Virus record (IMG/VR): IMGVR_UViG_2563366941_000007
Coordinates: 1 to 55,118 of that record
From: a virus
Lineage: Duplodnaviria > Heunggongvirae > Uroviricota > Caudoviricetes
Length of the DNA stretch: 55,118 nucleotides
Reading direction: 5' to 3' (one strand)
The translations under genes were made by a program, and so were the position numbers. How positions within the stretch are numbered: position 1 is the first letter of the stretch; each line of letters starts with the position of its first letter. Positions 1 to 55,118 of this stretch are shown here, piece after piece. The notes beneath the pieces were generated by a model. It worked only from the letters and a program-made list of their open reading frames with translations. It did not search any database and was not told the origin of the DNA.

Positions 1-71
1 TTTGTTGTCTGATTATTGATTTTTGGCGAAACCATTTGATCATATGACAAGATGTGTATCTACCTTAACTT

Positions 72-93
72 AATGATTTTGATAAAAATCATT
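72..93. repeat. 22-bp palindrome AATGATTTT-GATA-AAAATCATT directly upstream of where invertase homology begins
   Basis: Perfect 9-bp inverted arms around a 4-bp centre; contains TTTTGATAA, resembling hix/gix-type half sites of serine invertases (from memory). Confidence 0.35.
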
Positions 94-95
94 AG

Positions 96-572
96 GGGAT
101 TCATCAGGGCTCAGCAGCAACCAGTGAGCGTCCTGGTTTTAACCGGTTGCTTGCTCGCCTGAAATGTGGTGATCAATTGATTGTGACAAAACTGGATCGC
201 CTTGGTTGTAATGCAATGGATATCAGGAAAACAGTGGAACAACTGACCGAAACAGGTATCAGAGTGCATTGCTTAGCATTGGGGGGCATTGACCTGACCA
301 GTCCAACAGGAAAAATGATGATGCAAGTAATTTCAGCAGTCGCTGAATTTGAACGAGACCTTTTACTTGAACGCACTCATTCCGGGATAGTAAGAGCCCG
401 CGGCGCAGGGAAACGTTTTGGTCGACCACCTGTGTTAAATGAAGAACAGAAACAGGCGGTATTCGAACGAATTAAGTCAGGTGTAAGTATAAGTGCCATT
501 GCCCGGGAATTCAAAACCTCGCGGCAAACCATTTTAAGAGCCAAAGCAAAACTTCAGACACCTGACATATAA
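96..572 (+). pseudogene. Serine recombinase/DNA invertase (Pin/Hin/Gin family), N-terminally truncated remnant
   Basis: Translation ...[29 protein letters not shown]... matches the resolvase/invertase core and C-terminal HTH; the frame is closed by TAG at 93-95 and no upstream frame encodes the catalytic-serine N-terminus. Confidence 0.6.
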
Positions 573-669
573 AAAATAATCTCGGTGTGAGATGCTTTAC
601 GTCTTCCAAGCCCCCTTCCTTGCCGTAAATGGAAAGATACATCTAATTATAGAATTTATATGTTTTACC

Positions 670-1245
670 CTACGGCAGTGCTGGCCATTCAATATCCTGT
701 GCAGTTGACGTATCAACACGGTTCAGCAATACCCGATACTTTTTCCATGCTTCCAGCAACGAGATTTCTTCCTCCGTTGCAATTTCCAGATCTGCAGCAT
801 CCTGAAGCGGCGCAATATGCTCACTGGCTACCTGCATCAGGTTGTTTTTTGTTTCTTCCGCCTCCCGGATCCGGAACAGTTTTTCTGCTTCCGTATCCTT
901 CACCCAGGCTGTGCCGTTCCACTTCTGAAACTCCCCTTCCGGCGATAACCAGGTAACATTTTCCGGTAACGGACCGAGTTCAGAAATAAATAACGCGTCG
1001 CCGGAAGCCACGTCATAAACCGTTTTACCCCGATGATCTTCAACGAGATGCCACGATGACTCATCACTGTTGAAAACAGCCACGAAGCCAGCCGGAATAT
1101 CTGGCGGTGCAATATCGGTACTGTTTGCTGGCAGACCTGTATGAGGCGGAATATATGCATCACCTTCACCAATAAATTCATTAGTTCCGGCCAGCAGATT
1201 ATAAATTTTTATGGTCCGTGGTTGTTCACTCATTCTGAATGCCAT
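670..1245 (-). CDS. tfa: Tail fiber assembly protein (Tfa)
   Basis: 191-aa [27 protein letters not shown]... typical of lambdoid Tfa (TfaQ-like); immediately downstream of stf. Confidence 0.9.
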
Positions 1246-4200
1246 TATGCAAGCCTCACAATATAGTTAAATGCGATGTTTTTGACGGTGTTTTCCGCGT
1301 TACCAGCAGCGTTAACGGTGATGGTGTGTCCATGTGAACCAATCGCAACGGAGTGCGTATGAGCACCAATACCGACAGTATGTGCATGTGCGCCTGCGCT
1401 TGCAGCAGTGCCGGACAGCGAGTGGGTATGAGCACCATCTGATGATGTCTTCCCTGCATTACGAGTCTGGCCACTACCGCTTGTTGTGCTCATAATCCCC
1501 GCGCTTAGATTTGAAATCGCGGTATAACCATTAGGGAAAATGCTCGTGTTCGTGCCACCAAATGCACCGGAACTCTTGTGTTGGTGCGCACCGGCACTAT
1601 TTGCGGTCCCGCTAATACTATGGGTATGCGCCCCGGTGTTATTCGTGGATTTGGTTCCGTAATCAAACGACGATGTGGTTTTCGTCCCCAAATCCGTACT
1701 GGATGCGCTGGCGCTGTGGGTGTGCGATTTAATGCCGTCCTGTTCCTGAGATAATACGGCCCGACCACTGGCGGGCTTGCCCTTAATCGTCCAGCCACGC
1801 ATATCAGGGATCACGCCTGACGGATAAGCAACTGCAAGTTTCGGGTATGCAGATTTGTCAAAAGTCTGCCCCTGCATCAGGGCATAACCAGACGGAACGG
1901 TATCTGATGGCCACGGGATTGGTGCACCGACTGGATAAAACTCTGCAGGAGGATGAGCCGAGGTGTAAAGCTGCGCCCACGGCGACCAGTTTGCGTCGGT
2001 CGTATCCCGTCGTGAACGAATAAATGCCGGAGCATGAGCACCGCTTGTACCACTCCAGCCGATGAGTAACTCACCTTCGCCAACGGCTGTCATCCCTTTC
2101 AGGTGAATGATATTTCCATACGCTGTTGGATATCCGTTGTTATACACCTCGTATAACTCAAGACCTGCTGCCCCCTGCGTATTGTCTGTCAGCGCGGTTA
2201 CCCGACCTTTTGAAGCCAGATTAACTGATGATACTGCTGTTCCACCTGACGGTAACGCCCCGATCTCTGATGCCGTTGGCTTATTTCTGGAGTTATAGTC
2301 CCTTCGCCAGCCAGGTGAATAATCTGTTCCGTGATTAATATAGGTAAACTGGGCGTTAGTTGTTCCACCACCAGTGGAGGTGGTCGGTGTGGTAATGCGG
2401 ATCGTCATCGCTGACTTTATCCCCATTACTTCAATGACAGCTCCGGCGAGATGAATATTACCGCAGTCAGTATCAGTAATGATTTTATTATTGCCATAAG
2501 ACCAGGAACCCTTGCACATCCAGTATGGATGGTTAAATGCTCCCTGAGAATCCAGCCACTCGATAAACTGTGCAGTCGTCCAGTTTCCTGTTGTTGTGCT
2601 TACTGACCCACCGAAGGCACGGCAGGCACCAATATTTTTCGTAAAGGTATCTTTGCCAGGGATATCCGCACCGTTCTGATCTTTCTGCAGACGTTTCTCA
2701 GCATTGTCATTGGCTGCTTTTACTGCCTTTGGTGTCGCGGCAAGCGTTTCAGACGTGCTGTTGGTCGCGCTGCTTAGCTGGATTATCCCTTTCTGTGCTG
2801 TCGTTGCATCCTGTGCGGTGTATTTCCCGTTAGCCAGGTCATACGCGGCCTTAACGGCTTTTGGTGTTGCCGCCAGTGACTCGGAAGTGCTGTTAGTCGC
2901 ACTACTGAGCTGTACTATCCCCTTTTTCGTCGTGCTCGCATCCTCAAGCGCCACGGCGGATGCAATATCCTCTGCCCGTTTTGCTGCTGTCTCGGCGCGC
3001 GTTGCTGCGGATTCTGCCGTACTTTTGCTCTGTGCTGCCGCTGCCGCACTGCCAGCAGCCTCTGTCGCCTTCGTGGATGCCGTCGTGGCGCTGCCCCTCG
3101 CTGCTGACGCCTGTCTGGTCGCCTCATCTTTTGAAGCAGACGCCGATGATGCCGATGACGCCGCCGAACTGGCGGACGATGCGGCAGCCGTTTTTGAGGA
3201 TTCTGCGCTGGTTTCCGACGCTTTCGCGTTCGTTTCGGATGTCTTCGCTGCGGAAGCAGACCTCGCTGCTGCGCTGGCCTGTTCAGTGGCTTCGCCAGCC
3301 TTCGTTGTGGCTGTTGAAGCGGATGATGCGGCGCTTTCTGCCGATTTTCCGGCGGCGGTGGCACTGACTGCTGCCTCCTCTGCCTTAATGGACGCCTCAC
3401 GGGCCGATGATGCAGCTGTTGTCTCAGAGTCTGCCGCAGCTGAGGCGCTCTGTCCCGCTGCCGTTTCAGAAGACCTGGCGTTCGTCTCTGACGTTTTTGC
3501 CGCCTTCGCGGAATTTCCTGCCGCTGTTGCCGAGGAAGCTGCGCTACTGGCGCTCGAGGATGCGTTCGTTTCTGATGATTTCGCTGCCTCTTTTGAGGCC
3601 GCCGCATCCCGGGCTGAGGTGGCAGCTTCTGACGCCTTCGTGGTCGCGGCGGATGCAGAAGTGGCTGCTGATTGTTGTGACGCTGCCGCATTCGTTTCTG
3701 ACGTTTTCGCCGCAGCGGCACTGGTAGCTGCCGCGCTTTTTGAGGACTCTGCAGCAGCAGCACTTTTCGATGCTTCACTGGCCTTTGTTGATGCCGTTCC
3801 TGCGCTGGAAGATGCTGACTGAGCCGACGACGCGGCCTGTCCGGCTGACGTGCTGGCTGCGCGTGCTGAGCCTGCAGCATCAGTCGCATGGGTTGCCGCC
3901 TCACGGGCTGATGTGCTGGCATCGCTGGCTGACTTCTTCGCGGCTGCCGTGTTCTGTGCCACCGCGGACGCGTTACGCGCCACCTCTTCCACCATCAGTT
4001 CAAAACGGCGCAGTGCCTCAGGACGGGCATCATCCTCCGTCATGGCACCGAGAAAATCATTCAGCGTACCGGGTCGGGAATCTTCATACACGGTGATGGT
4101 CCCGGCATGTGACGGCGGGAATCCCTCCACCAACAGAATAACGCTGTACTGCCCGTACTCAACGTCCATGCTGTAACGCCCGGCTTCATCCGGATTTTCT

Positions 4201-4325
4201 GAGGCCAGCGTGTTCACCACCACCGTGGTGCTGTTACGTTTTGCTTTCAGCTGGATTGTGCAGTTCTGTACCGGTTTTCCTGTGCCGTCTTTCAGTACAC
4301 CTGAAATCTTTACTGCCATATTCAC
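1245..4325 (-). CDS. stf: Side tail fiber protein (Stf), long form with Ala/Ser-rich repeat region and GAHTHS C-terminal repeats
   Basis: 1026-aa ORF; conserved N-terminus [19 protein letters not shown]..., long low-complexity A/S/T-rich central region, C-terminal GAHTHS-type repeats. Confidence 0.9.
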
Positions 4326-4328
4326 CCC

Positions 4329-4357
4329 ACAAAAAAGCCCGCCTGAACCGGCGGGCT
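4329..4357 (-). terminator. Rho-independent terminator-like hairpin downstream of lom
   Basis: GC stem AGCCCGCC/GGCGGGCT with a T-run on the minus strand. Confidence 0.45.
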
Positions 4358-4383
4358 GTCATAACACTGTGTTACCTGGCTAA

Positions 4384-4983
4384 TCAGAATTTATAACCGA
4401 CACCCACGATGAAACCGTCAGTGCGCCAGTCACCACTGCCGGAGCCTTCATAAGCAATATCAATGGCCACGGATTCGGTCGGGTTAAACTGCACGCCAGC
4501 CCCCCACGCCAGAGACGTGTTGCTGTGGCGACCGTCATCACTTCCGGTCAGCACATCGTGCTTTTTCCCCTTGTTGTCAGTTACGCGGAGATAATCCCCG
4601 GAGAAAGTCGACACACGGCTGTAAGCCACACCCGCCATCGCATACGCGCTGAACCATTCATTCACGCGCACAGACGGCCCCGCCATTACGCTGAACCAGC
4701 GGTTACGAACGGAATCTTCATGCCAGCGGGTATCGCTGTAACGGGTCAGCTGGCGATTCTTGTCTCCTGCATAGCTGAATGACGTCACCAGCCCCAGTGT
4801 GTCCGTAAACTCATAACGGTATTTCACGTTAATCCCGTTCAGATCATCACTGCCGGGGACGTTCGTCGAGGCATGAAGATACCCCGCGCTCAGCGTGGAC
4901 TGATGTTCAGACGCCCATGCAGGCGCACCGGATACGGCCAGACAAATGGCTGCGGACAAAATTGCTGCACAAACTTTACGCAT
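4384..4983 (-). CDS. lom: Outer membrane protein Lom (Ail/Lom family)
   Basis: 199-aa ORF with signal peptide MRKVCAAILSAAICLAVSGAPAWA and near-identity to recalled lambda Lom. Confidence 0.95.
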   Translation of the reverse strand: MRKVCAAILSAAICLAVSGAPAWASEHQSTLSAGYLHASTNVPGSDDLNGINVKYRYEFTDTLGLVTSFSYAGDKNRQLTRYSDTRWHEDSVRNRWFSVMAGPSVRVNEWFSAYAMAGVAYSRVSTFSGDYLRVTDNKGKKHDVLTGSDDGRHSNTSLAWGAGVQFNPTESVAIDIAYEGSGSGDWRTDGFIVGVGYKF

Positions 4984-5053
4984 AATTACCTCTCGCTTTT
5001 CTGCAATAAAAAAGGCGTCATTCCTGACGCCCTTTATTGGGGTTATAAATATT

Positions 5054-8000
5054 TCAACGAATACTGATGCCGGAAGCGGCTTTTTTGGTCACAATCACCG
5101 TACAGTCGGTGATATTGCCTGCCCCCTGATTGCCTTTCTGGAAAATCTTAAACTCCAGAGTGACGCTTCCCCTGCCACTCGGCATATCAATAACTGCACT
5201 GTAACTACCGGGAATGGCCCCTTTAGTTTCTCTGGATGCGATTAATACGCCGTTTTTGCGAACTTCAAAACCATAACCCGTGTATCGCGTGCCTCCTGGG
5301 TTATTTCCGCTCCCCGGATCGTCATACGCTATACCGTTAAAAATAATGGGCGGAATAATAATCTGGCGGTCAAAGTTATGATCATCGCTGATGGTGACTG
5401 TAACCGTACCGTTTGGTGTTTCCGTGTTACCCCACGTACCGACTTTTTTCGGGAAGGCTTTTGATACAGCTTTAACGAAATCTCCTCTGACCTGGGTCGC
5501 CTCCAGCATGCCCTTAATCGTACAGTTCTGGTTAATCGTGACATTGTTGAGCGTTCCTGAGTTCGCATTCACACTGCCACTGATATCCGCATTTTTCGCC
5601 GTCAGTCTCCCGTCTGATGTCAGGGAAAATGCCGGAGGATTACCGCCGCTGGTAATGGTGGGGGCCGTCAGGCGTTTCAGGAACACTTCATTCATGAATA
5701 TCTGATCGCCCTGACCAACAAACATCGGCTTTGTGTTGCCATTCGCAGGATTAATCATCGCAATCCTGTCTGCTGCCAGCAGCACCTGACTCTGCATGCC
5801 GTCAGGGGTGTTCTCAATACCGGCACCGATACCCGCAATATAAAGGCGTCCGTCCTGCATCTGCTGCAGCTTCACTGCCCACATGCTGTTCAGGTTATTA
5901 TTTGTATCAACCTGAACCTTCTGTATCTGCTGGATCGCTGCACTCTGGTCTTCCAGTTTCTTATTGACGGTCTGCGTGATTTCATTGCTGACATCCGTTA
6001 TGGACGTCCTGATTTCAGTCAGGTCAGGCGCAAGCTGACCGTTATCAATCTGCGTCCACAGCTCCTGAGCCAGATGGGTTTTCCCTATCTCGCCTTTGAA
6101 AAAATCCAGATAGCCTGATGCATCATCACTCGGCTGACCGACAGCCTCCACGAATGCCGATTTGCCAACGGTGTTCACACTGCGAACGTAAAAATAATAA
6201 TCATGGCCCGGTTTGATATTGATACTGGCGGCTATCCAGTACAGTGCCGTACCAAGATAACGCGCGCTGGTTTCAACCTGCCTGATATCCGCAATCCGTT
6301 TTTCCGAGAACCAGAACTCAAACTGTACCGTCGGGTCATAAACCGCAAGATGCGGCGTGGCGGTTATCTGAAAATAGCCCGGCGTCAGCTCAATCCGCGA
6401 CGGCGCTGCCGGTGCGGCAATCCGGAACGATACCGACGCCGGATCGCCCTGCTGCCCCCACGCATTTACTGCCCGGACTGTCAGCCTGTAGTTCCCCAGA
6501 GCCAGTTGTGTGAAGCGGTAAGTGGTTTCCGTCGTCCGGGCCGTGCTGACCAGCCGCTCACGGCCGTCATCCGCTGCCACGGTCAGGCGAAGCAGGAAGC
6601 TCACGCCCTTCACCACCTTCGGCGTGTCCCAGCGCGCCAGCACCTGGTATTCCCCGCTGTCTGCGGTGACTTCTGCGGTCAGGTGCTGCACCGCTGGCGG
6701 CGTGACACCATTTACCGTGCCGCTCTGGTCGCCGTCAAAGTGCGCCCCGTTATCCACGATGGCCTCTTTTTCCGGTACATGCTGCACGGCGGTGATGGCA
6801 TACGTGCCGTCGTCGTTCTCACGGATACTCACGCAGCGGAACAGGCGCTGGCGCAACGTCGGCAGCTTCAGCCCCCATACGCTGTATTCAGCAACGCCGT
6901 CAGGAACACGGCTCACTTTCACCTTCACGCCGTCGGTGACGGACTGAACCTCCACGCTGACCGGACTCCCCTGCCCGTCAACCAGGCTTATCAGCGTGGT
7001 GCCGGAAGATGGCAGCGTGATTTCACGGTCGAGCGTCAGCGTCCGGGTCTGGCTGTTTACCGCCAGCACGCGCCCGCCGGTGCGGATACCGGCATAGTCA
7101 TCATCGCAGATTTCAATGACATCGCCCGGTACATGGCGAAGCCCTTCGGCACCCACGCTGAAGTCCACGGTCTGCGTTTCCAGCAGTTCTGTTTTAATCA
7201 GCCACAGCCCGGCGCGGTGTGCCTGCCCCCGGCTGGTACAGCCAAAAGCATCCATCTTCGTGACGTTACGACCGTAACGGGCAATGGCCTGCGTGTCCTC
7301 CACAAGCTCTGTCGCCGTCTCCCAGCCGTTATTCGGGTCAATCCAGTTCACCTCAACGGCATTATGGCGGTCCTTCAGGGCGCTGAAGCTGTAGCGGAAC
7401 GGCGCACCATCATCCGGCATCACCACATTACTGCGGTTATAGGTCCACACCTTATCCGACGGTCGGTCCTGCACGAACGTCAGCGTCTGCCCGTTCCATA
7501 CCGGCATACAGCGCATCGCAGAGCAGAAATCACTGAGCACATCCCACGCCTTGCGCTGTGTGGTCAGGTACGCATTACAGGTGATGCGCGGCTCTGTGCC
7601 GCCAAAACCGTCCGGCACCGACTGATCGCAATGCTGGCCGATGACATACAGCGCCCATTTGTCCACATCCGCCGCACCAAGACGTTTCCCCATGCCGTAG
7701 CGCGGATGGGTCAGCATATCCCACAGACACCAGGCCATGTTGTTGCTGTATGCTGGCTTAAACGTTCCGTCCCAGATACCGCTGTATTGCCGCGTCTGCG
7801 GGTTATAGTTCGACGGCACCTGCAGAATGCGCCCGCGCAGATGATAATTACGGCTCACCTGCTGGCTGCCGAACTGCTCCGAATCCACCTGCACGCCGAC
7901 CAGTGCCGTGTTCGGGTAGCACTGTTTCACATCGATGATTTCGGTGTATGACGACCAGAGCGTTTTGTTCTGCAGCTGGTCTGTGGTGCTGTCCGGCGTC

Positions 8001-8551
8001 ATCCTGCGCATCCGTATATTGAACGGGCGCGGCGGCAGGTTACCCACCACCACCGAGGCCAGATACTGCGAGGTGGTTTTGCCCTTAATGGTGATGTCTT
8101 TTTCCGTCACCCAGCCACCATTACGCTGGATCTGAACCAGCAGGCGGACTTCCGACGGATTCCGGTCCCCCTTTGAGGTGGTTTCCACCAGTGCCTGCAC
8201 GCCGAAGGTAAAGCGCAGACGGTCGATGTTTGCAGACGTAATGGTGCGGGTGATCGGCGTGTCATATTTCACTTCCGTACCCAGCACCGTCTCGGAGCCG
8301 GAGGATTCAAACCCCTCCGGCGGTGTCTGCTCCTGCTCACCGGCACGGAACACCACCGTGACACCGGAGATGTTGGTATTCCCCTCAGTGTCCAGCACCG
8401 GCGTACTGTTCAGCAGCACGCTTTTTAATCCATCCACCGGACCTTCAACCGGCCCTTCGCTGATGGCATCGATCACACTCAGCAACTGCGTGGACTTCAG
8501 GTTGTCCTTCGCTTCGCGCGGGGTATGCCCCTTACTGCTGCCTTTACCCAT
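5054..8551 (-). CDS. J: Tail tip/host specificity protein J
   Basis: 1165-aa ORF; N-terminal about 900 aa match recalled lambda gpJ ([24 protein letters not shown]...); C-terminal receptor-binding region diverges. Confidence 0.95.
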
Positions 8552-8611
8552 TCCTCACGCTCCATAAATGACAAAACCGCCCGCAGGCGGTTTCACATAA
8601 AACATTTTGCA

Positions 8612-9283
8612 TCAGCGACCAATCACCACAACCTGACCACCGTCCCCTTCGTCTGCCGTGCTGATCTCCTGAGAAACCACGCGAGACCCCACGCGCATTT
8701 CCCCGTACAGAACAGGCAGAACATTGCCCTGGGCAACCATGTTATCCAGTGAGGAGAAATAGGTGTTCTGCTTACCGTTATCCGTTGTCTGTGTACGGGG
8801 AGTTCTGGCTTTCGGTGCCAGCATCTGCGCCACACCACCGAGCACCATACTGGCACCGAGAGAAAACAGGATGCCGGTCATACCACCGGTCCCAATGGCT
8901 GCCCCCCATGCTGCAAGGGTGGCTCCGGCGGTAAAGAATGATCCGGCAATGGCGGCAGCCCCCAGGACAATCTGGAATACGCCACCTGACTTGGCCCCGG
9001 CGACTCTGGGAACAATATGAATCACAGCGCCATCAGGCAGAGTCTCATGTAACTGCGCCGTTAACCCGGACGTGCTGACGTCCCGCCCGGCAATCCGTAC
9101 CTGATACCAGCCGTCGCTCAGTTTCTGACGAAACGCCGGGAGCTGTGTGGCCAGTGCCCGGATGGTTTCAGCCCCCGTTTTCACACGAAGGTCGATGCGG
9201 CGACCAAATCGTTGTAAATCCCCGTAAAGGCAGATGCGCGCCATGCCCGGTGACGCCAGAGGGAGTGTGTGCGTCGCTGCCAT
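8612..9283 (-). CDS. I: Tail tip assembly protein I
   Basis: 223-aa ORF matching lambda gpI; position between K and J. Start may instead be the GTG at 9186 overlapping the K stop. Confidence 0.85.
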   Translation of the reverse strand: MAATHTLPLASPGMARICLYGDLQRFGRRIDLRVKTGAETIRALATQLPAFRQKLSDGWYQVRIAGRDVSTSGLTAQLHETLPDGAVIHIVPRVAGAKSGGVFQIVLGAAAIAGSFFTAGATLAAWGAAIGTGGMTGILFSLGASMVLGGVAQMLAPKARTPRTQTTDNGKQNTYFSSLDNMVAQGNVLPVLYGEMRVGSRVVSQEISTADEGDGGQVVVIGR

Positions 9284-9924
9284 TTGTCGGTGTACCTCTC
9301 TCGTTTGCTCAGTTGTTCAGGAATATGGTGCAGCAGCTCGCCGTCGCCGCAGTAAATTGCGGCGTGATTCGGCACTGATGAACCAAAACAGCACAGCAGC
9401 ACATCGCCCGGCTGTGCCGCTGACAACGGCACCTGATACAGCCCCGTCGCCTCCAGATTATCCAGATAGAGATTCTGGCCGTTACGCCACCAGTCATCCT
9501 CACGATAAAAGTCCGGCATCTCAATCCCCGCCAGATGATAAGCATCCCGGAACAGTGTGTAACAGTCCGTCACACCGTGCTCAAAGCGCCGCCCGGTGAG
9601 ATGCGGCACACAGCGGAACTTATGAATCGTCCCCCGGCAGACCAGCCACCACGGCAAATCACTCTGCACCTGCAGCCGCCGGTCGGCCTCACTCAGCCAG
9701 GGCAGACCACCGGGGTGGCTGTGGACCAGCGCCACAATCTCACCCTGCATTTCTGCCTGCAGCCAGTCTTCCGGCGACATACGGAAATACGCCTCCGGCT
9801 CACCGGAGATATTCACGCAGGGAAAATATCTTTCCCCCTCCGGCGTGCTTACCACGAAGCCGCACGACTCCGCTGGCGCACATCGCCGGGCGTGCGCCAG
9901 AATCGCTGATTCTGTCTGTGTCAT
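9181..9924 (-). CDS. K: Tail assembly protein K (JAMM/MPN + NlpC/P60 domains)
   Basis: ORF with HSHPGG JAMM-like motif, matching lambda gpK; the annotated lambda start may correspond to the internal Met at 9780. Confidence 0.85.
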   Translation of the reverse strand: MTQTESAILAHARRCAPAESCGFVVSTPEGERYFPCVNISGEPEAYFRMSPEDWLQAEMQGEIVALVHSHPGGLPWLSEADRRLQVQSDLPWWLVCRGTIHKFRCVPHLTGRRFEHGVTDCYTLFRDAYHLAGIEMPDFYREDDWWRNGQNLYLDNLEATGLYQVPLSAAQPGDVLLCCFGSSVPNHAAIYCGDGELLHHIPEQLSKRERYTDKWQRRTHSLWRHRAWRASAFTGIYNDLVAASTFV

Positions 9925-9929
9925 GGGAT

Positions 9930-10635
9930 TTACTGCGAAAGTTTGTTAATGGAAAGGAAGCCGCCAAAGTTGCCGACGTTATTGCGGAACTTACAACCGC
10001 TCAGGCATTTGCTGCATTTATCCTTCGTGATATCGGACGTTGGCTGGTCATATTCATCCGCGACAGCCGGACCGCTATAACCGCACTCGTCACCGCGATA
10101 GGTCCAGGTGCAGGTGTTGGCCAGCATGATACGTCCCGGAAAAACAGCGCCATCCGTTTCCGTCGGCGTGGACAGTACAAAGGAGGCACTCACCGCGCTC
10201 AGTTCGCTGCACTGCTCAATGCGCCAGCGGCTGATCACCTCCTGCTCCGGATCGGCGTAACTGTTTCCGTTGACGAAGTTCAAAGTTCACCGCATCCAGA
10301 AAACGGGCGTAAACCTTACGCCGGACCACCGTTCCGCCGACCAGACTCTGCATATCTTCCGCCATCCCGGTGACCATACCGTACAGGTTAGAAACCGTCA
10401 GCGTGGGGCGCGTACTGGTGCCTTTGCCATTCAGTTCAAAACCGCTCCCCTGAATGGGATACGGCTGATACTGTCGCCCCTGCCAGGTGACCGGCTCACC
10501 TTTTTCGTTCTGCTCATTACAGAAAAAATAACGTTCTCCACCGACCTCTGTCAGGTCGATTTCCCAGAGCACCACGCTGGCCGACTGCTCCGCACGGGTG
10601 CATTCATTCAGTGTTTCCTGCCGGATATCCTGCAT
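9930..10635 (-). pseudogene. L: Tail tip protein L, frameshifted
   Basis: Two ORFs (10216..10635 and 9930..10283) in different frames together cover gpL (MQDIRQETLNECTRAEQ... and ...NFVNGNSYADPEQ...); the frame break coincides with a 7-bp tandem duplication. Confidence 0.8.
10276..10289. repeat. 7-bp tandem duplication (AAGTTCA x2) causing the L frameshift
   Basis: Direct reading: AAGTTCAAAGTTCA; removing one copy restores ...FLDAVNFVNGNSYADPEQ... Confidence 0.8.
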
Positions 10636-10964
10636 CAGTTCACCACCTGTTCAAACTCTGCGCTGAACTCAACACGCAACATACTGACCCGCGACGACCA
10701 TTTTGCGCAGGTCACCTTTATCTGCCGCCACTCATAAGGCGGCGTCCACAGAAAGGATTTCCAGCCCCCGTGCTCTTCCAGAAACGACTCCAGTACCGTG
10801 GCCTCCTCACGGGGGACAGAAAGCGTCACGCTGTACGTTTTCAGGTTGGCATTCAGCCCGGCAGGCGCTCGCTGAGAATAGCCATCACCAAAGCGCACCT
10901 TTCTTACAGAAGGGACCGAAGCCACATCCATACCGGGTTTCACTTTCCAGCGGAAGGTCTTCAT
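10635..10964 (-). CDS. M: Tail tip protein M
   Basis: 109-aa ORF MKTFRWKVKPGMDVASVPSVRKVRFGDGYSQRAP... = gpM. Confidence 0.95.
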   Translation of the reverse strand: MKTFRWKVKPGMDVASVPSVRKVRFGDGYSQRAPAGLNANLKTYSVTLSVPREEATVLESFLEEHGGWKSFLWTPPYEWRQIKVTCAKWSSRVSMLRVEFSAEFEQVVN

Positions 10965-13522
10965 CGTCCACCTCCGGAGAACAGGCCACCATCACGCATC
11001 TGTGTCTGAATTTCATCACGGGCACCCTTGCGGGCCATGTCATACACCGCCTTCAGAGCAGCCGGACCTATCTGCCCGTTCGTGCCGTCGTTGTTAATCA
11101 CCACATGGTTATTCTGCTCAAACGTCCCGGACGCCTGCGACCGGCTGTCTGCCATGCTGCCCGGTGTACCGACATAACCGCCGGTGGCATAGCCGCGCAT
11201 CAGCCGGTAAAGATTCCCCACGCCAATCCGGCTGGTTGCCTCCTTCGTGAAGACAAATTCACCACGGTGAACAATCCCCGCTGGCTCATATTTGCCGCCG
11301 GTTCCCGTAAATCCTCCGGTTGCAAAATGGAATTTCGCCGCAGCGGCCTGAATGGCTGTACCGCCTGACGCGGATGCGCCGCCACCAACAGCCCCGCCAA
11401 TGGCGCTGCCGATACTCCCGACAATCCCCACCATTGCCTGCTTAAGCAGAATTTCTGTCATCATGGACAGCACGGAACGGGTGAAGCTGCGCCAGTTCTG
11501 CTCACTGCCGGTCAGCATCGCCGCCATATTCTGTGCAATACCATCAAAGGTCTGCGTGGCTGCACTTTTTACCTGCGACATACTGTCCGTGGCGCTCTCT
11601 TCCCACTCACTCCAGCCGGACTTCAGGCCTGCCATCCAGCTCCCGCGAAGCTGGTCTTCAGCCGCCCAGGTCTTTTTCTGCTCTGACATGACGTTATTCA
11701 GCGCCAGCGGATTATCGCCATACTGTTCCTTCAGGCGCTGTTCCGTGGCTTCCCGTTCTGCCTGCCGGTCAGTCAGCCCCCGGCTTTTCGCATCAATGGC
11801 GGCCCGTTTTGCCCGTTGCTGCTGTGCGAATTTATCCGCCTGCTGCGCCAGCGCGTTCAGGCGCTCCTGATACGTAACCTTGTCGCCAAGTGCAGCCAGC
11901 TGGCGTTTGTACTCCAGCGTCTCATCTTTATGCGCCAGCAGGGATTTCTCCTGTGCAGACAGCTGGCGACGTTGCGCCGCCTCCTCCAGTACCGCGAACT
12001 GACTCTCCGCCTTCCACAAATCCCGGCGCTGCTGGCTGATTTTCTCATTTGCTCCGGCATGCTTCTCCAGCGTCCGGAGTTCTGCCTGAAGCGTCAGCAG
12101 GGCAGCATGAGCACTGTCTTCCTGACGATCGCCCGCAGACACCTTCACGCCGGACTGTTTCGGCTTTTTCAGCGTCGCTTCATAGTCCTTTTTCGCCGCC
12201 GCCATCAGCGTGTTGTAATCTGCCTGCAGAATTTTCCCGTCCTTCAGTGCCTTGTTCAGTTCTTCCTGACGGGCGGTATATTTCTCCAGCGGCGTCTGCA
12301 GGCGTTCGTAAGCCTTCTGCGCCTCTTCGGTATATTTCAGCCGTGATGCTTCGGTATCACTCTGCTGCTGCGCATTTTTGTCCTGTTGAGTCTGCTGTTC
12401 AGCCTTCTTTCGGGCGGCTTCAAGCGCAAGACGGGCCTTTTCACGATCATCCCAGTAACGCGCCCGCGCTTCATCGTTAACAAAATAATCATCCTTGCGC
12501 AGATTCCAGATGTCGTCCGCTTTCTTAAACGCTGCTTCGGCTTTCTCCAGCATTTCCTGAGCGGTATCAGGACGACCAATATCCAGCACCGCATCCCACA
12601 TGGATTTGAATGCCCGTGCTGTATTGCCTGCCCAGGTCTCCAGCGTGCCCATGTTCTCTTTCAGGCGGCGGGTCTGGTCATCAAACCCCTGTGTTGCGGC
12701 CTCGTTCGCCGCCTGCAATGCCCCGGCTTCATCGCCGGAACGCTGCAACTGAGCAACATACGCAATCTGCTCCGCCGTCACGTTATGGAACTGGCGTGCC
12801 ATCGCCGTCAACCCCGACGTCGGGTCTGTGGTCAGCTTCCCGAAGGCTTCAGCGACCTTGTCCACCTCCACACCGGATGCAGAGGAGAAACGCGCCACAC
12901 TCTGGCTGATGGACGCAATCTGAGCCTCACCGCTTACTCCCGCCTTAACCAGTGCGCTGAGTGACTCGCTGGTCTGGTTAAACGTCAGCCCTGCCGCCTG
13001 CCCGGCTCTGGACAGGACCAGCATGCGATCTGCCGTCAGACCCGACTGATTGCCGGAAAGGACCAGCGTTTTGTTGAAATCGGACAGGGTTGAGTTGCCC
13101 TGATACCAGGCATACGCCAGCGCACCGGTCGCCACCGCCAGCGAGGTGGCCCCCACCATCGGCAGGGTGATCGCACCGGCAAGCCCCCGGAACATGGGGA
13201 TCATCCCGCCGAAGGAGTCCTTCACCTGACCCCTCTGTTGCAGCAGGATCAGCCACGGACTTTGCCCGCCTGCAAGCTGCGTGGCCACGTCAGTGAACTG
13301 CGCAGGCAGCATACGCATGGCGGCTTTATACTGCCCGACGGAAATTCCCGCTTTCTGTGCAGCCAGCGCCTGCCGGTTCATCGACTGTTCAACGACTGCC
13401 GCTGTTTTTTTCGCATCACTTTCCGTACCGGAAAAATGACGCCTGACTCTGGCCATCTGCTCGTCAAATCTGGCCGCATCCAGACTCAAATCAACGACCA
13501 GATCGCCTACCGGTTCAGCCAT
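10961..13522 (-). CDS. H: Tail tape measure protein H
   Basis: 853-aa ORF matching lambda gpH (MAEPVGDLVVDLSLDAARFDEQMARVRRHF...). Confidence 0.95.
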   Translation of the reverse strand: MAEPVGDLVVDLSLDAARFDEQMARVRRHFSGTESDAKKTAAVVEQSMNRQALAAQKAGISVGQYKAAMRMLPAQFTDVATQLAGGQSPWLILLQQRGQVKDSFGGMIPMFRGLAGAITLPMVGATSLAVATGALAYAWYQGNSTLSDFNKTLVLSGNQSGLTADRMLVLSRAGQAAGLTFNQTSESLSALVKAGVSGEAQIASISQSVARFSSASGVEVDKVAEAFGKLTTDPTSGLTAMARQFHNVTAEQIAYVAQLQRSGDEAGALQAANEAATQGFDDQTRRLKENMGTLETWAGNTARAFKSMWDAVLDIGRPDTAQEMLEKAEAAFKKADDIWNLRKDDYFVNDEARARYWDDREKARLALEAARKKAEQQTQQDKNAQQQSDTEASRLKYTEEAQKAYERLQTPLEKYTARQEELNKALKDGKILQADYNTLMAAAKKDYEATLKKPKQSGVKVSAGDRQEDSAHAALLTLQAELRTLEKHAGANEKISQQRRDLWKAESQFAVLEEAAQRRQLSAQEKSLLAHKDETLEYKRQLAALGDKVTYQERLNALAQQADKFAQQQRAKRAAIDAKSRGLTDRQAEREATEQRLKEQYGDNPLALNNVMSEQKKTWAAEDQLRGSWMAGLKSGWSEWEESATDSMSQVKSAATQTFDGIAQNMAAMLTGSEQNWRSFTRSVLSMMTEILLKQAMVGIVGSIGSAIGGAVGGGASASGGTAIQAAAAKFHFATGGFTGTGGKYEPAGIVHRGEFVFTKEATSRIGVGNLYRLMRGYATGGYVGTPGSMADSRSQASGTFEQNNHVVINNDGTNGQIGPAALKAVYDMARKGARDEIQTQMRDGGLFSGGGR

Positions 13523-13949
13523 ACCGGACTCCTCCTGCGATCCCTTCTGATACTGTCATCAGCATTACGTCATCCTCCGTCATGTCCGCCACATCCGGGG
13601 AAGTAGGGATAACTTCATTCCCGTCCGGGCCAAAACGAACGCCTCCGGCAAGCCCTGCCGCTTTCTGCATCAGCACATCATCTTCAGGCTCTTCGTCAGC
13701 CTCACGCCGGTTAAGCAGACTGAAATCCAGCGGATGCATATCCGGATCGCTGAAAAACAGGCTGAGCACGGTGTACGTCAGCCCGGAAAAGTGCATATCC
13801 AGCAGAACATCATGAAAATAATGGGTACTGTAAAAGCGGTGCCAGTCGGCATACTCCGTGGATGACATCCCGGCAAGCATGGCACGCCAGTCGGGTCGCC
13901 CCATCTCACGCGCCAGTTTCAGGGCAAAACTCAGCTCACCGTCGAACAC
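13515..13949 (-). CDS. T: Tail assembly protein T (expressed as a G-T fusion via -1 frameshift)
   Basis: 144-aa ORF in the -1 frame relative to G, matching gpT. Confidence 0.9.
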   Translation of the reverse strand: MFDGELSFALKLAREMGRPDWRAMLAGMSSTEYADWHRFYSTHYFHDVLLDMHFSGLTYTVLSLFFSDPDMHPLDFSLLNRREADEEPEDDVLMQKAAGLAGGVRFGPDGNEVIPTSPDVADMTEDDVMLMTVSEGIAGGVRYG

Positions 13950-14353
13950 TTTCCCGCAGAAACAGGCTCTGCAGGCCCGGCGTCCTCTGCCTGTTCAGGG
14001 GTATTATTCACAACAAACTCATACATACCGGACAGCCGGTACACCACGTTTTCAGCATGAGAAATTGCCTCTGTGGGCCAGGTGGTAAGCACTTCCTGCT
14101 CAATCTGTTTAACGGCTTCATTCATGGAAGGCAGCTTTGTCTTCTTCGGATGGTTATGCCACAGGGACATCGCCACCAGAAACGCGCCGGTTCTGATGGC
14201 GTCTTCCACAGTAAACTTCCGGTTGCTGTCTGACTCCGCCTGTTCTGCCTGCCGTTTCATCAGGGCGAGATGCTCAATACGCTGCAGGGCTGACAGTTCA
14301 GAAAGCGTGACGGTCACACCGTTATGTTCAAATGATTCGGTTTTCAGGAACAT
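13931..14353 (-). CDS. G: Tail assembly chaperone G
   Basis: 140-aa ORF MFLKTESFEHNGVTVTLSELSALQRIEHL... = gpG. Confidence 0.95.
   Translation of the reverse strand: MFLKTESFEHNGVTVTLSELSALQRIEHLALMKRQAEQAESDSNRKFTVEDAIRTGAFLVAMSLWHNHPKKTKLPSMNEAVKQIEQEVLTTWPTEAISHAENVVYRLSGMYEFVVNNTPEQAEDAGPAEPVSAGKCSTVS
13950..13956 (-). other. Programmed -1 ribosomal frameshift slippery site (GGGAAAG on the minus strand) for G-T
   Basis: Heptamer G GGA AAG at the G/T overlap, as in lambda. Confidence 0.8.
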
Positions 14354-14368
14354 CTCTGACTCTCCGGA

Positions 14369-15109
14369 TTAACTGGCGGTGACGTTGATTTCTGCAACCG
14401 CAGCAAACTCACCATTACCAGATACGACCGGAATGTTGACCTTGCCTGCAGCAACACCTTTCACGGTGATGGTCATACCACTGACCGACACGGTGGCTTT
14501 TGTTTTATCCGCAGACACCGCACGGAAGCTCTTGTCGGTTGCGCCCTCCGGCTGGAATGCCACGGTCAGCGTGGTGCTCTGCCCTTTCACTACGGAAGCA
14601 CTGGCGGGTGTCACCGTCATGCCGGTTGTCGCCGTCACCGTGCTGCGATCTTCTGCCATCGACGGACGTCCCACATTGGTGATCTTCACCGTGCGGGTAA
14701 TCACTTCCTTCGCCGTCACCGCCTTACCGATACTGCTGACCCAGCCACGGAACACATCGACCGTGCCGTTCGGGAAGCGGATTTTATAGGCACGGGTATC
14801 ACCTTCATTAAACCACGCCAGCAGCGCCTGCTGCCCCTGCTCTCCGGGCATCCACGCCAGCGTGAAGCTGGTATCTCCGGCAGATTTCTGCCCCTGCCCG
14901 GTCGCAGTCCAGTCTGCATCTTCATCATCGAGATAGCTGTCGTCATAGGACTCAGCGGTCAGTTCGCCGGGCGTCAGGTCTTTAACTTTTGCCAGACGCG
15001 ACCAGTCAACGTCTGAAAGCGGATTCGCATAAGGGTCACCGCTCCCCTTATAAACCCACAGGGTGGTCCCGGCACCTTTCACCGGCATTGTAGGATTTGG
15101 TACAGGCAT
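14369..15109 (-). CDS. V: Major tail protein V
   Basis: Matches gpV from [16 protein letters not shown]...; start at 15109 is preceded by a GAGGA Shine-Dalgarno; the ORF track extends 10 codons further upstream. Confidence 0.95.
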
Positions 15110-15116
15110 AGCGTCC

Positions 15117-15512
15117 TCACATTTCATAGGTAATGACATAAGTCAGATCGGCTGAACTCCACAGGCCCGCATCATCGTCGCGCCGGTAGTCATAGCCGCT
15201 GGCCACCATACTGGTGATCAAATCTGACAGTGCCGGGATATCACTCATCACCGGATAAATCCGGGACTCCATCCACGCATCCAGCTCTGAATCCGGCACC
15301 TGAGCAGGCAGGAAAACTTCGATATGCAGCTCCGCCTGCCAGGTATCGCTGTCCAGCTCTTCGCCCGTGTATTCAGCGCCGGTGAGATAAACGGCAACTG
15401 CCGGAAAATCCGCCTCATCAAAAACAGCGGGGCGACCATCAAAAAACGTCGCCCCGGTGTCATGCTTCTCCAGTGCATCCAGTACGGCTGCACGGAGTTC
15501 AGTATGTTTCAT
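15117..15512 (-). CDS. U: Tail terminator protein U
   Basis: 131-aa [34 protein letters not shown]... = gpU. Confidence 0.95.
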
Positions 15513-16087
15513 CGCTTTATTACCATCCTCAGTTGATGCTGCAGCGCATAGCCCAGCTCTTTCGGAAGACGTTCACGCCGTATCCGCTCAATATTCTGTT
15601 TAAACGCCGTGGTCAGCGGCACCGCCATCGGGATTTTCACCACATCAATGGGGTAACGGTTTTTCCCGGCCACACGCTGCATGACATGCCACCGGCCATT
15701 TTTCAGTTGCTGAATAAACGCGCCGGGAATACGACGGTTACCCACCACAAGCACGCTGCCGCCACCTTTCAGGGCTGAACGCTGCCCCTTTTTACGACGC
15801 CTGCGTCGGGACAGGACAATCCGCGCGTTACCCAGCTTTATTACGGGCAAATCCCCCCGGTTAACTTTGATTCTGGCCTGCGGATTTTTGACCGTGGCCC
15901 TTTTCAGCCTGGCCCTTTCCTTTACCAGTTTCCGGCGTACCTTTGTCTCACGGGCAACCTGTGACGCCGACTGCGATATCGCGGATGAAGCAACGCGGTT
16001 AATGGCCATTGCGGCGGCACCGGGCACCGCCGTTCTGCTGATACGGCTGAGGTTTTCAACGGCCTGCTCAAGACCTTTTATGGCCAT
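15509..16087 (-). CDS. Z: Tail completion protein Z
   Basis: 192-aa ORF matching gpZ. Confidence 0.95.
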   Translation of the reverse strand: MAIKGLEQAVENLSRISRTAVPGAAAMAINRVASSAISQSASQVARETKVRRKLVKERARLKRATVKNPQARIKVNRGDLPVIKLGNARIVLSRRRRRKKGQRSALKGGGSVLVVGNRRIPGAFIQQLKNGRWHVMQRVAGKNRYPIDVVKIPMAVPLTTAFKQNIERIRRERLPKELGYALQHQLRMVIKR

Positions 16088-16098
16088 ACATCCCCCTT

Positions 16099-16452
16099 TC
16101 AGCGGCGACGGTTAACGGCAGGCGGTACGCCCCGCCCAAGCCAGAGATGACAACTTCCGCCATCATCCGGCGAAACCCGGTCTATCCAGAAGTTTTCCTC
16201 ACCGATGGTCAGCGTGTCTCCACGCCGCAGTTGCCGCACATCATCAGTCCGGACAAACAGGGACGGGCTGGAGCCTTCAACGCGCACGCCCTGTCCGGCA
16301 TAGCTGATATTTTCAGGGTCATCAAAAACACCACGTATTACTGCGCCGGACTGCTCACCGGATGTCATGGTGGCTGACGTTCCCATGTACCCGCGTATCG
16401 TTTCATCGGCGCGGGCAATGGCAGCATCGAACAGGTTATCGAAATCAGCCAC
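16099..16452 (-). CDS. FII: Head-tail joining protein FII
   Basis: 117-aa ORF MADFDNLFDAAIARADETIRGYMG... = gpFII. Confidence 0.95.
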   Translation of the reverse strand: MADFDNLFDAAIARADETIRGYMGTSATMTSGEQSGAVIRGVFDDPENISYAGQGVRVEGSSPSLFVRTDDVRQLRRGDTLTIGEENFWIDRVSPDDGGSCHLWLGRGVPPAVNRRR

Positions 16453-16463
16453 AGCGCCTCCCG

Positions 16464-16862
16464 TTATTGCATTCTGGCCAGGCCGCGCTCTGTCATTTCG
16501 GCTGCCACACCGGCAGAGACACGAAACGCCGTTCCCGGCAGCACAAATGCCACAGGTTCATCCCGCGTGGCGTGAAGTGCATCAGTATGCAGCTTCACCA
16601 GTGCCACGACCGTGACCAGTTCAGACGTATCCAGAATCACGGTATCCGGCTGCGCTGATCCCACCTCATTTTCATGTCCGGTCAGCACATTTTCCCGGCT
16701 GAGAGGGGTGTCCTGACCGGCAGTTTCATCCGTGTCATCAAGCTCCTCTTCCAGCTCTGCCACACGGAGCGCCAGTTCTTCTTTCGTCCCCGTCAGGCTG
16801 ACATCACGGTTCAGTTGTTCACCCAGCGACCGGAGACGGGCAATCAGTTCATCTTTCGTCAT
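16464..16862 (-). CDS. FI: DNA packaging/head completion protein FI
   Basis: Matches gpFI from MTKDELIARLRSLGEQLNRD...; start 16862 is preceded by GGAGGA. Confidence 0.9.
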   Translation of the reverse strand: MTKDELIARLRSLGEQLNRDVSLTGTKEELALRVAELEEELDDTDETAGQDTPLSRENVLTGHENEVGSAQPDTVILDTSELVTVVALVKLHTDALHATRDEPVAFVLPGTAFRVSAGVAAEMTERGLARMQ

Positions 16863-16903
16863 GGACTCCTCCACAGAGAGAAAATGGCCCCGAAGGGCCA
16901 TGA

Positions 16904-17694
16904 TTACGCCAGTTGAACGGACACGAACTCATCAGGATCAGCCAGCAGCATCAGCGGTGCTGACTGAATCATGGTGAACTCTCGCGCCGGATCGCCGGAT
17001 GTCTTCCAGTTTTTCGGATAACGGGGAGACGCATTAATACCCTCACTCAATGCATCCGCATCCTGAATACAGCCATAGGTGCGCAGACCGCGTGCATGAG
17101 TGTTACCCAGCACCATCGTGTTGTCCGGCAGGAAGTTCTTTTTGACGCCGTTTTCCACGTACTGTCCGGAATACACGACGATGGCCACATCTCCATACAT
17201 TCCCTTATAAGACACCGCTTTGCCCAGGTCTTTTACCGCTGTCTCCAGTTCGGAATGAGAGCCGCGACGGGTATCCAGCTTCTCCCTGACGGCTTTGAAG
17301 GAACGGAACAGCGCCCAGCCTTTCGGATCAAACACGATGATATTCACCACGCCGCTGGCGTTCAGCGCGTAGGCTTCGATATCGTCGGTCGGATCATACG
17401 TGGACTTGTCACGCTTGCTCCACTCCGTGCCGCCGGACTGCGTGATGTTGTTGGCCGCACTGCGGCCCATATCCACCTCAACCGGATCGAAGGCTTCACC
17501 AGTCATGGTGTATTTGCCCTTGAGCACGGCAGAAACGGCCTGCATCTCTTCGACCTGAGCAATGGCCAGCTCTTCGTCACGCATGTTCTGCATGATGATG
17601 CGACGGCGGCGGTAAGCCGGGTCCGCCAGATTCTGCGGATCTTCATCCGGCAGGCGACGCAGGGTCATCTGCGGATTCACCTCATGCTTGGGTT
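16904..17694 (-). pseudogene. E: Major capsid protein E, C-terminal fragment (codons from ...KPKHEVNPQMTLRRL to the stop)
   Basis: Translation matches about 260 C-terminal residues of lambda gpE; the N-terminal 91 codons lie 11.6 kb away at 29261..29536. Confidence 0.9.
17685..17694. repeat. 10-bp direct-repeat core TGCTTGGGTT, left copy (element/E junction)
   Basis: Identical 10-mer at 29292..29301; both sit exactly where E homology breaks. Confidence 0.8.
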
Positions 17695-17766
17695 ACATGA
17701 GTCAAATATGAAAGGAACTGAATGATTTTTAATGAAATAAATGGCTCTCTCTATCAAAATACAGCT

Positions 17767-17792
17767 AAAAAGCAATACACGTAGCAATACAG
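17767..17792. repeat. Tandem GCAATACA(N) motifs (AAAAAGCAATACACGTAGCAATACAG), candidate integrase arm-type sites, left end
   Basis: Near-identical motif AAAAAGCAATACAAGCTGCAATACAG at 29139..29164 at the opposite end of the element. Confidence 0.45.
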
Positions 17793-17821
17793 CGCTTCGC
17801 AAAGGTATGTCACTATATCTA

Positions 17822-18790
17822 CTAGTGCCAACCAGAATACGAATATCTTTGCTTTGCTTCTTCTGGGCTCATACCCACTAGTAAAGATACTAATTCAAAG
17901 TCAGGTTGTGGAATTGGAATCAATGCAGCCAAATATGCTGGCTTATTGAGAACAATTGTTGATAATTTAGCTTTATTCACCTTAGATAACTCAATATTAC
18001 TTTCCGCTACCTTCGGGAACTCCATAATAAATGAATCAATTTCCCTTATGAGATAATCGATCAACGCCACTATACTTTCTGTCAAATCAATATATTTTGA
18101 CAACTCACTAGCACCAATTTCTTTCTTTATTTCATCCAATTTAATTTCAAACACTGGCTTGTCTTTACTGGCAATATTAGACAAACGTTTCTTTAAATCT
18201 GAATCAAGCTGATTCCTGACAATTAAACTTTTCAAAACAAAATTATAATTAAACAAAAAAGCATCAATTCGAGCAATATTCCTCCATGACTTTCCAATTT
18301 CTTCATCTGACGGCATAATAAGTTCATGTTTTAGTATCTTGTACTTAATAAAAAAAACAAACCTCTCAAATAGAGATTTATTAGCTGTGGGTATCTTTTT
18401 TATAAATGAAAGACGGCTAATATCGAAATTTACCTCCCCGGCGTTAAATAAAAATTCATTTATTGCCAGCGCTCTTAATATTGGATTTCTAGATCTCAAA
18501 CCAATATAACTACTTTTAATTCCCACAAGTGTATTTATCATCTGAAAAGAAACCATCATAAGCGTATTAGCAGAATTAAATTTCTCCGTTTCTATTTTAA
18601 TCTTCTCCTGCCTATTATTGATGCAATAAGCAGTTAAGCCTCCCATAAGCGCCGATAAAAAAGATAATGCAATAGGGAATACATAATCTTTTGTATAATC
18701 AACATCTGCTTTCAACATTAGTATTGCTTTAGCAATCAAAACTGCATCAGGGGTCATGTTAGAGCCGTCATTAAAAATTAAACACAACAC
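17822..18790 (-). CDS. Hypothetical membrane-anchored protein (N-terminal TM segments plus ~250-aa soluble domain), AT-rich cargo gene
   Basis: 322-aa ORF in a conspicuously AT-rich segment; hydrophobic stretches AVLIAKAILML and VFPIALSFLSALMGGLTAYCI near the N-terminus; no recognisable family by eye. Confidence 0.55.
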   Translation of the reverse strand: MLCLIFNDGSNMTPDAVLIAKAILMLKADVDYTKDYVFPIALSFLSALMGGLTAYCINNRQEKIKIETEKFNSANTLMMVSFQMINTLVGIKSSYIGLRSRNPILRALAINEFLFNAGEVNFDISRLSFIKKIPTANKSLFERFVFFIKYKILKHELIMPSDEEIGKSWRNIARIDAFLFNYNFVLKSLIVRNQLDSDLKKRLSNIASKDKPVFEIKLDEIKKEIGASELSKYIDLTESIVALIDYLIREIDSFIMEFPKVAESNIELSKVNKAKLSTIVLNKPAYLAALIPIPQPDFELVSLLVGMSPEEAKQRYSYSGWH

Positions 18791-19454
18791 CCATAAAATA
18801 TAACAGCTTATTGTTTAGAAAAGCAATATCATACACTCTATGATAAGCGTAATATCTGACAGGCATGGTGTGTTACGACACTTAATTAAACGTAATTTGC
18901 TAAAATTTTACACACAGAATCACACCAGGCTCTAACTCTCCTTTCATTACAATTGTAAGCATACAATTATCCTACCAGAACTTTATTGTTGAGCTCTCCC
19001 TTTTGAGCCCATCCCATAATGAATTGACGAAAGAACCGTATCTGTGGAGTAATCATTTCTGCGCGGTTCTATGTCGAAGACAAAATGTGGTATGCGCATC
19101 TAGTCAGAGGGAAAGCAATTTTTCAGGGAAATATCATCTCTACATGGTTAAAACAACCAGAAGAAGTTATCAAGCAAGTTGGGTATGAAGATTTTCCTAT
19201 AATAGTAACGAAACGGGTTTCACCTGAGCGGTTGTGTTCGATCCGCCACAATACGCATAGGATGCCCTGTAATCCGTATTCTGCTTACTCAACAGCTTAC
19301 CAGCAGGACTCGTAAGGCTGTTGCGATAGTGCAGAAGTAGGCCACGACCATAAAGTGAAGCCAGTGGCGCGTTATCGACTACTTTAGTGTAGAGCCTGAT
19401 TTCAACGCAAGCATGAGAGTTTTTTCTGGCGATAGGCCGTGACAAACAGCAACA

Positions 19455-19675
19455 AAATCAGAGAAAGGAAACGGCAGAGGCCAAAAAGCCCGTTTTCAGC
19501 GCCTGTCATTTCCTTTCTTTTCAGGGGGTATTTTAAATAAAAACATAAAGTTACGGCAAAGAAGAACGGAAAAGCCTTAAACCGGAAAATTTCCATAAAT
19601 AGAGAAAAACTGCGCGCCTGACGCCCCGTAACGTTCTGGATCGCCGGAAAGGACCCGCCAGCCAGAGCGGGCCCT
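19455..19675. other. cos-like packaging site of the satellite (cosB R-site and IHF-site homologs; divergent cosN)
   Basis: Aligns base-for-base with much of the prophage cos region 35480..35720 (e.g. GAAAGGAAACGRCAGAGGCC, TTTCCTTTCTTTTCAGGGGGTATTTTAAATAAAAACAT, CCTTAAACCGGAAAATTT); differs at about 5 positions within the cosN-equivalent segment. Confidence 0.75.
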
Positions 19676-19682
19676 AATTTCA

Positions 19683-20066
19683 TCAACCAATCAGCTTATA
19701 GCGACCATCCCGTGCATTGCGGCGTACACGCTCAATCTTGAGGCATAGCGCCGCATCTGGCTTTTTTGGGACAGGTACGCGGCAATATTCAGAAGCGCGA
19801 GGAATATTATTTATCCAGTCGATCACTTCACTTAAATACCAGGCCTTACGCCCTTCCGTAACCTGCACACGCTCCGGGAACTCTCCACTAGCCTCAAGGT
19901 TTAGCAGTGTACGACGACTCAGGGTTGTAATTTCCATCACCTGATTCATATCAACAAGGCGCTCGCTTAAACACATTTTGTCAGCGATAGCTTTTAATTC
20001 CTCTACAGCTGGATTCGGGTACATCATTTCGGCAATTGGCTTAAGGTCATTGTAATCATTCTGCAT
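19683..20066 (-). CDS. AlpA/Nu1-like HTH protein next to cos; candidate packaging-redirection (Rpp-like) or regulatory protein
   Basis: 127-aa ORF with HTH-like segment MEITTLSRRTLLNLEASGEFPERVQVTEGRKAWYLSEVIDWI; functional call is inference from position beside cos. Confidence 0.45.
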   Translation of the reverse strand: MQNDYNDLKPIAEMMYPNPAVEELKAIADKMCLSERLVDMNQVMEITTLSRRTLLNLEASGEFPERVQVTEGRKAWYLSEVIDWINNIPRASEYCRVPVPKKPDAALCLKIERVRRNARDGRYKLIG

Positions 20067-20077
20067 TGTATCCCCCT

Positions 20078-20419
20078 TTACACACGAGCCAGCGGCTGAA
20101 CAGAAATACCTGAGCCAACAAACGCTGCAACCTTTACTGACAGTTCTTTAACAGACTCAGGCCAGTTCAGAGCATCAACATTTAAGACACCTGTCTTATA
20201 GACCTGAGCCTGTGTTTTTTTCGCGGTGTCGATTTGTACAGCGGAAACATAAACCGCTTTACCTACGCTCGAACCATCCCATACCACCAGTGCACCTGTT
20301 GCATCTTCCTGCATCAGTGGCGTAAATGCAGGAATTACCCCTTTATTAGCTGAAAATATCCCCAGCGTAGTCACCAGTGCTTCAGTGCCAGCCATGAGTT
20401 CAGTGTAATGAGTAGCCAT
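20078..20419 (-). CDS. Head decoration protein, divergent homolog of lambda gpD
   Basis: 113 aa; shares PLM...VVWDGS...YKTG...WPE...AAFVGSGISV pattern with gpD (PLML...VAWDGT...YKSG...WPE...[10 protein letters not shown]). Confidence 0.7.
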   Translation of the reverse strand: MATHYTELMAGTEALVTTLGIFSANKGVIPAFTPLMQEDATGALVVWDGSSVGKAVYVSAVQIDTAKKTQAQVYKTGVLNVDALNWPESVKELSVKVAAFVGSGISVQPLARV

Positions 20420-20428
20420 TGCTCCCCC

Positions 20429-21469
20429 TTAGCCAATGCGAACGGTAACAAAACGATTGATGCGGGCCGGTATTGGCTGTGGTGCTGAATGTGTCTGCAC
20501 ATATTCAATAGCCGGATCACCAGGCACAATATAGTTTTTCGGTGCAAGTTCGGCTTTAGTCAGCCCCATTCGGATTAGCTCCGGATCCTGAATACCGCCA
20601 TAGGCGACAATCCCCTGAAGAGCCGTATTGCCAAGCACCATCAAATCAGGATCAAGGAAATGTTTTTCTGTTCCGTCCTCGTCGGTATAACGCCCGCTGT
20701 AAACAACAATCGCAACATCGCCCATATACCCTTTAAAACTCACCGAATCACCAAGGTCTTTAAGGGCCGTTTCCAGTTCGGAATTAGAACCACGACGGGT
20801 ATCCAAAGCCTCTTTTATCGCTCTGAATGAACGGTATTTCTTCCATACATTACCACCCATAATGATGATATTAGTGACGCCCTCACTAAATTCTGCGTAG
20901 CTCTCAATATCATCATTTGGATCAAAAGTTTCTTTATCCTTACCTGACCACTCAGTACCGCCAGACTGAGTGATGATATTTTGTGGTTTTATATTCCAGT
21001 CCAGCTCATAACGTTCAATACCATCGCCCTCAATGATATTTTTCCCCGTTGTGATTGCCTGAACAGCAAGCCATTCAATACGTGCACGAATAGCTTTAGC
21101 CTGATTTACAATCGCCTGTTTAACTTTAATATTACGCGCCCCAAAAGCATTGTATTGCTCAGGTGACACACCAACAGGGCGCACAGCTAACTTATTTGGA
21201 TCAATGCTGCTTTTCGGCTTCATATAACCTGGACGAATTGTTTTTGATTCGTATCCCTCATCTCGTGAAACTTTACTGCCCACCATAGGAGAGCAAAACG
21301 CCGCGATCGGGATATTTGGATCGTCGATCGTATCAAGAATAATGTCTCTCGATTCAAACATTACCGAGCGAGTGAAAAACAAACTGGTAAACAACGCATT
21401 TAATTTTTTTTGTACATCTACAGCATTAACCACCTGTACAAGCTGAGTAGGCGAATATAAATCAACCAT
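20429..21469 (-). CDS. Major capsid protein, divergent homolog of lambda gpE
   Basis: Shares PGYMKPK, QSGGTEWS, DTRRGSNSELETALKDLG, GDVAIVVYSG, MVLGNT blocks with gpE; start at 21469 is preceded by AAGAGGA. Confidence 0.8.
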   Translation of the reverse strand: MVDLYSPTQLVQVVNAVDVQKKLNALFTSLFFTRSVMFESRDIILDTIDDPNIPIAAFCSPMVGSKVSRDEGYESKTIRPGYMKPKSSIDPNKLAVRPVGVSPEQYNAFGARNIKVKQAIVNQAKAIRARIEWLAVQAITTGKNIIEGDGIERYELDWNIKPQNIITQSGGTEWSGKDKETFDPNDDIESYAEFSEGVTNIIIMGGNVWKKYRSFRAIKEALDTRRGSNSELETALKDLGDSVSFKGYMGDVAIVVYSGRYTDEDGTEKHFLDPDLMVLGNTALQGIVAYGGIQDPELIRMGLTKAELAPKNYIVPGDPAIEYVQTHSAPQPIPARINRFVTVRIG

Positions 21470-21751
21470 ACGCATCCTCTTTGCATTCATTAAAAATAAT
21501 TGTGGATATATGCTATCACCGATATTTGTCATGCGAACACATGCAACCGAGTGCAATGTTGTATAAAGTTTTGGGGTGACAACTTCAGTGCGGACAATTA
21601 GTGTTAATATCTTCACTCCCTTTGGTCGGGATTTATGTAGCATGCCGGAAAATTTATTTTTTCCGGCCTTTTTTTATTGGCAATATTTAAAACGGGGGTG
21701 ATGCTGCCAACTTACTGATTCAGTGTATGATGGTGTTTTTGAGGTGCTCCA

Positions 21752-22027
21752 GTGGCTTCTGTTTCTATCAGCTGTCCCTCCTGTTCAGCTACTGACGGGG
21801 TGGTGCGTAACGGCAAAAGCACCGCCGGACATCAGCGCTATCTCTGCTCTCACTGCCGTAAAACATGGCAACTGCAGTTCACTTACACCGCTTCTCAACC
21901 CGGTACGCACCAGAAAATCATTGATATGGCCATGAATGGCGTTGGATGCCGGGCAACAGCCCGCATTATGGGCGTTGGCCTCAACACGATTTTACGTCAC
22001 TTAAAAAACTCAGGCCGCAGTCGGTAA
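21752..22027 (+). CDS. insA: IS1 InsA
   Basis: 91-aa [43 protein letters not shown]... Confidence 0.95.
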
Positions 22028-22449
22028 CCTCGCGCATACAGCCGGGCAGTGACGTCATCGTCTGCGCGGAAATGGACGAACAGTGGGGCTATGTCGGGGC
22101 TAAATCGCGCCAGCGCTGGCTGTTTTACGCGTATGACAGGCTCCGGAAGACGGTTGTTGCGCACGTATTCGGTGAACGCACTATGGCGACGCTGGGGCGT
22201 CTTATGAGCCTGCTGTCACCCTTTGACGTGGTGATATGGATGACGGATGGCTGGCCGCTGTATGAATCCCGCCTGAAGGGAAAGCTGCACGTAATCAGCA
22301 AGCGATATACGCAGCGAATTGAGCGGCATAACCTGAATCTGAGGCAGCACCTGGCACGGCTGGGACGGAAGTCGCTGTCGTTCTCAAAATCGGTGGAGCT
22401 GCATGACAAAGTCATCGGGCATTATCTGAACATAAAACACTATCAATAA
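21946..22449 (+). CDS. insB: IS1 InsB reading frame (InsAB' transposase made by -1 frameshift)
   Basis: ORF ...[50 protein letters not shown]... typical of IS1 InsB. Confidence 0.9.
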
Positions 22450-22463
22450 GTTGGAGTCATTAC

Positions 22464-22913
22464 CTAAAACGGGATATCATCTCCCCATTGCTCATTATCT
22501 CCCACTGGTGGCTGGCTTCCTTGCTGATCTGCCTGTTGTTTTGCTCTGTTCAGTGCGTCAGTAGCCTGCCCCTGTTGGCCTTTATTGCCGCCCGGTCGCA
22601 CCGATCGCGCACTGATTACGCTGTCTGCGATAACCTGCCAGCCCTGCCGCGTTTCGCCGTTCTGTCCAGTCCACTGGCTCATCTGCATGTTACCCGCCAC
22701 GCTCAGGAGTTCGCCTTTGTGATGCTTTGCCAGCGCGTCGGCTTGTCTGCCAAACGCCAGGACAGATAACCACATCGTCGCCTGACCGTCATCCGACTGA
22801 CTGCAGGGCAGTGATACCGCCATACGCGCCAACGTCATGGGGGTGCCCTTGCTGGTCTGTTTTGTCTGCGGGTCGTCCACCGACCGCCCGTAAACTGATA
22901 TTTGCGCCGTCAT
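22464..22913 (-). CDS. Single-stranded DNA-binding protein (SSB-like)
   Basis: 149-aa ORF with OB-fold-like core and acidic C-terminal tail ending DDIPF; the present stop codon TAG is formed by the last base of IS1 plus the target duplication. Confidence 0.7.
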   Translation of the reverse strand: MTAQISVYGRSVDDPQTKQTSKGTPMTLARMAVSLPCSQSDDGQATMWLSVLAFGRQADALAKHHKGELLSVAGNMQMSQWTGQNGETRQGWQVIADSVISARSVRPGGNKGQQGQATDALNRAKQQADQQGSQPPVGDNEQWGDDIPF

Positions 22914-23155
22914 GCGGCCTGCTCTCCGGACTTAATATTGATTGTTGTCACTTCCTCCGCTTCAGCAATCTCCCGTTCGGTCAGAGTGGCAAAGTTTGCA
23001 GCCGCCGTTGTCATGAATGCGCTAATCAGTTCGGGATGTGCTTTCGCGTATCCTTCCCCGGCGTTGCGGTCGATGATTTTTATCGACACCCTTAACCAGT
23101 ATTCCGTCAAATCAAGGGCGTGCGATTGTGATTTTTTTGTGTGCTTCGCTGTCAT
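22910..23155 (-). CDS. Hypothetical protein (81 aa) upstream of ssb
   Basis: ORF with overlapping ATGA junction to ssb; no recognisable family. Confidence 0.4.
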   Translation of the reverse strand: MTAKHTKKSQSHALDLTEYWLRVSIKIIDRNAGEGYAKAHPELISAFMTTAAANFATLTEREIAEAEEVTTINIKSGEQAA

Positions 23156-23205
23156 AGGCTTTATCTCACAGCAGTAAATTAAAATTTTTGCGTTTTAACC
23201 CTTCA

Positions 23206-23430
23206 TCTGTTCACCTTTTGATATTTTCTCTTTTAATTCATAATGTTAATGGGTAAACAGTTTCACAAAAACTATTCACCAACTGTTCACCACTGTTCAC
23301 CCTTGAAGCTCAATAAACAATCAAAAAGGTGAACAGTGAATAGTTTGGTGAACAGTTCATAAATAACTGTTCACCCTATAATATACTGATATAAAAGATA
23401 TTTATGACAGGGTGAACAGTGGTGAACAGT
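23206..23430. repeat. Iteron cluster (about 9 copies of GGTGAACAGT / ACTGTTCACC in both orientations): candidate replication origin
   Basis: Repeats read directly at 23206, 23272, 23282, 23292, 23328, 23347, 23367, 23411, 23421; AT-rich spacers; immediately 3' of the rep gene. Confidence 0.7.
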
Positions 23431-23442
23431 TATTCCATAAGT

Positions 23443-25263
23443 TTAATTTTTGCTATCGTCATTAGTGACCGATACACATGATGGCATCCAGTCTTCTGAT
23501 TCCTCCGTCAGTGTCACGTTTGAACGCAAACCGTGCTTCGTTTTCCGTTTCATATACTCCCTGCCATATTCCGCCATTGCCCCCGGCATATCTTTACCGA
23601 AGCGCGTCAGTGTTACAGGTTTACCAAACCCATGTGCCCTCATATAAGCCAGATAGGCATGATAGAGATACCTGCGTGGGCTGAATGGCACAATTTCAGC
23701 ATTACCCACTAACAGGCCATCACACATTACCGATGCCATGAGATAGCCGCAGAAGTCCACCAGCGAATCCCCCTCTCGCTTTATCGCCAGTGCTTCTTCA
23801 GATTTCTGCTGCTCATATAACAGGCGTCTGGCTTCGTCCTGATCAGCAAACCGTGTAAGCAGATGACGAATCACTACCGCCAGCTCACCTTCTATTTTTT
23901 CCGCCAGCATCGAATCGCGTTCGTTCTCCGGTACAACTTCCGAAAAATTGAATATCACCCGACGACGTGAGATCCCCCCGCTGCGGTCACTGAATGACAT
24001 GGCGTTATTGTTAACCGCCAGCACTACTGCCGGAATACGCGTTGAATAGGGGGCTTTGTGTTTCGGGTCAATTGCCACCTTGTCACCGCCTGTAATGGCC
24101 TTAATCCCTGCCCCATCACCAGCGTAGCGGGTCATATCCGGCATGATAATCAGCGAAAAGCCAACCACTAACGCACGTTCCCTTGCATCTTCCAGCGCCT
24201 TCATGCTTGCTGATACTGTATTAGCCTTACCCGCCAGCATGGTGCAAATCTCCGCCATCACACTTTTACCACTTCCCCCCGGCCCTGTTACCTCAATGAA
24301 TAACTGCCAGTCGTACCGGTTCGCCAGCACCATGAATAATGCCGCCAGTACGCGATCTGCCTTGCGGTCATTCTCAGCCACCGAACGGCGCAACCACTTC
24401 CAGAAATTCGGCGCATGTGTTGCCAGCGTTTCCCCCTCTGCTGGTGGGCTGAAAGGTAATTCACTGGCAATTAACAACCAGTCGTTTTTGTTATGCTCCC
24501 GAAAATTACCAGTTCTGGTATCAAATACCCCGTTACTGAATCCAATCAGGTTACGGGCTGTATTCCCCATTACAGGCAAACTTAACTTCATGGTATCTAC
24601 CGCCGATTTAATAGCGTTCTGCGAATAGCTGATCTCCGCATCAATGAAAATCTGCGCCATAGCACGCTGTAACTCTTTATCCTGAACCGGCTCCCATACA
24701 ACGCCGTTGTAATGATGAACGGTGTCAGAGTCGGCATTGATTGCCAGTTCACCGCCATAATGTGCAAGGAGAACTTCACCGCGCTGGCTGGCCCCCATCT
24801 GATTCAACGCCAAAGATGAAGCACGCTCGTCATTTTTGCGCTCTGCCTTCTTCACTGGCAGTTCAATCACCAGACTTTCCCCATGCTCCGCTTCAGCTTT
24901 TAGGCCGACAAGGCGCGGAGTCCAGTCTTCAGGCTCTCGATCAACAAAGCTACGGTAACAACGTGCTTCCTTTACGCCTGCAATAGCAAGTAATGTCGCA
25001 ACCTTCGTCAGACTTTTCTCTGCAATCTTTCCGGCACGATAAACACGCACATAATGACGGCCTTCATCGATAATTTGCATATCATCCAGGTTTTCCAGTT
25101 GTTCCGTACCCAGAATGACTGGTGGTGTATCATCTGCTGCAATATGCTTACCTGCCCATTCATTCCATTCTTTTGCATGGCTCCAGGCATCACTGCCAGC
25201 AAAAATGATGACTTCCGTCATTTTGTCGCGCGGTTGGTATTTTAAGTTCGGAGCACGTTTCAT
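23443..25263 (-). CDS. Replication initiator, P4-alpha/D5-type SF3 helicase family (primase-helicase-like)
   Basis: 606-aa ORF with Walker A GPGGSGKS and surrounding D5/SF3-helicase-like sequence; adjacent to the iteron cluster. Confidence 0.7.
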   Translation of the reverse strand: MKRAPNLKYQPRDKMTEVIIFAGSDAWSHAKEWNEWAGKHIAADDTPPVILGTEQLENLDDMQIIDEGRHYVRVYRAGKIAEKSLTKVATLLAIAGVKEARCYRSFVDREPEDWTPRLVGLKAEAEHGESLVIELPVKKAERKNDERASSLALNQMGASQRGEVLLAHYGGELAINADSDTVHHYNGVVWEPVQDKELQRAMAQIFIDAEISYSQNAIKSAVDTMKLSLPVMGNTARNLIGFSNGVFDTRTGNFREHNKNDWLLIASELPFSPPAEGETLATHAPNFWKWLRRSVAENDRKADRVLAALFMVLANRYDWQLFIEVTGPGGSGKSVMAEICTMLAGKANTVSASMKALEDARERALVVGFSLIIMPDMTRYAGDGAGIKAITGGDKVAIDPKHKAPYSTRIPAVVLAVNNNAMSFSDRSGGISRRRVIFNFSEVVPENERDSMLAEKIEGELAVVIRHLLTRFADQDEARRLLYEQQKSEEALAIKREGDSLVDFCGYLMASVMCDGLLVGNAEIVPFSPRRYLYHAYLAYMRAHGFGKPVTLTRFGKDMPGAMAEYGREYMKRKTKHGLRSNVTLTEESEDWMPSCVSVTNDDSKN

Positions 25264-25526
25264 TTGTTACCTCCGGCAACTAACATTGCCCGAATTTTAC
25301 GGATATAGCCTGCGGCACGCCTCTGATTATCTGTCTTGCAATTTTTTACCAGAATGAAATCTCTTTCGAACTGCTGACGCGGCATAACACATTCAAAATC
25401 ATAACCATCACGCAAATAAGAGACACGACGATCATCAACCGAAATAATCTTTACCCGATAGCCATAGCTGTCTTTGAAAATATCCCCAAGGCTGATTTTT
25501 GAATGAGTGGATTTGACCGCTGGCAA
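25260..25526 (-). CDS. Hypothetical protein (88 aa), translationally coupled to rep
   Basis: ORF with ATGA overlap to the rep start. Confidence 0.4.
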   Translation of the reverse strand: MPAVKSTHSKISLGDIFKDSYGYRVKIISVDDRRVSYLRDGYDFECVMPRQQFERDFILVKNCKTDNQRRAAGYIRKIRAMLVAGGNK

Positions 25527-25554
25527 TAAAGCCAGAAAATTTATTTTTCATTTT

Positions 25555-25779
25555 TTATTCTCCGGTATAGCTCTGGTCGTGTATTTTTATAGCTTCATCC
25601 AGCTCTTTGATGACAGGATCAAGTAACGTAATTAACGCTCCAGCTAAATTAGCATCCCGTTCATCGTGTTCCGCATTTGTTGTCCCATCAAGCCAGGTTG
25701 ATAAGATTTCTCGCATATTTTTGCCACAAACGAGCGCGTTTTCAGCATGTGTCAGCACTTTAAAATAAAGATCATTCAT
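25555..25779 (-). CDS. Hypothetical protein (74 aa)
   Basis: ORF in the same operon orientation; overlaps the upstream ORF by 8 nt. Confidence 0.4.
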   Translation of the reverse strand: MNDLYFKVLTHAENALVCGKNMREILSTWLDGTTNAEHDERDANLAGALITLLDPVIKELDEAIKIHDQSYTGE

Positions 25780-25975
25780 GGCACACCTCCTGACGAATAC
25801 GGGCGGCGAATATCATCACGTAGCCAGTTGGGGATTGCAGCCGGGCTTCCTGTTCGCTGGCGGCCTCGATGGTAATCACGCGCGGTTGTGCCGTACTCAG
25901 GGCGATAAAACGCCAGATGTATTTATTCAGGTTGTGCGGGTCCCGCCCTTGCGGGTGTGTGGTATGATTTCTCAT
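25772..25975 (-). CDS. Hypothetical protein (67 aa), first gene of the leftward replication operon
   Basis: Start at 25975 is preceded by GAGG at good spacing; the ORF track's longer 104-aa version is probably over-extended. Confidence 0.4.
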   Translation of the reverse strand: MRNHTTHPQGRDPHNLNKYIWRFIALSTAQPRVITIEAASEQEARLQSPTGYVMIFAARIRQEVCHE

Positions 25976-26010
25976 AGCTACCTCGATACTGTTGCTATCG
26001 TTGGTGGTTA

Positions 26011-26056
26011 GAAGCCCGTTGGTGTTCCTAGCACCTTCGGGCTTTGCTTTTTTAAG
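26011..26056 (+). terminator. Two-tier GC hairpin followed by a T-run (terminator-like or small RNA 3' end)
   Basis: GAAGCCCG...CGGGCTTT stem enclosing GGTG...CACC, followed by GCTTTTTT; no plus-strand gene upstream. Confidence 0.3.
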
Positions 26057-26068
26057 TGCCTCCGTGTT

Positions 26069-26118
26069 AAGGTGGTCACCTAACAATGAAAAGGCTAATT
26101 CAATAGGTGGTCACTTGT
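26069..26118. promoter_or_regulatory. Direct repeats AGGTGGTCAC (two copies ~36 bp apart) upstream of the RHH gene; candidate operator
   Basis: AAGGTGGTCACCTAACA at 26069 and AGGTGGTCACTTGTCAACG at 26105, in the divergent intergenic region. Confidence 0.35.
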
Positions 26119-26174
26119 CAACGATCAAACGCGATAAAAGTCCTAAGGGTGATGGGCAATCTCCACAATTCAGA

Positions 26175-26306
26175 ATGCGAATTTCTCCAGAGCTAAAAGA
26201 GCAATTCGACAAAGAAGCGCAGAGCGACGGCATAAGCCTAGCCAACTGGCTTAAAGAATTAGGGCGCAAAGAGCTGCTACGGCGCGGTATTGAACCAAAA
26301 GGATAA
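26175..26306 (+). CDS. Ribbon-helix-helix (Arc/CopG-like) DNA-binding protein
   Basis: 43-aa product MRISPELKEQFDKEAQSDGISLANWLKELGRKELLRRGIEPKG has an RHH-like strand-helix-helix pattern; start chosen inside the longer ORF 25992..26306. Confidence 0.5.
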   Translation: MRISPELKEQFDKEAQSDGISLANWLKELGRKELLRRGIEPKG

Positions 26307-26333
26307 GAATAATTGAAGTCAAGGAGCTAACAC

Positions 26334-26690
26334 ATGAAATACGAATTCTTCGCAACAAGTAGCAGTAGTTTGGATGTATACATAGTCACTGTATCAAACG
26401 ATTCTGGCTCTCTAATCATGACTTGTAATTGTCCAGCAGGAAGTAAAGGTATTCTATGTAGACACCGTAAAGCTTTAATTACCGGAAAAATCCGCGGTAT
26501 ATTCACTCCCCCAAGAAGGAATAATCCCGAAAAATTACAAGAAGCTATAAATTTAATAGCCACATATGGCATAGATAAAACATTAAAGTTGTACACTGAT
26601 GAGTTAGAACGAGCAGAACAGACTTGGATAAGTGTTCGCGATAATTTGAGAGCAATGATAAACGCTCTTGTTGAACCACCTAAATATTGA
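26334..26690 (+). CDS. Small SWIM-type zinc-finger protein (CxCx9CxH), AT-rich cargo gene
   Basis: 118 aa; motif MTCNCPAGSKGILCRH; strongly AT-rich coding sequence. Confidence 0.5.
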   Translation: MKYEFFATSSSSLDVYIVTVSNDSGSLIMTCNCPAGSKGILCRHRKALITGKIRGIFTPPRRNNPEKLQEAINLIATYGIDKTLKLYTDELERAEQTWISVRDNLRAMINALVEPPKY

Positions 26691-26821
26691 ACTGTTCACA
26701 TTGCCTATCAGGCGATAACCTCGTATTCTGATTAAGGCTAACTATATACTCACATTGGCGACCAATTCTGGTCGCCTTTATCTACCATTTTTATAATATC
26801 ATAGATTAAGAGTGTTAATCC

Positions 26822-27676
26822 TTACCCCCTGAATGGAATTGATGAGGATTTAATTTCCACAGAACCAAATCCTCTTGAATCCAAAAACATTTTTATACCA
26901 GCCTCAATAAAATCATAATCGCTTGTCGGGCCAATTGTAATGCTTTTAATTGGTAACTTTCTATTATCTTTATTATTAATAATGATATAAGGGATGATAC
27001 CATTATTATTTATTCTAAATTTCACATCTGGCATTTGTATCCACGGAGTAAACACCAGTCTAAATTCATTTTCTTCGATAAAACTAGGATGTTTAAAAAA
27101 TGGGATATATTTAGATATAAATTGATACGTAGAGACCATTGTTACAAAATGATCATTCATTTCTTTAATGTTAATACCATTACAAGAAAAAAACTCATCC
27201 AACTCCTTACTCATCTTTGTAATATCGTCATTATTTGAATATATAACATCATGTGCAACACAATTTAAATAAATATTTTGACAAAAACTCACAAGTTCAT
27301 CCGCATCAAATTCAATGCAAACGCCCTGTTTATTTCCGTAACCTCTCCACTGACTTAACTTATCGTTTTCTTTACAAAAAGATATGCTATAAACATGTTT
27401 ATCAATCCCTTTTTCTTTTTGTAACTTCCCTTTCTCATACATGTCAAGAGACTTGAGCAAAATAGTTTTCTTATCTTTTGGGATGATATTATCATCAACT
27501 ATTTTAATTGTATTTCGAAAACATTCACATCCATGGTTAGACTCCTCTTTATCATTTAAGAAATATATATTTGTAGCCCATAAAGAATTAGAGTCTAATA
27601 TACCTTTCAAACCAAAAAGATCTGTATAATGAAATATAGCCACAATGCCCCACCTAATAGTTAAGTCGTTTCCCAC
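26822..27676 (-). CDS. DUF2971-like protein, AT-rich cargo gene (candidate defence-associated)
   Basis: 284 aa; N-terminal FHYTDLFGLKGILDSNSLWATNIYFLNDKEE fits the DUF2971 signature as recalled; AT-rich. Confidence 0.55.
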   Translation of the reverse strand: MGNDLTIRWGIVAIFHYTDLFGLKGILDSNSLWATNIYFLNDKEESNHGCECFRNTIKIVDDNIIPKDKKTILLKSLDMYEKGKLQKEKGIDKHVYSISFCKENDKLSQWRGYGNKQGVCIEFDADELVSFCQNIYLNCVAHDVIYSNNDDITKMSKELDEFFSCNGINIKEMNDHFVTMVSTYQFISKYIPFFKHPSFIEENEFRLVFTPWIQMPDVKFRINNNGIIPYIIINNKDNRKLPIKSITIGPTSDYDFIEAGIKMFLDSRGFGSVEIKSSSIPFRG

Positions 27677-27891
27677 TCACCTCGAATCCATGCCTGCACT
27701 TCTGAAAGACGATATGCAACAGCAGTGGAACCAATCTTGATCCGCTTAGGAAATTTTCCTTCCTTCTCCAGCTTCCAGCGTGTGCTGTTCGCAAGAGTGG
27801 TTAGCTCCCGACATTCTTTCTCACGGATCATACGATCGATGTTAGGAATGTACTCCAGACCCTTTTTATCAACAATTGCCATTTTTTTCAT
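27661..27891 (-). CDS. alpA: AlpA-family transcriptional regulator/excisionase-like HTH protein
   Basis: 76 aa; ...LTTLANSTRWKLEKEGKFPKRIKIGSTAVAYRLSEVQAWIRG matches the AlpA (CP4-57 regulatory) family; adjacent to int. Confidence 0.75.
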   Translation of the reverse strand: MKKMAIVDKKGLEYIPNIDRMIREKECRELTTLANSTRWKLEKEGKFPKRIKIGSTAVAYRLSEVQAWIRGEWETT

Positions 27892-27892
27892 G

Positions 27893-29128
27893 TTAACCAG
27901 CCTTTTGTTTGAGGATTGTCACTTTTGAATCAGCACCTGCGATGCTATTGAGATATGTAGTCCAGAGTTCCAGAGCATCCAGTTTTTTAGCCATAAACTT
28001 ACTCCGGTTGTAAACACCCGCCACGCCAGGTAGCGCATGGCCTAACAGTTGTTCTACTACATAAAATTCAACACCGAGATCACTTAGATGAGTAGATAGC
28101 GTTCTTCTAAGGTCGTGTAGTGACCATTGTTTTTCATGGCCCAAACGTTTACCGATTTTCCCCCCAATCTTGCTTACGCTTTCTCTAATTCGCAGACTTC
28201 CCAGCACATAACCAGTATGTCTTGTCTCTTCGTGAACATCCGTTACCCACTGTCGTAGAATTTCAGGTACTGGTCTGACGATTTCAACACCAGTTTTTGA
28301 GTGATCTTTTGGTACCGTCCAAACCCAACTTTCGAGATCCCATTCGCTCCATTCAGATAATCGGGCTTCACTCATTCGACATCCAAATACTGTACAAAGC
28401 ACAAACATTTTTCGCGTGTATTCAGACATTAGTTTTAAATCAGGCTCGACAAAAATTGCCTTCCAGAGCTGGCCCAGTTCGGCTTCATCCAGAACCCGAT
28501 CCCGCTTACCTGCAATCTGCCCCACATCACTCATGCGCAAATCCTTTAAAGCATCACATGTCGCGTACTGGCGTACCCGACAAAAACGAAGAGCTAATTT
28601 AGTGTCAGAAAAAACATACGCCGCCATAACTGGTGCATTACGTTTAATTCGGTCAAAACAGTCCAGCCATTCATATAGGTGAGTGTCATTTACAGGCAAA
28701 TGACCGATATAGGGAAAGATATGCTTTCGAAATCTGCCAAGCGTTACAGCATGAGTTTTACGACGCACCTTACAGTAATTTTCATACCAGTAATTTAGTG
28801 CATCCTCCACTGTGACCGGCTTTAAGCGTTCTTCAGCCTGAATCTTAATCTGGATACGCGGATCACGTTTGTCAGCCAACCAACCACGGCACTCGTCGCG
28901 CTTTTCCCTTGCCTGTTTGAGTGACATATCAGGATATTTACCCAACGTTAGCCAGACCGGAGCAGCCCGGCCACCTGCTAACCTGTAGAAGAAAACAAAG
29001 CTCACAGCCCCCTTGGTACTCACACGAATAGAAAGCCCCTTTCCATCAGCAATGGTGATCTGCTTTTCTCTGGGTTTCCCCAGATATCCTTTAAGCGCTT
29101 TGTCGCTCAGTTTGTTCTCGCCAGCCAT
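27893..29128 (-). CDS. int: Tyrosine integrase, P4-like family
   Basis: Start MAGENKLSDKALKGYLGKPREKQITIADGKGLSIRVSTKG... has a P4-integrase-like N-terminus; C-terminal HDLRRT...LLGH...Y catalytic-region motifs; sits at the element end. Confidence 0.85.
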   Translation of the reverse strand: MAGENKLSDKALKGYLGKPREKQITIADGKGLSIRVSTKGAVSFVFFYRLAGGRAAPVWLTLGKYPDMSLKQAREKRDECRGWLADKRDPRIQIKIQAEERLKPVTVEDALNYWYENYCKVRRKTHAVTLGRFRKHIFPYIGHLPVNDTHLYEWLDCFDRIKRNAPVMAAYVFSDTKLALRFCRVRQYATCDALKDLRMSDVGQIAGKRDRVLDEAELGQLWKAIFVEPDLKLMSEYTRKMFVLCTVFGCRMSEARLSEWSEWDLESWVWTVPKDHSKTGVEIVRPVPEILRQWVTDVHEETRHTGYVLGSLRIRESVSKIGGKIGKRLGHEKQWSLHDLRRTLSTHLSDLGVEFYVVEQLLGHALPGVAGVYNRSKFMAKKLDALELWTTYLNSIAGADSKVTILKQKAG

Positions 29129-29138
29129 TTTTAGCCCC

Positions 29139-29164
29139 AAAAAGCAATACAAGCTGCAATACAG
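29139..29164. repeat. Tandem GCAATACA(N) motifs (AAAAAGCAATACAAGCTGCAATACAG), candidate arm-type/operator sites, right end
   Basis: Matches the motif at 17767..17792; lies just upstream of the int start codon. Confidence 0.45.
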
Positions 29165-29260
29165 AGATGATTGCAACACACAGATAACGAGGAAAATTCA
29201 GTGAAAGCGCCAGATAAACTTATTCTTTATTATCAAAAGATTAAGTGTAAAAACCAGCAA

Positions 29261-29536
29261 CTACACGAAAGCCTCAGAAAGCCATGCTAAGTGCTTGGGT
29301 TTGACATATCCCGGCGTAAATTCAGAGGTGGAGCCGCCACGGGAGCGGATAACCTCACCGGAAACAATCGGCGAAACGTACAGCGCCATGTTTACCAGTC
29401 CCGGAATTTGTGAGAGATAGACTTTCTCCGTAGTGAAGGGATAGCTCTCACGGAAAAAGAGACGCAGAAACAGCGGATCAAACTTAAATTTCTGCTCATT
29501 TGCCGCCAGCAGTTGGGCGGTTGTGTACATCGACAT
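29261..29536 (-). pseudogene. E: Major capsid protein E, N-terminal fragment (91 codons) fused to 9 element-derived codons
   Basis: MSMYTTAQLLAANEQKFKFDPLFLRLFFRESYPFTTEKVYLSQIPGLVNMALYVSPIVSGEVIRSRGGSTSEFTPGYVKPKH then LAWLSEAFV-stop. Confidence 0.9.
29292..29301. repeat. 10-bp direct-repeat core TGCTTGGGTT, right copy (element/E junction)
   Basis: Identical to 17685..17694. Confidence 0.8.
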
Positions 29537-29555
29537 AAAAAAATCCCGTAAAAAA

Positions 29556-29571
29556 AGCCGCACAGGCGGCC
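29556..29571 (-). other. GC hairpin with minus-strand T-run between D and E (terminator/attenuator-like)
   Basis: GCCGC-ACAG-GCGGC stem flanked by an A-run on the plus strand. Confidence 0.3.
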
Positions 29572-29591
29572 TTTAGTGATGAAGGGTAAAG

Positions 29592-29924
29592 TTAAACGAT
29601 GCTGATTGCCGTTCCGGCAAACGCGGTCCGTTTTTTCGTCTCGTCGCTGGCAGCCTCCGGCCAGAGCACATCCTCATAACGGAACGTGCCGGACTTGTAG
29701 AACGTCAGCGTGGTGCTGGTCTGGTCAGCAGCAACCGCAAGAATGCCAACGGCAGCACCGTCGGTGGTGCCATCCCACGCAACCAGCTTACGGGTGGAGG
29801 TGTCCAGCATCAGCGGGGTCATTGCAGGCGCTTTCGCACTCAATCCGCCGGGCGCGGTTGCGGTATGAGCCGGGTCACTGTTGCCCAGCGGCTGGTAATG
29901 GGTAAAGGTTTCTTTGCTCGTCAT
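29592..29924 (-). CDS. D: Head decoration protein D
   Basis: [27 protein letters not shown]... matches gpD (110 aa); true start two codons inside the ORF-track call. Confidence 0.95.
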
Positions 29925-29933
29925 AAACATCCC

Positions 29934-31233
29934 TTACACTGGTGTGTTCAGCAAATCGTTAACGGCATCAGATGCCGGGTTACCTGCAGCCAGCGGTGCC
30001 GGTGCCCCCTGCATCAGACGATCCAGCGCAGTGTCACTGCGCGCCTGTGCACTCTGTGGTGCTGCAGCCAGAATGCGGCGGGCCGTTTCCACGGTCATAC
30101 CGGGGGTTTCTGCCAGCACGCGGGCCTGTTCTTCGCGTCCGTGAGCCTCCTCACAGTTGAGGATCCCCATAATGCGGCTGTTTTCTGCCGCAACCGCAGC
30201 GGTGATCTGCGCGTTCACGTCCGGCTGCGCCGCGCTGGCGTTTTCGCCCTCCGTCGCTGGCACCACGTCAGTAACGTCAGCCTGCGAAGCAGTGGCTGAA
30301 ACAGTTGTTGATTGAGTCTCTTTGGTCATTCGCCCTCCTGAGAGACGGGATTTACGCGCATCCAGTGCATCACGCATAACGGTGATCGCATCGGTGCTGT
30401 TGACAAGTTCATCAGCCAGTCCGGCATCAATGGCCTCCTGACCGCTGTACACTGCAGCCTCGGTATCCAGCACAGCCTGCACAGACAGGCCGGTATATGC
30501 CGACACCTTCTGCGCAAACATCCGGCGGGTTGCGTCCATCCGGGACTGCAGTGTCTCCCGGACGTCATCCGGAAGATGGCTGTAGGGGTTGCCATCCACC
30601 TTATGGCTGCCGCTGTAAATCAGCGTGATTTCCACGCCCTGTTTCTCCAGGGCAGCACCGTAATTACTGTGAGCCATCATGACGCCGATGGAGCCTGTCC
30701 GGGCGGTCTGCGTGACCAGACGCCGGGAGGCGGCGCTGGCAAGCAGCTGACCTGCACTGCAGTTCATGTCGTTGGCCAGCGCCCATACCGGCTTTATGTC
30801 ACGCACACGGGCGATGATGTCAGCGCAGTCAAATGCCCCTGCCACCATCCCGCCTGGCGTGTCCATATCGAGCAGAATGCCGTCCACCATCGGGTCGCTG
30901 GCAGCCTGTTGCAGACGGGCGATAATGCCGTTGTAACCGGTCATCCCCGAATACGGCTGCAGCGCCCGCGTCCGGCTGACCAGCGTGCCGGACACCGGCA
31001 GCACGGCGATGCCGTTCATGACCTGATAACTGCGGGCCTGTCGTGGTCAGTCATCATCAACGGATAACGCCAGCGCCGCGGGTGCCTCTCCGGCAGTCAG
31101 GCTGTCGCCGGACACCGCATCCGTCAGGCGGCTGATCCCAAGCTGGCCTGCAAGCGCACAAAAGAAAACCCGCGCATAGGCGGGTTCAAGCATCAGCGGC
31201 TCATTAAAGGCCATGCTGGCAATATGCGGGAGA

Positions 31234-31253
<20 letters not shown>
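29934..31253 (-). pseudogene. C: Head protease/scaffold C (with internal Nu3 frame), interrupted by an in-frame TGA
   Basis: N-terminal part (GTG start, VTAELRNLPHIASMAFNEPLM...) and the 361-aa C-terminal ORF are in the same frame, separated by a single TGA at 31044..31046. Confidence 0.75.
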
Positions 31254-34934
<3,681 letters not shown>

Positions 34935-34960
<26 letters not shown>

Positions 34961-35480
34961 TCAGCAACCCCGGTATCAGTTCATCCAGCGCGGCTGCTTT
35001 GTTCATGGCTTTGATGATATCCCGTTTCAGGAAATCAACATGTCGGTTTTCCAGTTCCGGAAAACGCCGCTGCACCGACAGGGGGATCCCGTCGAGAATA
35101 CTGGCAATTTCACCTGCGATCCGCGACAGCACGAAAGTACAGAATGCGGTTTCCACCACTTCAGCGGAGTCTCTGGCATTTTTCAGCTCCTGTGCGTCGG
35201 CCTGCGCACGCGTAAGTCGATGGCGTTCGTACTCAATAGTCCCTGGCTGGAGATCTGTCTCGCTGGCCTGCCGCAGTTCTTCAACTTCCCGGCGCAGCTT
35301 TTCGTTCTCAATTTCAGCATCCCTTTCGGCATACCATCTTATAACGGCGGCAGAGTCATAAAGCACCTCATTACCCTTGCCACCGCCTCGCAGAACGGGC
35401 ATTCCCTGTTCCTGCCAGTTCTGAATGGTACGGATACTCGCACCGAAAATGTCAGCCAACTGCTTTTTGTTGACTTCCAT
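34935..35480 (-). CDS. Nu1: Terminase small subunit Nu1
   Basis: 181-aa ORF MEVNKKQLADIFGASIRTIQNWQEQGMPVLRGGGKGNEVLYD... = gpNu1. Confidence 0.95.
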
Positions 35481-35720
35481 TGTTCATTCCACGGCCAAAA
35501 ACAGAGAAAGGAAACGACAGAGGCCCAAAAGCTCGTTTTCAGCACCTGTCGTTTCCTTTCTTTTCAGGGGGTATTTTAAATAAAAACATTAAGTTACGAC
35601 GAAGAAGAACGGAAATGCCTTAAACCGGAAAATTTTCATAAATAGCGAAAACCCGCGAGGTCGCCGCCCCGTAACCTGTCGGATCGCCGGAAAGGACCCG
35701 CAAAATGATAATAATTATCA
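35480..35720. other. cos: Prophage cos site (cosB R-sites/IHF site and cosN; cohesive-end 12-mer AGGTCGCCGCCC at 35667..35678 on the plus strand)
   Basis: Reverse complement of the lambda left-end sequence GGGCGGCGACCTCGCGGGTTTTCGCTATTTATGAAAATTTTCCGG..., directly upstream of Nu1. Confidence 0.9.
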
Positions 35721-35868
35721 TCTGCATGTCACAACGTGCATCTACGCCATCAAACCACGTCAAATAATCAATTATGACGCAGGTATCATATTAATTGATC
35801 TGCATCAACTTAACGTAAAAACAACTTCAGACAATACAAATCAGCGACACTGAATACGGGGCAACCTC

Positions 35869-36102
35869 ATGTCAACGAAGAACAGAACCCGCAGAACAAC
35901 AACCCGCAACATCCGCTTTCCTAACCAAATGATTGAACAAATTAACATCGCTCTTGAGCAAAAAGGGTCCGGGAATTTCTCAGCCTGGGTCATTGAAGCC
36001 TGCCGCCGGAGACTGTGCTCAGAAAAAAGAGTTTCTTCTGAAGCAAACAAAGAAAAGAGTGACATTACTGAATTGCTCAGAAAACAGGTCAGACCAGATT
36101 GA
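35869..36102 (+). CDS. Small RHH-like protein (YnfO-like, Qin-type prophage)
   Basis: 77-aa ORF MSTKNRTRRTTTRNIRFPNQMIEQINIALEQKGSGNFSAWVIEACRRRL... Confidence 0.6.
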   Translation: MSTKNRTRRTTTRNIRFPNQMIEQINIALEQKGSGNFSAWVIEACRRRLCSEKRVSSEANKEKSDITELLRKQVRPD

Positions 36103-36144
36103 AGCAATTTAGATAATCGTGCAGACTACGCCCCCTCATATCAC

Positions 36145-36570
36145 ATGGAAGGTTTATCTATGGATCAGGTAGTCATTTTTAAACAAATATTTGATAAAGT
36201 TCGAAACGATTTAAACTATCAATGGTTTTATTCTGAGCTAAAACGTCACAATGTCTCACATTACATTTACTATTTAGCCACAGAGAATGTTCATATTGTA
36301 TTAAAAAATGATAATACAGTGTTATTAAAGGGCCTAAAAAACATTGTGTCTGTCAAATTTTCAAAGGATAGGCATCTTATAGAAACGACCTCTAATAAGC
36401 TGAAATCCAGAGAGATCACATTTCAGGAATACAGAAGAAACCTTGCTAAAGCAGGAGTTTTTCGGTGGGTTACAAATATCCACGAACAAAAAAGATATTA
36501 CTATACCTTTGATAATTCATTACTATTTACTGAAAGCATCCAGAAAACTACACAGATCTTACCACGCTAA
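36145..36570 (+). CDS. DUF1398-family protein (YdfO/YbcV-like)
   Basis: 141-aa ORF ...[30 protein letters not shown]...; family recalled from Qin/DLP12 prophages. Confidence 0.6.
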
Positions 36571-36721
36571 ACCATAACGTCCGGCTTCTCTCACTCCTGA
36601 GCCGGACTGCATTGGTTTAATAAAAACCATCAACAATTGTGATTTAGATATTCGGAACCATTCAAATATAACAAAACCCCGTAAAAACGAGGTTTATGGA
36701 TAAATTTTATTATTGAATACA

Positions 36722-36895
36722 TCAGATTAAATTAATCTTGACATCATAGCTTTCAAGACCCGTCATTTTTTCCCGTGCGGTAAACTGAATACTGGTAACT
36801 TCTTTCCCGGTCTTTTTCTTAAGTTCAATAATTTTTTTTGTTATATATTCAGAAATATCTGCTTCTGCTTTTGTTTTTAAGTTTTCAATATTCAT
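36722..36895 (-). CDS. Gns-family small protein (GnsB-like)
   Basis: Short ORF (under the 60-aa track cutoff) MNIENLKTKAEADISEYITKKIIELKKKTGKEVTSIQFTAREKMTGLESYDVKINLI, preceded by AAGAGGAAA. Confidence 0.55.
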   Translation of the reverse strand: MNIENLKTKAEADISEYITKKIIELKKKTGKEVTSIQFTAREKMTGLESYDVKINLI

Positions 36896-37066
36896 CATTT
36901 CCTCTTTTAGTCTGTTATGACTTTCCAGTTACACAGTAAGTCGATTATATGGTGCAAACGTGTAAAAGATAAGATGAAACATCGCAATAATCAACATACG
37001 ATAGTCTAAATTTTACACAAACAGACAAAGAGAATTTTCCTGAATTATCAATGCAATAGCATCAAA

Positions 37067-37297
37067 TCAACTCAAGAGCCTTATTGCTGCTTCCAGAATT
37101 TCTTCTGAAGTAACATGTCGATCCGCGGCTACATAAATGACTTTATGATCTCCGGTCAGAGATGGAAACCCTGCGGCCATTACAGTAAGGTGTGTTTTTT
37201 CGCCATTTGGATATTCACGCATGATGGTGTTAACTCCAGTCATCGCTGGCACTACCACTGCTGGTTCAGAGTTAAAAAAAACTATGATTTTTTTCAT
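37067..37297 (-). CDS. Hypothetical small protein
   Basis: ORF MKKIIVFFNSEPAVVVPAMTGVNTIMREYPNGEKTHLTVMAAG...; start chosen at the internal Met. Confidence 0.4.
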   Translation of the reverse strand: MKKIIVFFNSEPAVVVPAMTGVNTIMREYPNGEKTHLTVMAAGFPSLTGDHKVIYVAADRHVTSEEILEAAIRLLS

Positions 37298-37568
37298 GAT
37301 GTTACCGTAGTATGTGAGTATCCATCGAATAGACACCAAGCAAAAAAGCTCCCGAAGGAGCCTTCATTTTCACTTTTTTAAATCCAACGACAGACGGCTG
37401 GCATTTAAGTATTGTGAAATATTATCAAATGTAATCATCATTGATTTACAAAAGATACATTTTGCCCCGAAAGGATTCATGTCAGAAACATCAAAAGATG
37501 ATGTTCTATACTGGGAACCATGACAACACGGGCATCTAAAGTGAATATGGTTTGTAATATTGTCTACC

Positions 37569-37781
37569 TCAAAGCGCCACTACATGAACAGCGGCAGGAC
37601 CTTTAGGTCCGTTCTCAATACCAAATTCAACTTCCTGATTCTCAGTTAATGTTTTGAAATCGTTGCTCTGAATTGCTGAGAAATGGACAAACACATCTTT
37701 GCTGCCATCTTTCGGCGTGATGAAACCAAAACCTTTTTCAGGGTTAAACCATTTCACTAAACCAGTCATTTTGTTAGACAT
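37569..37781 (-). CDS. cspI: Cold shock protein CspI-like
   Basis: 70-aa [45 protein letters not shown]... Confidence 0.85.
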
Positions 37782-38143
37782 AATTATTACCTTTTGAAGA
37801 AATTAGCCCTTGGGCAGAATGGTCCGAAAAAAAATATCAGAGAGAAAAACCAACAAGGAAATCTCAAGAGGTACAAATAATAAAATTATAACAATGACTG
37901 CTTCAGATAAATTTGTAACAAACCAGAACACCATTAACGCATGATTAACCACCCATAGCAAGGATTACTTTTGTAAAGAAAAACACAGCAATGAAAGAAT
38001 AGCTTTATTTATTAATAAAACGTGTCATTCTGATTAAGACCTTTTATCTTACCCTTAAGATTTCAGGAATTTTGGCTCATGGAAGAGTCCTTTTTATTTA
38101 AATTTTACATTCCGCGATGTAAATGTTCCGATTTAATATTACC

Positions 38144-39167
<1,024 letters not shown>

Positions 39168-39171
<4 letters not shown>

Positions 39172-39479
39172 AGATATTTATGATGAGGACGCTCGTGCTT
39201 ATTGGCAGGATTTTCAATCTTAAAGGAGTACTGATGCTGCAGATAAGACTCAACTTTTTCTGACAATTTTTCTGCTACTTCCAGGAAGACTTGCCGGACG
39301 CTCCTTCTGGCTGCTGCCTCATAAAACTCCAGCGCAGCTCCTTCAACACGGTCCATGGCGACATCCAGGTCAAAAATTTCACCGTCAAAGCGTTCTTTGT
39401 CCTGTAAGGCTACAGTTACCGTAACTTTATTCTCAAAATTACGGACTCCTTTCACAACCAGTTCATAGTCTTGAGTCAT
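39168..39479 (-). CDS. ydfR: YdfR-like protein (between holin and endolysin)
   Basis: 103-aa ORF MTQDYELVVKGVRNFENKVTVTVALQDKERFDGEIFD... Confidence 0.7.
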
Positions 39480-39483
39480 TGGA

Positions 39484-39699
39484 TTACTCTCCTCTCGCAG
39501 CCTTACGCCTGTCTTCTTTAATCTTGAAATAAAGATTTGTCAGATACGTCAGCAGGCCAAAAACCAGGCTACCCAGCACACCGATTGCAGCCCACTGTGA
39601 CGGAGTTACTTTATCGAGTAACTGCAATGCCCAGAAACCAGCATTACCCGCCGATGTGCCATAGGCAACACCTGTTGTTAACTTATCCATTGATTTCAT
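39484..39699 (-). CDS. essQ: Holin, phage-21 S-type (class II; dual start)
   Basis: [71 protein letters not shown]. Confidence 0.85.
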
Positions 39700-39918
39700 A
39701 TCCTCACCCCGATGTACACGGATGGTGCAATATGTTTGAAAAGATCGGAGTCTACGGGGTAGTTTTGACAGCACACGTTGTTCTCAACGGCGCTAAAAAA
39801 ACATACACATTAAAAATGTGGGTAATTATTTTGAAAGAAAGTCATATATAAAATAATAATACGAGAAATGTTTTCATATTTAGTGTACTGTATACGGCCA
39901 TTTATACAGGAAAAGCCT

Positions 39919-40089
39919 ATGTCAGAACGTAAAAACTCAAAATCACGCCGTAATTATCTCGTTAAATGTTCCTGCCCAAACTGCACCCAAGAGTCAGAAC
40001 ACAGTTTTTCAAGAGTACAAAAAGGTGCCCTTTTGATCTGCCCTCATTGCAACAAAGTATTCCAGACAAATCTTAAAGCTGTAGCCTGA
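39919..40089 (+). CDS. Small zinc-ribbon protein (YnfU-like)
   Basis: MSERKNSKSRRNYLVKCSCPNCTQESEHSFSRVQKGALLICPHCNKVFQTNLKAVA with CxxC...CxxC. Confidence 0.5.
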   Translation: MSERKNSKSRRNYLVKCSCPNCTQESEHSFSRVQKGALLICPHCNKVFQTNLKAVA

Positions 40090-40145
40090 TTGATTTTATT
40101 AGTAACAAGTATTTTTTATATTTTAATAATATATTTAAAGCAGAT

Positions 40146-40171
40146 AATAAAAAACCCGCCTGAGCGGGTTT
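40146..40171 (-). terminator. Rho-independent terminator downstream of cspB
   Basis: AACCCGCC-TGA-GCGGGTT hairpin with a minus-strand T-run. Confidence 0.6.
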
Positions 40172-40452
40172 GAGATTGTGGTGCTTTTTGTGGGAGTCAT
40201 CCACTTACGCACTTTGTTTTGCCATGCCAGCAGTTAGCTTCTGCTGTAAAACTATTCATGCAGCAAACCTGCACTTCACCACAATGGTTAGCATACTTTT
40301 CCTGATTAAGATTTTGCCAAATATGCTAGCCATTGTTTCATGTATTGGACCTCCTTACTTTTTATTAAAGAGATCCAATATTCACTACTCTGTCCGTATC
40401 TCTACTCAGGCATCAGCCTTCTTCGTTATCGTATACAGACGAGCGATGAATT

Positions 40453-40668
40453 TTAATCAGTAATGATGACATTTGCTGCTGCAGGACCTTTAGCACCACT
40501 CTCTATAGAGAAGGTAACCTTTTGACCTTCAAATAAGGTTCGATAATTATCATTCTGAATCGCAGAAAAATGCACAAACACATCTTTACTACCATCAACA
40601 GGAGAAATAAAGCCGAAACCTTTATCAGCGTTAAACCATTTTACTAAACCAGTCATTTTATTTGACAT
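40453..40668 (-). CDS. cspB: Cold shock protein CspB
   Basis: 71-aa [53 protein letters not shown]... Confidence 0.9.
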
Positions 40669-40968
40669 TCTACATTCCTTAACTTGAGCCTTTCGGCATA
40701 AATGGTTTGCATAACAGAAACGACTTCGTACTTAATTGGAGAGACTCAAAGAAGGAATAAGTGAATAACACCTGAAATGAGAACTGCTTTAGTAAACTAC
40801 TTCGTATATCGTCTGTTCTTCAAACCGACGCAATCATTAACGCATAGTTGAACATATGAAGCAATGTTTATTTTAGACATCCAGCCATCTTCAACCCCAT
40901 CAAAAAACTATAGCTTTCTTCAGGAACGTGTGTATAGTGCGCCAAGTTATCAGTATTAAGGAATTTTT

Positions 40969-41181
40969 TTGTCCCGTAAAATGACAGGAATTGTCAAAAC
41001 CTTTGACGGCAAAAGCGGCAAGGGTCTTATCACCCCATCCGATGGTCGTATCGATGTCCAGCTTCATGTTTCAGCGCTCAATCTCCGCGATGCAGAAGAA
41101 ATTACCACCGGATTACGCGTGGAATTTTGCCGGATAAATGGTCTGCGTGGCCCTTCAGCTGCCAATGTTTACCTTTCATGA
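40969..41181 (+). CDS. cspF: Cold shock-like protein (CspF/CspH type)
   Basis: 70-aa [53 protein letters not shown]... Confidence 0.75.
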
Positions 41182-41473
41182 GCTATATTAAAGCTTTAAT
41201 TTCAGGCCCCATCGGATCACACATGGAGAGTTTTTATGAATAACCCCGTCTGTCTTGATGACTGGTTGATTGGCTTTAAAAGCTTATGCTGTACTTTGGC
41301 CGTAATAGCTCTGCTAATAATATAATAAGCAGACTCATTGTGTTTAGGGACATTGTACTGGAAGAAAACATTTTAAACATCAGGCAAATAACCAAGTCAC
41401 CAGCTAAATAATAAGTTAACAGACATGAGTCCCGGGATGAGATTCAACATTACCATTGCCCCATTTAAAGCAC

Positions 41474-41508
41474 AAAACCCGCTCATCAGCGGGTTTTCTA
41501 CTTTTTCT
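41474..41508. terminator. Bidirectional rho-independent terminator between cspF and quuQ
   Basis: AAACCCGCTCATCAGCGGGTTTT hairpin with T-runs on both strands. Confidence 0.6.
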
Positions 41509-41602
41509 TAACGTCGGGTATACAAAGCCCATCGTTGAAAAAATTTTATCCATATTTTTTGAAAAATGCAAACATCATGTCGCCATCTTCAGCAAAAATC
41601 AT

Positions 41603-42355
41603 TTATCTCGTCACCTTCCTCAATTGCGCTTCCGCGTATGCTTCTTCCTGCCAGCACTTTGTTACCAGTTTACCAATGACGTCCGCATACCCCTTATACC
41701 ACTGATAATCGGTCAGGTCTGGTACCAGCTTCTGGACATGACGTCGTGCCAGCGTGGTCGGTAAACGACTAAACCGGTTTCCATTACAACGCCCACAAAT
41801 CTTATATACCGGTACGCCATGAAACCGGGTTCTTTTTTCATCCAGAACAATCCCTTTACCCTTACACCCTCTGCACGCTGTGCTGGCTTCGCCCTTACCA
41901 TGGCAATGCTGACATAGTTCCTTCACCCATTCTTCCTTGATTACAGATTCCCCGCGTCTGTAGTGTTTCACCACTTCGCGCAATACATTATAAAATCCCG
42001 TACCTGAACAATGCTCACAGCGAGCCTTACTTGCCGCAGACCTGGAGTAATCAGCAAAGGCAAAACTCACGAGGTAAGGAATAATCTGTAACCGGATTTC
42101 TTCACTCAATTTGTTCAATGTCGGGTTATCCAGTGCCATCGCGTAATTTAGCAGGCCTTCAATCGCAAACTGAGGGTCCTGAACACCAACTTTTGCCAGA
42201 AATAAGGCCAACCCAAGTGGTGCTTTCGACTGCACCATCCCCTGCGCTGCCATTACATCCGTAATTGTTAAACAACCGGTGCCTGTCGCTGGAGCGTCAT
42301 CGCTCAATTTTGGAGATTTTGGGGAGTAATATTTTGGTAAGGCTTCAAGGTTCAT
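41603..42355 (-). CDS. quuQ: Late-gene antiterminator Q (QuuQ type)
   Basis: MNLEALPKYYSPKSPKLSDDAPATGTGCLTITDVMAAQGM... with C-terminal Cys-rich zinc-binding region; start chosen at the internal Met. Confidence 0.85.
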   Translation of the reverse strand: MNLEALPKYYSPKSPKLSDDAPATGTGCLTITDVMAAQGMVQSKAPLGLALFLAKVGVQDPQFAIEGLLNYAMALDNPTLNKLSEEIRLQIIPYLVSFAFADYSRSAASKARCEHCSGTGFYNVLREVVKHYRRGESVIKEEWVKELCQHCHGKGEASTACRGCKGKGIVLDEKRTRFHGVPVYKICGRCNGNRFSRLPTTLARRHVQKLVPDLTDYQWYKGYADVIGKLVTKCWQEEAYAEAQLRKVTR

Positions 42356-42368
42356 GCTCGTTCTCCAC

Positions 42369-43457
42369 TTACGCCAGTACGCCAATTGTCAGCGCGCGAT
42401 CGATAAAACGAAATATCAGCTCCAGTTGGGAGCCATACTTATCTTCAAATGCCACTGTATCCGTATGCAGCTCGTTGTGATGCTTTCTGCACAAAGGCAA
42501 CACAAAGAGATCATGTGCTTTTGTTCCCATTCCGCCCTGCCCGTGACCAATCAGATGATGCGGATCGTCGGCTGGCATACCGCAGCAAGCACACGGCTGT
42601 GTCTTAACCCAACGTGTGTATTTCTCCTTAACCCAGCGGCGACGTTTAGGCAGCTTCATGAAAGATTCCGGAGACTCTGGATCAACGGTGATGCTTACCA
42701 CCGTCTTTTCCTGTGGTGATTTTTGTTGCTGGTGGGCGTAAGGCAACGGTGCAAGATTTTTTGTGCGTTGTTTCAATATGCTGGTGGCGGTCTGCTCTCC
42801 CGGTACGATGTCGCTTTCGCGGTACACCGAGCAGATTTTTTCCGCTGGTAATCCCAGCGAACGACGCGATACAGCCTCAGGTAGTGCATCCACCACCTGA
42901 TTGCAGACCGCCCACCAGGATAATTCAGCCAAAGATAATTCCCGCTCCTGCGTACCGCTTATTGCGTGACGGATGACGTCAATCACCCATGCTGTCAGAT
43001 TTTGTTGAGCAAGCAGCTCCAGTGATTCCGATGTCTGGTCACGCAGTTGGTTGTCGCAGTGCCAGCACAACACCATTGCGCCGGTACCATAACGGTGAAT
43101 GACTGTTTCAGTGTGATGGTAATCGCCATTAGGCCACTGGCAGGATGTAACATGACGTAATAGCCAGTCGGACAATGCGCCAACGCCGCCAGCAGCACGA
43201 ATCACCCGTTCGTTACTAAAAAACGGCAGCAATGTTTTGTCTTCCGCCAGCGGCTGGCGAACGGCAGGAACGACTCCGGATGGCAGATTACGCATGCTTT
43301 TTGGTTCCGGTTCCACCAGCACTCGAGGATTATGAAATATCTGTATGGATTCACGGCCCGGCTTAAGGACCACCAGCCCAAGCTCAGGCACCAGAACAGG
43401 TCTAAGTAATACCCGCACGTTACCTCCAGATCCGTTGCTGGAAAGTGCGGGACGCAC
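42369..43457 (-). CDS. ydfU: DUF968-family protein (YdfU-like); start uncertain
   Basis: ORF with C-terminal ...CACCGMPADDPHHLIGHGQGGMGTKAHDLFVLPLCRKHHNELH motif typical of the family; the first ATG overlaps the upstream ORF. Confidence 0.6.
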   Translation of the reverse strand: MRPALSSNGSGGNVRVLLRPVLVPELGLVVLKPGRESIQIFHNPRVLVEPEPKSMRNLPSGVVPAVRQPLAEDKTLLPFFSNERVIRAAGGVGALSDWLLRHVTSCQWPNGDYHHTETVIHRYGTGAMVLCWHCDNQLRDQTSESLELLAQQNLTAWVIDVIRHAISGTQERELSLAELSWWAVCNQVVDALPEAVSRRSLGLPAEKICSVYRESDIVPGEQTATSILKQRTKNLAPLPYAHQQQKSPQEKTVVSITVDPESPESFMKLPKRRRWVKEKYTRWVKTQPCACCGMPADDPHHLIGHGQGGMGTKAHDLFVLPLCRKHHNELHTDTVAFEDKYGSQLELIFRFIDRALTIGVLA

Positions 43458-43698
43458 GTGGTGGGCGTCCGGAATAAGGCAGCCTGACAGAGATTATCCA
43501 GTGCCGATAGTCGAGACTGAGAGCTTTCTTAACCTCGAACCCGCGCCTGCGGTAAGAATGAATCAGCCATTCGGCCTGTTCTGCAGTGCATGGAGGGTGC
43601 TGGAACCATTCAGACTTGAATGCGTGAGAATACCACCCGTGCGTGCAGGCAAGAACGGGCGAATTATCAGAATTGTAATATTTTGCGTTGCGTGCCAT
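43420..43698 (-). CDS. Hypothetical protein (92 aa)
   Basis: ORF MARNAKYYNSDNSPVLACTHGWYSHAFKSEWFQHPPCTAEQAEWLIHSYRRRGFEV... Confidence 0.45.
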   Translation of the reverse strand: MARNAKYYNSDNSPVLACTHGWYSHAFKSEWFQHPPCTAEQAEWLIHSYRRRGFEVKKALSLDYRHWIISVRLPYSGRPPRASRTFQQRIWR

Positions 43699-43764
43699 CG
43701 GTTTTCTCCGGTGGCACGGTGTTACTCAGCGGGAGTTCAGCCCCGCGCAAGATTGTAGATGAGT

Positions 43765-44016
43765 TTATTCTCCTGAAAAAGCAGAAAAGCCAGCTTTTAT
43801 TCCGATCTCTTTCAATGCCTGTAATGAAGTGACAAACTCACCTTCGCGCAAGATAAATCCGTCCGTGACCCGAGCATCCACAAAATTAATTAACGCAGCC
43901 CCATTCTTTCGCAAACACATAATGCGGTAATGACTAACAAGATTTCCATTTTCAACGCACACAGCATAGAGGCCATCTTCACAAAAAATTTTACGCAGTT
44001 CTTCGATGTTCATCAT
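43765..44016 (-). CDS. Hypothetical protein (83 aa); possibly the Qin rem-equivalent
   Basis: ORF MMNIEELRKIFCEDGLYAVCVENGNLVSHYRIMCLRKNGAALINFVD...; assignment to rem is by size and position only. Confidence 0.4.
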   Translation of the reverse strand: MMNIEELRKIFCEDGLYAVCVENGNLVSHYRIMCLRKNGAALINFVDARVTDGFILREGEFVTSLQALKEIGIKAGFSAFSGE

Positions 44017-44130
44017 CAGAATCCTTCCGGATAATTAGCTCTCCCCTTTAAGGGACCATCCCTCTTATCCCTGCGCGCTACTTAAGTATTTTTGATTCTA
44101 TTCCGGCACCGTCCAGAACTTCAAACGCGT

Positions 44131-44164
44131 TGAAAATAAAAACAAAAACCCGCCGAAGCGGGTT
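44131..44164 (-). terminator. Rho-independent terminator downstream of hokD
   Basis: AACCCGCC-GAA-GCGGGTT hairpin with a long minus-strand T-run. Confidence 0.6.
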
Positions 44165-44232
44165 AAGTGCGGGTGCGTTGAGGATGCCTGCCACATCAGA
44201 GGTGGCGAGGGATTTCTCCCCCGCCGGGTCTC

Positions 44233-44388
44233 TTACTCCTCAGGTTCGTAAGCTGTGAAGACAGCGACCTCCGTCTGGCCGGTTCGGATTCGTACCTCGC
44301 AGAGGTCTTTCCTCGTTACCAGTGCCGTCACTATGACGGTTAAACAGATGACGATCAGGGCGATTAACATCGCCTTTTGCTGCTTCAT
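44233..44388 (-). CDS. hokD: Hok-family toxin HokD (RelF); type I toxin-antitoxin
   Basis: 51-aa MKQQKAMLIALIVICLTVIVTALVTRKDLCEVRIRTGQTEVAVFTAYEPEE (below the ORF-track cutoff; read by hand). Confidence 0.9.
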   Translation of the reverse strand: MKQQKAMLIALIVICLTVIVTALVTRKDLCEVRIRTGQTEVAVFTAYEPEE

Positions 44389-44459
44389 AGCCTGCTTCTC
44401 CTGTCAACGCAAAGCAGAAGTGTCACCTTCGGTGCGAAACAGAGATGTCATGCTTTGGT

Positions 44460-44747
44460 TCAGAGAATGCGTTTGACCGCCTCGCTATATACTTCCGAGC
44501 GTTCTCTTTTCCCAACAGAAATCACGAAAACGACAACTTTCTCGTCTATAACCTGGTATACAAGGCGATAGCCTGAAGACCGGAGCTTAATCTTGTAACA
44601 ATCAGGCATACCACGGAGCTTGTTTGCTTCAATCCGGGGTGACTCAAGTACTTCAACCAGCTTCTTTTTCAACTGTTCACGTACCGTCGAGCCCAGCTTT
44701 CGCCATTCCTTTAGTGCCCGCTCGTCAAAATCCAGAAAATACGCCAT
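44460..44747 (-). CDS. relE: RelE toxin (mRNA interferase)
   Basis: 95-aa MAYFLDFDERALKEWRKLGSTVREQLKKKLVEVLESPRIEANKLRGMPDCYKIKLR... Confidence 0.95.
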   Translation of the reverse strand: MAYFLDFDERALKEWRKLGSTVREQLKKKLVEVLESPRIEANKLRGMPDCYKIKLRSSGYRLVYQVIDEKVVVFVISVGKRERSEVYSEAVKRIL

Positions 44748-44986
44748 CAGAGTTCATCCAGCGTCACACGTACTGGCTTAGGATTACGAAGCCGTTCTTT
44801 CACTATCTCCACAAGTTCAGCATCTTCATCACTCAGGAGTGTCTGTTTGAACGGCAAGCGTTCATTGTCAGCGATATACTCGAGCATGAGACGAAGCGCT
44901 TCAGAAGGAGTTACACCCATTTTTTCAAGCGCGGCGTAAGAACGCGCTTTAAGTTCATCGTCAATACGCAGGTTAATGCTACCCAT
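44747..44986 (-). CDS. relB: RelB antitoxin
   Basis: 79-aa MGSINLRIDDELKARSYAALEKMGVTPSEALRLMLEYIADNERLPFKQ... Confidence 0.95.
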   Translation of the reverse strand: MGSINLRIDDELKARSYAALEKMGVTPSEALRLMLEYIADNERLPFKQTLLSDEDAELVEIVKERLRNPKPVRVTLDEL

Positions 44987-45010
44987 GTCTTACACCTCTT
45001 GTAATTACAA

Positions 45011-45316
45011 ATGTCATTACAAGTATCGCACTACAACATGCTTAGGGCAAGTCACGAAGGAAGTCAGAAAGTAGTCGTAAGAACGGTGATCACTGTCCGC
45101 TTTGTGCCAGGAGCAGCCATTGCTAAGTCCATCCTGTATTGTGCAGGTCAGCTCGTTTTTAAAGAGTCCGGCCATCATCTTACTGGTACAGACACCATAT
45201 ACTTTGTGACGGTCAGGCTACATATGCACAACTCAACTTATTCATCTATTTTTTGCTTTAGCATGTCAGTGTTGCTTTCTCGTCGGCGGGTGAGCGGTGA
45301 CCTGACCTGTCGATAA
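45011..45316 (+). CDS. Hypothetical protein (YdfV-like by position and length)
   Basis: 101-aa ORF between relB and flxA; weak coding appearance. Confidence 0.3.
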   Translation: MSLQVSHYNMLRASHEGSQKVVVRTVITVRFVPGAAIAKSILYCAGQLVFKESGHHLTGTDTIYFVTVRLHMHNSTYSSIFCFSMSVLLSRRRVSGDLTCR

Positions 45317-45518
45317 AGGAACGTAACACGTTTTATGCAACACCCGCATGCGGCAGAAAATTATTGCCGAACGTTTACCCCTGTCAACAAGCTTTACTTT
45401 CTGAGGCGCGCCAGCCCGCGAGGAAAACAATCTGAACATCAAACAATTAATGACACAAGAAATACGATTAAAGATTTTTTTGTGCATGCCGATAGTGCTT
45501 TTTTAAAAGGAGAAATCT

Positions 45519-45851
45519 ATGTCTGTCACAATTCAGGGAAATACCTCAACCGTTATTTCAAACAACTCCGCCCCGGAAGGAACATCAGAAATAGCCAAAA
45601 TCACAAGACAAATTCAGGTGCTGACTGAAAAGCTTGGGAAAATCTCATCGGAAGAGGGGATGACGACACAGCAGAAAAAAGAAATGGCTGCATTGGTACA
45701 GAAGCAAATTGAAAGCCTCTGGGCTCAACTGGAGCAGTTGTTAAGGCAGCAGGCAGAGAAAAAGAATGAAGACGCGACAGTTCAGCCTGATAAAAAAGAA
45801 GAGAAAAAAGACGATACAAATACCGCTGGCACCATTGATATTTACGTCTAA
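45519..45851 (+). CDS. flxA: FlxA (FliA-regulated protein)
   Basis: 110-aa MSVTIQGNTSTVISNNSAPEGTSEIAKITRQIQVLTEKLGKISSEEGMTTQQKKEMAALVQKQIESLWAQLEQL... Confidence 0.85.
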   Translation: MSVTIQGNTSTVISNNSAPEGTSEIAKITRQIQVLTEKLGKISSEEGMTTQQKKEMAALVQKQIESLWAQLEQLLRQQAEKKNEDATVQPDKKEEKKDDTNTAGTIDIYV

Positions 45852-46287
45852 GTGACAGCCGTATTGTGGCCCTCATCGGGCCACTTTTCGCCATCAGCCT
45901 TTTCTTTAAAGACATATTATCTTTGTATCATTTCTGATAGTTAACATTACAAGATATAAGTAATGGACGCACTCCCAATTAGTCTATTTAAATCGCCACG
46001 AGTTTAACTGACAACCCATGATCAATTATGAATTGCAACTATTTCTGTAGTCACTTTTGTGGGGACAGTCCACAAAACTGCCAACTTCCGCTTCTTGCTC
46101 TTAGCGGACATTAGCATAGGCTATTTACCATAACGCCTCATTACGCGCACCGCCCAGACTGACTCAGCGCGTTTCTGGCATATCCCCGGTAAAACAAGTA
46201 ACAAACCACCCGAAAATGAACACCAGAAACGCGACTTAAGAATCTACCCTATGAATGGATATGCACTCAACCGAATCGATCTTGGTT

Positions 46288-47601
46288 TCAATCTTTTTTA
46301 TCGGGATCAGGCTTCTTTTTAGGTAACTTCGGGGGCTTAACTTGCTGATGACTTTGCGTTCGGCGCGTAAGCCAGGGATGGTCAGCTTTAGGTTTAACAT
46401 AGTATTTTGAGCGTAAATCAATACGGGCATTATCCACTCGTTCATGGACACTCTTTTCATCATCCAGTGGTATAGGCTCCGGGCCATCAACATACTTTTC
46501 CCAGCCCAGCGCTTTCCCGTCATACAGAACGTTAATTTCACCGTCAAAGTTCTCGCATACAGTAACAACCGAATGCCTAAGTCGATATCCCCGGCCCTCA
46601 CTGCGTACCTGAAACGCACTGCTTTTGTACTGGAAAGTGAGATTTTTAGACAGAACGCGCTTCGCCTGTAGGCTGAAGATATAACCCAGTTCCTCTTCAG
46701 AATGGTGCACATCAAGATGAGCATTATCAGTAGTACGAGGCGACGTAGCGAACCGGTTGTTATAGGCTTCAATAAAGGTCGGCAACCATGCATTTGCTGT
46801 TTCAATATCACTGATATTCTGAAGCCGCATTTCTTTGACCAGCCTGTCCTGTAGTGTCTGATTGGCGCGCTCTACCCGCCCTTTTGCCTGCGGGCTGTTG
46901 GCATGGATTGGCTCGATGCCCAGTGTCTTTATCGCACGAGTGAACTGGGTCAGCTCACCTTCCCGCTCTGGGTTATTTACCCTGAATATACTGTGTCTAT
47001 CAGAGTAGAGAGCGAGCGGTACGCCATGATCATTAAGGTAACCCCGGAGGGTTTCCATGTAAGCCCGGGTTGTTTCAGCAGGCACAAAACGCAACGCCAT
47101 CAACGCACTGGTGGCATCATCAATGAAAACGATCAGTGTACATCTGGGGCCTCGATTTTCAAACCAGTCATGAGGTGAGCCATCAATCTGGATCAGTTCA
47201 CCGTAAGATGGTCATCGCATGCGGCGTTGATATATACGGGCAATTTTACGACGGCGTTCACGCCATAACCCCTCTTCTATCATCCACTTTCTGAGAGTTT
47301 CAACGGATAAAGATAAACCGTGTATCTCGCGCAATTTTTCGCACGCAAACGTAGGTCCAAAATCAGCGTAACGGCCTTTGAGGAGTGAAATTACTGTTGC
47401 TCTGAATTCAGTAGAAAAGGAATTATTAGGACGCTTTCCACGTCGGTGGGAAACCAGACCAGAAGGCCCTTCATTTCTATACCGTTGCACCAGACGTTTA
47501 ACCTGCCGAATAGAAATGCCAATGCGTGCCGCAGCTTGTTCCTGAATAATCTGAAGTCGGTGGAGTTCCTTATGACTCATCGTAACAGTCTCTTTGATCA
47601 T
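46288..47601 (-). pseudogene. DDE transposase (N-terminal HTH + integrase-core domain) interrupted by an in-frame TGA
   Basis: ORFs 47212..47601 (HTH part) and 46288..47103 (core with ...GELIQIDGSPHDWFE...FIDDATS...) are in one frame separated by TGA at 47212..47214; IS family not resolved by eye. Confidence 0.6.
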
Positions 47602-49177
47602 GAAAAATCCCCCAGAGAATTGTCTGGGGACATTTTAGAATGGTTCAAAGGGGACATTACAGCTTGGTGTTAACAATAGCCTGCTTCTCCGTGCCTTTCG
47701 GCACGTAAGAGGCTAACCTACATGTGTCTAGCATGAAATTGGCCTCAGATTAATGTTAAGCGTCTTGCAGGACGCGTAATGTTAACTGGGGCTTTTCTCT
47801 ATCTGCCGTTGGTGTCCATGCCCGAGGCAGATAGCCTCAAGCACCCGCAGTCATTCTACTTAACTAAGATTTCCCCGCAAACCGTTTTTGTCCAGCACAG
47901 TAAATATCCAACTAAACCAATGGAGTTCGCTGTATTTACCGCCAGTATTCAATGCACATGACCGCCATGAACACCCCTAAAAAAAGGGCATTTATATATC
48001 CAAATATTAATATCAAAACATCAACTTTTTCCATATACCTTGCTGTGAAGATGATGGGCATACATGATGCGAACAACCAGAACGCAACAAACAAAAACTG
48101 CAATGCGTTTTTCATTATTCCTCCTACAATCAATGTGCAATTACATTTAAACACACCTCAATTTGGCCGGACATATAAATATCTAAACCAGAAAAAATCA
48201 CTTACATAGCGTTACAAACTCTTTAGTCTAAAGGTTCATCGTAAAACATTCCCCATACTTATCAGTCCGTTCCGCGCCAGGTAGCTCATTGCCTTATCTG
48301 GCAACCTGTAATCAGGTTTCCGCTTTTTCAGTTGGCTGGTCGTTTAACCGACATAGTTAATCCATTAATCTAGTTGCCGGATGTTGGTGGATTTTCGCGT
48401 TTTAGTTGTTCATAAAAGTGCACAGCTTTAACCAGTTCTTCTGATGTAACTGGGACTGGTGAGGCAGTGAATAAGGCCTGAATTTGATAGTTCGGCCTGT
48501 CGTTACAATCCTCTTTTTTCGGTACATATTTCCAGTCACCAGACCACTACTTCCCCTGAAAGTCCGTAACGCCTTTTTTCACGTAGCGATATCGCCATGC
48601 CACTGGTTTTACTTGCCCCGCCGTTTCATGCCCTTCCTGATAATTAATCTCGCTCATTCATCGCCCCACTCATCACAATATGCTTCGACCGGAGTTTTTC
48701 CCGCTTCATAGTCATCACGCTAGGATTCGACATCAGCAGCACTTCCACCGCGTAACTCACCATAGTCCATTAATAGTTCATCCCGCTCTTCAAAACTGAT
48801 GTTATATTTAGCTGAACAAAAATCAGCCACTTTGTTCTTCCTCATCGTCTTTTATTTCGTGGTATGAGTAATTGCAGTAGTTAAAGAAAATTTCTTATGC
48901 TCCGTCATGAATTTCCTCAGGTGTTGCGTCATCGTCCACTTCGAATACATCCTCAAAATCTCCACCAGCTATTCCCGTTTCAATAATAATTTTGAACTTT
49001 CGCATTTCACTACCGCCCTTTCGGGCGGCCTCCTGATGTTCTGAGGGTGCGGAAATCCATCCGGTTAAGGATTAAATTTTATTTACAGAACTGAATTTAA
49101 TTATTCAGATATACGTATCTGTAGCCTTACGAATCTACTCACTGGATGCCTCTTTCATAAAAATAATCCAGTGGGTT

Positions 49178-49624
49178 TTATCGTTTTTTCCCTGTTCGTT
49201 GACAGATAACAGGTTTTCTGTCTGTCAGTGCCAGAATCTGGCTTACCGGTATTTGCGTTTCATTCCATTAAAAAATCAGAACGCCGTGCGGCCTCAACAC
49301 CCGAAAGGCTTCTTTAAATCTCTGTCGCGAATCATCACGCCAGGCATCTTTATTCAGCCGTCCATATTTCTTTCCCATCCAGGCGTTATCACCAACACTC
49401 TCAAGATGCGGAGGGTCTAATACAACCATCGAAAAAGATGCGTCTGCAAATGATAATGCACGAAAATCTGCGATAATGTCAGGGCTGATAATCAAGCGTC
49501 TCCCATTGCGTAATGTGTATCCTTCTTTTCTGATATCGCTGAATATCGCCCGTTCGTCAGACTTATCGAACCAGAACATGCGGCTGCCACAGCACATATC
49601 AAGAATGGTTGCCGGTGCACTCAC
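49178..49624 (-). pseudogene. SAM-dependent DNA methyltransferase (DPPH motif) interrupted by an in-frame TAA
   Basis: MSAPATILDMCCGSRMFWFD...VVLDPPHLE...; the frame continues after TAA at 49268..49270 for 29 more codons. Confidence 0.5.
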
Positions 49625-50043
49625 TGCGCCACGTCCTGAAAATTACCCTGATAGAAAGCCAGTATGCGCTGCATAACTTCGCTCTTCCGGCACTCGCGAC
49701 AGATTATGTTTAGGCGACTGTCGTAGCGACGTATTTCTCCGTCAGGTGATGACCAGATAAGGTCCGGATCAACCACAGCAGGTTTCTTCACCTTTGCCCT
49801 CGAGAGTTTTTTGCGGGCGTTTTGCCAGTCCTTACGCGCCTGTTCAGAGGGGAATAACCCGTAGCCGGAGTTGTATACATCGCCACTGGCTACCAGCTCT
49901 CTGGCAAGAACGCTCATCAGATATCTAGTCGCACCTGTTTTAGCTTCCAGTTGCCGTAACGTCTCACGGCCGCTCTGGCGCACGAGTTCCACCACCTGCC
50001 ATTTAATTTTTTCCCGCTCTTCTTGTGTAAAAACTTTTGCCAC
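49621..50043 (-). CDS. Hypothetical phage protein (140 aa)
   Basis: ORF MAKVFTQEEREKIKWQVVELVRQSGRETLRQLEAKTGATRYLMSVLAREL... (possible winged-HTH-like N-terminus). Confidence 0.45.
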   Translation of the reverse strand: MAKVFTQEEREKIKWQVVELVRQSGRETLRQLEAKTGATRYLMSVLARELVASGDVYNSGYGLFPSEQARKDWQNARKKLSRAKVKKPAVVDPDLIWSSPDGEIRRYDSRLNIICRECRKSEVMQRILAFYQGNFQDVAQ

Positions 50044-50083
50044 AAGTCCCCCTTAAAATTACCTCATGACCTGAAATCAACAC

Positions 50084-50572
50084 TTATCCTCTGAAACCAG
50101 GCGGAATTTCTGTATCCGGTTCAGAAATATGATTAACACAACGCTGTACAGGTGAACGTCCCAGGCGGATGACCAGTTCGTCCCATTTTTCGCGGAGCTT
50201 TGACGGGCTCATGATGTTTTTTACCCAGAATGGATCTCGCTGAACCCGACCAAACATTTCGCAAATTTGTCTGTGGCTTCTGCCATCCAGCATCCGCATT
50301 GTGCGCACGTCATTGGCCCAGGCAGTCCAGTTAGGCTCTTTTGGTCGCATGATCTCGCCATCATCACTGGCTGCCTGTTCGTAGAGACCCACGATCCGCC
50401 CCCAGATCCACTGCGCACACGCCAAATCCTCCCTGCTACCCCACTGGCGTTTTTTCGCACTAAACACAACCGCGTCGGAGTTCCGGGTTAAAAAATCCTG
50501 TTCAGTCGTCTGCGGGTCCGGTTGCGAAGCTTCCGGACGAAAAGTGTTTTTATTCTCTGTAGTAATCTCTGT
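50084..50572 (-). pseudogene. Replication-initiator (O-like / replisome organizer) gene, C-terminal fragment distal to IS629
   Basis: The reading frame is open from the IS junction (TEITTENKNTFRPEAS...) into the ORF 50084..50467. Confidence 0.5.
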
Positions 50573-50614
50573 TGAACCGCCCCGGGTTTCCTGGAGAGTG
50601 TTTTATCTGTGAAC

Positions 50615-51505
50615 TCAGGCTGCCAGATCATCGTTTCCGATGGAAGCATAATAAGCTTTTTCTGCTTCTGCCGGAGGAGTATGGCCCAGCCTTTCCAGCA
50701 ATCGTCGATTGTTATACCAGTCCACCCACGTGAGTGTGGCCAGTTCCACTTCTGCACGGTTTTTCCAGCTCTTACGGTGTATTACCTCCGCTTTGTAAAG
50801 ACCATTGATGCTCTCCGCCATCGCGTTGTCATACGAGTCGCCTGTACTTCCTGTTGATGCCAGTAATCCGGCTTCCTTAAGCCGCTGTGTGTAGGCCAGC
50901 GATACATACTGAGAACCTTTATCACTGTGATGGACCGTGCCGGACGGTCGACGGGCCCATAACGCCTGCTCCAGTGCATCCAGCACGAATGTCGTTTCCA
51001 TGGACGATGAGACCCGCCACCCCACGATGTATCCGGCAAACACATCAATGATGAACGCCACATAGACGAAGCCCCGCCATGTGCTGACGTAAGTAAAATC
51101 AGCCACCCACAGCTGGTCAGGTCGTTCTGCCACGAACTGACGGTTTACGCGGTCGCCTGCGGCAACGGCTTTCCGGCTGATGGTCGTACGGACCTTTTTA
51201 CCCCGGAGAACACCGGCAAGTCCCATAACCGCCATGAGACGTGCCACAGTGCATCTGGCCACTCTGATACCTTCCCGTAACAACTGACGCCAGACTTTAC
51301 GCACACCGTATACCTTGTGATTTTCATCGTATACGCGCTGTATCTCTTTCTTCAGCCAGTCATCGCGCTGCGCACGGGCACTGCGTTTATCCGGATGATG
51401 TCGCTGTTGCTGACAGTGGTAATACGTTGACGGGGCAATATGCAGTTCGCTGCATAGCGGTCCGACCCCGTACTGCTCACGCAGCTTATCCAGCAGTGGC
51501 ATCAT
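50615..51505 (-). CDS. IS3-family transposase OrfB (expressed as OrfAB via -1 frameshift)
   Basis: DDE integrase-core sequence ...[34 protein letters not shown]...HHSDKGSQY... Confidence 0.85.
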
Positions 51506-51828
51506 TTTTTCCAGAGGCGGTCGAACTCCGCCTTCGCAAAATAAGCGGAAGCCTGGCGAAGGATATCGTTACTGCGGCGCAGTTCACGATTTTCACGTTC
51601 CAGCTCTTTCAGACGCTGACGTTCAGCGGTGGTGAGTCCTCCATCACCGCCCCCGGTATCCCGCTCATGCTGGCGAACCCAGACACGCAGAGTCTCCGGC
51701 GTACAGCCAATCTTTGGAGCAATGGAACAAATTGTCGCCCATTGTGAGTCATATTCGCTCTGACTTTCCAGAACCATACGGACTGCCCGTTGACGGACTT
51801 CGGGGGAAAAACGAGTATTTTTAGTCAT
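51502..51828 (-). CDS. IS3-family transposase OrfA
   Basis: 108-aa [55 protein letters not shown]... with leucine-zipper-like C-terminus. Confidence 0.85.
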
Positions 51829-51882
51829 CCTGTTTACCTCTTTCTCAGGAAGTTTAGTCTCCAGGATTCCCGGGGCGGTTCA

Positions 51883-52417
51883 CAGTTGTATTCTCTGTAA
51901 GATCATCAGGCCATTTTGACCCGATGACATTGGGTCGTTTTGAACCAATGGAGCGTTTCATTTTGACCTCTTCCATCGTGTCATTTTGACCTGATGGAGC
52001 GGCGCATTTTGAACCGATGGATTCGCTCAATTTGCCACCATCTAAAAGCTCGCTCCCATAGTTGATCGTGTAGAAATTGGTCATATCGCGCTTTGATTTA
52101 TTGAGCTTTTCACAACGCAAAAGCCCCAGCGTTTTCAGACTTGCAAACGCGCGCTTTAACGTTGACTCTGACCAGAATGGGAACTGTTCCAGCCATTGTT
52201 CCGTTGTGTTATAAATCCAGCGAACACCATCACATTCCATGCCGGAGTTGGTATCTCTCAACCAGTAGTGCAGTTGTTGCAAAACAATGGCTTCGTTTAA
52301 GCCAATTTTCATTGCCAGTTGCGTGTTTATAACCAGTGGGCGTTCAGCAAAAAGAAGGCTCATAATTCCATCCAGCTTTTTGTTGGTATTGCTGTCGATA
52401 CGCAAGTTTGAAAGCAA
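51883..52417 (-). pseudogene. Replication-initiator (O-like / replisome organizer) gene, N-terminal fragment with intragenic iterons, truncated by IS629
   Basis: N-terminal DnaD/replisome-organizer-like sequence (...LVINTQLAMKIGLNEAIVLQQLHYWL...GVRWIYNTTEQWLEQFPFWSESTLKRAF...); the last 9 codons of the ORF come from the IS end. Confidence 0.55.
51911..52010. repeat. Five to six iterons CATTTTGA(C/A)C-YGATGGA inside the O-like gene (prophage ori-like)
   Basis: Repeats read directly; encode the repeated peptide motif IGSK; analogous to the lambda ori lying within O. Confidence 0.6.
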
Positions 52418-52865
52418 TTGCTTTTTCTATAAGTTCGTCAGTTTCACGATCCACTACGGCAGGATCAGCAAAAAGCAGTCCGGACTCCACCACATCGCCA
52501 TATTCTTTGTTTAACCCGGCGATCATGCACGTGATGCTTTTTCCGTCAGTAATTTCACGATACAACCTGAAATCATTAATCCGGATAGCCTCCATAATTG
52601 CAGGCACTAGCGCCGTGAACTTTTCACGCTTATCCCTGGTGTCGATAGCCTTCCAGCGTTCAAATATCTTCACTCGATTAACGCCAAGCGCTCGCTGATC
52701 AATCGCGCCACCTTCATATGTGACACGCTGAACATCGATGTTCGGGCGCTCTTTCAAAGCCCAGAATGCTTCAGTGATTAATATCGTCGCCTGCTCCTGT
52801 GTCATTCCTGGTCGACATATCCAGGCATCCAGAGCCTCACGAGCCTGTTCAGGAGTGATTTTCAT
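52344..52865 (-). CDS. Hypothetical early-region protein (173 aa) downstream of the cro-like gene (YdaT/CII-position)
   Basis: ORF MKITPEQAREALDAWICRPGMTQEQATILITEAFWALKERPNIDVQRV...; family not confidently recognised. Confidence 0.45.
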   Translation of the reverse strand: MKITPEQAREALDAWICRPGMTQEQATILITEAFWALKERPNIDVQRVTYEGGAIDQRALGVNRVKIFERWKAIDTRDKREKFTALVPAIMEAIRINDFRLYREITDGKSITCMIAGLNKEYGDVVESGLLFADPAVVDRETDELIEKAIAFKLAYRQQYQQKAGWNYEPSFC

Positions 52866-53079
52866 TGTTCAACCGCCCCGCCCGCTTCGTCTTACGATAT
52901 TCATCATAAACTTTGGGATCATACTGAAGCTCCCCGCCAGATGCCTCCTGTAGACGCATCGCGCGACCTTCGGGAACTAAATCCCCTTTCCAGCTATAAA
53001 GCGAAGCCAAACGAATACCTGCTGCTTGTGCAAGTTTTGTTTTTGAACCGAAATACAAAAGAGCGTCAGTTTTAAGCAT
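52849..53079 (-). CDS. dicC: Cro-like HTH repressor DicC
   Basis: 76-aa MLKTDALLYFGSKTKLAQAAGIRLASLYSWKGDLVPEGRAMRLQEASGGELQYDP... Confidence 0.9.
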   Translation of the reverse strand: MLKTDALLYFGSKTKLAQAAGIRLASLYSWKGDLVPEGRAMRLQEASGGELQYDPKVYDEYRKTKRAGRLNNENHS

Positions 53080-53162
53080 TTAAAACACCTTTATTGTTAG
53101 TCATAACTAACAAGATAGATGTTAACAAAAACATAGTCAATACGATTTAGCATTAGCTAACT

Positions 53163-53570
53163 ATGGAAACAAAAAATTTAACTATCGGCGAACGCATCAG
53201 GTATCGTCGGAAAAACCTCAAACACACCCAAAGGTCTCTTGCTAAAGCCCTGAAAATCTCCCATGTGTCTGTATCACAATGGGAACGGGGTGATAGTGAA
53301 CCTACAGGGAAGAACCTTTTTGCCCTCAGCAAAGTATTGCAATGCTCACCAACATGGATTCTATTTGGCGATGAAGACAAGCAACCAACACCACCTGTTG
53401 AGAAGCCAGTTGCCTTATCCCCCAAAGAACTAGAGCTCCTTGAGCTGTTTAATGCACTGCCAGAATCAGAACAGGATACCCAGCTCGCCGAAATGCGAGC
53501 TCGAGTAAAAAACTTCAATAAACTCTTTGAAGAATTACTAAAAGCCCGTCAGCGGACAAATAAAAGATAA
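53163..53570 (+). CDS. dicA: CI-like HTH repressor DicA
   Basis: 135-aa METKNLTIGERIRYRRKNLKHTQRSLAKALKISHVSVSQWERGDSEPTGKNLFALSKVLQ... Confidence 0.95.
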   Translation: METKNLTIGERIRYRRKNLKHTQRSLAKALKISHVSVSQWERGDSEPTGKNLFALSKVLQCSPTWILFGDEDKQPTPPVEKPVALSPKELELLELFNALPESEQDTQLAEMRARVKNFNKLFEELLKARQRTNKR

Positions 53571-53736
53571 CATCATCAATGAGTTATCTTTTACTACATC
53601 AATCATGTTAGCTATAGCATACAAAATTACTTGACCGATATGTTAGTCATGGCTAATCTTGTTTGCATCAACACACCGCACGGTGTTCTCAGCAAACAGT
53701 TCCGCTACCCCAGCGTTAAGGGGAAATGAGGTCAGC

Positions 53737-53892
53737 ATGGATACTATCGATCTTGGCAACAACGAATCTCTGGTGTACGGCGTGTTTCCAAACCAGGACG
53801 GCACGTTCACCGCAATGACGTATACCAAAAGCAAAACGTTTAAAACCGAAAATGGTGCCCGTCGCTGGCTGGAAAGAAACTCAGGTGAGTGA
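53737..53892 (+). CDS. ydfA: YdfA
   Basis: 51-aa MDTIDLGNNESLVYGVFPNQDGTFTAMTYTKSKTFKTENGARRWLERNSGE. Confidence 0.85.
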   Translation: MDTIDLGNNESLVYGVFPNQDGTFTAMTYTKSKTFKTENGARRWLERNSGE

Positions 53893-53893
53893 T

Positions 53894-54022
53894 ATGGATT
53901 TCGACACAATCATGGAAAAGGCTTACGAAGAATACTTCGAAGGCCTTGCCGAAGGCGAAGAAGCTCTCAGCTTCAGTGAATTTAAACAGGCGCTTTCCAG
54001 TTCGGGAAAATCTAACGGCTGA
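53894..54022 (+). CDS. ydfB: YdfB
   Basis: 42-aa MDFDTIMEKAYEEYFEGLAEGEEALSFSEFKQALSSSGKSNG (read by hand). Confidence 0.8.
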   Translation: MDFDTIMEKAYEEYFEGLAEGEEALSFSEFKQALSSSGKSNG

Positions 54023-54051
54023 TAAGCGAAACAGCACCGCGAGGAATCAGT

Positions 54052-54270
54052 ATGCAGAAACGAGAACCCGTCATCATCGCGCCAGACTATACCGATGATG
54101 AACTTTATGAGTGGATGCGCCAGAAAATTAATGCAGCGCAGGATCTGAAATGGGCTAATGAAGCCAGGGCTAAGCAGGCTGAAAATCTGTCCGCTCTGGA
54201 GCAGGATATCACCAATCTGGAAAAAGCAGCGGCATTAAGCATTGCCAGAATGATTACATACCCGCGTTAG
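54052..54270 (+). CDS. ydfC: YdfC
   Basis: 72-aa MQKREPVIIAPDYTDDELYEWMRQKINAAQDLKWANEARAKQAENLSALEQD... Confidence 0.85.
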   Translation: MQKREPVIIAPDYTDDELYEWMRQKINAAQDLKWANEARAKQAENLSALEQDITNLEKAAALSIARMITYPR

Positions 54271-54610
54271 TAGCTAATCAACAAAGCTAAGGTTAGTAAT
54301 TAAGGAGTTCTCCACGGGTGAGGTGGAGTGCGTGCGCCGGACACGGGTGCGCATCCGGAACTGACAGTTTACTGAAAGGATATTTCCCTGAAAAGTCAGA
54401 CCATAACGCGAAAGCGCACGGCGAGGTAGCTGGTTCATAGATAGCCTGTCGTTAAATTTTCGTCGACCGTGCGCTTCCGGTTGTGGCAACCCGCGAAATG
54501 GCGCGGCGGTAAGTATGGCGGGGTTATTCCTTCCCCGTTGAGGACACCGGGTTGTCAGGTTGACCATACGCTTAAGTGACAACCCCGCTGCAACGCCCTC
54601 TGTTATCAAT

Positions 54611-54663
54611 TTTCTGGTGACGTTTGGCGGTATCAGTTTTACTCCGTGATTGCTCTGCCGCCC
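54611..54663 (+). ncRNA. dicF: DicF small regulatory RNA (ftsZ-targeting sRNA), followed by a T-run
   Basis: TTTCTGGTGACGTTTGGCGGTATCAGTTTTACTCCGTGATTGCTCTGCCGCCC matches recalled DicF with one mismatch; terminator T-run at 54664..54668. Confidence 0.85.
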
Positions 54664-54837
54664 TTTTTAAAGTGAATTTTGTGATGTGGTGAATGCGGCT
54701 GAGCGCACGCGGAACAGTTAAAACCAAAAACAGTGTTATGGGTGGATTCTCTGTATCCGGCGTTAATTGTTAACTGGTTAACGTCACCTGGAGGCACCAG
54801 GCACTGCATCACAAAATTCATTGTTGAGGACGCGATA

Positions 54838-55026
54838 ATGAAAACGTTATTACCAAACGTTAATACGTCTGAAGGTTGTTTTGAAATTGGTGTCACTATC
54901 AGTAACCCAGTATTTACTGAAGATGCCATTAACAAGAGAAAACAAGAACGGGAGCTATTAAATAAAATATGCATTGTTTCAATGCTGGCTCGTTTACGTC
55001 TGATGCCAAAAGGATGTGCACAATGA
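54838..55026 (+). CDS. dicB: Cell division inhibitor DicB
   Basis: 62-aa MKTLLPNVNTSEGCFEIGVTISNPVFTEDAINKRKQERELLNKICIVSMLARLRLMPKGCAQ. Confidence 0.95.
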   Translation: MKTLLPNVNTSEGCFEIGVTISNPVFTEDAINKRKQERELLNKICIVSMLARLRLMPKGCAQ

Positions 55027-55118
55027 ATTCAGCATTTGTGCTTGTTCTGACAGTTTTTCTTGTTTCCGGAGAGCCAGTTGATATTGCAGTCAGTGTTCAC
55101 AGGACAATGCAGGAGTGT
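55023..55118 (+). CDS. ydfD: YdfD, 5' portion (runs off the window end)
   Basis: MNSAFVLVLTVFLVSGEPVDIAVSVHRTMQEC...; ATGA overlap with the dicB stop. Confidence 0.8.
   Translation, partial: MNSAFVLVLTVFLVSGEPVDIAVSVHRTMQEC

What the first reader, a model, noticed from the sequence alone, without database searches (positions are those of the whole stretch)
20078..21469. The satellite carries its own divergent homologs of the helper capsid (E) and decoration (D) proteins, the very gene it interrupts
ORF 20429..21469 shares conserved blocks with gpE (PGYMKPK, QSGGTEWS, DTRRGSNSELETALKDLG, GDVAIVVYSG, MVLGNT) but is clearly divergent. ORF 20078..20419 shares the gpD pattern (PLM...WDG...YK.G...WPE...AF.G..IS). 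An element that knocks out the helper major capsid gene while supplying a related capsid and decoration pair suggests capsid substitution or capsid-size redirection, with the helper providing terminase, portal and tails. The element core repeat lies in the codons for the GYVKPKH motif of E, and the element E-like protein keeps a PGYMKPK motif, though its DNA there does not carry the att core.
Basis: partly seen in the sequence, partly recalled or inferred. Interest (0 to 1): 0.8.

Follow-up and report, generated by a model that had tools for sequence, protein, structure and literature searches.

The report
Known satellite's own capsid gene pair
The two genes really are diverged copies of the lambda head shell and head decoration genes, carried by a small phage parasite sitting inside its helper prophage's shell gene, but this element family and this gene pair are already published.

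Summary
ORF 20429-21469 (-) is a full-length lambda gpE-type major capsid protein: 42% identical to the helper's E, Pfam Phage_cap_E 140 bits, predicted fold TM 0.96 to PDB 3BQW and 0.93 to lambda gpE. ORF 20078-20419 (-) is a gpD/SHP-type decoration protein.

Both genes lie in an 11.6-kb satellite inserted at codon ~80 of the helper's gene E, flanked by the 10-bp core AACCCAAGCA.

This is a member of the published helper-embedded PICI family "11capE" (Tommasini et al. 2023, PMC10111431). It has the same site and the same core, a 99.5% identical integrase and a 99% identical capsid. That paper already reports an element that disrupts E yet carries its own capsid gene. The capsid/decoration pair of the related EcCICFT073 was described and deleted in 2018 (PMC6092414). 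[quoted passage not shown]

New here:
- The pair belongs to a satellite-specific lineage with gene order E then D.
- It is under strong purifying selection (dN/dS 0.04-0.12 where enough changes exist).
- It also occurs in relatives that leave the helper's E intact.

Capsid substitution remains possible. Size redirection is disfavoured. Novelty: already known.

The parts
20429..21469 (-). E-like gene: satellite-encoded gpE-type (HK97-fold) major capsid protein, 346 aa
   Evidence: It is 42% identical to the helper's E, E=9e-85, with Pfam PF03864 at 140 bits. PDB sequence matches are 3BQW 3e-121 and 7VI9 2e-77. The model matches 3BQW at TM 0.96 and lambda gpE at TM 0.93. It is 99.1% aa identical to the 11capE capsid, with dN/dS 0.04-0.09.
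20078..20419 (-). D-like gene: satellite-encoded gpD/SHP-type head decoration protein, 113 aa
   Evidence: It is 38% identical to the helper's D, E=1e-17, with Pfam PF02924 at 56 bits. PDB matches are 1TD0 5e-16 and lambda gpD 1e-11. It is 54% identical to EcCICFT073 c1500. dN/dS is about 0.1 against the L002 variant.
19683..20066 (-). 127-aa AlpA-like winged-HTH protein, the third gene of the conserved late module (E-like, D-like, HTH, cos)
   Evidence: Pfam Phage_AlpA 7.6e-9 and PDB 8C3T AlpA 2e-9. It shows no similarity to RppA or to the EcCICFT073 gene at the equivalent position. It is found with the pair in 32 of 34 viral contigs and in L001, L003, L004 and L005. An AlpA-family HTH of different length holds the same position in L007.
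19453..19658 (-). Satellite cos-like site, with a cosB side like the helper's but a variant 12-nt cohesive end (GGGCGTCAGGCG)
   Evidence: It is 88.8% identical to the helper's cos region 35496-35701. The alignment shows the cosN difference. Canonical GGGCGGCGACCT occurs only at 35658-35669.
21696..22464 (+). IS1 inserted at the ssb stop codon, 226 bp upstream of the E-like ATG and opposite in orientation to the satellite genes
   Evidence: The insA/insB ORFs are. The flanks align to 11capE with an 8-bp target duplication. This junction is absent from all 5,426 complete E. coli genomes.
22464..22913 (-). Satellite SSB
   Evidence: Pfam SSB 5.9e-15.
23443..25263 (-). Satellite primase/helicase (D5_N, DUF5906, Pox_D5)
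27661..27891 (-). alpA (excisionase/activator)
   Evidence: Pfam Phage_AlpA 3e-15.
27893..29128 (-). Satellite tyrosine integrase
   Evidence: Pfam integrase domains. It matches the 11capE integrase at 409 of 411 residues.
29292..29301 (-). attL core AACCCAAGCA
   Evidence: It is identical to the core listed for Eco567.11.E_Phage_cap_E_80 in the supplement of PMC10111431.
17685..17694 (-). attR core AACCCAAGCA
29292..29536 (-). Helper gene E, 5' part (codons 1-82), fused after the core to 9 satellite-encoded codons (LAWLSEAFV, then stop)
16904..17694 (-). Helper gene E, 3' part. Joining the two parts at the core restores a continuous 341-aa lambda-type E
29592..29924 (-). Helper gene D (110 aa), intact
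17822..18790 (-). Low-GC 322-aa cargo ORF in the variable slot at the attR end
   Evidence: No Pfam or PADLOC hit and GC 0.32. Relatives carry TIR, a restriction endonuclease, Abi, or HEPN plus DUF262 in this slot.
26822..27676 (-). Low-GC DUF2971 cargo ORF after alpA
   Evidence: Pfam DUF2971 7.6e-12.

Best explanation
The two ORFs are the capsid (gpE-type, HK97 fold) and decoration (gpD/SHP-type) genes of the conserved late zone of a Gram-negative phage-inducible chromosomal island (PICI). Here the island is a helper-embedded PICI of the published 11capE family, inserted at codon ~80 of gene E of a lambdoid prophage and co-oriented with the helper's late operon.

Shown:
- Both genes are intact.
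- They are full-length and collinear with lambda E and D.
- They are under strong purifying selection.
- They belong to a satellite-specific lineage whose gene order, E then D, is the reverse of lambda's.
- That lineage is inherited with PICIs whatever their integration site.
- Precise excision at the 10-bp core would restore the helper's E.

Inferred (about 0.4 on its own):
- While the element is integrated, Q-antiterminated helper late transcription reads through it and expresses the pair.
- The products act as real shell and cement subunits in normal T=7, phage-sized heads. They replace or mix with the helper's E and D.
- Those heads are built on the helper's portal, protease and scaffold.
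- The helper's terminase fills them from the satellite cos site with about four satellite genomes (4 x 10.8-11.6 kb = 43-46 kb).
- In the E-embedded configuration, this supplies shell protein before or without restoration of E.

The pair is not a special adaptation to disrupting E, and it is probably not a size-redirection device.
For: Identity of the genes.

Membership in the 11capE family: the same 10-bp core and an attL flank matching a family member listed in the paper's supplement. The integrase is 409/411 identical. The capsid is 99.1% and the decoration protein 99.1% identical to the NRG857c copy. The attL junction is present in 173 of 5,426 complete E. coli genomes.

Selection: E-like dN/dS is 0.04-0.05 within the family and 0.08 at dS of about 1.3 against the clpS/cspD variant. 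D-like is about 0.1.

Satellite lineage:
- PICI pairs are 54-99% identical to each other but only 40-46% to helper E and D. This holds even for an Edwardsiella PICI compared with its own helper.
- The homolog search is bimodal, with a clade at >=52% identity and lambda-type capsids at <=44%.
- No record among 50,697 phage genomes exceeds 43% identity.
- Gene order is E then D in every PICI examined.

Other support:
- In-silico excision restores a 341-aa E.
- The satellite cos is 89% identical to the helper's cos.
- E-like has no extra domain relative to gpE.
- Published: an element that disrupts E yet carries its own capsid gene, together with the backup-copy idea and late read-through (PMC10111431).
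Against: - In EcCICFT073, deleting the capsid homolog (c1499) or the decoration homolog (c1500) changed neither island transfer nor lambda interference. The authors found no phenotype for c1499 (PMC6092414). A structural role is therefore not essential with an intact helper.
- The satellite encodes no portal, protease or scaffold. E-like would have to work with helper partners despite only 25-40% identity outside residues 166-285.
- In this copy an IS1 separates the pair from the upstream satellite genes. The helper's gpC carries a TGA at codon 69. This particular composite may therefore be inactive.
- No expression or particle data exist for this element. Promoter and terminator scans were at chance level.
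Confidence: 0.55

Rival explanations
1. Capsid-size redirection. The E-like protein, alone or with D-like, forces small (T=3 or T=4) heads that hold one or two satellite genomes and exclude the 48-kb helper. SaPIbov5 Ccm does this, and it has been suggested for PmCI172.
For: - The satellite genome is about a quarter of the helper's (10.8-11.6 kb).
- A capsid-homolog mechanism is precedented in SaPIbov5. Small capsids were seen for Pasteurella PmCI172, which also encodes a capsid homolog (PMC6092414).
- The N-arm, E-loop and C-terminal regions are conserved among PICI capsids but diverged from lambda E.
Against: - In EcCICFT073 plus lambda, all packaged DNA was phage-sized, and deleting c1499 or c1500 did not relieve interference.
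- E-like is collinear with gpE, has no added or missing domain, and superposes on lambda gpE at TM 0.93.
- Four satellite copies (43-46 kb) fit a normal lambda head.
Confidence: 0.1
2. Specific compensation for the knocked-out gene. On this view the pair was acquired or retained because the element destroys E, making the satellite the sole capsid supplier.
For: - In this configuration the helper's E is split and the only intact E-type gene is the satellite's.
- Tommasini et al. note that a captured copy may functionally replace the interrupted gene.
Against: - A 99% identical pair sits in an HE-PICI in the portal gene with intact helper D and E (L004; also L008).
- The pair also occurs in chromosomal PICIs.
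- The pair at >=95% identity is found in about 367 genomes, whereas the E-site attL junction is found in 173.
- The lineage is old and does not derive from the local helper.
Confidence: 0.1
3. A non-structural or antagonistic role. The pair would act as poison subunits or decoys that disturb head assembly of helper or competing lambdoid phages, or interact with capsid-sensing host defences, rather than building the satellite's own heads.
For: - Strong purifying selection despite having no phenotype in transfer assays.
- PICIs commonly interfere with helpers.
- The A-domain core is 50-77% identical to lambda E, which could allow co-assembly.
Against: - Deleting c1499 or c1500 did not relieve interference with lambda. 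That interference was later mapped to RppA acting on TerS.
- No toxin-like or sensor-like feature is present.
- Carrying a cognate decoration protein fits a structural role better.
Confidence: 0.15
4. Functionless remnant of late-gene capture from a helper prophage.
For: - Late-gene capture by PICIs is documented.
- No deletion phenotype was found.
Against: - Intact ORFs are found in hundreds of genomes.
- dN/dS is 0.04-0.12 where enough substitutions exist, including at dS above 1.
- The pair is conserved across six genera.
- Gene order is the reverse of lambda's, and no close phage donor was found.
Confidence: 0.05

Closest known systems
HE-PICI Eco567.11capE (E:Phage_cap_E:80 group) of E. 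coli NRG857c, Tommasini, Mageeney & Williams 2023 (PMC10111431)
   Same: - It has the same integration site in lambdoid gene E, the same 10-bp core AACCCAAGCA, and the same co-orientation with the late operon.
- The gene order is the same: int, alpA, variable zone, primase, ssb, capsid, decoration, HTH, cos, cargo.
- The integrase is 99.5%, the capsid 99.1% and the decoration protein 99.1% identical.
[quoted passage not shown]
   Different: - The cargo differs: DUF2971 and a 322-aa ORF here, against HEPN plus DUF262 and others in NRG857c.
- This copy has an IS1 between ssb and the capsid gene.
- Its helper has a TGA in gpC.
- In the text I read, the paper does not discuss the decoration gene, the reversed E-then-D order, the selection regime or the variant cohesive end.
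EcCICFT073 c1499 (capsid; crystal structure PDB 3BQW) and c1500 (head decoration), Fillol-Salom et al. 2018 (PMC6092414)
   Same: It is a capsid-then-decoration pair in the late zone of a Gram-negative PICI of the same architecture. The proteins are 54-55% identical, closer than either is to lambda E and D. The model matches 3BQW at TM 0.96.
   Different: - It is chromosomal, next to phoQ, and not helper-embedded.
- It carries RppA and canonical lambda cohesive ends at both of its cos sites.
- It lacks the 127-aa HTH.
[quoted passage not shown]
SaPIbov5 Ccm (satellite-encoded capsid homolog that makes small capsids)
   Same: It is a satellite-borne homolog of the helper's HK97-fold capsid protein, and its helper is a cos phage.
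   Different: It is Gram-positive and belongs to an unrelated capsid family. Ccm's function is size redirection, for which there is no evidence here and contrary evidence in EcCICFT073. No sequence relationship was tested.
Capsid-forming PICIs (cf-PICIs)
   Same: These are satellites that encode their own capsid protein instead of relying wholly on the helper's.
   Different: By their published description (abstract seen, plus my own knowledge), cf-PICIs encode all the proteins needed to make and fill their own small capsids and take only tails from the helper. This element has only the shell and decoration genes.
Phage lambda gpE/gpD and phage 21 SHP
   Same: They share the same protein families and folds and the full-length collinearity.
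   Different: Identity is only 38-43%. The gene order is reversed (lambda D then E, satellite E then D). The N-arm/E-loop and C-terminal regions have diverged, and they include the parts that bind gpD in lambda (PMC5701804).

Membership tests
Lambda gpE-type major capsid protein (Pfam PF03864, HK97 fold) | Profile match above the curated threshold over the whole domain | tested here: met
   The score is 140.4 bits against a cut-off of 22.9, covering profile positions 4-327 of 329.
Lambda gpE-type major capsid protein (Pfam PF03864, HK97 fold) | Full-length collinear similarity to experimentally solved gpE | tested here: met
   The 7VI9/7SJ5 matches score 2e-77, covering residues 12-345 against 8-340. 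Identity to the helper's E is 42% end to end.
Lambda gpE-type major capsid protein (Pfam PF03864, HK97 fold) | HK97 fold | tested here: met
   The AlphaFold model has pLDDT 84 and pTM 0.84. Foldseek gives TM 0.96 and rmsd 1.5 to 3BQW, and TM 0.93 to lambda gpE 7SJ5.
Lambda gpE-type major capsid protein (Pfam PF03864, HK97 fold) | Assembles into a procapsid or capsid shell | not testable with these tools
   This needs expression, assembly or particle proteomics. 3BQW is a crystal structure from structural genomics, not a structure of an assembled capsid.
gpD/SHP head decoration protein (Pfam PF02924) | Profile match above the curated threshold and similarity to solved gpD/SHP | tested here: met
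   HDPD scores 56.3 bits against a cut-off of 29.1. 1TD0 (SHP) scores 5e-16 and lambda gpD 1e-11.
gpD/SHP head decoration protein (Pfam PF02924) | Trimeric fold and binding at capsid three-fold sites | not tested
   No structure was predicted for D-like, and binding cannot be tested here.
Gram-negative PICI | Integrase and alpA at one end, co-oriented with a primase/replication module; size about 10-20 kb; flanked by att direct repeats | tested here: met
   The element has int, alpA, a D5-type primase and SSB, all on the minus strand. It is 11.6 kb between the 10-bp repeats, or 10.8 kb without IS1.
Gram-negative PICI | Carries a packaging signal usable by the helper (cos) or its own terS | tested here: inconclusive
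   A cos-like site is 89% identical to the helper's cos, but 5 of the 12 cohesive-end bases differ. There is no terS and no Rpp homolog. Cleavage by the helper's terminase is untested.
Gram-negative PICI | Helper-induced excision, replication and high-frequency transfer | not testable with these tools
   Excision and replication are shown experimentally for 11capE, but virions were not detected (PMC10111431).
Helper-embedded PICI, site group E:Phage_cap_E:80 | [quoted passage not shown] | tested here: met
   The insertion follows codon 82 of E. The core AACCCAAGCA equals the published one. The truncated E' runs into 9 foreign codons. Excision restores a 341-aa E.
Helper-embedded PICI, site group E:Phage_cap_E:80 | Integrase of the HE-PICI clade | tested here: met
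   It is identical to the founding 11capE integrase at 409 of 411 residues.
Capsid-forming PICI (cf-PICI) | Own portal, protease/scaffold, head-tail connectors and terminase in addition to the capsid protein | tested here: not met
   None of these appears among the element's ORFs or Pfam hits. Only the capsid and decoration genes are present.
Rpp-type packaging redirection (EcCICFT073) | RppA/B/C homolog next to a cos site with a divergent cosB | tested here: not met
   The 127-aa HTH has no similarity to RppA. The PDB search of the 127-aa HTH returned only an AlpA-family structure. cosB here resembles the helper's.

The most novel reading that the evidence does not exclude
The E-like/D-like pair, the adjacent 127-aa wHTH protein and the satellite-specific cos with altered cohesive ends (GGGCGTCAGGCG) may together form a semi-autonomous head module. 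This would be a stage between classical PICIs and capsid-forming PICIs. On this reading the satellite builds its own shell, possibly of a different size, on the helper's portal and scaffold. It marks its DNA with ends incompatible with the helper's, so satellite and helper particles are separated both structurally and genetically. The neutral deletion phenotype in EcCICFT073 would then reflect redundancy with an intact helper E, not lack of function.
Probability: 0.15. Interest if true: 0.6.

Novelty: already known. Interest (0 to 1): 0.22.

Why it matters
As a discovery it does not add much. A satellite embedded in its helper's capsid gene while carrying its own capsid gene was published in 2023. 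The capsid/decoration pair of the sister element was described, deleted and even crystallised (3BQW) years earlier.

What remains open is why hundreds of E. coli genomes, and relatives in at least six genera, keep an intact and strongly constrained capsid-plus-cement pair that has no known phenotype. An E-embedded member is the natural system in which to test this, because the helper's own E is unavailable until excision.

Three observations from this work sharpen that question:
- The pair belongs to a satellite-specific lineage.
- Its gene order is the reverse of lambda's.
- It does not depend on the integration site.

They do not answer the question.

Tried and rejected
- **Rpp-type packaging factor.** I compared the 127-aa HTH with EcCICFT073 RppA and with the gene at the equivalent position and found no similarity. 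The PDB sequence search returned only an AlpA structure.
- **Rfam scan for P4 CI/isrK-type immunity RNAs.** There were no hits inside the element.
- **Promoter and terminator scans around the pair and across the element.** Counts were at the shuffle expectation and so uninformative.
- **PADLOC on the cargo and small ORFs.** Only weak sub-threshold hits appeared.
- **Search for the source genome through the IS1 junction.** No complete E. coli genome carries it.
- **Search for a phage donor of the pair.** No record among 50,697 phage genomes exceeds 43% identity.
- **Search for a phage with the variant cohesive end.** All 34 viral-contig matches are satellites with the same module. The best phage cos matches are about 90% identical overall, like the helper; I did not read their cohesive-end bases.
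- **Literature search for later functional work on PICI capsid homologs.** I found none in the library.
- **The 404-aa reading of the E-like ORF (start at 21643).** I rejected it in favour of 21469, on the basis of the RBS, the RefSeq annotation of relatives and the alignment to gpE.
- **Structure prediction of D-like.** I did not run it, because the profile and PDB sequence matches already place it in the family.
Full report
**1. Setting.**
The window is a lambdoid prophage read on the minus strand. Its genes are:
- Nu1 at 34935-35480
- A at 33035-34960
- W
- portal B at 31234-32835
- C at 29934-31253
- D at 29592-29924
- a split E
- FI, FII and the tail genes down to about 1245.

GC content drops between about 17.7 and 29.3 kb. 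That stretch is an inserted element. Its genes, all on the minus strand, are:
- integrase, 27893-29128
- alpA, 27661-27891
- a DUF2971 ORF
- small ORFs
- a D5-type primase, 23443-25263
- an 81-aa ORF
- SSB, 22464-22913
- the two ORFs of the finding
- a 127-aa AlpA-like HTH, 19683-20066
- a 322-aa low-GC ORF, 17822-18790.

An IS1 lies on the plus strand between ssb and the E-like gene.

**2.
- ORF 21469->20429 (346 aa) aligns end to end with the helper's E at 42% identity, E=9e-85.
- ORF 20419->20078 (113 aa) aligns with the helper's D at 38% identity, E=1e-17.
- Pfam gives Phage_cap_E at 140 bits and HDPD at 56 bits, both far above their curated cut-offs.
- Against PDB sequences, E-like hits 3BQW (3e-121) and lambda gpE (2e-77). 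D-like hits phage 21 SHP (5e-16) and lambda gpD (1e-11).
- An AlphaFold model built on 40 homologs (pLDDT 84) superposes on 3BQW at TM 0.96 and on lambda gpE 7SJ5 at TM 0.93.
- The 10-bp repeat AACCCAAGCA occurs exactly twice in the window, at 29292-29301 and 17685-17694, within the GYVKPKH codons.
- The E-like gene's PGYMKPK codons do not contain that repeat.
- Joining the two E fragments at the core gives a continuous 341-aa lambda-type E.

**3. The configuration is already published.**
Tommasini, Mageeney & Williams (2023, PMC10111431) describe Eco567.11capE of E. coli NRG857c. [quoted passage not shown] It has a 10-bp identity block and is nested in the lambdoid prophage 50icd. They named the configuration helper-embedded PICI (HE-PICI). 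They found 201 elements at the same site in E and 290 more at 13 other late-gene sites.

Their supplement lists the core of the founding element as aacccaagca. Its attL alignment contains a family member whose sequence matches the window's attL over the stretch shown.

I fetched the NRG857c locus (L003) and compared it with the window:
- The integrase is 409/411 identical.
- The capsid is 99.1% identical in amino acids.
- The decoration protein is 99.1% identical.
- The HTH is 100% identical.

The window's element is therefore a member of this family. It differs in cargo genes and in its IS1.

**4. The capsid/decoration pair is known from the sister element.**
Fillol-Salom et al. [quoted passage not shown]
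- Deleting either gene changed neither lambda interference nor island transfer.

I located EcCICFT073 in CFT073 (L006). Its 351-aa capsid is 54-55% identical to the window's E-like protein, and its decoration protein is 54-55% identical to D-like. The 3BQW alignment shows the same residues as the L006 protein. The PDB title names E. coli CFT073. So the crystal structure appears to be that of a PICI capsid protein.

The interference of EcCICFT073 was later assigned to RppA acting on TerS (PMC6739421).

**5. What this analysis adds.**

(a) *Distribution.*
- The pair is present at >=80% coverage in 395 of 5,426 complete E. coli genomes. About 367 of these are at >=95% identity.
- The E-site attL junction is present in 173 genomes.
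- A 99% identical pair lies in an HE-PICI in the portal gene, next to intact helper D and E (L004).
- A 96% identical pair lies in a PICI at tRNA-Pro (L005).
- An 84% variant lies between clpS and cspD (L002).
- More distant pairs lie in a fis-site PICI of Serratia (L007) and in a portal-embedded PICI of Edwardsiella (L008).
- The pair is therefore a generic PICI late module. It is not a response to the loss of E.

(b) *Lineage.*
- PICI pairs are 54-99% identical to each other and 40-46% identical to helper E and D. This includes a PICI compared with its own helper.
- The homolog search is bimodal, with one group at >=52% identity and another at <=44%.
- No record among 50,697 phage genomes exceeds 43%.
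- Every PICI examined has the order capsid then decoration. Lambda and the helpers have D then E.
- This argues for a single old acquisition inherited with the satellites, rather than repeated capture from local helpers.

(c) *Selection.* E-like has dN/dS of 0.04-0.05 within the family and 0.08 at dS of about 1.3. D-like is about 0.1. The genes are functional.

(d) *Divergence profile.*
- E-like and helper E are 50-77% identical over residues 166-285 and 23-40% identical elsewhere.
- PICI capsids conserve residues 46-105, 121-165 and 241-346 among themselves.
- The first of these stretches covers the E-loop hairpin of the model (strands at about 57-89).
- In lambda, the N-arm and E-loop strands pair with the gpD N-terminus (PMC5701804).
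- That would fit a co-adapted E-like/D-like pair. This last step is inference.

**6. Mechanism.**

*Shown:*
- The genes are intact.
- The element is co-oriented with the helper's late operon.
- Excision would restore E.
- The element has a cos-like site 89% identical to the helper's cos, directly downstream of the HTH.

*Inferred from established lambda biology:* Q-modified RNA polymerase reads through terminators and polar insertions. The integrated element, including the pair behind the IS1, should therefore be transcribed with the helper's late genes.

*Most likely role (about 0.4):*
- The proteins are true shell and cement subunits in normal-sized heads built with the helper's B, C and Nu3.
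- Those heads are filled with about four satellite genomes (43-46 kb).
- This gives the embedded satellite capsid protein before E is restored.

The neutral deletions in EcCICFT073 show that this role cannot be essential when the helper's E is intact.

Size redirection is possible in principle. It is disfavoured by the collinear protein, the fold identity and the EcCICFT073 DNA-size result.

**7. State of this copy.** Three features suggest decay.
- An IS1 with an 8-bp target duplication sits at the ssb stop codon, 226 bp upstream of the E-like ATG. It is seen in no complete E. coli genome.
- The helper's gpC has GGA->TGA at codon 69.
- Further IS signatures lie in the helper.

Tommasini et al. 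also note that many HE-PICI helpers look truncated.

**8. Verdict.**
- The finding is already known.
- Interest is low, apart from the unresolved function of a widespread and strongly constrained satellite capsid/decoration pair.

Noticed in passing
window 19453-19658 (satellite cos) vs 35496-35701 (helper cos); L001, L003, L009-L042: The satellite cos is 89% identical to the helper's on the cosB side, but 5 of its 12 cohesive-end bases differ (GGGCGTCAGGCG against lambda-type GGGCGGCGACCT). The variant is shared by the E-embedded relatives L001 and L003. PICIs at other sites (L002, L004, L005) and both EcCICFT073 cos sites keep the canonical end. All 34 IMG/VR contigs with the variant carry it about 56 bp after the E-like/D-like/HTH module, and none is a phage cos. 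I did not find this mentioned in the sections of the 2023 paper that I read.
   Followed up: partly
L022, L027, L033, L035 (IMG/VR contigs): Some relatives with the same module and the variant cos carry a Nu1-like small terminase (70-71% identical to the helper's Nu1) about 170 bp downstream of the cos. The window's element has cargo there and no terS.
   Followed up: no
window 31047-31049 (minus strand), within helper gpC 29934-31253: There is an in-frame TGA at codon 69 of the helper's head protease gene C (lambda has Gly there). The internal Nu3 frame is unaffected. The helper may be defective for head maturation.
   Followed up: partly
window 21696-22464: An IS1 (insA/insB on the plus strand) is inserted exactly at the ssb stop codon with an 8-bp target duplication. 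It separates the capsid/decoration/HTH module from the upstream satellite genes. The junction is absent from all 5,426 complete E. coli genomes.
   Followed up: yes
window 20078-21469 vs 29592-29924 plus the split E; L002, L004-L008: The gene order in the satellite is capsid then decoration. This is the reverse of lambda and of the helpers (decoration then capsid), and it is consistent in every PICI examined.
   Followed up: yes
window 17822-18790 and 26822-27676; L001, L003 and the hits: There are two variable low-GC cargo slots, one after alpA and one at the attR end. Here they hold a DUF2971 protein and an unannotatable 322-aa protein. Relatives carry TIR, a restriction endonuclease, an Abi protein, or HEPN plus DUF262 at the attR-end slot. 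This looks like a defence-gene hotspot, as in P4-like satellites.
   Followed up: partly
window 29261-29536 (minus strand): The split leaves an expressible E' fragment: the 82 N-terminal residues of E fused to LAWLSEAFV from the satellite. Its fate and any effect on assembly are unknown.
   Followed up: no
P0004 (463 aa) and P0079 (470 aa): Two low-count database proteins (clusters of 1 and 5 member sequences) carry both Phage_cap_E and HDPD domains in one chain. They could be capsid-decoration fusions or assembly or frameshift artefacts.
   Followed up: no
window 1-62, 704-902, 37542-37927, 40437-40829, 47675-47846, 51431-51547, 54612-54663: Rfam hits in the helper and its flanks: IS10 RNA-OUT, IS009, two cspA thermoregulator leaders, a sok antitoxin RNA, an ALIL pseudoknot (IS3-family transposase frameshift site) and DicF. 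There are no Rfam hits inside the satellite.
   Followed up: no
window 26334-26690 (+ strand): This 118-aa ORF is antisense to the satellite genes. Its counterpart in L001 is annotated as a SWIM zinc-finger protein. It has a weak PADLOC hit (PDC-S62, 5e-5).
   Followed up: no

Follow-up and report, generated by a model that had tools for sequence, protein, structure and literature searches.

Helper-embedded PICIs (HE-PICIs) are satellites for whose prototype induction, excision and helper-dependent transfer have been reported (PMC10111431). The same paper proposes that late transcription of the helper reads through into elements of this type, and it states, citing earlier work, that transfer with the aid of a helper does not require the capsid genes of PICIs (PMC10111431). 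The insertion sequence IS1 has a record of its own: it carries an outward-facing −35 box in its inverted repeat, which yields a hybrid promoter when a −10 box is well placed beside it, whereas IS1 copies lacking a well-placed −10 box leave transcription unchanged or reduced (PMC8764528), and IS1-created hybrid promoters are documented (PMC9330008, Table 1). In the stretch of viral DNA analyzed here, which is 55,118 nt long and which we call the window, an IS1 copy lies at the very end of the ssb gene of such a satellite. Our reading, which we hold with considerable though not complete confidence, is that this is a standard transposition of IS1A into the AT-rich boundary between ssb and the adjoining spacer of a helper-embedded PICI.

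The satellite extends over 17685..29301 on the minus strand and measures 11,607 bp from core to core (10,830 bp if IS1 and the duplication are subtracted). It interrupts the capsid gene E of a prophage, such that profile positions 1-78 of the helper E protein are encoded at 29261-29563 and positions 94-328 at 16904-17680. Its ends share a 10-bp att identity block, TGCTTGGGTT, at 17685-17694 and 29292-29301 inside E, and excision in silico at this 10-bp core restores a 341-aa lambda-type E protein. A doubled motif, TGTATTGC / tgTGTATTGCantgTGTATTGCa, is present at 17767-17792 and 29139-29164; the published description puts it at distances of about 81 and 132 bp from the centre of att (PMC10111431). 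With the split E gene, the 10-bp att block, the doubled motif and a PICI gene set all found, the element can be assigned from its sequence to a known kind, a helper-embedded PICI of the '11capE' type at the site Phage_cap_E_80 (PMC10111431).

The gene set, all of it on the minus strand, begins with a tyrosine integrase (29179->27893), assigned from Pfam, PHROGs and the RefSeq annotation of the related satellite in E. coli ET490 (L001). Genes for an AlpA, a DUF2971 and a DUF4222 protein follow in that order between the integrase and a D5-type primase (25263->23443). Downstream of the primase gene lies an AT-rich iteron region (23156-23442, 28-37% GC), which is likely the replication origin of the satellite and is situated away from IS1. 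Direct repeats that begin with TGGTGAACAGTT were seen in this region at 23346 and 23420. An 81-aa ORF separates the iteron region from ssb.

Beyond ssb and its spacer, the satellite encodes its own major capsid protein of the lambda E family (346 aa, 20429..21469; Pfam Phage_cap_E, 5.5e-41) and a head-decoration protein of the lambda D family (113 aa, 20078..20419; Pfam HDPD, 4.5e-15), which agrees with the E-like and D-like identities suggested in the initial annotation of this DNA. The two are 42% and 38% identical to the helper E and D proteins, respectively. The next gene past this capsid module encodes a 127-aa AlpA-family HTH protein (19683..20066), placed by PHROGs in the class 'excisionase and transcriptional regulator'; in a sequence search of the PDB at E<=10 its only credible match was an AlpA-family chain (8c3t, 2.1e-9). 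Homology of this protein to Rpp (redirecting phage packaging) or RppC was considered and set aside, as the same search returned no Rpp chain. The stretch at about 19400-19660 is 90% identical to helper positions 35443-35701, the region of cos and the start of Nu1, and presumably comprises the cos site of the satellite and, as a 94-aa ORF (19402-19686), a fragment resembling Nu1. The att-proximal end of the satellite forms a variable cargo slot (17706-19451 in the window, 8920-11052 in L001). In the window this slot holds a 322-aa ORF (17822-18790, phrog_21267) that has no Pfam match, and PADLOC, run on this ORF and its neighbours, gave nothing convincing. In relatives (L001; L011-L013, L015) the slot carries DUF262+HEPN, TIR_2, HEPN_RiboL-PSP or DUF2971 genes, so that it looks like a hot spot for anti-phage defence.

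The helper prophage contributes Q, lysozyme, Nu1, A, portal, C and D genes upstream of the satellite and tail genes downstream. The satellite genes and the helper late genes are all co-oriented on the minus strand, and the gene for the Q antiterminator is present. Elsewhere in the window we noted a match to IS10 RNA-OUT at positions 1-62, cut by the window start, and, at 50615-51828, an IS3-family element whose two transposase ORFs overlap and which contains an ALIL frameshift pseudoknot (51431-51547). Rfam matches at 37542-37927, 40437-40829, 47675-47846 and 54612-54663 correspond to two cspA-type thermoregulator leaders, a sok antitoxin RNA and DicF; all of these belong to the early and lysis part of the helper, and together they recall the Qin/Kim prophage of E. 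coli K-12.

Base-for-base comparison with E. coli IS1A copies identifies the inserted block as a complete IS1 of the IS1A type, 768 bp long, at 21697..22464 on the plus strand. The same limits had been proposed beforehand from inspection of the sequence, and they hold: alignment to E. coli IS1A copies covers 768/768 bases with one mismatch and gives the same boundaries, and both inverted repeats lie at the exact ends. The block opens with GGTGATGCTGCCAACTTACTGAT and closes with ATCAATAAGTTGGAGTCATTACC; the IRL (GGTGATGCTGCCAACTTACTGAT, 21697-21719, plus strand) and the IRR (GGTAATGACTCCAACTTATTGAT, 22442-22464, minus strand) match exactly and are the only IS1 ends in the 55-kb window, where none is expected by chance. 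A megablast search of 5,426 complete E. coli genomes returned thousands of full-length IS1 matches, the best of them at 99.9%, and aligned all 768/768 bases at that identity to IS1A family transposase copies. When compared base by base with a common IS1A copy (L005), 767/768 positions agree, and the sole mismatch is a C for T at IS1 position 25 (window 21721), just inside the IRL. Both insA (91 aa, 21752-22027) and the insB frame (167 aa, 21946-22449) are open on the plus strand, according to the ORF listing, and sequence comparison finds the A6C −1 frameshift motif, TTAAAAAAC, intact on the same strand at 22001-22009 (IS1 position 305); a near-identical IS1 copy carries the RefSeq annotation 'programmed frameshift'. 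The genes of another copy of the same insertion (L018, see below) match Pfam DDE_Tnp_IS1, Zn_ribbon_InsA and HTH_Tnp_IS1. All coding and end sequences of the window copy are intact, and the features by which an IS1 is recognized were all found: full-length identity, imperfect inverted repeats of about 23 bp, insA/insB with the A6C motif, and a 9-bp duplication.

That duplication consists of two copies of TAAAACGGG, the left at 21688..21696, adjoining the IS1 end, and the right at 22465..22473, which also encodes the last ssb codons (..CCG TTT TA). This 9-mer occurs exactly twice in the 55 kb, each time touching one IS1 end, and two given 9-mers are identical by chance with a probability of 4^-9 (about 4e-6). 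IS1-free versions of the satellite exist in many E. coli genomes. The closest of them, that of E. coli ET490, has flanks 99.7% identical to those in the window, contains a single TAAAACGGG, and reads ...ttattggcaatattTAAAACGGGatatcatc... across the empty site. The window flanks joined in silico match it exactly and are contiguous there. The matched stretch of 2,624 bp falls short of the 3,401-bp query by 777 bp, the combined length of IS1 and a single copy of the 9-mer, and blastn of the whole window against L001 produced two alignment blocks that overlap by 9 bp. A single TTTAAAACGG marks the empty site in 8/8 IS-free relatives, and none of the IS-free relatives aligned (L001 and these eight) has a different sequence at the insertion site. 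The flanking 9-mers that had been described as identical are therefore a true duplication, present twice in the window and once in the IS-free copy, and the comparison with ET490 recovers one 9-mer, a TAA stop and contiguous flanks.

The satellite ssb runs from 22913 to 22464 on the minus strand (22464..22913) and encodes a 149-aa protein ending in GDDIPF (Pfam SSB, 5.9e-15). In ET490 its 3' end reads GAT GAT ATC CCG TTT TAA; in the window it reads ...CCG TTT TAG. The TAG is the complement of 22466, 22465 and 22464, with T and A coming from the right copy of the duplication and G being complementary to the final IS1 base, 22464. The original TAA is still there, orphaned, as the complement of 21689-21687, in the left copy of the duplication plus position 21687. 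The initial annotation had the stop as TAA before and TAG after the insertion, and the C-terminal tail of SSB as unchanged; both points are confirmed by ET490, where the gene ends in TAA and the protein, like that of the window, ends in DDIPF, with 0 differences over 149 aa. In mechanistic terms, and reading on the coding strand, the staggered 9-bp cut started two bases into the TAA stop; repair left the ssb-side duplication joined to the end of IS1, the terminal C of which is a G on the coding strand, giving TAG.

The same annotation had spoken of a regenerated stop; the TAG is real, but it is nothing special. When we simulated IS1 insertion at each offset from −12 to +7 in both orientations, TAG was produced by either orientation, because both IS1 ends (...ACC/GGT...) supply the same terminal base, and the rebuilt stop is therefore automatic. 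A requirement for selection to explain the reconstruction was rejected on this ground, and the 'regeneration' of the stop is no notable coincidence. In the simulation the observed offset, 0, was the innermost position of IS1 that leaves SSB unchanged; offset +1 adds a Trp behind the terminal Phe, and offsets beyond +1 replace or extend the DDIPF tip. The C-terminal tip of SSB, including the free carboxylate of the Phe, is the docking site for partner proteins, and IS1 insertions lying deeper in ssb would probably be selected against.

To find further carriers, contigs encoding exactly this SSB were looked up, and three more GenBank assemblies proved to have IS1 in the interval from ssb to the capsid gene. 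CP077281.1 (L014) has both junctions and an IS1 identical to that of the window, with C at position 25; it matches the window at 100% over 6,052 bp and has an extra IS3-family insertion further upstream. GCA_964039295.1 (L018) also has both junctions and carries T, the ancestral base, at position 25. GCA_000407945.1 (L020) contains the right junction only, with Ns after it. The insertion junction was absent from the 5,426 RefSeq complete E. coli genomes when these were searched with 3.4-kb and 120-bp junction queries, and 365/5,426 of them have the uninterrupted ssb-capsid junction of the same family. Among the matches discarded in this search, two genomes covering at least 80% of the long query have IS1 elsewhere in related satellites, and three matches to the 120-bp query (at least 80% coverage) are an unrelated IS1 beside ydgC, at 87% identity. 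The exact junction 32-mer gave no match in GTDB species representatives or JGI metagenomes, a result that is uninformative on spread.

Because all IS1 cases found have identical junctions, they represent a single event that a small clade of E. coli has inherited; among the carriers found, none has an independent IS1 insertion (in the other orientation or in another flanking haplotype) at the same 9-mer. Since L018 shares the insertion and has T at position 25, the C arose after the insertion, so that the inserted copy was at first identical to the common IS1A, with the T->C change occurring later, in one lineage. The IS1 junction and this later change provide a natural marker for one lineage of helper-embedded satellite. 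Other insertions were seen among related satellites: IS1B, IS1 or an IS3-family element occupies other sites between genes in L002, L003 and L014, and IS200C lies at 4270-4985 of L004, with the same junctions in L017.

On the other side of IS1, the native spacer between ssb and the capsid gene (21470..21687, minus strand, 217 bp) is intact: IS1 sits at its ssb-proximal edge, and the whole 217 bp is still joined to the capsid gene. With its start codon at 21469 and the edge of IS1 at 21697, this gene lies at the distance of about 227 bp given earlier; the 227 nt are made up of the 217-bp native spacer, the old stop codon and seven duplicated bases. Among related satellites the spacer shows a mean column identity of about 91%, whereas the adjacent 3' end of ssb diverges (alignment A1), and because it is the more conserved of the two, the spacer probably carries signals of its own. 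A hairpin with a 9-bp stem at 21644-21667 (−14 kcal/mol, z of about −2.6 to −2.9) has a T-run behind it on the plus strand only, antisense to the genes; it is therefore not one that would stop sense transcription, and it may terminate an antisense RNA that is not annotated, or bind a protein. Rfam searches of the whole window and, with permissive settings, of the spacer gave no relevant family for the spacer, and a His_leader match (E=0.38) was attributed to chance. A consensus fold of eight close spacer sequences has just two pairs with compensatory change, so that no structure can be claimed beyond the hairpin. A consensus scan of the spacer for a convincing sigma-70 promoter found none.

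IS1 is transcribed in the direction opposite to the ssb and capsid genes, which lie on the minus strand. Sense transcripts leaving ssb would enter IS1 from the IRR, antisense to insB and insA, and transcripts started in the satellite that run past ssb would thus consist, for the next 768 nt, of untranslated, moderately C-rich antisense IS1 RNA. No long ORF is present in this RNA, and its C/G ratio is 1.3-1.6 between nt 100 and 400, which is compatible with the loading of Rho. IS1 is classically polar in both orientations, and Rho probably ends satellite-started read-through transcripts here, which would make the insertion polar for them. Polarity, which the initial annotation had raised as a possibility along with outward promoter activity, is thus plausible for such transcripts. 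What it would mean changes because the element is a helper-embedded PICI in a prophage capsid gene, a context that the initial annotation had not recognized. The Q-modified polymerase of lambdoid phages ignores such terminators, and late transcription of the helper, modified by Q, should read through IS1 as long as the satellite is embedded; the polarity would then mainly affect read-through from satellite promoters. The insertion would also spare the C-terminal tip of SSB, the replication origin and the entire conserved spacer before the capsid gene. As for packaging, four copies of the satellite would amount to 46.4 kb with IS1 (4 × 11.6 kb) and 43.3 kb without it, within the packaging limits of lambda. 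We infer that the insertion is neutral or nearly so.

It could instead be disabling, if the capsid, decoration and AlpA-like genes rely on read-through from the ssb operon after excision. In this alternative, Rho-dependent polarity blocks the whole module and the window holds a partly crippled satellite en route to decay, an outcome that we regard as unlikely but deserving of weight. It supposes that the module is normally expressed from the primase-ssb transcription unit, with which its genes are co-oriented, and the native spacer, having no hairpin plus U-run in the sense direction, would permit such co-transcription; moreover, the antisense IS1 RNA is untranslated and C-rich, and IS200C, IS1B and an IS3-family element have accumulated in related satellites. 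Against this stand the integrity of the downstream genes and the 99.7% identity of the flanks to the closest IS-free copies. The conservation of the spacer, above that of the ssb 3' end, points to regulatory signals of its own, Q antitermination could carry late transcription of the helper through in spite of the polarity, and PICI capsid genes are reported to be dispensable for transfer (PMC10111431). An effect in the opposite direction, in which a hybrid promoter at the IS1 edge gives helper-independent expression of the satellite capsid module, seems improbable to us. A promoter scan did return a candidate on the correct strand, TTGGCA-17-AATATT (21682..21710, minus strand), with its −35 inside the IRL (21710-21705), its −10 at 21687-21682, a 17-nt spacer made of 8 nt of IS1 and the 9-nt duplication, and its direction toward the capsid gene, and there is precedent for IS1 hybrid promoters (PMC8764528, PMC9330008). 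Yet the match is only 9/12, the −10 hexamer lacks its first T, and sites of this quality are as frequent as in shuffled background (three in 2 kb versus 2.9 expected in shuffles). IS1 without a well-placed −10 left transcription unchanged or reduced (PMC8764528), and a stable hairpin lies 15 nt downstream of the candidate. In general, InsA binds the IS1 inverted repeats and would probably occlude a −35 box located there, which also argues against activation. Most far-reaching would be a rewiring of the satellite in which IS1 takes the capsid/decoration/AlpA-like module off the replication operon and puts it under an InsA-modulated hybrid promoter, and we give this very little credence. If it were true, the divergent E/D pair (about 40% identical to that of the helper) would be made without helper induction and could disturb capsid assembly of incoming lambdoid phages.

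Two further alternatives concern the position itself rather than its effect. That the boundary between ssb and the capsid gene was selected, or is a hot spot, for instance because an insertion there uncouples the two modules, is a reading to which the presence of an unrelated IS200C in the same spacer of other strains (L004, L017) lends some appeal. The IS200C copies share both junctions, however, and so amount to one event, just as the IS1 cases with their identical junctions do; IS200C moreover lies in the T-run behind the hairpin, and relatives carry IS insertions at several other intergenic positions. IS1 prefers AT-rich targets, and the stretch in which it sits here is AT-rich. We accordingly think a chance choice of site far more credible, and a selected or favoured site quite improbable. 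As IS1 is multicopy in E. coli (median 11 places per genome) and a classic source of misassembly, one might also suspect that an assembler misplaced a copy. Both junctions are clean, the target duplication is perfect, the pair of them recurs in two independent assemblies, of which one is a complete chromosome, and a third assembly has the right junction, so that we practically dismiss an artefact. Standard transposition of IS1A with little or no consequence for the satellite is thus the reading that we retain.

On this reading the insertion is real and ordinary, involving a known IS, a canonical duplication, a silent position at a gene end and a known type of satellite, and each of these is already known; the satellite context is interesting biology, but it too has already been described. 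Its importance is accordingly small, that of a clean textbook example of IS1 transposition, which illustrates how insertions at gene ends can be silent when the stop is rebuilt by the terminal base of IS1. For annotation, it follows that ssb should not be called disrupted and that the orphan TAA and the seven duplicated bases should not be over-interpreted. Furthermore, IS1-bearing and IS1-free satellites form a ready pair for asking whether the capsid module is served by a promoter in the spacer or by read-through.

In comparison with described systems, the insertion has the properties of the IS1 family of Enterobacteriaceae throughout: the same 768 bp, imperfect inverted repeats of about 23 bp, insA/insB and the A6C motif as in IS1A, and the same 9-bp target duplication at an AT-rich site, with the C at position 25 as the only difference from the common IS1A of E. 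coli. Relative to the IS1 hybrid promoters known for bla, acrEF and afaA, the window has the same outward −35 at 17 bp from an A/T-rich flanking hexamer, but its −10 (AATATT) is weak, and those cases were found through a selected phenotype. The satellite, for its part, resembles the 11capE HE-PICIs in its site in the lambdoid capsid gene E (at about codon 80) and its orientation, in the 10-bp att block and the doubled TGTATTGC motif, and in the gene order int - alpA - primase - ssb - own E-family capsid gene; what sets the window copy apart from its relatives is the IS1 and a different cargo gene, the 322-aa ORF.

What the first reader, a model, noticed from the sequence alone, without database searches (positions are those of the whole stretch)
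23206..23430. Dense bidirectional iteron array GGTGAACAGT next to the helicase gene: candidate satellite replication origin
At least nine copies of a 10-bp motif occur in both orientations within ~225 bp of AT-rich DNA directly 3' of the SF3 helicase gene. This matches the usual rep-ori arrangement of satellite and plasmid-like replicons and implies autonomous replication after excision.
Basis: partly seen in the sequence, partly recalled or inferred. Interest (0 to 1): 0.45.

Follow-up and report, generated by a model that had tools for sequence, protein, structure and literature searches.

The report
Replication origin of a prophage-embedded satellite
The repeat cluster is real and is almost certainly the replication origin of a known kind of phage satellite (a PICI sitting inside the capsid gene of its helper prophage), so it is ordinary, except that its repeats match those of the unrelated-looking satellite phage P4.

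Summary
Observation confirmed. GGTGAACAGT occurs 10 times (7 exact, 3 with one mismatch, both orientations) in 23206-23430, plus an 11th degenerate copy. This 28-37% GC intergenic stretch lies directly 3' of a 606-aa SF3 helicase gene.

The element (about 17696-29290) is a helper-embedded PICI of the published 11capE type, inserted in the lambda-like capsid gene E. Its Rep is 605/606 identical and its ori 284/287 identical to NRG857c 11capE.

The array matches, position by position and in orientation, the tested EcCICFT073 pri-rep origin, but with a different iteron (CTGTTCACC instead of CTGTCTACC).

- Iterons are conserved while spacers drift across 87 copies.
- Copy number changes in exact 10-bp steps.
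- Iteron sequence tracks the Rep helicase/C-terminal class, not the N-terminal domain.

One point I did not find in the searchable literature: the iteron equals the phage P4 type I iteron (TGTTCACC). The Rep C-terminus matches the P4 alpha origin-binding domain (PDB 1KA8, E=1.9e-24), and the array sits where P4 has its crr.

Replication of this allele is untested. In NRG857c, post-excision amplification of 11capE was weak.

Verdict: a real origin of an already known kind; low-to-moderate interest.

The parts
23156..23442 (.). Whole rep-distal intergenic region, taken here as the candidate origin of replication. The iteron array proper is 23206-23430.
   Evidence: 11 iterons. GC is 0.28-0.37. 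284/287 identical to the region 3' of the primase gene in NRG857c 11capE. Positionally homologous to the EcCICFT073 ori. No sigma-70-like promoter, intrinsic terminator or DnaA box inside it.
23411..23430 (+). Rep-proximal tandem iteron pair (2 x GGTGAACAGT, 10-bp spacing). It begins 12 bp after the Rep stop codon.
   Evidence: The same tandem pair lies 13/23 nt after the stop in EcCICFT073, with CTGTCTACC as the iteron. One copy is lost in L076, an exact 10-bp deletion.
23376..23410 (.). 35-bp spacer, 80% AT, bounded by inverted iterons. Best candidate for the DNA-unwinding element.
   Evidence: It contains the least stable 30-mer of the region (23376-23405, nearest-neighbour dG -27.0 against a local mean of -41.0). 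That is the third least stable 30-mer in the whole window.
23328..23375 (.). Inner iteron group of the Rep-proximal half: 23366-23375 (-), 23347-23356 (+), 23335-23344 (+, degenerate) and 23328-23337 (+).
   Evidence: Same positions and orientations as in EcCICFT073 (72, 91, 102 and 111 nt after the stop).
23271..23301 (-). Inner iteron group of the Rep-distal half: 23292-23301, 23282-23291 and 23271-23280 (1 mismatch).
   Evidence: Copy number at this site varies in 10-bp steps among relatives: 3 copies in L019 and 1 in L024 and L086.
23206..23261 (.). Rep-distal unit: iteron 23252-23261 (+, 1 mismatch), a 36-bp spacer that is 83% AT (23216-23251), and iteron 23206-23215 (-, 1 mismatch).
   Evidence: This stretch aligns colinearly with the 120-bp repeat of the P4 crr, including the spacer (GAATTAAAAGAGAAAATATCAAAAGGTGAACAG against GAAATTAAAAGAGAAAAACGAAAGGTGAACAG). 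The window's copy at 23252-23261 is a consensus iteron in most relatives.
23443..25263 (-). Rep (called Pri-Rep in the PICI literature), 606 aa. It is an SF3 helicase with a C-terminal origin-binding domain.
   Evidence: Pfam D5_N (aa 163-292), DUF5906 (326-434) and Pox_D5 (497-592). NCBIfam TIGR01613, P4-family primase C-terminal domain, scores below its cutoff. 51% identical to P4 alpha aa 323-771. 605/606 identical to the NRG857c 11capE primase.
23482..23772 (-). Part of Rep encoding the origin-binding winged-helix domain (aa 498-594).
   Evidence: phmmer hit to PDB 1KA8 (P4 alpha C-terminal domain), E=1.9e-24. The wing motif Y-x-K-[RK]-x-T-K-x-G is shared by proteins whose origins carry TGTTCACC and differs in those with CTACC iterons.
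25260..25526 (-). DUF4222 protein (88 aa). Its stop overlaps the Rep start, and it always precedes Rep in relatives.
   Evidence: Pfam DUF4222, E=2.8e-22. Conserved synteny in CFT073, IAI39, NRG857c and others. No similarity to P4 Cnr. Its role is unknown.
22464..23155 (-). 81-aa ORF (22910-23155) and an SSB gene (22464-22913) immediately downstream of the origin. Together they form the rest of the replication module.
   Evidence: Pfam SSB, E=5.9e-15; no family found for the 81-aa ORF. The same order occurs in EcCICFT073 and NRG857c.
17686..29300 (-). The satellite that owns the origin: a helper-embedded PICI. It is bounded by the 10-bp direct repeat TGCTTGGGTT at 17686-17695 and 29291-29300 and sits inside lambda-like capsid gene E.
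   Evidence: The E N-terminus (29261-29563) and E C-terminus (16904-17680) flank the island. Integrase 27893-29179 and AlpA-like 27661-27891. This matches the published E:Phage_cap_E:80 site with a 10-bp identity block (PMC10111431).

Best explanation
The array is the cognate replication origin of a phage-inducible chromosomal island (a PICI of the helper-embedded '11capE' type).

**Proposed mechanism.**
1. The island's Rep is made from the unidirectional early operon.
2. Rep binds the 10-bp iterons (core TGTTCACC) through its C-terminal winged-helix origin-binding domain.
3. The iterons form two inverted half-sites. Each half is [1-2 iterons] - 35/36-bp AT-rich spacer - [inverted iteron] - 9 bp - [3 iterons].
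4. Rep molecules bound on both sides of an AT-rich spacer assemble into the hexameric SF3 helicase.
5. The spacer melts (best candidate 23376-23410).
6. The island-encoded SSB covers the single strands and host polymerase copies the excised circle.

**Status of each step.**
- Shown here: the anatomy, the conservation, the homology and the Rep-iteron co-variation.
- Taken from relatives: Rep binding to iterons (P4 alpha, from my recall of the P4 literature) and ori function (EcCICFT073).
- Inferred: the melting site, the priming route and how strongly this allele replicates. Rep lacks the P4 primase domain, and its 148-aa N-terminal domain has no recognisable fold.

While the island is still inside the helper prophage, it is also copied passively.
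For: 1. **Anatomy.** 11 iterons in 225 bp; a single cluster in 55 kb; AT-rich spacers that include the third least stable 30-mer of the window.
2. **Match to a tested origin.** In EcCICFT073 (L003), iterons lie at the same distances from the Rep stop and in the same orientations. These are a tandem pair at 13/23, an inverted copy at about 70, three direct copies at about 87-111, inverted copies at about 145-165, a direct copy at about 180 and an inverted copy at about 225-235. All copies there read CTGTCTACC rather than CTGTTCACC. That origin was tested by cloning (PMC6092414).
3. **Selection.** Among 87 copies (55 unique), 22 of 107 iteron columns vary against 74 of 180 spacer columns (Fisher p=4.4e-4). 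Minor-allele counts are 33 against 347. A Klebsiella relative keeps the TTCAC core at the same positions while its spacers diverge.
4. **Unit behaviour.** Gains and losses are of exactly 10 bp within the tandem arrays.
5. **Co-variation with Rep.**
   - Window-type body and C-terminal domain go with TGTTCACC.
   - CFT073-type goes with TGTCTACC.
   - A recombinant with a window-type helicase but a diverged last ~50 aa (L091) has TCTACC-type iterons.
   - A DUF927-type Rep (L010) has TGGGACAAG in the same layout.
   - The N-terminal 150 aa swaps freely without changing the iteron.
6. **P4 link.** Rep aa 498-594 hits PDB 1KA8, whose sequence equals P4 alpha aa 677-771 (E=1.9e-24). P4's annotated 'ori type 1 repeats' are TGTTCACC, written GGTGAACAGT in its ori. 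P4 alpha is described as primase + SF3 helicase + winged-helix DNA-binding domain (PMC2777425).
7. **Extrachromosomal form.** A circular 10,790-bp record (NZ_CP148328.1) is a whole PICI with this Rep class and 10 iterons 3' of Rep. No other replication gene is listed in its gene table.
8. **Other cis sites lie elsewhere.** The cos-like segment is at 19453-19658 and the att cores are at 17686-17695 and 29291-29300.
Against: - No experiment exists for this allele.
- For the almost identical 11capE in NRG857c, post-excision attP:attB was about 1 in two of three repeats and 1.6-1.9 in one. The excised island therefore amplified little under those conditions (PMC10111431).
- In P4, the iteron cluster at the equivalent position (crr, 3' of alpha) is a cis-required region rather than the start site, which is at a separate ori 4.5 kb away.
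- Rep has no detectable primase domain: its alignment with P4 alpha starts at alpha aa 323, and there is no Pfam or PDB hit for aa 1-150. How priming happens is open.
- Two of the window's outer iterons carry substitutions relative to the consensus of relatives.
- The 87 compared copies are related, so the conservation test is not made of independent samples.
- The circular record could be an assembly of an excision product rather than a maintained replicon.
Confidence: 0.87

Rival explanations
1. The array is a crr-like cis-acting accessory site, not the place where replication starts. Rep binds it, as P4 alpha binds crr, but initiation happens elsewhere or depends on the helper's replication.
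For: The array occupies the crr position, directly 3' of the alpha-like gene. Its distal half aligns with the P4 crr 120-bp repeat, spacer included. Post-excision amplification of 11capE was weak.
Against: There is no second TGTTCACC cluster in the island or anywhere in the window to serve as the true ori. The positionally homologous EcCICFT073 segment, together with rep alone, supported plasmid maintenance, and its deletion reduced it. The array contains its own very unstable AT-rich spacers flanked by inverted iterons.
Confidence: 0.07
2. The repeats are mainly a transcriptional control element. Bound Rep or another island protein would act as an operator or roadblock between the early (replication) genes and the downstream 81-aa/SSB/capsid genes, or would autoregulate rep.
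For: The array lies between two co-oriented gene blocks. No terminator or sigma-70-like promoter was found in it, so read-through must pass the bound sites. Iteron-binding initiators of plasmids commonly autoregulate (general knowledge).
Against: The sites are downstream of rep, not at its promoter. The layout of inverted sets around AT-rich spacers and the homology to P4 ori/crr and the EcCICFT073 ori point to replication. A regulatory side-effect is not excluded, but it would be additional to origin function.
Confidence: 0.03
3. The array is a decaying relic. Because the island is embedded in its helper and is copied passively with it, its own origin is no longer used.
For: Passive replication of the composite was observed, and post-excision amplification was weak. 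Two outer iterons in the window are degenerate. In IAI39 the Rep gene has an internal stop.
Against: Iterons are clearly better conserved than spacers across 55 unique variants. Rep is intact here and 100% identical in 21 IMG/VR loci. The same rep-ori module is carried by PICIs at ordinary chromosomal sites that have no passive route, and by a free circular record.
Confidence: 0.02
4. The array is a packaging, recombination or partition site (pac/cos, integrase arm sites or a centromere).
For: Short repeats in both orientations also occur at such sites.
Against: A 206-bp cos-like segment, 89% identical to the helper's cos region, lies at 19453-19658. The att cores are 5.5-6 kb away on either side. 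No partition genes were seen. The repeat sequence tracks the Rep class even though integrases and packaging modules differ between relatives.
Confidence: 0.01

Closest known systems
Origin of Gram-negative PICIs, prototype EcCICFT073 pri-rep-ori (Fillol-Salom et al. 2018, ISME J, PMC6092414)
   Same: - Immediately 3' of pri-rep, followed by a small ORF and SSB.
- Iteron sets in both orientations flanking AT-rich DNA.
- Iteron positions and orientations correspond one to one.
- Rep has the same domain order and is 44% identical.
- The island organisation is the same: int, alpA, Icd-like, DUF4222, rep, ori, SSB, E-like capsid, D-like decoration.
   Different: - The iteron is CTGTTCACC rather than CTGTCTACC.
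- The Rep C-terminal domain is only 35% identical.
- This allele has not been tested experimentally.
- The island is embedded in a prophage rather than in a chromosomal site.
Eco567.11capE, the helper-embedded PICI of E. coli NRG857c (Tommasini, Mageeney and Williams 2023, PMC10111431)
   Same: - Same integration site in capsid gene E, with a 10-bp identity block.
- Same orientation relative to the late genes.
- Rep 605/606 identical and ori 284/287 identical.
[quoted passage not shown]
   Different: - The window copy carries an IS1 at the SSB stop codon.
- It has a different Bro-zone segment and different cargo at the far end.
- The text I searched of that paper does not use the word 'iteron' (0 occurrences).
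Phage P4 replication system: alpha protein with ori and crr type I iterons (GenBank NC_001609 annotation; PDB 1KA8)
   Same: - Identical iteron: TGTTCACC, written GGTGAACAGT in the P4 ori.
- Homologous SF3 helicase (51.6%) and origin-binding domain (49%), closer than the EcCICFT073 Rep is.
- An iteron cluster directly 3' of the gene.
- A repeat unit of tandem pair - 35-bp AT spacer - inverted iterons that aligns with the crr repeat.
   Different: - No P4 primase domain (alpha aa 1-322 has no counterpart).
- One compound cluster instead of ori plus crr 4.5 kb apart.
- The two units are inverted rather than direct.
- No terminator between the gene and the repeats.
- No sid/psu/delta/epsilon genes are named in the annotation of relatives.
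- The helper is lambdoid, not P2.
SaPI (Gram-positive PICI) origins
   Same: [quoted passage not shown]
   Different: No sequence relationship was tested here. The weak PDB hit 7OLA/7OM0 ('DNA primase', E=2.6e-10, helicase core only) may be a staphylococcal island Rep, but I could not verify that.
Iteron-type theta plasmids (pSC101, R6K, F/RepE class)
   Same: Multiple initiator-binding repeats next to AT-rich DNA and next to the rep gene.
   Different: - The initiator here is itself an SF3 helicase, not a RepA-type winged-helix dimer.
- Iterons are 8-10 bp and lie in both orientations, rather than being 17-22-bp direct repeats (general knowledge).
- There are no DnaA boxes in the origin.

Membership tests
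Gram-negative PICI pri-rep/ori replicon | Origin lies immediately 3' of the pri-rep gene. | tested here: met
   The array starts 12 bp after the Rep stop and fills the 287-bp gap up to the next ORF.
Gram-negative PICI pri-rep/ori replicon | [quoted passage not shown] | tested here: met
   Inverted iteron sets lie around spacers of 80-83% AT. There is one-to-one positional correspondence with the EcCICFT073 ori.
Gram-negative PICI pri-rep/ori replicon | Host element has PICI organisation: int, alpA, unidirectional genes, about 10-15 kb, no tail or lysis genes. | tested here: met
   The 11.6-kb island has int, two AlpA-like genes, Icd-like, DUF4222, Rep, SSB, an E-like capsid and a D-like decoration gene, all on the minus strand. 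It is syntenic with CFT073.
Gram-negative PICI pri-rep/ori replicon | Rep-dependent, ori-dependent autonomous replication. | not testable with these tools
   Only indirect evidence is available: the tested homologue, a circular 10.8-kb PICI record with the same module, and weak amplification of 11capE in NRG857c.
Helper-embedded PICI, site E:Phage_cap_E:80 (11capE group) | Integrated inside a lambda-E-type capsid gene at about codon 80, with a 10-bp identity block, and co-oriented with the late genes. | tested here: met
   E is split after ...GYVKPKH. TGCTTGGGTT occurs at both junctions. The E fragments, int and Rep are all on the minus strand. The attL junction is present in 173 of 5426 complete E. 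coli genomes.
Helper-embedded PICI, site E:Phage_cap_E:80 (11capE group) | Sequence identity to the type element. | tested here: met
   The int end, the replication zone and the late zone are 97.8-99.4% identical to NRG857c. The Bro zone and the cargo differ.
Phage P4 alpha / ori-crr system | Type I iteron TGTTCACC. | tested here: met
   8 exact TGTTCACC in 23208-23428. P4 has 11 exact copies, all inside its annotated ori and crr.
Phage P4 alpha / ori-crr system | C-terminal origin-binding winged-helix domain of alpha. | tested here: met
   phmmer hit to 1KA8, E=1.9e-24, over Rep aa 498-594. 49% identity.
Phage P4 alpha / ori-crr system | N-terminal DnaG-type primase domain with zinc-binding motif. 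| tested here: not met
   The BLASTP alignment covers alpha aa 323-771 only. Rep aa 1-150 has no Pfam or PDB sequence match. The single-sequence AF2 model was unusable (pLDDT 47).
Phage P4 alpha / ori-crr system | Bipartite cis elements: ori and crr about 4.5 kb apart. | tested here: not met
   Only one iteron cluster exists in the island and in the window.
Phage P4 alpha / ori-crr system | P4 hijacking genes (sid, psu, delta, epsilon) and a P2-type helper. | tested here: not met
   No such products are named in the annotation of the homologous islands, and none appeared in the Pfam/NCBIfam scans, which covered only part of the island's ORFs. The helper is lambdoid, with B, C, D and E cognates and a lambda-type cosN at 35658-35669.
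Iteron-type theta plasmid replicons (RepA/RepE class) | RepA-family initiator, long direct iterons and DnaA boxes. | tested here: not met
   The initiator is an SF3 helicase. The repeats are 10 bp and lie in both orientations. There is no DnaA-box match inside 23156-23442.

The most novel reading that the evidence does not exclude
This widespread PICI Rep class and P4 alpha read the same iteron (TGTTCACC) through homologous origin-binding domains. If so, two satellite families that use different helpers (lambdoid versus P2) could cross-fire, titrate or block each other's origins when they share a cell. That would be a form of replicon incompatibility, or of cross-activation.

It could contribute to the reported under-representation of P4-like plus PICI co-occurrence in E. 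coli (PMC10085698). On this reading, the PICI origin is an inverted duplication of a crr-like unit and the PICI Rep is a P4 alpha that exchanged its primase domain for a 148-aa module of unknown function.

I did not find this link stated in the searchable literature. PMC6092414 describes PICI Pri-Rep as different in sequence from P4 alpha.
Probability: 0.3. Interest if true: 0.5.

Novelty: already known. Interest (0 to 1): 0.27.

Why it matters
As a replication origin of a PICI it adds nothing new in kind. [quoted passage not shown]

Its practical value is annotation. It marks the cis site and the cognate initiator of a module present in about 11% of complete E. coli genomes (594 of 5426).

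The modest new angle is specificity.
- The natural Rep mosaics point to the C-terminal winged helix, and probably its wing, as the iteron reader.
- The shared iteron with phage P4 makes cross-talk between two satellite families directly testable with simple plasmid assays.

Tried and rejected
- **Genome-collection scan with a Rep alignment.** I used IMG/VR (80 loci) and complete E. coli genomes instead.
- **Literature search for the iteron strings with 'PICI'.** It gave only irrelevant primer matches, because 'pici' also matches inside 'ampicillin'. The iteron strings are not in the held supplements of PMC6092414. Its Fig. 2a, which lists iteron sequences, cannot be read, so I cannot say whether this allele's iteron is printed there.
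- **N-terminal 150 aa of Rep.** There was no Pfam hit even at E<=10 and no PDB sequence hit. The single-sequence AlphaFold model had pLDDT 46.9, too poor for a fold search. My impression of a degenerate Toprim-like pattern is untested and is dropped.
- **DUF4222 protein against P4 Cnr (ORF106).** No similarity was found, so the idea of a Cnr-like copy-number regulator has no support.
- **Promoter and terminator scan of the origin.** Nothing was found.
- **DnaA boxes.** None lie in the origin and there is no enrichment in the window.
- **Rfam on the island.** No family reached its gathering score, although PMC10111431 reports C4/isrK-type hits in some PICIs.
- **PADLOC on three cargo ORFs.** Only two weak hits to candidate systems.
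- **Packaging-site reading.** Rejected, because the island's cos-like segment is at 19453-19658.
- **Plasmid-type iteron replicon reading.** Rejected on initiator type and repeat form.
Full report
**1. The observation**

The region 23206-23430 holds ten copies of GGTGAACAGT with at most one mismatch; seven are exact. Five of the ten lie on each strand. The whole 55-kb window has 17 such matches, against 2.6 expected, and no shuffle reaches 17. An eleventh copy with two mismatches (AGTGAATAGT, 23335-23344) overlaps the copy at 23328-23337.

The 8-bp core TGTTCACC, allowing one mismatch, occurs ten times in 23201-23450. The background is 0.34 per 250 bp, and no second cluster exists anywhere in the window. 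GC content falls to 0.28-0.37 over the array.

The array fills the 287-bp gap between two minus-strand ORFs. One is the stop codon of a 606-aa ORF (23443..25263). The other is the start of an 81-aa ORF (22910..23155), which is followed by an SSB gene. The 606-aa protein has D5_N, DUF5906 and Pox_D5 domains and a weak papillomavirus E1 helicase match, so it is an SF3 helicase of the D5/P4 type.

**2. Internal layout**

The coordinates below are read in the direction of Rep, as nucleotides after the stop codon.

| Position after stop (nt) | Feature |
|---|---|
| 13 and 23 | tandem iteron pair |
| following the pair | 35-bp spacer, 80% AT |
| about 68 | inverted copy |
| next | 9-bp gap |
| 87, 99, 106 | three copies in the first orientation |
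| next | 26-bp centre |
| 142, 152, 163 | three inverted copies |
| next | 9-bp gap |
| 182 | one direct copy |
| next | 36-bp spacer, 83% AT |
| 228 | inverted copy |

The origin is therefore a rough dyad of two units; the repeat finder reports 54-nt arms that are 72% complementary.

The spacer 23376-23410 contains the least stable 30-mer of the neighbourhood. That 30-mer is the third least stable in the whole window. It is my candidate for the unwinding element, but this is an inference.

No sigma-70-like promoter, intrinsic terminator or DnaA box lies in the gap.

**3. What the element is**

The array belongs to an 11.6-kb island bounded by the 10-bp direct repeat TGCTTGGGTT (17686-17695 and 29291-29300). 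The island splits a lambda-type major capsid gene E after ...GYVKPKH. Upstream lie the prophage's D, C and B cognates, and a lambda-type cosN is at 35658-35669.

All of the island's genes named below are on the minus strand:
- integrase and an AlpA-like gene;
- an Icd-like gene;
- DUF4222, Rep, the array, the 81-aa ORF and SSB;
- an E-like capsid gene and a D-like decoration gene;
- a second AlpA-like gene.

This is the organisation of Gram-negative PICIs and is syntenic with EcCICFT073. The nested arrangement is the published 'helper-embedded PICI' Eco567.11capE, at site E:Phage_cap_E:80, with a 10-bp identity block and 201 reported instances (PMC10111431). Against NRG857c itself, Rep is 605/606 identical and the origin 284/287 identical. 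The context is therefore already in the literature.

**4. Evidence that the array is the origin**

(a) *A tested homologue.* Fillol-Salom et al. describe the origins of E. coli PICIs as iteron sets flanking an AT-rich region directly 3' of pri-rep. They showed that the EcCICFT073 rep-ori segment supports plasmid maintenance, and that deleting rep or ori reduces it (PMC6092414). In the CFT073 locus I find iterons at 14, 23, 72, 91, 102, 111, 145, 156, about 176, 224 and 233 nt after the stop. Their orientations match those of the window copies, but they all read CTGTCTACC. Two of the nine bases (positions 5-6) differ in every copy while the layout is kept. That is what a change of initiator specificity looks like.

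(b) *Selection.* I collected 87 copies of the window-type origin from complete E. coli genomes and IMG/VR contigs; 55 are unique. Iteron columns vary in 22 of 107 cases and spacer columns in 74 of 180 (Fisher p=4.4e-4). Minor-allele counts are 33 against 347. These sequences are related, so the p-value is indicative only. A Klebsiella relative whose rep is 79% identical at the DNA level keeps the TTCAC core at the same positions while its spacers are rewritten.

(c) *Unit behaviour.* Length variants differ by exactly one 10-bp unit in the tandem arrays: three copies in L019, one in L024 and L086, and one at the Rep-proximal pair in L076.

(d) *Co-variation with Rep.* Rep is a mosaic.
- The first ~150 aa swap independently of iteron type. 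EC4 has a window-like N-terminus with CTACC iterons. EcPF14 has a CFT073-like N-terminus with TCACC iterons.
- The helicase body plus C-terminus tracks the iteron.
- FDAARGOS_1302 has a window-type helicase (93% identical) but a diverged last ~50 aa, and its origin carries TCTACC-type iterons in a different arrangement. It is a single recombinant, so the point is suggestive only.
- An E. albertii Rep with the same N-terminal module fused to a DUF927-type body has TGGGACAAG iterons in the same design of tandem pair, AT spacer and inverted set.

(e) *Other cis functions are located elsewhere.* A 206-bp cos-like segment, 89% identical to the helper's cos region, is at 19453-19658. The att cores are at the island ends.

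(f) *The module travels.* The same rep-ori is found in PICIs at yicC-dinD and cspD-clpS, with other integrases and packaging genes. It is present in 594 of 5426 complete E. coli genomes. It is also in a circular 10,790-bp record that is an entire PICI, with 10 iterons after Rep and no other replication gene in its gene table.

**5. The P4 connection**

Rep aa 498-594 matches PDB 1KA8 with E=1.9e-24. The 1KA8 sequence is identical to P4 alpha aa 677-771 as seen in the BLASTP alignment. P4 alpha is described as an N-terminal DnaG-type primase, an SF3 helicase and a C-terminal winged-helix DNA-binding domain (PMC2777425).

Overall, Rep aa 149-596 is 51% identical to alpha aa 323-771. That is closer than to the EcCICFT073 Rep in both modules:

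| Module | Window Rep vs P4 alpha | Window Rep vs EcCICFT073 Rep |
|---|---|---|
| Helicase | 51.6% | 46% |
| C-terminal domain | 49% | 35% |

The GenBank record of P4 annotates 'ori type 1 repeats' in ori and in crr. They are TGTTCACC, with 11 exact copies against 0.34 expected, and in ori they read GGTGAACAGT GGTGAACAGA C GGTGAACAGT. The window's iteron is therefore the P4 type I iteron.

P4's crr lies directly 3' of the alpha gene, as the PICI array lies 3' of rep. The distal half of the PICI array aligns colinearly with the 120-bp crr repeat, including a spacer motif. That P4 alpha binds these repeats through its C-terminal domain is from my recollection of the P4 literature (Ziegelin et al. 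1993; Yeo et al. 2002), which I could not open here.

The system differs from P4 in four ways:
- the P4 primase domain is absent;
- there is one compound cluster rather than ori plus crr;
- the two units are inverted rather than direct;
- there is no terminator between the gene and the repeats.

The proteins whose origins carry TGTTCACC share the wing motif Y-x-K-[RK]-x-T-K-x-G. This holds for the window, 06-3462, Klebsiella and P4. The CTACC readers have YITRKVKGV or a longer insert.

**6. Mechanism**

The most likely course is as follows. Rep binds the iterons through its winged helix. It then oligomerises across an AT-rich spacer into the SF3 hexamer and melts that spacer. The island's SSB and host polymerase complete the fork.

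- Shown here: the layout, the selection, the homology and the co-variation.
- Borrowed from relatives: binding (P4) and origin function (EcCICFT073).
- Inferred: the melting site, the directionality, and priming by a host primase or by the uncharacterised N-terminal module.

Because the island is embedded in and co-oriented with the helper's late operon, it is also replicated passively before excision (PMC10111431).

**7. Evidence against, and limits**

Nobody has tested this allele. In NRG857c the excised 11capE amplified little: attP:attB was about 1 in two of three repeats and 1.6-1.9 in one. The crr analogy leaves open that the array is necessary but is not the start site, although I found no alternative site. 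Two outer iterons in the window are degenerate relative to the family consensus.

**8. Novelty and score**

The kind of feature (a PICI origin) and this very island type are published, so I rate it as already known.

I did not find the identity with the P4 type I iteron, or the crr-like unit structure, in the literature I could search. PMC6092414 stresses that PICI Pri-Rep differs in sequence from P4 alpha. Annotation pipelines, however, already label these proteins as P4-family, so the protein homology itself is not new.

The testable consequence is cross-recognition or incompatibility between P4-like satellites and this PICI class. [quoted passage not shown]

Interest 0.27.

Noticed in passing
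window 17686-29300 (E fragments 16904-17680 and 29261-29563): [quoted passage not shown] It carries its own E-like capsid gene (20429-21643) and D-like decoration gene (20078-20419). This is the published helper-embedded PICI configuration (PMC10111431). The attL junction occurs in 173 of 5426 complete E. coli genomes.
   Followed up: yes
window 21697-22464: A 768-bp IS1 (InsA/InsB ORFs) flanked by a 9-bp target duplication TAAAACGGG (21688-21696 and 22465-22473). It is inserted exactly at the stop codon of the island's SSB gene. SSB stays intact (its stop changes from TAA to TAG), but the replication module is now separated from the capsid and decoration genes, with possible polar effects. 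The IS1 is absent from NRG857c 11capE.
   Followed up: partly
window 19453-19658: An island segment 89% identical to the helper prophage's cos region (35496-35701; helper cosN GGGCGGCGACCT at 35658-35669). The cosN-equivalent bases differ in the island copy. It is presumably the island's packaging site.
   Followed up: partly
window 17822-18790: A 322-aa ORF at the variable far end of the island with no Pfam, NCBIfam or PADLOC match. At the same position, relatives carry a TIR-domain gene (IAI39), HEPN + DUF262 genes (NRG857c), or a gene annotated as a putative abortive-infection protein. This end therefore looks like a defence-cargo hotspot.
   Followed up: partly
window 26334-27676: Cargo in the 'Bro zone' differs from NRG857c. 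A 284-aa ORF (26822-27676) is annotated DUF2971 in relatives. An opposite-strand 118-aa ORF (26334-26690) has a CxC...CxH pattern reminiscent of a SWIM zinc finger. Both gave only weak PADLOC hits to candidate systems (E=2.4e-4 and 4.9e-5).
   Followed up: no
Rep 23443-25263; loci L004, L093, L091, L010: Rep is a three-part mosaic. The N-terminal ~150 aa recombine independently of the helicase/C-terminal part. In E. albertii the same N-terminal module is fused to a DUF927-type body. This N-terminal module has no detectable family or fold, and no primase motif was found.
   Followed up: partly
L098 (NZ_CP148328.1, whole record): A 10,790-bp circular record deposited as an E. coli plasmid is a complete PICI: int, alpA, Icd-like, DUF4222, Rep and 10 iterons, plus a protease-capsid fusion. 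It is either an excised, self-maintaining island or an assembly of an excision product.
   Followed up: partly
L001 (E. coli IAI39, NC_011750.1 530406-548804): This copy of the same island has lost everything from its own int N-terminus to the prophage's left end, and an IS3 sits at the break. A truncated island integrase is therefore next to a second integrase fragment at tRNA-Arg. Its Rep gene is annotated with an internal stop. It is a decayed, immobilised copy.
   Followed up: partly
L019, L024, L076, L086 (IMG/VR loci), aligned to window 23282-23301 and 23411-23430: Natural copy-number variation of the tandem iterons in exact 10-bp steps (1, 2 or 3 copies).
   Followed up: yes
window 20429-21643: The mechanical ORF for the island's capsid gene is 404 aa. 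Homologues are annotated at 346 aa (1041 bp), so the real start is probably downstream, near 21469.
   Followed up: no

What the first reader, a model, noticed from the sequence alone, without database searches (positions are those of the whole stretch)
26175..27676. AT-rich cargo island between alpA and the replication operon: DUF2971-like protein, SWIM zinc-finger protein and an RHH protein
Composition here is visibly much more AT-rich than the flanking element genes. It encodes a 284-aa protein with a DUF2971-type N-terminal signature (FHYTDLFGLKGILDSNSLWATNIYFLNDKEE), a 118-aa protein with a SWIM-like CxCx9CxH motif, and a small RHH protein. Satellites commonly carry anti-phage or anti-competitor systems in such variable hotspots. 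None of these three proteins has an established function that I can assign, so this is a candidate uncharacterised defence or regulatory module.
Basis: partly seen in the sequence, partly recalled or inferred. Interest (0 to 1): 0.7.

Follow-up and report, generated by a model that had tools for sequence, protein, structure and literature searches.

The report
Satellite defence hotspot with DarT-like toxin
The AT-rich stretch is the known variable cargo slot of a phage satellite that sits inside a lambda-like prophage's capsid gene; here the slot holds one gene for a predicted DNA/RNA-modifying toxin, probably an anti-phage weapon, next to the satellite's own small repressor and an uncharacterised zinc-finger protein.

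Summary
The three ORFs and the AT-rich composition are real, but they are not one module. The host element (17685..29301) is a helper-embedded PICI of the published "11capE" type, inserted in the lambda-like major capsid gene. The RHH protein (26115..26306, 63 aa, Arc-like) has core-like GC. It is conserved in 183 E. coli genomes and has operator-like palindromes that change together with its DNA-reading strand, so it is most likely the satellite's regulator. The SWIM protein (118 aa) always lies 27 nt downstream of that RHH. It occurs with other cargo or with none, and its function is unknown. Only the DUF2971 gene (26822..27643, 273 aa, 29% GC) is true cargo. Its confident model is closest to DarT DNA ADP-ribosyltransferases, its H-Y…ExE residues are invariant, and dN/dS is 0.11. 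In satellites with a ≥88% identical integrase, the same slot after alpA holds PD-T7-1, TIR, AbiC-like and HNH effector genes. The DUF2971 family already contains one validated single-gene abortive-infection system (Aristaios) and the PADLOC candidate PDC-S31. Verdict: a new member of a known kind, a plausible single-gene ART defence in a known satellite hotspot. No phenotype has been shown.

The parts
17685..29301 (-). Helper-embedded PICI (about 11.6 kb, including an IS1) inserted in the lambda-like major capsid gene E. It is bounded by the 10-bp core TGCTTGGGTT at 17685-17694 and 29292-29301.
   Evidence: The split E gene has an N-terminal part at 29261..29563 and a C-terminal part at 16904..17680. 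The core repeat was found. The same nested layout is annotated in RefSeq genomes and described as '11capE' HE-PICI in PMC10111431.
27893..29128 (-). Tyrosine integrase (411 aa) of the capsid-E-targeting clade.
   Evidence: Pfam Arm-DNA-bind_3 and Phage_integrase. RefSeq annotation. 66 IMG/VR loci carry an integrase 88-100% identical.
27661..27891 (-). AlpA regulator/excisionase. It lies directly upstream of the cargo gene on the same strand.
   Evidence: PF05930 at E 3e-15. The gap to the DUF2971 start is only 17 nt.
26822..27643 (-). Cargo gene: a 273-aa DUF2971 protein, predicted to be a DarT-like ADP-ribosyltransferase.
26757..26786 (+). GC-rich hairpin plus T-run between the convergent SWIM and DUF2971 genes. 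It is a terminator for the RHH-SWIM transcript, and there is no U-tract on the minus strand.
   Evidence: Terminator scan; sequence.
26334..26690 (+). Small SWIM zinc-finger protein (118 aa): a beta-sheet, then CxCx8CxH, then a C-terminal helical hairpin. It is co-transcribed with the RHH.
26115..26306 (+). Arc-like ribbon-helix-helix regulator (63 aa), a core gene of the satellite family.
   Evidence: phrog_228 Arc-like repressor at 4e-6. HicB PF05534 at 5e-4. Full-length alignment to P22 Arc 1b28. Conserved in 183 E. coli genomes, with homology ending at its stop codon. Orthologues.
26070..26124 (.). Two operator-like palindromic sites (AGGTGGTCAC, 35 bp apart). The second overlaps the RHH Shine-Dalgarno/start and lies in the spacer of a leftward promoter-like site, TTGACA(26121-26116)-18-TAGCCT(26097-26092).
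   Evidence: Repeats D2/I2. The core sequence differs between elements together with the RHH beta-strand residues. The promoter was read directly from the sequence and is an inference.
25772..25975 (-). Icd-like gene, the first gene of the leftward replication operon (followed by DUF4222, D5-type primase and SSB).
   Evidence: NCBIfam phage_ICD_like at 7e-19. Pfam hits for the neighbouring genes. RefSeq annotation.

Best explanation
The region is a composite of three parts inside a helper-embedded PICI.

(1) The RHH protein is the satellite's own Arc-like DNA-binding regulator. It probably binds two palindromic operators that overlap its own start and a leftward promoter for the icd-like/primase operon.

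(2) The small SWIM protein is an accessory gene appended to the RHH operon. It would therefore be expressed with the repressor in the quiescent state. Its function is unknown.

(3) The DUF2971 gene is horizontally acquired cargo in the satellite's 5' accessory hotspot, immediately after alpA. It encodes a single-polypeptide ADP-ribosyltransferase of the H-Y-E clade, closest in fold to DarT. I infer that it uses NAD+ to ADP-ribosylate a nucleic acid, or another essential target, of an infecting or competing phage (or of the infected cell). That would abort the infection, as the DUF2971 protein Aristaios does in Lactococcus.

The DUF2971 gene starts 17 nt after alpA, is co-oriented with the helper's late operon, and has no promoter-like site of its own. 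It is therefore probably transcribed with alpA, by AlpA autoactivation and/or helper late read-through.

Shown: gene structures, fold, conserved catalytic motifs, purifying selection, hotspot variability and the independence of the three genes. Inferred: enzymatic activity, target, anti-phage role, operator function and transcription pattern.
For: Element identity:
- The capsid gene is split around int-alpA...primase-SSB-capsid.
- The 10-bp core repeat bounds the element.
- The layout matches the published HE-PICI zones Integration/Bro('dynamic')/Replication/Late.

DUF2971 as an ART:
- The AF2 model has pLDDT 88.5.
- H5-Y6, Y102 and E191xE193 are invariant in 59 homologues.
- 23/59 members hit Tox-ART-HYD1 weakly.
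- Independent literature places DUF2971 in the HYE clade near DarT/AbiGi.
- The gene is functional: dN/dS is 0.11.

Defence role by association:
- The same slot in satellites with an 88-100% identical integrase holds PD-T7-1 (E 7e-151), PDC-S35/CAP12-PCTIR TIR (8e-67), putAbiC, an HNH effector-like protein, DUF3800 and DUF5677.
- A second DUF2971 protein, which matches PDC-S31 at 7.6e-26, occupies the 3' hotspot of sister element L004. TIR and Abi genes sit at that position in L001 and L002.
- DUF2971 homologues lie next to Abi_C on IncI plasmids and next to AIPR in Klebsiella prophages.
- Aristaios is a validated single-gene DUF2971 Abi system.
- PICIs are reported to carry immune systems at their 5' or 3' ends.

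Independence of the three genes.

RHH as regulator: Arc alignment, operator repeats, and operator core and beta-strand changing together across elements.
Against: - No experiment or expression data exist for this gene.
- The match to PADLOC PDC-S31 is weak for this protein (E 2.4e-4), and P0025 in the same clade gives none.
- Direct comparison with the Aristaios sequence could not be made.
- Co-transcription with alpA and the helper late operon would express a toxin during the helper's own lytic cycle. That fits an interference or life-cycle role at least as well as classical defence.
- Orthologues at 38-60% identity are always in this slot of HE-PICIs. This could mean a satellite-specific function rather than freely exchanged defence cargo.
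- IS elements interrupt the gene in three E. coli genomes.
- O1/O2 covariation could equally reflect an RNA helix that sequesters the RHH ribosome-binding site.
Confidence: 0.6

Rival explanations
1. One reading: DUF2971, SWIM and RHH form one three-gene defence or toxin-antitoxin-like module. DUF2971 would be the toxin, with SWIM and/or the RHH as its antitoxin or regulator, analogous to DarT with DarG.
For: In E. coli complete genomes all 36 copies of this DUF2971 allele have SWIM and the RHH beside it. Buttiauxella carries DUF2971 (60% identity) plus a SWIM homologue plus an RHH in the same arrangement. DarT-type toxins usually need an antidote.
Against: - The E. coli co-occurrence reflects one inherited >=95% identical block, not independent association.
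- DUF2971 orthologues lack SWIM in K. aerogenes, Enterobacter, Citrobacter and IMG/VR loci L072 and L079.
- SWIM occurs with Bro-N, with a membrane protein, with another cargo or with no cargo at all.
- The RHH is present in 183 genomes, against 36 with DUF2971.
- SWIM has no macrodomain or hydrolase-like fold.
- The genes are convergent, not an operon.
Confidence: 0.08
2. The DUF2971 ART is a satellite life-cycle or helper-interference factor rather than a host-protecting defence. It would be expressed with alpA or helper late genes and would modify helper or host DNA/RNA/proteins to bias replication or packaging towards the satellite. It would occupy the place that Bro-N/eta-kil-type genes take in other PICIs and in P4.
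For: - The gene starts 17 nt after alpA, with no promoter-like site upstream.
- It is co-oriented with the helper late operon, which PMC10111431 proposes reads through into the satellite.
- Orthologues down to 38% identity always sit in this slot after alpA in HE-PICIs. An AlpA-DUF2971 remnant also occurs on Klebsiella plasmids.
- The slot is the 'Bro zone', which holds regulatory Bro-N proteins in other elements.
Against: - Only 10 of 65 closely related satellites carry it, so it is dispensable.
- The alternatives in the same slot are recognised defence genes such as PD-T7-1, TIR and AbiC-like.
- Family members on plasmids and prophages sit beside Abi genes, unconnected to satellites.
- Aristaios acts as an Abi defence.
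Confidence: 0.2
3. RHH-SWIM is a type II toxin-antitoxin (addiction) pair. The RHH would be an autoregulating antitoxin and the 118-aa SWIM protein a toxin, stabilising the satellite.
For: The operon order is small RHH first and then a ~115-aa protein, at a fixed 27-nt spacing with a strong SD. PGAP names the RHH 'HicB family antitoxin' in one genome. Operators overlap the operon start.
Against: - The RHH is widespread without SWIM and keeps the same C-terminal tail.
- The HicB hit is below Pfam's threshold.
- SWIM has no similarity to any toxin family in Pfam, PADLOC or the PDB.
- An IS insertion in the SWIM 3' end is tolerated without loss of the RHH.
Confidence: 0.07
4. The DUF2971 ART is a counter-defence factor. 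It would inactivate a host immune component so that the satellite and helper can establish or spread.
For: ART enzymes can inactivate host factors. Homologues are common on conjugative plasmids: 621 plasmid records, 172 of them conjugative.
Against: The plasmid copies examined lie beside Abi_C and DUF3800 genes rather than in a recognisable anti-defence leading region. The only characterised family member is a defence. The slot neighbours in sister satellites are defences.
Confidence: 0.05

Closest known systems
Aristaios (Lactococcus plasmid pUCCL641_199; Grafakou et al. 2024, PMC11381338)
   Different: The host phylum differs, and the carrier is a plasmid rather than a phage satellite. Sequence relatedness beyond shared Pfam membership was not tested, because the sequence was not retrievable. 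No phenotype is known for the window protein. The window gene appears transcriptionally coupled to alpA.
DarT of DarTG toxin-antitoxin systems (PDB 7omv, 7yk3, 7omu, 8baq)
   Different: Identity is only 5-14%. The window protein has two large helical inserts (residues ~32-74 and ~141-182). There is no DarG macrodomain partner anywhere nearby. There is no Pfam DarT hit. The target is unknown.
PADLOC candidate PDC-S31
   Same: PDC-S31 models are DUF2971 proteins. The DUF2971 gene in the 3' hotspot of sister satellite L004 matches at E 7.6e-26, and orthologue P0003 at 4.5e-6.
   Different: The window protein matches only weakly (E 2.4e-4, partial). It aligns with the L004 protein only over the C-terminal two thirds (hhalign probability 83%). 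PDC-S31 is itself only a computational candidate.
Helper-embedded PICI '11capE' (Tommasini, Mageeney and Williams 2023, PMC10111431)
   Same: It shares the integration site in lambda-type capsid gene E, the 10-bp core, the co-orientation with late genes, and the zones int-alpA / dynamic zone / primase-SSB / own capsid gene. The paper's supplementary gene orders already list 'AlpA, DUF2971, -HicB' and 'AlpA, DUF2971, -DUF3950'.
   Different: The paper treats the zone as a 'Bro zone' of regulatory proteins. It does not discuss defence cargo, DUF2971, SWIM or the RHH regulator (0 mentions of SWIM in the main text). The window copy additionally carries an IS1 between the SSB and capsid genes.
P22 Arc / Mnt-type ribbon-helix-helix repressors
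   Same: The alignment runs end to end, including the beta-strand 'PQFxxR'. There is a PHROG Arc-like hit. Paired palindromic sites lie in a divergent control region.
   Different: The E-value against Arc is not significant on its own (0.66). The window protein has a conserved extra C-terminal tail RRGIEPKG. DNA binding is untested.

Membership tests
Pfam DUF2971 (PF11185) | Score above Pfam's gathering threshold for the family model | tested here: met
   46.8 bits against a cutoff of 22, E 7.6e-12. 55 of 59 aligned homologues also match.
ADP-ribosyltransferase superfamily, H-Y-E clade | ART split beta-sandwich core fold | tested here: met
ADP-ribosyltransferase superfamily, H-Y-E clade | Conserved motif I His, motif II Tyr and motif III catalytic Glu | tested here: met
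   H5, Y6, Y102, E191 and E193 are invariant in 59 homologues and present in the window protein. Assigning each residue to a motif rests on the secondary-structure order and on PMC12522546, not on a superposition.
ADP-ribosyltransferase superfamily, H-Y-E clade | NAD+-dependent ADP-ribosyl transfer activity | not testable with these tools
   This needs a biochemical assay.
DarTG toxin-antitoxin | Adjacent DarG macrodomain antitoxin | tested here: not met
   The neighbours are alpA, SWIM and the RHH, and there is no macrodomain hit. Orthologue neighbourhoods also lack one.
DarTG toxin-antitoxin | Sequence membership in the DarT family | tested here: not met
   No DarT/DUF4433 Pfam hit for any of 59 members at E<=1. 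No PDB sequence hit. The similarity is at fold level only.
Aristaios antiphage system | Single gene with a DUF2971 domain and a predicted ART fold | tested here: met
   No partner is conserved across orthologues. Some Enterobacter copies do have an extra 254-aa gene upstream.
Aristaios antiphage system | Demonstrable sequence homology to pUCCL641_199 | not tested
tblastn of the plasmid collection with the window protein and with a Firmicute homologue listed no Lactococcus record among the rows shown.
Aristaios antiphage system | Abortive-infection protection against phage | not testable with these tools
   This needs a phage challenge.
Helper-embedded PICI (HE-PICI, capsid-E site) | [quoted passage not shown] | tested here: met
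   Split E gene, core repeat, and all late genes and satellite core genes on the minus strand.
Helper-embedded PICI (HE-PICI, capsid-E site) | Primase/replication zone and own capsid homologue downstream | tested here: met
   D5-type primase and SSB. The satellite's own capsid and decoration genes are at 20429..21643 and 20078..20419.
Helper-embedded PICI (HE-PICI, capsid-E site) | Helper-dependent excision and transfer | not testable with these tools
   Indirect evidence only. A related K. aerogenes element is deposited both in the chromosome and as a 10,541-bp circular record.
SWIM zinc finger (PF04434) | CxCxnCxH zinc-binding signature and a Pfam score above threshold | tested here: met
   24.1 bits against a cutoff of 19.6. 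C31, C33, C42 and H44 are invariant in 60 relatives.
Ribbon-helix-helix (Arc/MetJ/CopG) regulators | N-terminal beta-strand followed by two helices, with similarity to a known RHH | tested here: inconclusive
   PHROG Arc-like at E 4.4e-6 and full-length alignment to Arc. However, Pfam HicB is below cutoff, the PDB E-value is 0.66, and no structure model was made.

The most novel reading that the evidence does not exclude
The inverted RHH-SWIM cassette would be the missing quiescence switch of Gram-negative PICIs. The Arc-like RHH, together with an antisense small RNA, would hold the replication operon off. The SWIM protein would sense a helper or invading-phage product. AlpA or helper late transcription running through the cargo gene and antisense across RHH-SWIM would flip the switch, and would at the same moment express a DarT-like ART. 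That ART would ADP-ribosylate phage DNA, giving an induction-coupled toxin instead of an antitoxin-controlled one.
Probability: 0.1. Interest if true: 0.7.

Novelty: new member of a known kind. Interest (0 to 1): 0.35.

Why it matters
If the DUF2971 protein is an active anti-phage ART, it would extend the Aristaios type of single-gene ADP-ribosyltransferase defence from lactococcal plasmids to Enterobacterial phage satellites. It would also show that helper-embedded PICIs use the slot after alpA as a defence hotspot, something the paper describing these elements did not discuss. A DarT-like enzyme without a DarG partner raises the question of how self-toxicity is controlled; the possibilities are autoinhibition by the helical inserts or transcriptional coupling to alpA. 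The RHH-SWIM cassette is a tractable entry point to how Gram-negative PICIs stay quiescent. The family of about 115-aa SWIM proteins (195 clusters at 50% identity) has no known function.

Tried and rejected
- Sequence searches of the PDB with the DUF2971 and SWIM profiles gave only chance hits, such as GABA receptor and ribosomal S31.
- Rfam found no RNA family in 25200-28200, including C4 and isrK, the immunity-RNA models used on PICIs by PMC10111431.
- A codon-position test was meant to decide whether the RHH frame or the antisense ORF that RefSeq annotates as a pseudogene is coding. It cannot discriminate, because third positions coincide in the two frames. The RHH frame was preferred for four reasons: homology to Arc-like proteins, a conserved SD/start/stop, homology ending at its stop codon, and the low-complexity antisense product.
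- The Aristaios sequence could not be retrieved from the plasmid collection.
- No paper mentions SWIM proteins in satellites or PDC-S31.
- The ideas that the three genes form one module, that SWIM is a DarG-like antidote, and that RHH-SWIM is a TA pair were considered. They were set aside on distribution evidence (see rivals).
- The 284-aa start of the DUF2971 ORF was rejected in favour of 273 aa.
Full report
OBSERVATION

The three ORFs are present, and the composition shift is real.
- GC falls to 0.29 across 26800-27600. The flanking satellite genes are at 0.44-0.50 and the whole window is at 0.495.
- The 26822..27676 minus-strand ORF matches Pfam DUF2971 (E 7.6e-12) and phrog_1762.
- The 26334..26690 plus-strand ORF matches the SWIM zinc finger (E 2.6e-5) and phrog_13130 (1e-82).
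- The small plus-strand ORF ending at 26306 matches PHROG 'Arc-like repressor' (4.4e-6).

Several details needed correction.
- The DUF2971 protein is 273 aa, starting at GTG 27643 behind an AGGTGG Shine-Dalgarno. Almost all homologues are about 273 aa, and a 96%-identical allele has a 1-nt deletion that destroys the longer frame.
- The RHH gene starts at TTG 26115 (ATG in a divergent copy) and encodes 63 aa. A start at 26175 would remove the beta-strand.
- Per-gene GC shows that only SWIM (0.364) and DUF2971 (0.292) are AT-rich. The RHH gene (0.464) looks like the core.

CONTEXT

The genes lie in an 11.6-kb element (17685..29301) that splits a lambda-type major capsid gene E.
- The N-terminal E fragment is at 29261..29563 and the C-terminal fragment at 16904..17680.
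- Both junctions carry the 10-bp core TGCTTGGGTT.
- Reading on the minus strand, the element encodes in order: integrase, AlpA, the cargo, an icd-like gene, DUF4222, a D5-type primase, SSB, its own capsid and decoration genes, a second AlpA-like HTH, and a second AT-rich cargo ORF.
- Identical or near-identical copies in RefSeq E. coli genomes are nested in the same way.

This is the helper-embedded PICI ('11capE') described by Tommasini, Mageeney and Williams (PMC10111431). It has zones Integration, Bro ('dynamic'), Replication and Late. The finding corresponds to their dynamic zone. The paper's text never mentions SWIM, although its supplementary gene orders list 'AlpA, DUF2971, -HicB'.

THE THREE GENES ARE NOT ONE MODULE

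- A 1.7-kb query is found whole in 36 of 5426 complete E. coli genomes. Its first ~320 bases (the RHH and its upstream region) are found in 183, including the cf-PICI of O157:H7 EDL933. Homology stops at the RHH stop codon.
- SWIM is found in 53 genomes.
- SWIM occurs with a Bro-N protein (L003, L013), with a 265-aa membrane protein (L004), with a 233-aa unknown (L025), with another cargo (L090), or directly facing alpA with no cargo at all (L010-L012, L014). In every case it lies exactly 27 nt after an RHH gene.
- DUF2971 orthologues of 38-60% identity sit after alpA in HE-PICIs of Klebsiella aerogenes, Enterobacter and Citrobacter without SWIM, and with it in Buttiauxella.

The RHH is therefore core, SWIM is an accessory of the RHH operon, and DUF2971 is independent cargo.

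THE SLOT IS A DEFENCE HOTSPOT

I fetched 66 IMG/VR loci whose integrase is 88-100% identical to the window's. I then catalogued what lies between the alpA stop and the convergent RHH.
- At least 15 unrelated gene families occupy the slot.
- DUF2971 is present in 10 of 65 loci.
- Representatives of the alternatives match PD-T7-1 (E 7e-151), PDC-S35 with a CAP12/Pycsar TIR domain (8e-67; PF10137 1e-33), putAbiC/AbiP, an HNH effector-like N-terminus (PDC-M68A and CBASS endonuclease effectors), DUF3800 and DUF5677.

The element's other end is variable too. It holds a TIR protein in L001, an Abi protein in L002, a different DUF2971 protein that matches PDC-S31 at 7.6e-26 in L004, and a 322-aa unknown in the window. 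This agrees with the statement that PICIs carry immune systems at their 5' or 3' ends (PMC11364771).

WHAT THE DUF2971 PROTEIN IS

- An alignment of 59 homologues has invariant H5-Y6-T7, N30-D31, E34, W99, Y102, K184, E191, E193 and R195.
- The AlphaFold2 model is confident (pLDDT 88.5, pTM 0.86). It shows a beta core interrupted by two helical inserts.
- 23 of 59 members hit Pfam Tox-ART-HYD1 weakly at the N-terminal HY motif.
- An independent survey classifies DUF2971 as an HYE-clade ART near DarT/AbiGi, with exactly these features (PMC12522546).
- The gene is under purifying selection (dN/dS 0.11 between two E. coli alleles).
- One family member, Aristaios, is an experimentally validated single-gene abortive-infection system that blocks phage transcription/protein production (PMC11381338, PMC13064643, PMC12967558).
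- Homologues elsewhere lie beside Abi_C on IncI plasmids and beside AIPR in Klebsiella prophages.
- No DarG-like macrodomain is nearby, so this is not a DarTG system.

LIKELY EXPRESSION (inference)

The gene begins 17 nt after alpA on the same strand, with no promoter-like site upstream. The whole satellite is co-oriented with the helper's late operon, and the describing paper proposes that this operon reads through into the satellite. The hairpin at 26757-26776 has a T-run only on the plus strand. It should therefore stop RHH-SWIM transcripts but not minus-strand transcription. The ART is thus probably made with AlpA, on induction or infection. This could itself be the safety catch for a toxin without an antidote. 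It equally fits a helper-interference role, which I keep as the main rival at 0.2.

THE RHH AND SWIM

- The RHH aligns end to end with P22 Arc, including the 'PQFxxR' beta-strand.
- Upstream lie two palindromic sites, AGGTGGTCAC, 35 bp apart.
- Across elements their core changes: GGTGGTCAC, GGTGACCAC, GGTGTACAC, GTACGTAC and GGTAACTACC. The RHH beta-strand changes with it: QFRMRIS, PFHMRIV, TFQIRIS and MKHIRFE.
- The second site overlaps the RHH start. By my reading of the sequence, it also lies in the spacer of a leftward TTGACA-N18-TAGCCT promoter facing the icd-like/primase operon.
- I therefore take the RHH to be the satellite's repressor. An RNA-helix explanation of the O1/O2 covariation is not excluded.

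The SWIM protein belongs to a broad family of about 115-aa proteins: 195 representatives at E<=1e-3, with invariant Y16, C31, C33, C42 and H44. Its model has pLDDT 80.7: a three-stranded sheet, the zinc knuckle and a long helical hairpin. It has no informative structural neighbour. Its only leads are a weak match to the N-terminal part of PADLOC candidate PDC-S62 and its co-transcription with the repressor. That position resembles lysogeny-expressed accessory genes, which is analogy only.

VERDICT

The most likely reading is a known satellite type carrying, in a known kind of accessory hotspot, a new member of the DUF2971/Aristaios/PDC-S31 group of DarT-like ARTs, next to an uncharacterised RHH-SWIM regulatory cassette. 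Nothing here is categorically new, and no function has been demonstrated. Interest is moderate to low (0.35). The most promising lead for follow-up is the RHH-SWIM cassette and the question of how an antidote-less DarT-like enzyme is kept harmless.

Noticed in passing
window 25960-26058 (+): Candidate ~80-nt small RNA antisense to the Shine-Dalgarno/5' leader of the icd-like/replication operon. It has an extended -10 (TGgTATGAT, 25960-25968), then two hairpins, the second a terminator (26012-26044 plus T-run). The fold has MFE -35.8 and z -6.1. The terminator stem keeps pairing through compensatory changes in 3 of 6 elements. There is no Rfam hit. Its position resembles the P1 c4 / P4 CI immunity RNAs.
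   Followed up: partly
window 26050-26316 (-), and L005 9010-9753: RefSeq/PGAP annotates a 'hypothetical protein' pseudogene (a 247-aa CDS in EDL933) on the strand opposite the RHH gene, and usually misses the RHH itself. The two frames share third codon positions, so both stay open. The antisense product is low-complexity and is probably a mis-annotation.
   Followed up: partly
window 17822-18790 (-): The second cargo hotspot is at the satellite's 3' end. Here it holds an AT-rich (GC 0.32) 322-aa ORF with a probable N-terminal membrane segment and no Pfam or PADLOC match. The same position holds a TIR protein, an Abi protein or a PDC-S31 DUF2971 protein in sister satellites.
   Followed up: partly
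window 21700-22450: An IS1 (InsA/InsB ORFs at 21752..22449) is inserted between the satellite's SSB gene and its capsid gene. It is absent from the otherwise identical element in CP018206.
   Followed up: partly
L007/L008 (K. aerogenes CP142846.1 and CP142848.1): A related HE-PICI with a 59%-identical DUF2971 gene is deposited both inside a chromosomal prophage and as a separate 10,541-bp circular 'plasmid' record. This suggests that an excised satellite episome was captured by the assembly.
   Followed up: partly
E. coli genomes H169-H171, OW968288/OW968124/OW967975: IS3 or IS5 interrupts the DUF2971 gene in three genomes. IS1414 sits in the 3' end of SWIM in three related genomes. This may reflect AT-rich target preference or selection against the cargo.
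   Followed up: no
L018-L020 (Enterobacter), 4207-4976: In some HE-PICIs a 254-255-aa protein with no Pfam or PADLOC match lies between alpA and DUF2971. It may be a partner gene in those variants, and it is absent from the window.
   Followed up: no
window 19683-20066 (-): A second AlpA-like HTH protein (127 aa, PF05930 at 7.6e-9) follows the satellite's head-decoration gene. It is annotated as an HTH regulator in RefSeq.
   Followed up: no
window 37542-37927, 40437-40829, 47675-47846, 54612-54663: Rfam finds two cspA thermoregulator leaders, a sok antitoxin RNA and DicF elsewhere in the window, consistent with further prophage/cryptic-prophage content. It also finds IS-related RNAs at 1-62, 704-902 and 51431-51547.
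   Followed up: no

Follow-up and report, generated by a model that had tools for sequence, protein, structure and literature searches.

Among the replication systems closest to the one analyzed here is that of phage lambda, in which O follows the cII gene in the rightward operon and is itself followed by P. The lambda origin lies mid-gene in the linker-coding part of O and consists of four palindromic iterons of 18–19 bp, which are spaced by 20–24 bp and have TCAAAAYGA as their common core, and then an AT-rich block; the general layout of lambdoid origins has been described (PMC7466680). Lambdoid modules with a single O homologue and no helicase or helicase-loader gene were reported in 2025, with phage LLS as an example and 34 such cases among 314 phages, and their mechanism was called "not yet understood"; that paper states that none of these phages had been studied, and it describes neither an origin nor a mechanism for them (PMC12315714).

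In E. coli, enterohaemorrhagic strains included, prophages are also known to harbor insertion sequences of the IS629/IS1203 group, which are 1310 bp long with TG...CA ends and frameshifted orfA/orfB, and which prefer prophage DNA. Their isoforms lie 4–5% apart, their target duplications are 3–4 bp long, and 62% of the IS629 copies in O157 genomes reside within prophages (PMC3271280).

We analyzed a 55,118-nt stretch of DNA (hereafter, the window) that contains a Qin-type lambdoid prophage of E. coli, with dicA, dicC, a ydaT/cII-like gene, O, DUF977, DicF and the dicB side. An IS629/IS1203 element has split the O-like initiator gene of this prophage, very probably together with an intragenic origin, and should have disabled its replication. 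The same locus belongs to the O-only class, like the immunity/replication regions of the mEp460 type and, by gene content, phage LLS, but here the O gene is broken.

An IS629/IS1203 element splits the O-like gene

The coordinates of all features are collected in Table 1. An IS629-like element of the IS3 family had been placed here by a reading of the sequence alone, and its boundaries held up at exactly 1310 bp. The element is apparently intact, has TG...CA ends and carries imperfect terminal inverted repeats that match at 14/14 positions and then at about 25 of the first 27. Both open reading frames gave Pfam matches (HTH_Tnp_1 in orfA, 7e-13; rve in orfB, 8e-28), a run of six A is placed at their overlap as a slippery site, and orfB is expressed as an OrfAB fusion via a −1 frameshift, annotated as "programmed frameshift" by PGAP in homologous copies; a frameshift-stimulating pseudoknot spans this region. 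Many copies in E. coli match the element at 99.9% identity, and two other copies do so at 98%. Because the element is 96% identical (96.1%) to a copy labelled IS1203 by PGAP, it appears to be a different isoform within the group. The window holds this one copy.

Table 1 Features of the split initiator gene and its surroundings (window coordinates).
Feature	Position	Strand	Remarks
DUF977 / Ren-like (LygF) gene	49621..50043	-	downstream neighbor
O-like initiator gene, 3' fragment	50084..50572	-	codons 161–321 + stop; lambda-O-like C-terminal domain; open frame, no native start
DnaT-like tail, VQRCVNHISEPDTEIPPGFRG	50087..50149	-	last 21 codons; matches E. coli DnaT C-terminus
AT-rich stretch, distal part	50540..50572		now 1.3 kb from iterons
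Target-site duplication, left copy CTGT	50569..50572		agrees with empty site
IS629/IS1203-group insertion sequence	50573..51882	-	IRR at 50573 end, IRL at 51882 end
IS orfB	50615..51505	-	rve DDE integrase core (Pfam)
ALIL frameshift-stimulating pseudoknot	51431..51547		minus strand; Rfam RF01497, 120.2 bits, E 1.2e-31
IS orfA	51502..51828	-	108 aa, HTH_Tnp_1; ends at A6 slippery run 51505–51510
O-like initiator gene, 5' fragment	51883..52363	-	native codons 1–160; predicted winged-helix N-terminal domain + linker
Target-site duplication, right copy CAGT	51883..51886		one mismatch; 4 bases extra vs empty site
AT-rich stretch, iteron-proximal part	51883..51903		gene positions 461–481; 70% A+T vs 52% in gene
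Iteron array (predicted)	51904..52019		five 23-bp units, consensus CATCGGGTCAAAATGACCCGATG, 20/23 palindrome
Iteron units	51997–52019, 51974–51996, 51951–51973, 51928–51950, 51904–51926		starts spaced 24/23/23/23
Possible degenerate sixth iteron	52020..52042		in phase, 14/23 to consensus
YdaT-family / cII-like gene	52344..52865	-	upstream neighbor; 20-nt overlap with O start

The element interrupts the gene between codons 160 and 161 and is oriented like O. Homologues of the intact gene measure 966 bp (321 aa) and run uninterrupted in near-identical prophages as well as in PhiR42_1 and mEp460. The N- and C-terminal fragments in the window add up to this intact gene plus 4 bp, with one or two mismatches to the IS-free relative L005, which is the same prophage at 99.8% identity, and removal of the element together with the 4 bp restores the 321-codon gene. 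Thus the two flanking reading frames are the halves of one gene, as had been proposed from the sequence: the N-terminal frame does end inside the element, entering it by 29 nt to a stop at 51854–51856 and giving a product of 160 native and 9 IS-encoded residues, and the frame beyond the element, which had been described as open into an ORF at 50084..50467, is in fact open throughout from 50572 and corresponds to residues 161–321. The start had to be moved from the TTG at 52417 given in the program-made ORF list to the ATG at 52363, where annotated homologues also begin, overlapping ydaT. In annotation, the ORFs 50084–50467 and 51854–52417 should be called one pseudogene.

What the insertion would do to the prophage can be proposed from the likely working of the intact system. 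The protein is predicted to have an N-terminal winged-helix domain, a disordered linker and a C-terminal domain that shares homology with its lambda O counterpart, and the linker-coding DNA would serve as the origin, with five palindromic 23-bp iterons about two helical turns apart. By analogy with lambda, binding of O dimers to the iterons would be accompanied by melting of the AT-rich block, and the host helicase would be recruited through the C-terminal part of the protein. The truncated product keeps the predicted DNA-binding domain and lacks the C-terminal domain, the fragment coding for the latter has no start, and most of the AT-rich DNA now lies 1.3 kb from the iterons. Because the element sits in the mid-gene AT-rich stretch, initiator and origin would both be broken. 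With the protein truncated and the iterons parted from most of the AT-rich DNA, we infer that the prophage should no longer initiate replication by itself, either in cis or in trans, so that a Qin-type prophage would be locked in the chromosome by a single event. A promoter and terminator consensus scan of 49200–53200 gave nothing above chance relevant to polarity. The insertion is a new allele; prophage decay of this kind through IS629-type elements is ordinary.

A satellite-like, integrase-bearing island of 11.6 kb splits the major capsid gene of the same prophage (17699–29291); the two ends of the island carry a direct repeat of 10 bp. Because of this island, any functional loss from the IS may be moot: the IS could be a neutral hit on a prophage already unable to make phage when the element arrived, and the pseudogenes and ISNCY remnant already present in IS-free relatives are consistent with this. 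On the other hand, the island may excise and restore the capsid gene, since it brings an integrase and direct repeats, and PhiR42_1 has the same transposase remnants and yet was deposited as a phage. We regard a neutral hit as a serious possibility, although the balance leans toward an insertion that itself disabled replication.

The split gene encodes an O-like protein of the O-only class

The best full-length profile of the 321-aa protein was PHROG 391, "replication initiation O-like" (2.5e-91 over residues 17–321). In BLASTP, residues 147–294 matched residues 135–270 of lambda O (34% over 148 aa, E 1e-26), and tblastn also matched; moreover, the gene follows a cII-like gene in the operon as O does in lambda, and WP_000054512.1 is named "phage replication protein O" by PGAP. 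The O-like assignment made from the sequence is therefore retained, whereas the accompanying label "replisome-organizer-type" is not, because Pfam gave no such domain. Pfam and NCBIfam searches with both fragments and the intact protein returned only sub-threshold noise (Slx4, YLR146W-A) and a DnaT match in the tail, and in the PDB sequence search nothing matched apart from the tail of DnaT and, by chance, YteR.

The homology to lambda O is in the C-terminal domain. In the N-terminal domain, PF04492 (Phage_rep_O) found no match even at E 10, although it scored 5.7e-36 on lambda O itself. The AF2 model, a weak one (mean pLDDT 56.8), shows a helix/strand N-terminal domain (residues 11–108), a disordered segment (109–175) and a helical C-terminal domain. 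Using Foldseek, the best PDB fold matches of the N-terminal domain were N-terminal domains of iteron-binding RepA initiators and other winged-helix proteins, all with E >0.01, and the model suggests a winged-helix domain different from PF04492. The best matches were RepA_N-type plasmid initiators of staphylococci (PDB 4pql, 4pt7, 5kbj), winged-helix proteins that bind iterons, but these matches are weak (E 0.02–0.2, 14–18% identity) and come from a model of modest confidence, and the C-terminal domain and host range differ. In staphylococcal RepA_N-type plasmids, too, the iterons lie within the rep gene.

Some features of the protein recall a primosome adaptor of the DnaT/DnaD type, as opposed to an origin-binding initiator. 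Its last 21 residues match DnaT, staphylococcal phage proteins with a DnaD-like annotation share about 45% identity with its N-terminal 130 residues, PHROG 6493 ("DnaD-like helicase loader") scores 2.7e-36, and depositors named some copies "Primosomal protein I" or "DnaD-like helicase loader". Such names are, however, annotation transfers rather than tests; the DnaT match is confined to the tail while an O-like profile fits best over the full length, the C-terminal domain has its homologue in lambda O, and the gene is the only replication gene of its module and bears the iteron array. We therefore consider an adaptor unlikely and treat the protein as an O-like initiator.

Unlike in lambda, no P gene follows O: DUF977 comes immediately after O, with no P, DnaC or DnaB gene in between, in the window, L001–L005, PhiR42_1 and mEp460. 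In L011–L013, unrelated small genes come directly after O, again with no helicase-delivery partner. This O type without a helicase-loader partner ("solo O") was absent from the sequence-only reading. Since PhiR42_1 and mEp460 carry an intact copy of the O module, such a module probably works in real phages.

The C-terminus of the protein has a DnaT-like tail that lambda O lacks. Fifteen of its 21 residues are identical to residues 159–179 of DnaT (primosomal protein I), both proteins end with IPPGFRG at the very C-terminus, and the pattern ..VN.IS.PD..IP.GFRG is conserved. The rest of the O-like protein is unlike DnaT; with NF002770, the family model of DnaT, the score was 16.3 bits against a cut-off of 201 bits, and the match covered no more than the final 20 residues. 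We considered whether the 3' end of dnaT had been captured recently and rejected this because the DNA is identical at only 40/66 positions (61%). The sample for the tail and the neighboring replication gene comprised 9 loci. For DnaT residues 154–179, the only effect that Liu et al. described was on how cooperatively ssDNA is bound, a 2026 preprimosome paper gives DnaB/DnaC recruitment as unknown, and a full-text literature search for the peptide IPPGFRG gave nothing relevant. Tentatively, and with the chances rather against it, the tail that this O-only protein shares with DnaT may be a short docking motif with which both DnaT and such phage initiators contact either PriA/PriB or a loader of the DnaC type together with DnaB. 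If true, such a docking motif would explain phages that have no P gene and would point to the step at which the restart preprimosome recruits DnaB/DnaC; the tail is in any case a testable lead on host helicase loading by lambdoid phages of the O-only class.

A candidate origin lies within the gene

The gene had been said to contain five to six iterons at 51911..52010, resembling the lambda origin within O. We find five 23-bp units over a slightly longer stretch and only a possible, degenerate sixth, and the layout is that of the lambda origin: mid-gene, palindromic, with a period of 23–24 bp and AT-rich DNA next to it. The array occupies gene offsets 344–459 of 966, compared with 349–433 of 900 for the lambda iterons (spacing 20/24/23), and both have the core TCAAAAYGA. 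Here, however, there are five iterons of 23 bp rather than four shorter ones. Directly after the iterons, the AT-rich block is made up of three 12-nt repeats native to the gene (ACAGAGAATACA / ACAGAGATTACT / ACAGAGAATAAA).

The motif CATTTTGAMC has four exact matches in the window, all on one strand within the 103-bp array stretch, which also contains five of the 13 window-wide matches with one mismatch allowed. The window-wide count itself is ordinary (13 vs 10.7 expected); it is the clustering and the regular phasing that are unusual. Homologues at 68–70% protein identity keep most iteron cores at equal gene offsets and the AT-rich block almost unchanged, and natural variants have lost exactly 93 nt, that is, four periods. 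From this architecture and conservation, the iterons and AT-rich tract are likely to form the origin, which would provide a model of the origin, with five palindromic iterons of 23 bp next to an AT-rich block of 12-mers, for an O family outside Pfam and NCBIfam.

Three of the five units share a reading frame and encode (S/V)IGSK, so the repeats might instead be a linker repeat of the protein (a SIGSK-type motif) without a DNA role, the origin being elsewhere. This seems highly improbable. The 23–24-bp period puts the units in all three frames (2, 1, 0, 2, 2), which argues for a repeat at the DNA level; two units encode unrelated peptides, every unit is palindromic, and position, spacing and core are like those of the lambda origin. 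Moreover, the protein segment encoded there is predicted as disordered, residues 109–175 of the AF2 model coinciding with the iteron and AT-rich coding DNA. We thus keep to the reading of the array as a putative origin.

A simple insertion with an imperfect target duplication

In L005, in which the two flanks are contiguous, the empty site reads ...CTCTGT^TGTATTC, and compared with it the window has the element plus a net 4 bp. These 4 bp are a target duplication that directly flanks the element and matches at 3 of 4 positions (CTGT/CAGT); the insertion site lies within the AT-rich block, about 20 bp beyond the last iteron. The sequence-only reading had noted a near-repeat, TATTCTCTGTA, on both flanks and no adjacent duplication; the repeat is there and is native gene sequence, but an adjacent, imperfect 4-bp duplication does exist. 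A 3-bp duplication (TGT) was rejected, as it would require an extra base plus a mismatch, and so were shifted IS ends (TGTGAACC...GGTT, with a perfect CAAC), as related copies all have TGAACC...GGTTCA.

The element was inserted into one gene by a simple insertion. That an IS-mediated rearrangement instead brought the flanking ORFs together, with two IS copies giving rise to a deletion or an inversion, can be dismissed with near certainty, for although the 4 bp on either side of the element differ and only 21/47 IS629 sites have matching duplications (PMC3271280), four intact relatives have the flanks contiguous, the sole difference is 4 bases of which 3 match the target, and the window has a single IS copy.

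The junction appears to be new for IS629/IS1203 insertions: the exact left junction had 0 copies in 5,426 complete E. coli genomes, and the junction 30-mer had no match in 185,579 GTDB representative genomes. With 99.9% identity between the element and other copies, and with no stop or frameshift gained in either gene half, the insertion looks recent. For so young an insertion the mismatch in the target duplication is unexpected, and related IS copies have perfect 3–4-bp duplications.

An O-like gene split by a single insertion

At its right end the window carries the immunity and replication region of an E. coli prophage that is lambdoid and of Qin type. The DicF antisense RNA adjoining the replication region confirms the Qin-type dicA-dicF-dicB arrangement, and the 25 kb to the left are 99.5-99.8% identical to prophages of this type that have genes for lysis, terminase, portal and head. 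In strain USDA-ARS-USMARC-51408, whose near-identical prophage is locus L005, the sole difference over the stretch compared is that 1.3 kb are missing.

Features of the prophage, in window coordinates
Feature	Position	Strand	Remarks
DicF antisense RNA	54612-54663	+	Rfam 71 bits
dicA-like repressor	53163-53570	+	
dicC/Cro-like gene	52849-53079	-	
YdaT-family/cII-like gene	52344-52865	-	
O-like gene, 5' part	52363-51883	-	directly follows YdaT-family/cII-like gene
Iteron units	51904, 51928, 51951, 51974, 51997		spacing 24/23/23/23
Target duplication, right copy	51883-51886		CAGT
Insertion sequence (IS)	50573-51882		exactly 1310 bp
IS orfA		-	108 aa; HTH_Tnp_1
IS orfB		-	296 aa; rve, HTH_21, rve_3
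Target duplication, left copy	50569-50572		CTGT
O-like gene, 3' part	50572-50084	-	precedes DUF977/Ren-like gene
DnaT-like tail of O	50087-50149	-	last 21 residues
O-only module	49621-52363	-	
DUF977/Ren-like gene	49621-50043	-	
SAM methyltransferase	49268-49624	-	
Island in major capsid gene	17699-29291		
Direct repeats of island	17685-17694, 29292-29301		10 bp

Four relatives carry an intact 966-bp (321-aa) gene at the same position, the start of which overlaps the ydaT-like gene by 20 nt. The start at TTG 52417 in the mechanical ORF list is wrong, the homologue-equivalent start being ATG 52363. Joined, the two parts of the gene make 970 bp, which differ in length from the intact genes only by 4 extra bases at the junction and from the L005 gene (20630-21595 of that locus) by only 1-2 substitutions. 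The 5' ORF runs 29 nt into the IS, giving 160 native residues followed by VNRPGNPGD, and beyond the IS the 3' frame, equivalent to residues 161-321, runs without interruption to its stop at 50084. No further damage was found in either half, and the insertion therefore looks young. The flanking ORFs are thus parts of one gene, as the sequence-only reading had proposed, and that gene is intact in four relatives.

The empty site reads ...AATCTCTGT^TGTATTC and the junction in the window ...CTCTGT[IS]CAGTTGTATTC; from this comparison the insertion duplicated 4 bp, so that a target copy with one mismatch immediately flanks the IS, where the earlier reading had seen none. The near-repeat TATTCTCTGTA that it reported on both flanks is present but is native gene sequence: the gene holds three tandem 12-nt units (ACAGAGAATACA, ACAGAGATTACT and ACAGAGAATAAA), and the IS lies between the first and the second. 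Three related IS copies at other loci have perfect 3- or 4-bp duplications; for IS629, target duplications of 3-4 bp are reported, with matching repeats at only 21 of 47 sites (PMC3271280). The mismatch is present despite the very young appearance of the IS and the gene halves; faulty repair, a mutation acquired afterwards or an error in sequencing could account for it.

The insertion sequence

The IS has TGAACCGCCCCGGG at its start and the reverse complement of TGAACCGCCCCGGG at its end; its inverted repeats match at 14 of 14 positions and then at about 25 of the first 27. orfA and orfB overlap at an A6 run, where an ALIL frameshift pseudoknot is found (Rfam 120 bits). The element occurs once in the window. 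Many E. coli chromosomes and plasmids have copies that match it at 99.9% identity; two copies from related prophages match it at 98%, and one that PGAP labels IS1203 at 96.1%. Published IS629 isoforms, IS1203 among them, differ by 4-5% (PMC3271280), and so the IS, judged by its sequence, is a member of the IS629/IS1203 group, a placement at the level of the group and not of the isoform.

In O157 genomes no IS is more frequent than IS629, and prophages hold 62% of its copies (PMC3271280). The left junction was found neither in 5,426 complete E. coli genomes nor in the GTDB set of one representative genome per species; the insertion is common in kind and rare as an allele. In a near-identical prophage of another strain, E. 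coli RM14721 (locus L003, 1522-3257), a 98%-identical IS copy sits not in O but in the DUF977 gene, at a site equivalent to that gene in the window, and is an independent insertion into the same small region.

A putative origin within the gene

A repeat search found five iteron units in the gene, with the gene-sense consensus CATCGGGTCAAAATGACCCGATG, self-complementary at 20 of 23 positions. All four exact occurrences of CATTTTGAMC in the 55-kb window fall within the array, as do five of the 13 matches when one mismatch is allowed. That total is unremarkable against the 10.7 expected, so the signal lies in the clustering and phasing of the units. They are read in frames 2, 1, 0, 2 and 2 because the period is not a multiple of three, which argues for selection on the DNA and not for a peptide repeat.

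The array occupies gene offsets 344-459 of 966, compared with 349-433 of 900 for the four lambda iterons (spacing 20/24/23), and both share the core TCAAAAYGA. The last unit is directly followed by a block of some 50 bp in which A+T reaches up to 70%, the figure for the gene being 52%. In two homologues with protein identity of only 68-70%, one in Salmonella and one in a different type of E. coli phage, most core offsets are kept (352, 375, 421 and 445 in Salmonella; 352, 421 and 445 in E. coli), the remaining units diverge by one or two bases, and the AT-rich block is nearly unchanged. Natural 290-aa alleles (P0016 and relatives) lack exactly 31 codons, or 93 nt, equal to four periods, and retain one hybrid iteron when compared with 51904-52019 of the window. 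The loss looks like recombination between direct repeats, and preserves the reading frame only because the length of the four periods together is divisible by three. In the protein, the array and the AT-rich block correspond to the linker predicted to be disordered, and iterons and an AT-rich block in linker-coding sequence are the textbook layout of a lambdoid origin (PMC7466680). From layout and conservation we infer that the array and block probably function as an origin.

The IS lies at gene position ~477-481, within the AT-rich block and 18-22 bp beyond the last iteron. At this position one event has three effects: it truncates the initiator after its DNA-binding domain and linker, orphans the C-terminal domain, and puts 1.3 kb between the iterons and most of the presumed unwinding region. 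A replication defect of the prophage is expected, in cis as well as in trans. Fragments of lambda O that keep the N-terminus are still able to bind ori, and by analogy we speculate that the 169-aa product could still occupy the iterons.

Identity of the O-like protein

The gene product was not recognised by Pfam or NCBIfam. Its O-like nature, claimed earlier from the sequence, is borne out by PHROG 391 'replication initiation O-like' (residues 17-321, 2.5e-91), by the alignment of residues 147-294 with lambda O 135-270 (34% identity, E 1e-26) and by one allele that PGAP named 'phage replication protein O'; tblastn found matches in many lambda-like and Stx phages. The first 130-170 residues have no relationship to the PF04492 domain of lambda O, and are ~45% identical to N-termini of staphylococcal phage proteins annotated as DnaD-like. 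An AlphaFold2 model from 16 homologues, of modest quality (mean pLDDT 56.8), shows a helix/strand domain at 11-108 (pLDDT 67-86), a disordered segment at 109-175, a helical domain at ~180-297 and a disordered tail. Foldseek against the PDB placed N-terminal domains of staphylococcal plasmid RepA initiators first (4pql, 5kbj and 4pt7), followed by many winged-helix regulators, every E-value being weak (0.02-0.6). On this model we read the N-terminal domain as a probable winged-helix DNA-binding domain of uncertain family.

A solitary initiator with a DnaT-like tail

The DUF977/Ren-like gene comes directly after O in the window, as it does in all relatives and in phages PhiR42_1 and mEp460_ev081, both of which carry O intact; no P, DnaC-like or DnaB-like gene was found there. 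O also stands alone in homologues from Salmonella, Citrobacter and E. coli whose immunity regions differ. Loci with the O-only module include L004, L005, L009 and L011-L013. Among lambdoid phages, 34 of 314 have an O homologue alone, an unstudied class whose replication 'is not yet understood' (2025, PMC12315714).

Of the last 21 residues of the protein, VQRCVNHISEPDTEIPPGFRG, 15 agree with those at the very C-terminus of E. coli DnaT; such a tail is also present in loci L005, L009, L010 and L014-L019. At the DNA level tail and dnaT share only 61% identity, so the likeness reflects conservation, and recent capture of the DnaT tail is rejected. Lambda O itself lacks the tail. In 46 phage records the tail was found to end initiators whose bodies differ. 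We surveyed the neighbours of the initiator at nine loci from these records. At six (PhiR42_1, mEp460_ev081, Tritos, vB_EcoM-606R7, Klebsiella ST11-OXA245phi3.2 and Salmonella SPN1S) no loader gene adjoins the initiator; at the other three (POCJ13, Gifsy-1 and SPN3UB) a DnaC homologue lies directly downstream, and at none of the nine is the neighbour of P type or DnaB type. Rac ydaU was a further match of the tail search; it is the gene before ydaV, which we take to be DnaC-like. A tail-bearing initiator with a DnaC homologue parallels the host dnaT-dnaC operon. The papers on DnaT and the preprimosome that we consulted assign no function to DnaT residues 154-179 and describe DnaB/DnaC recruitment by the preprimosome as unknown. 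Because the nine-locus sample is small and without controls, the pattern is a lead, not a result.

An island in the capsid gene

Relative to PhiR42_1 the window has 11.6 kb more within the major capsid gene, and a direct repeat, TGCTTGGGTT, bounds this island on both sides. In strain HYM1 a related copy has genes for a tyrosine integrase, a primase-family protein, SSB, an Icd-like protein, major capsid and decoration proteins of its own, and a restriction endonuclease, whose place is taken in other genomes by a TIR-domain protein. The island appears to be an integrative element of satellite type whose target is the capsid gene of a Qin-type prophage.
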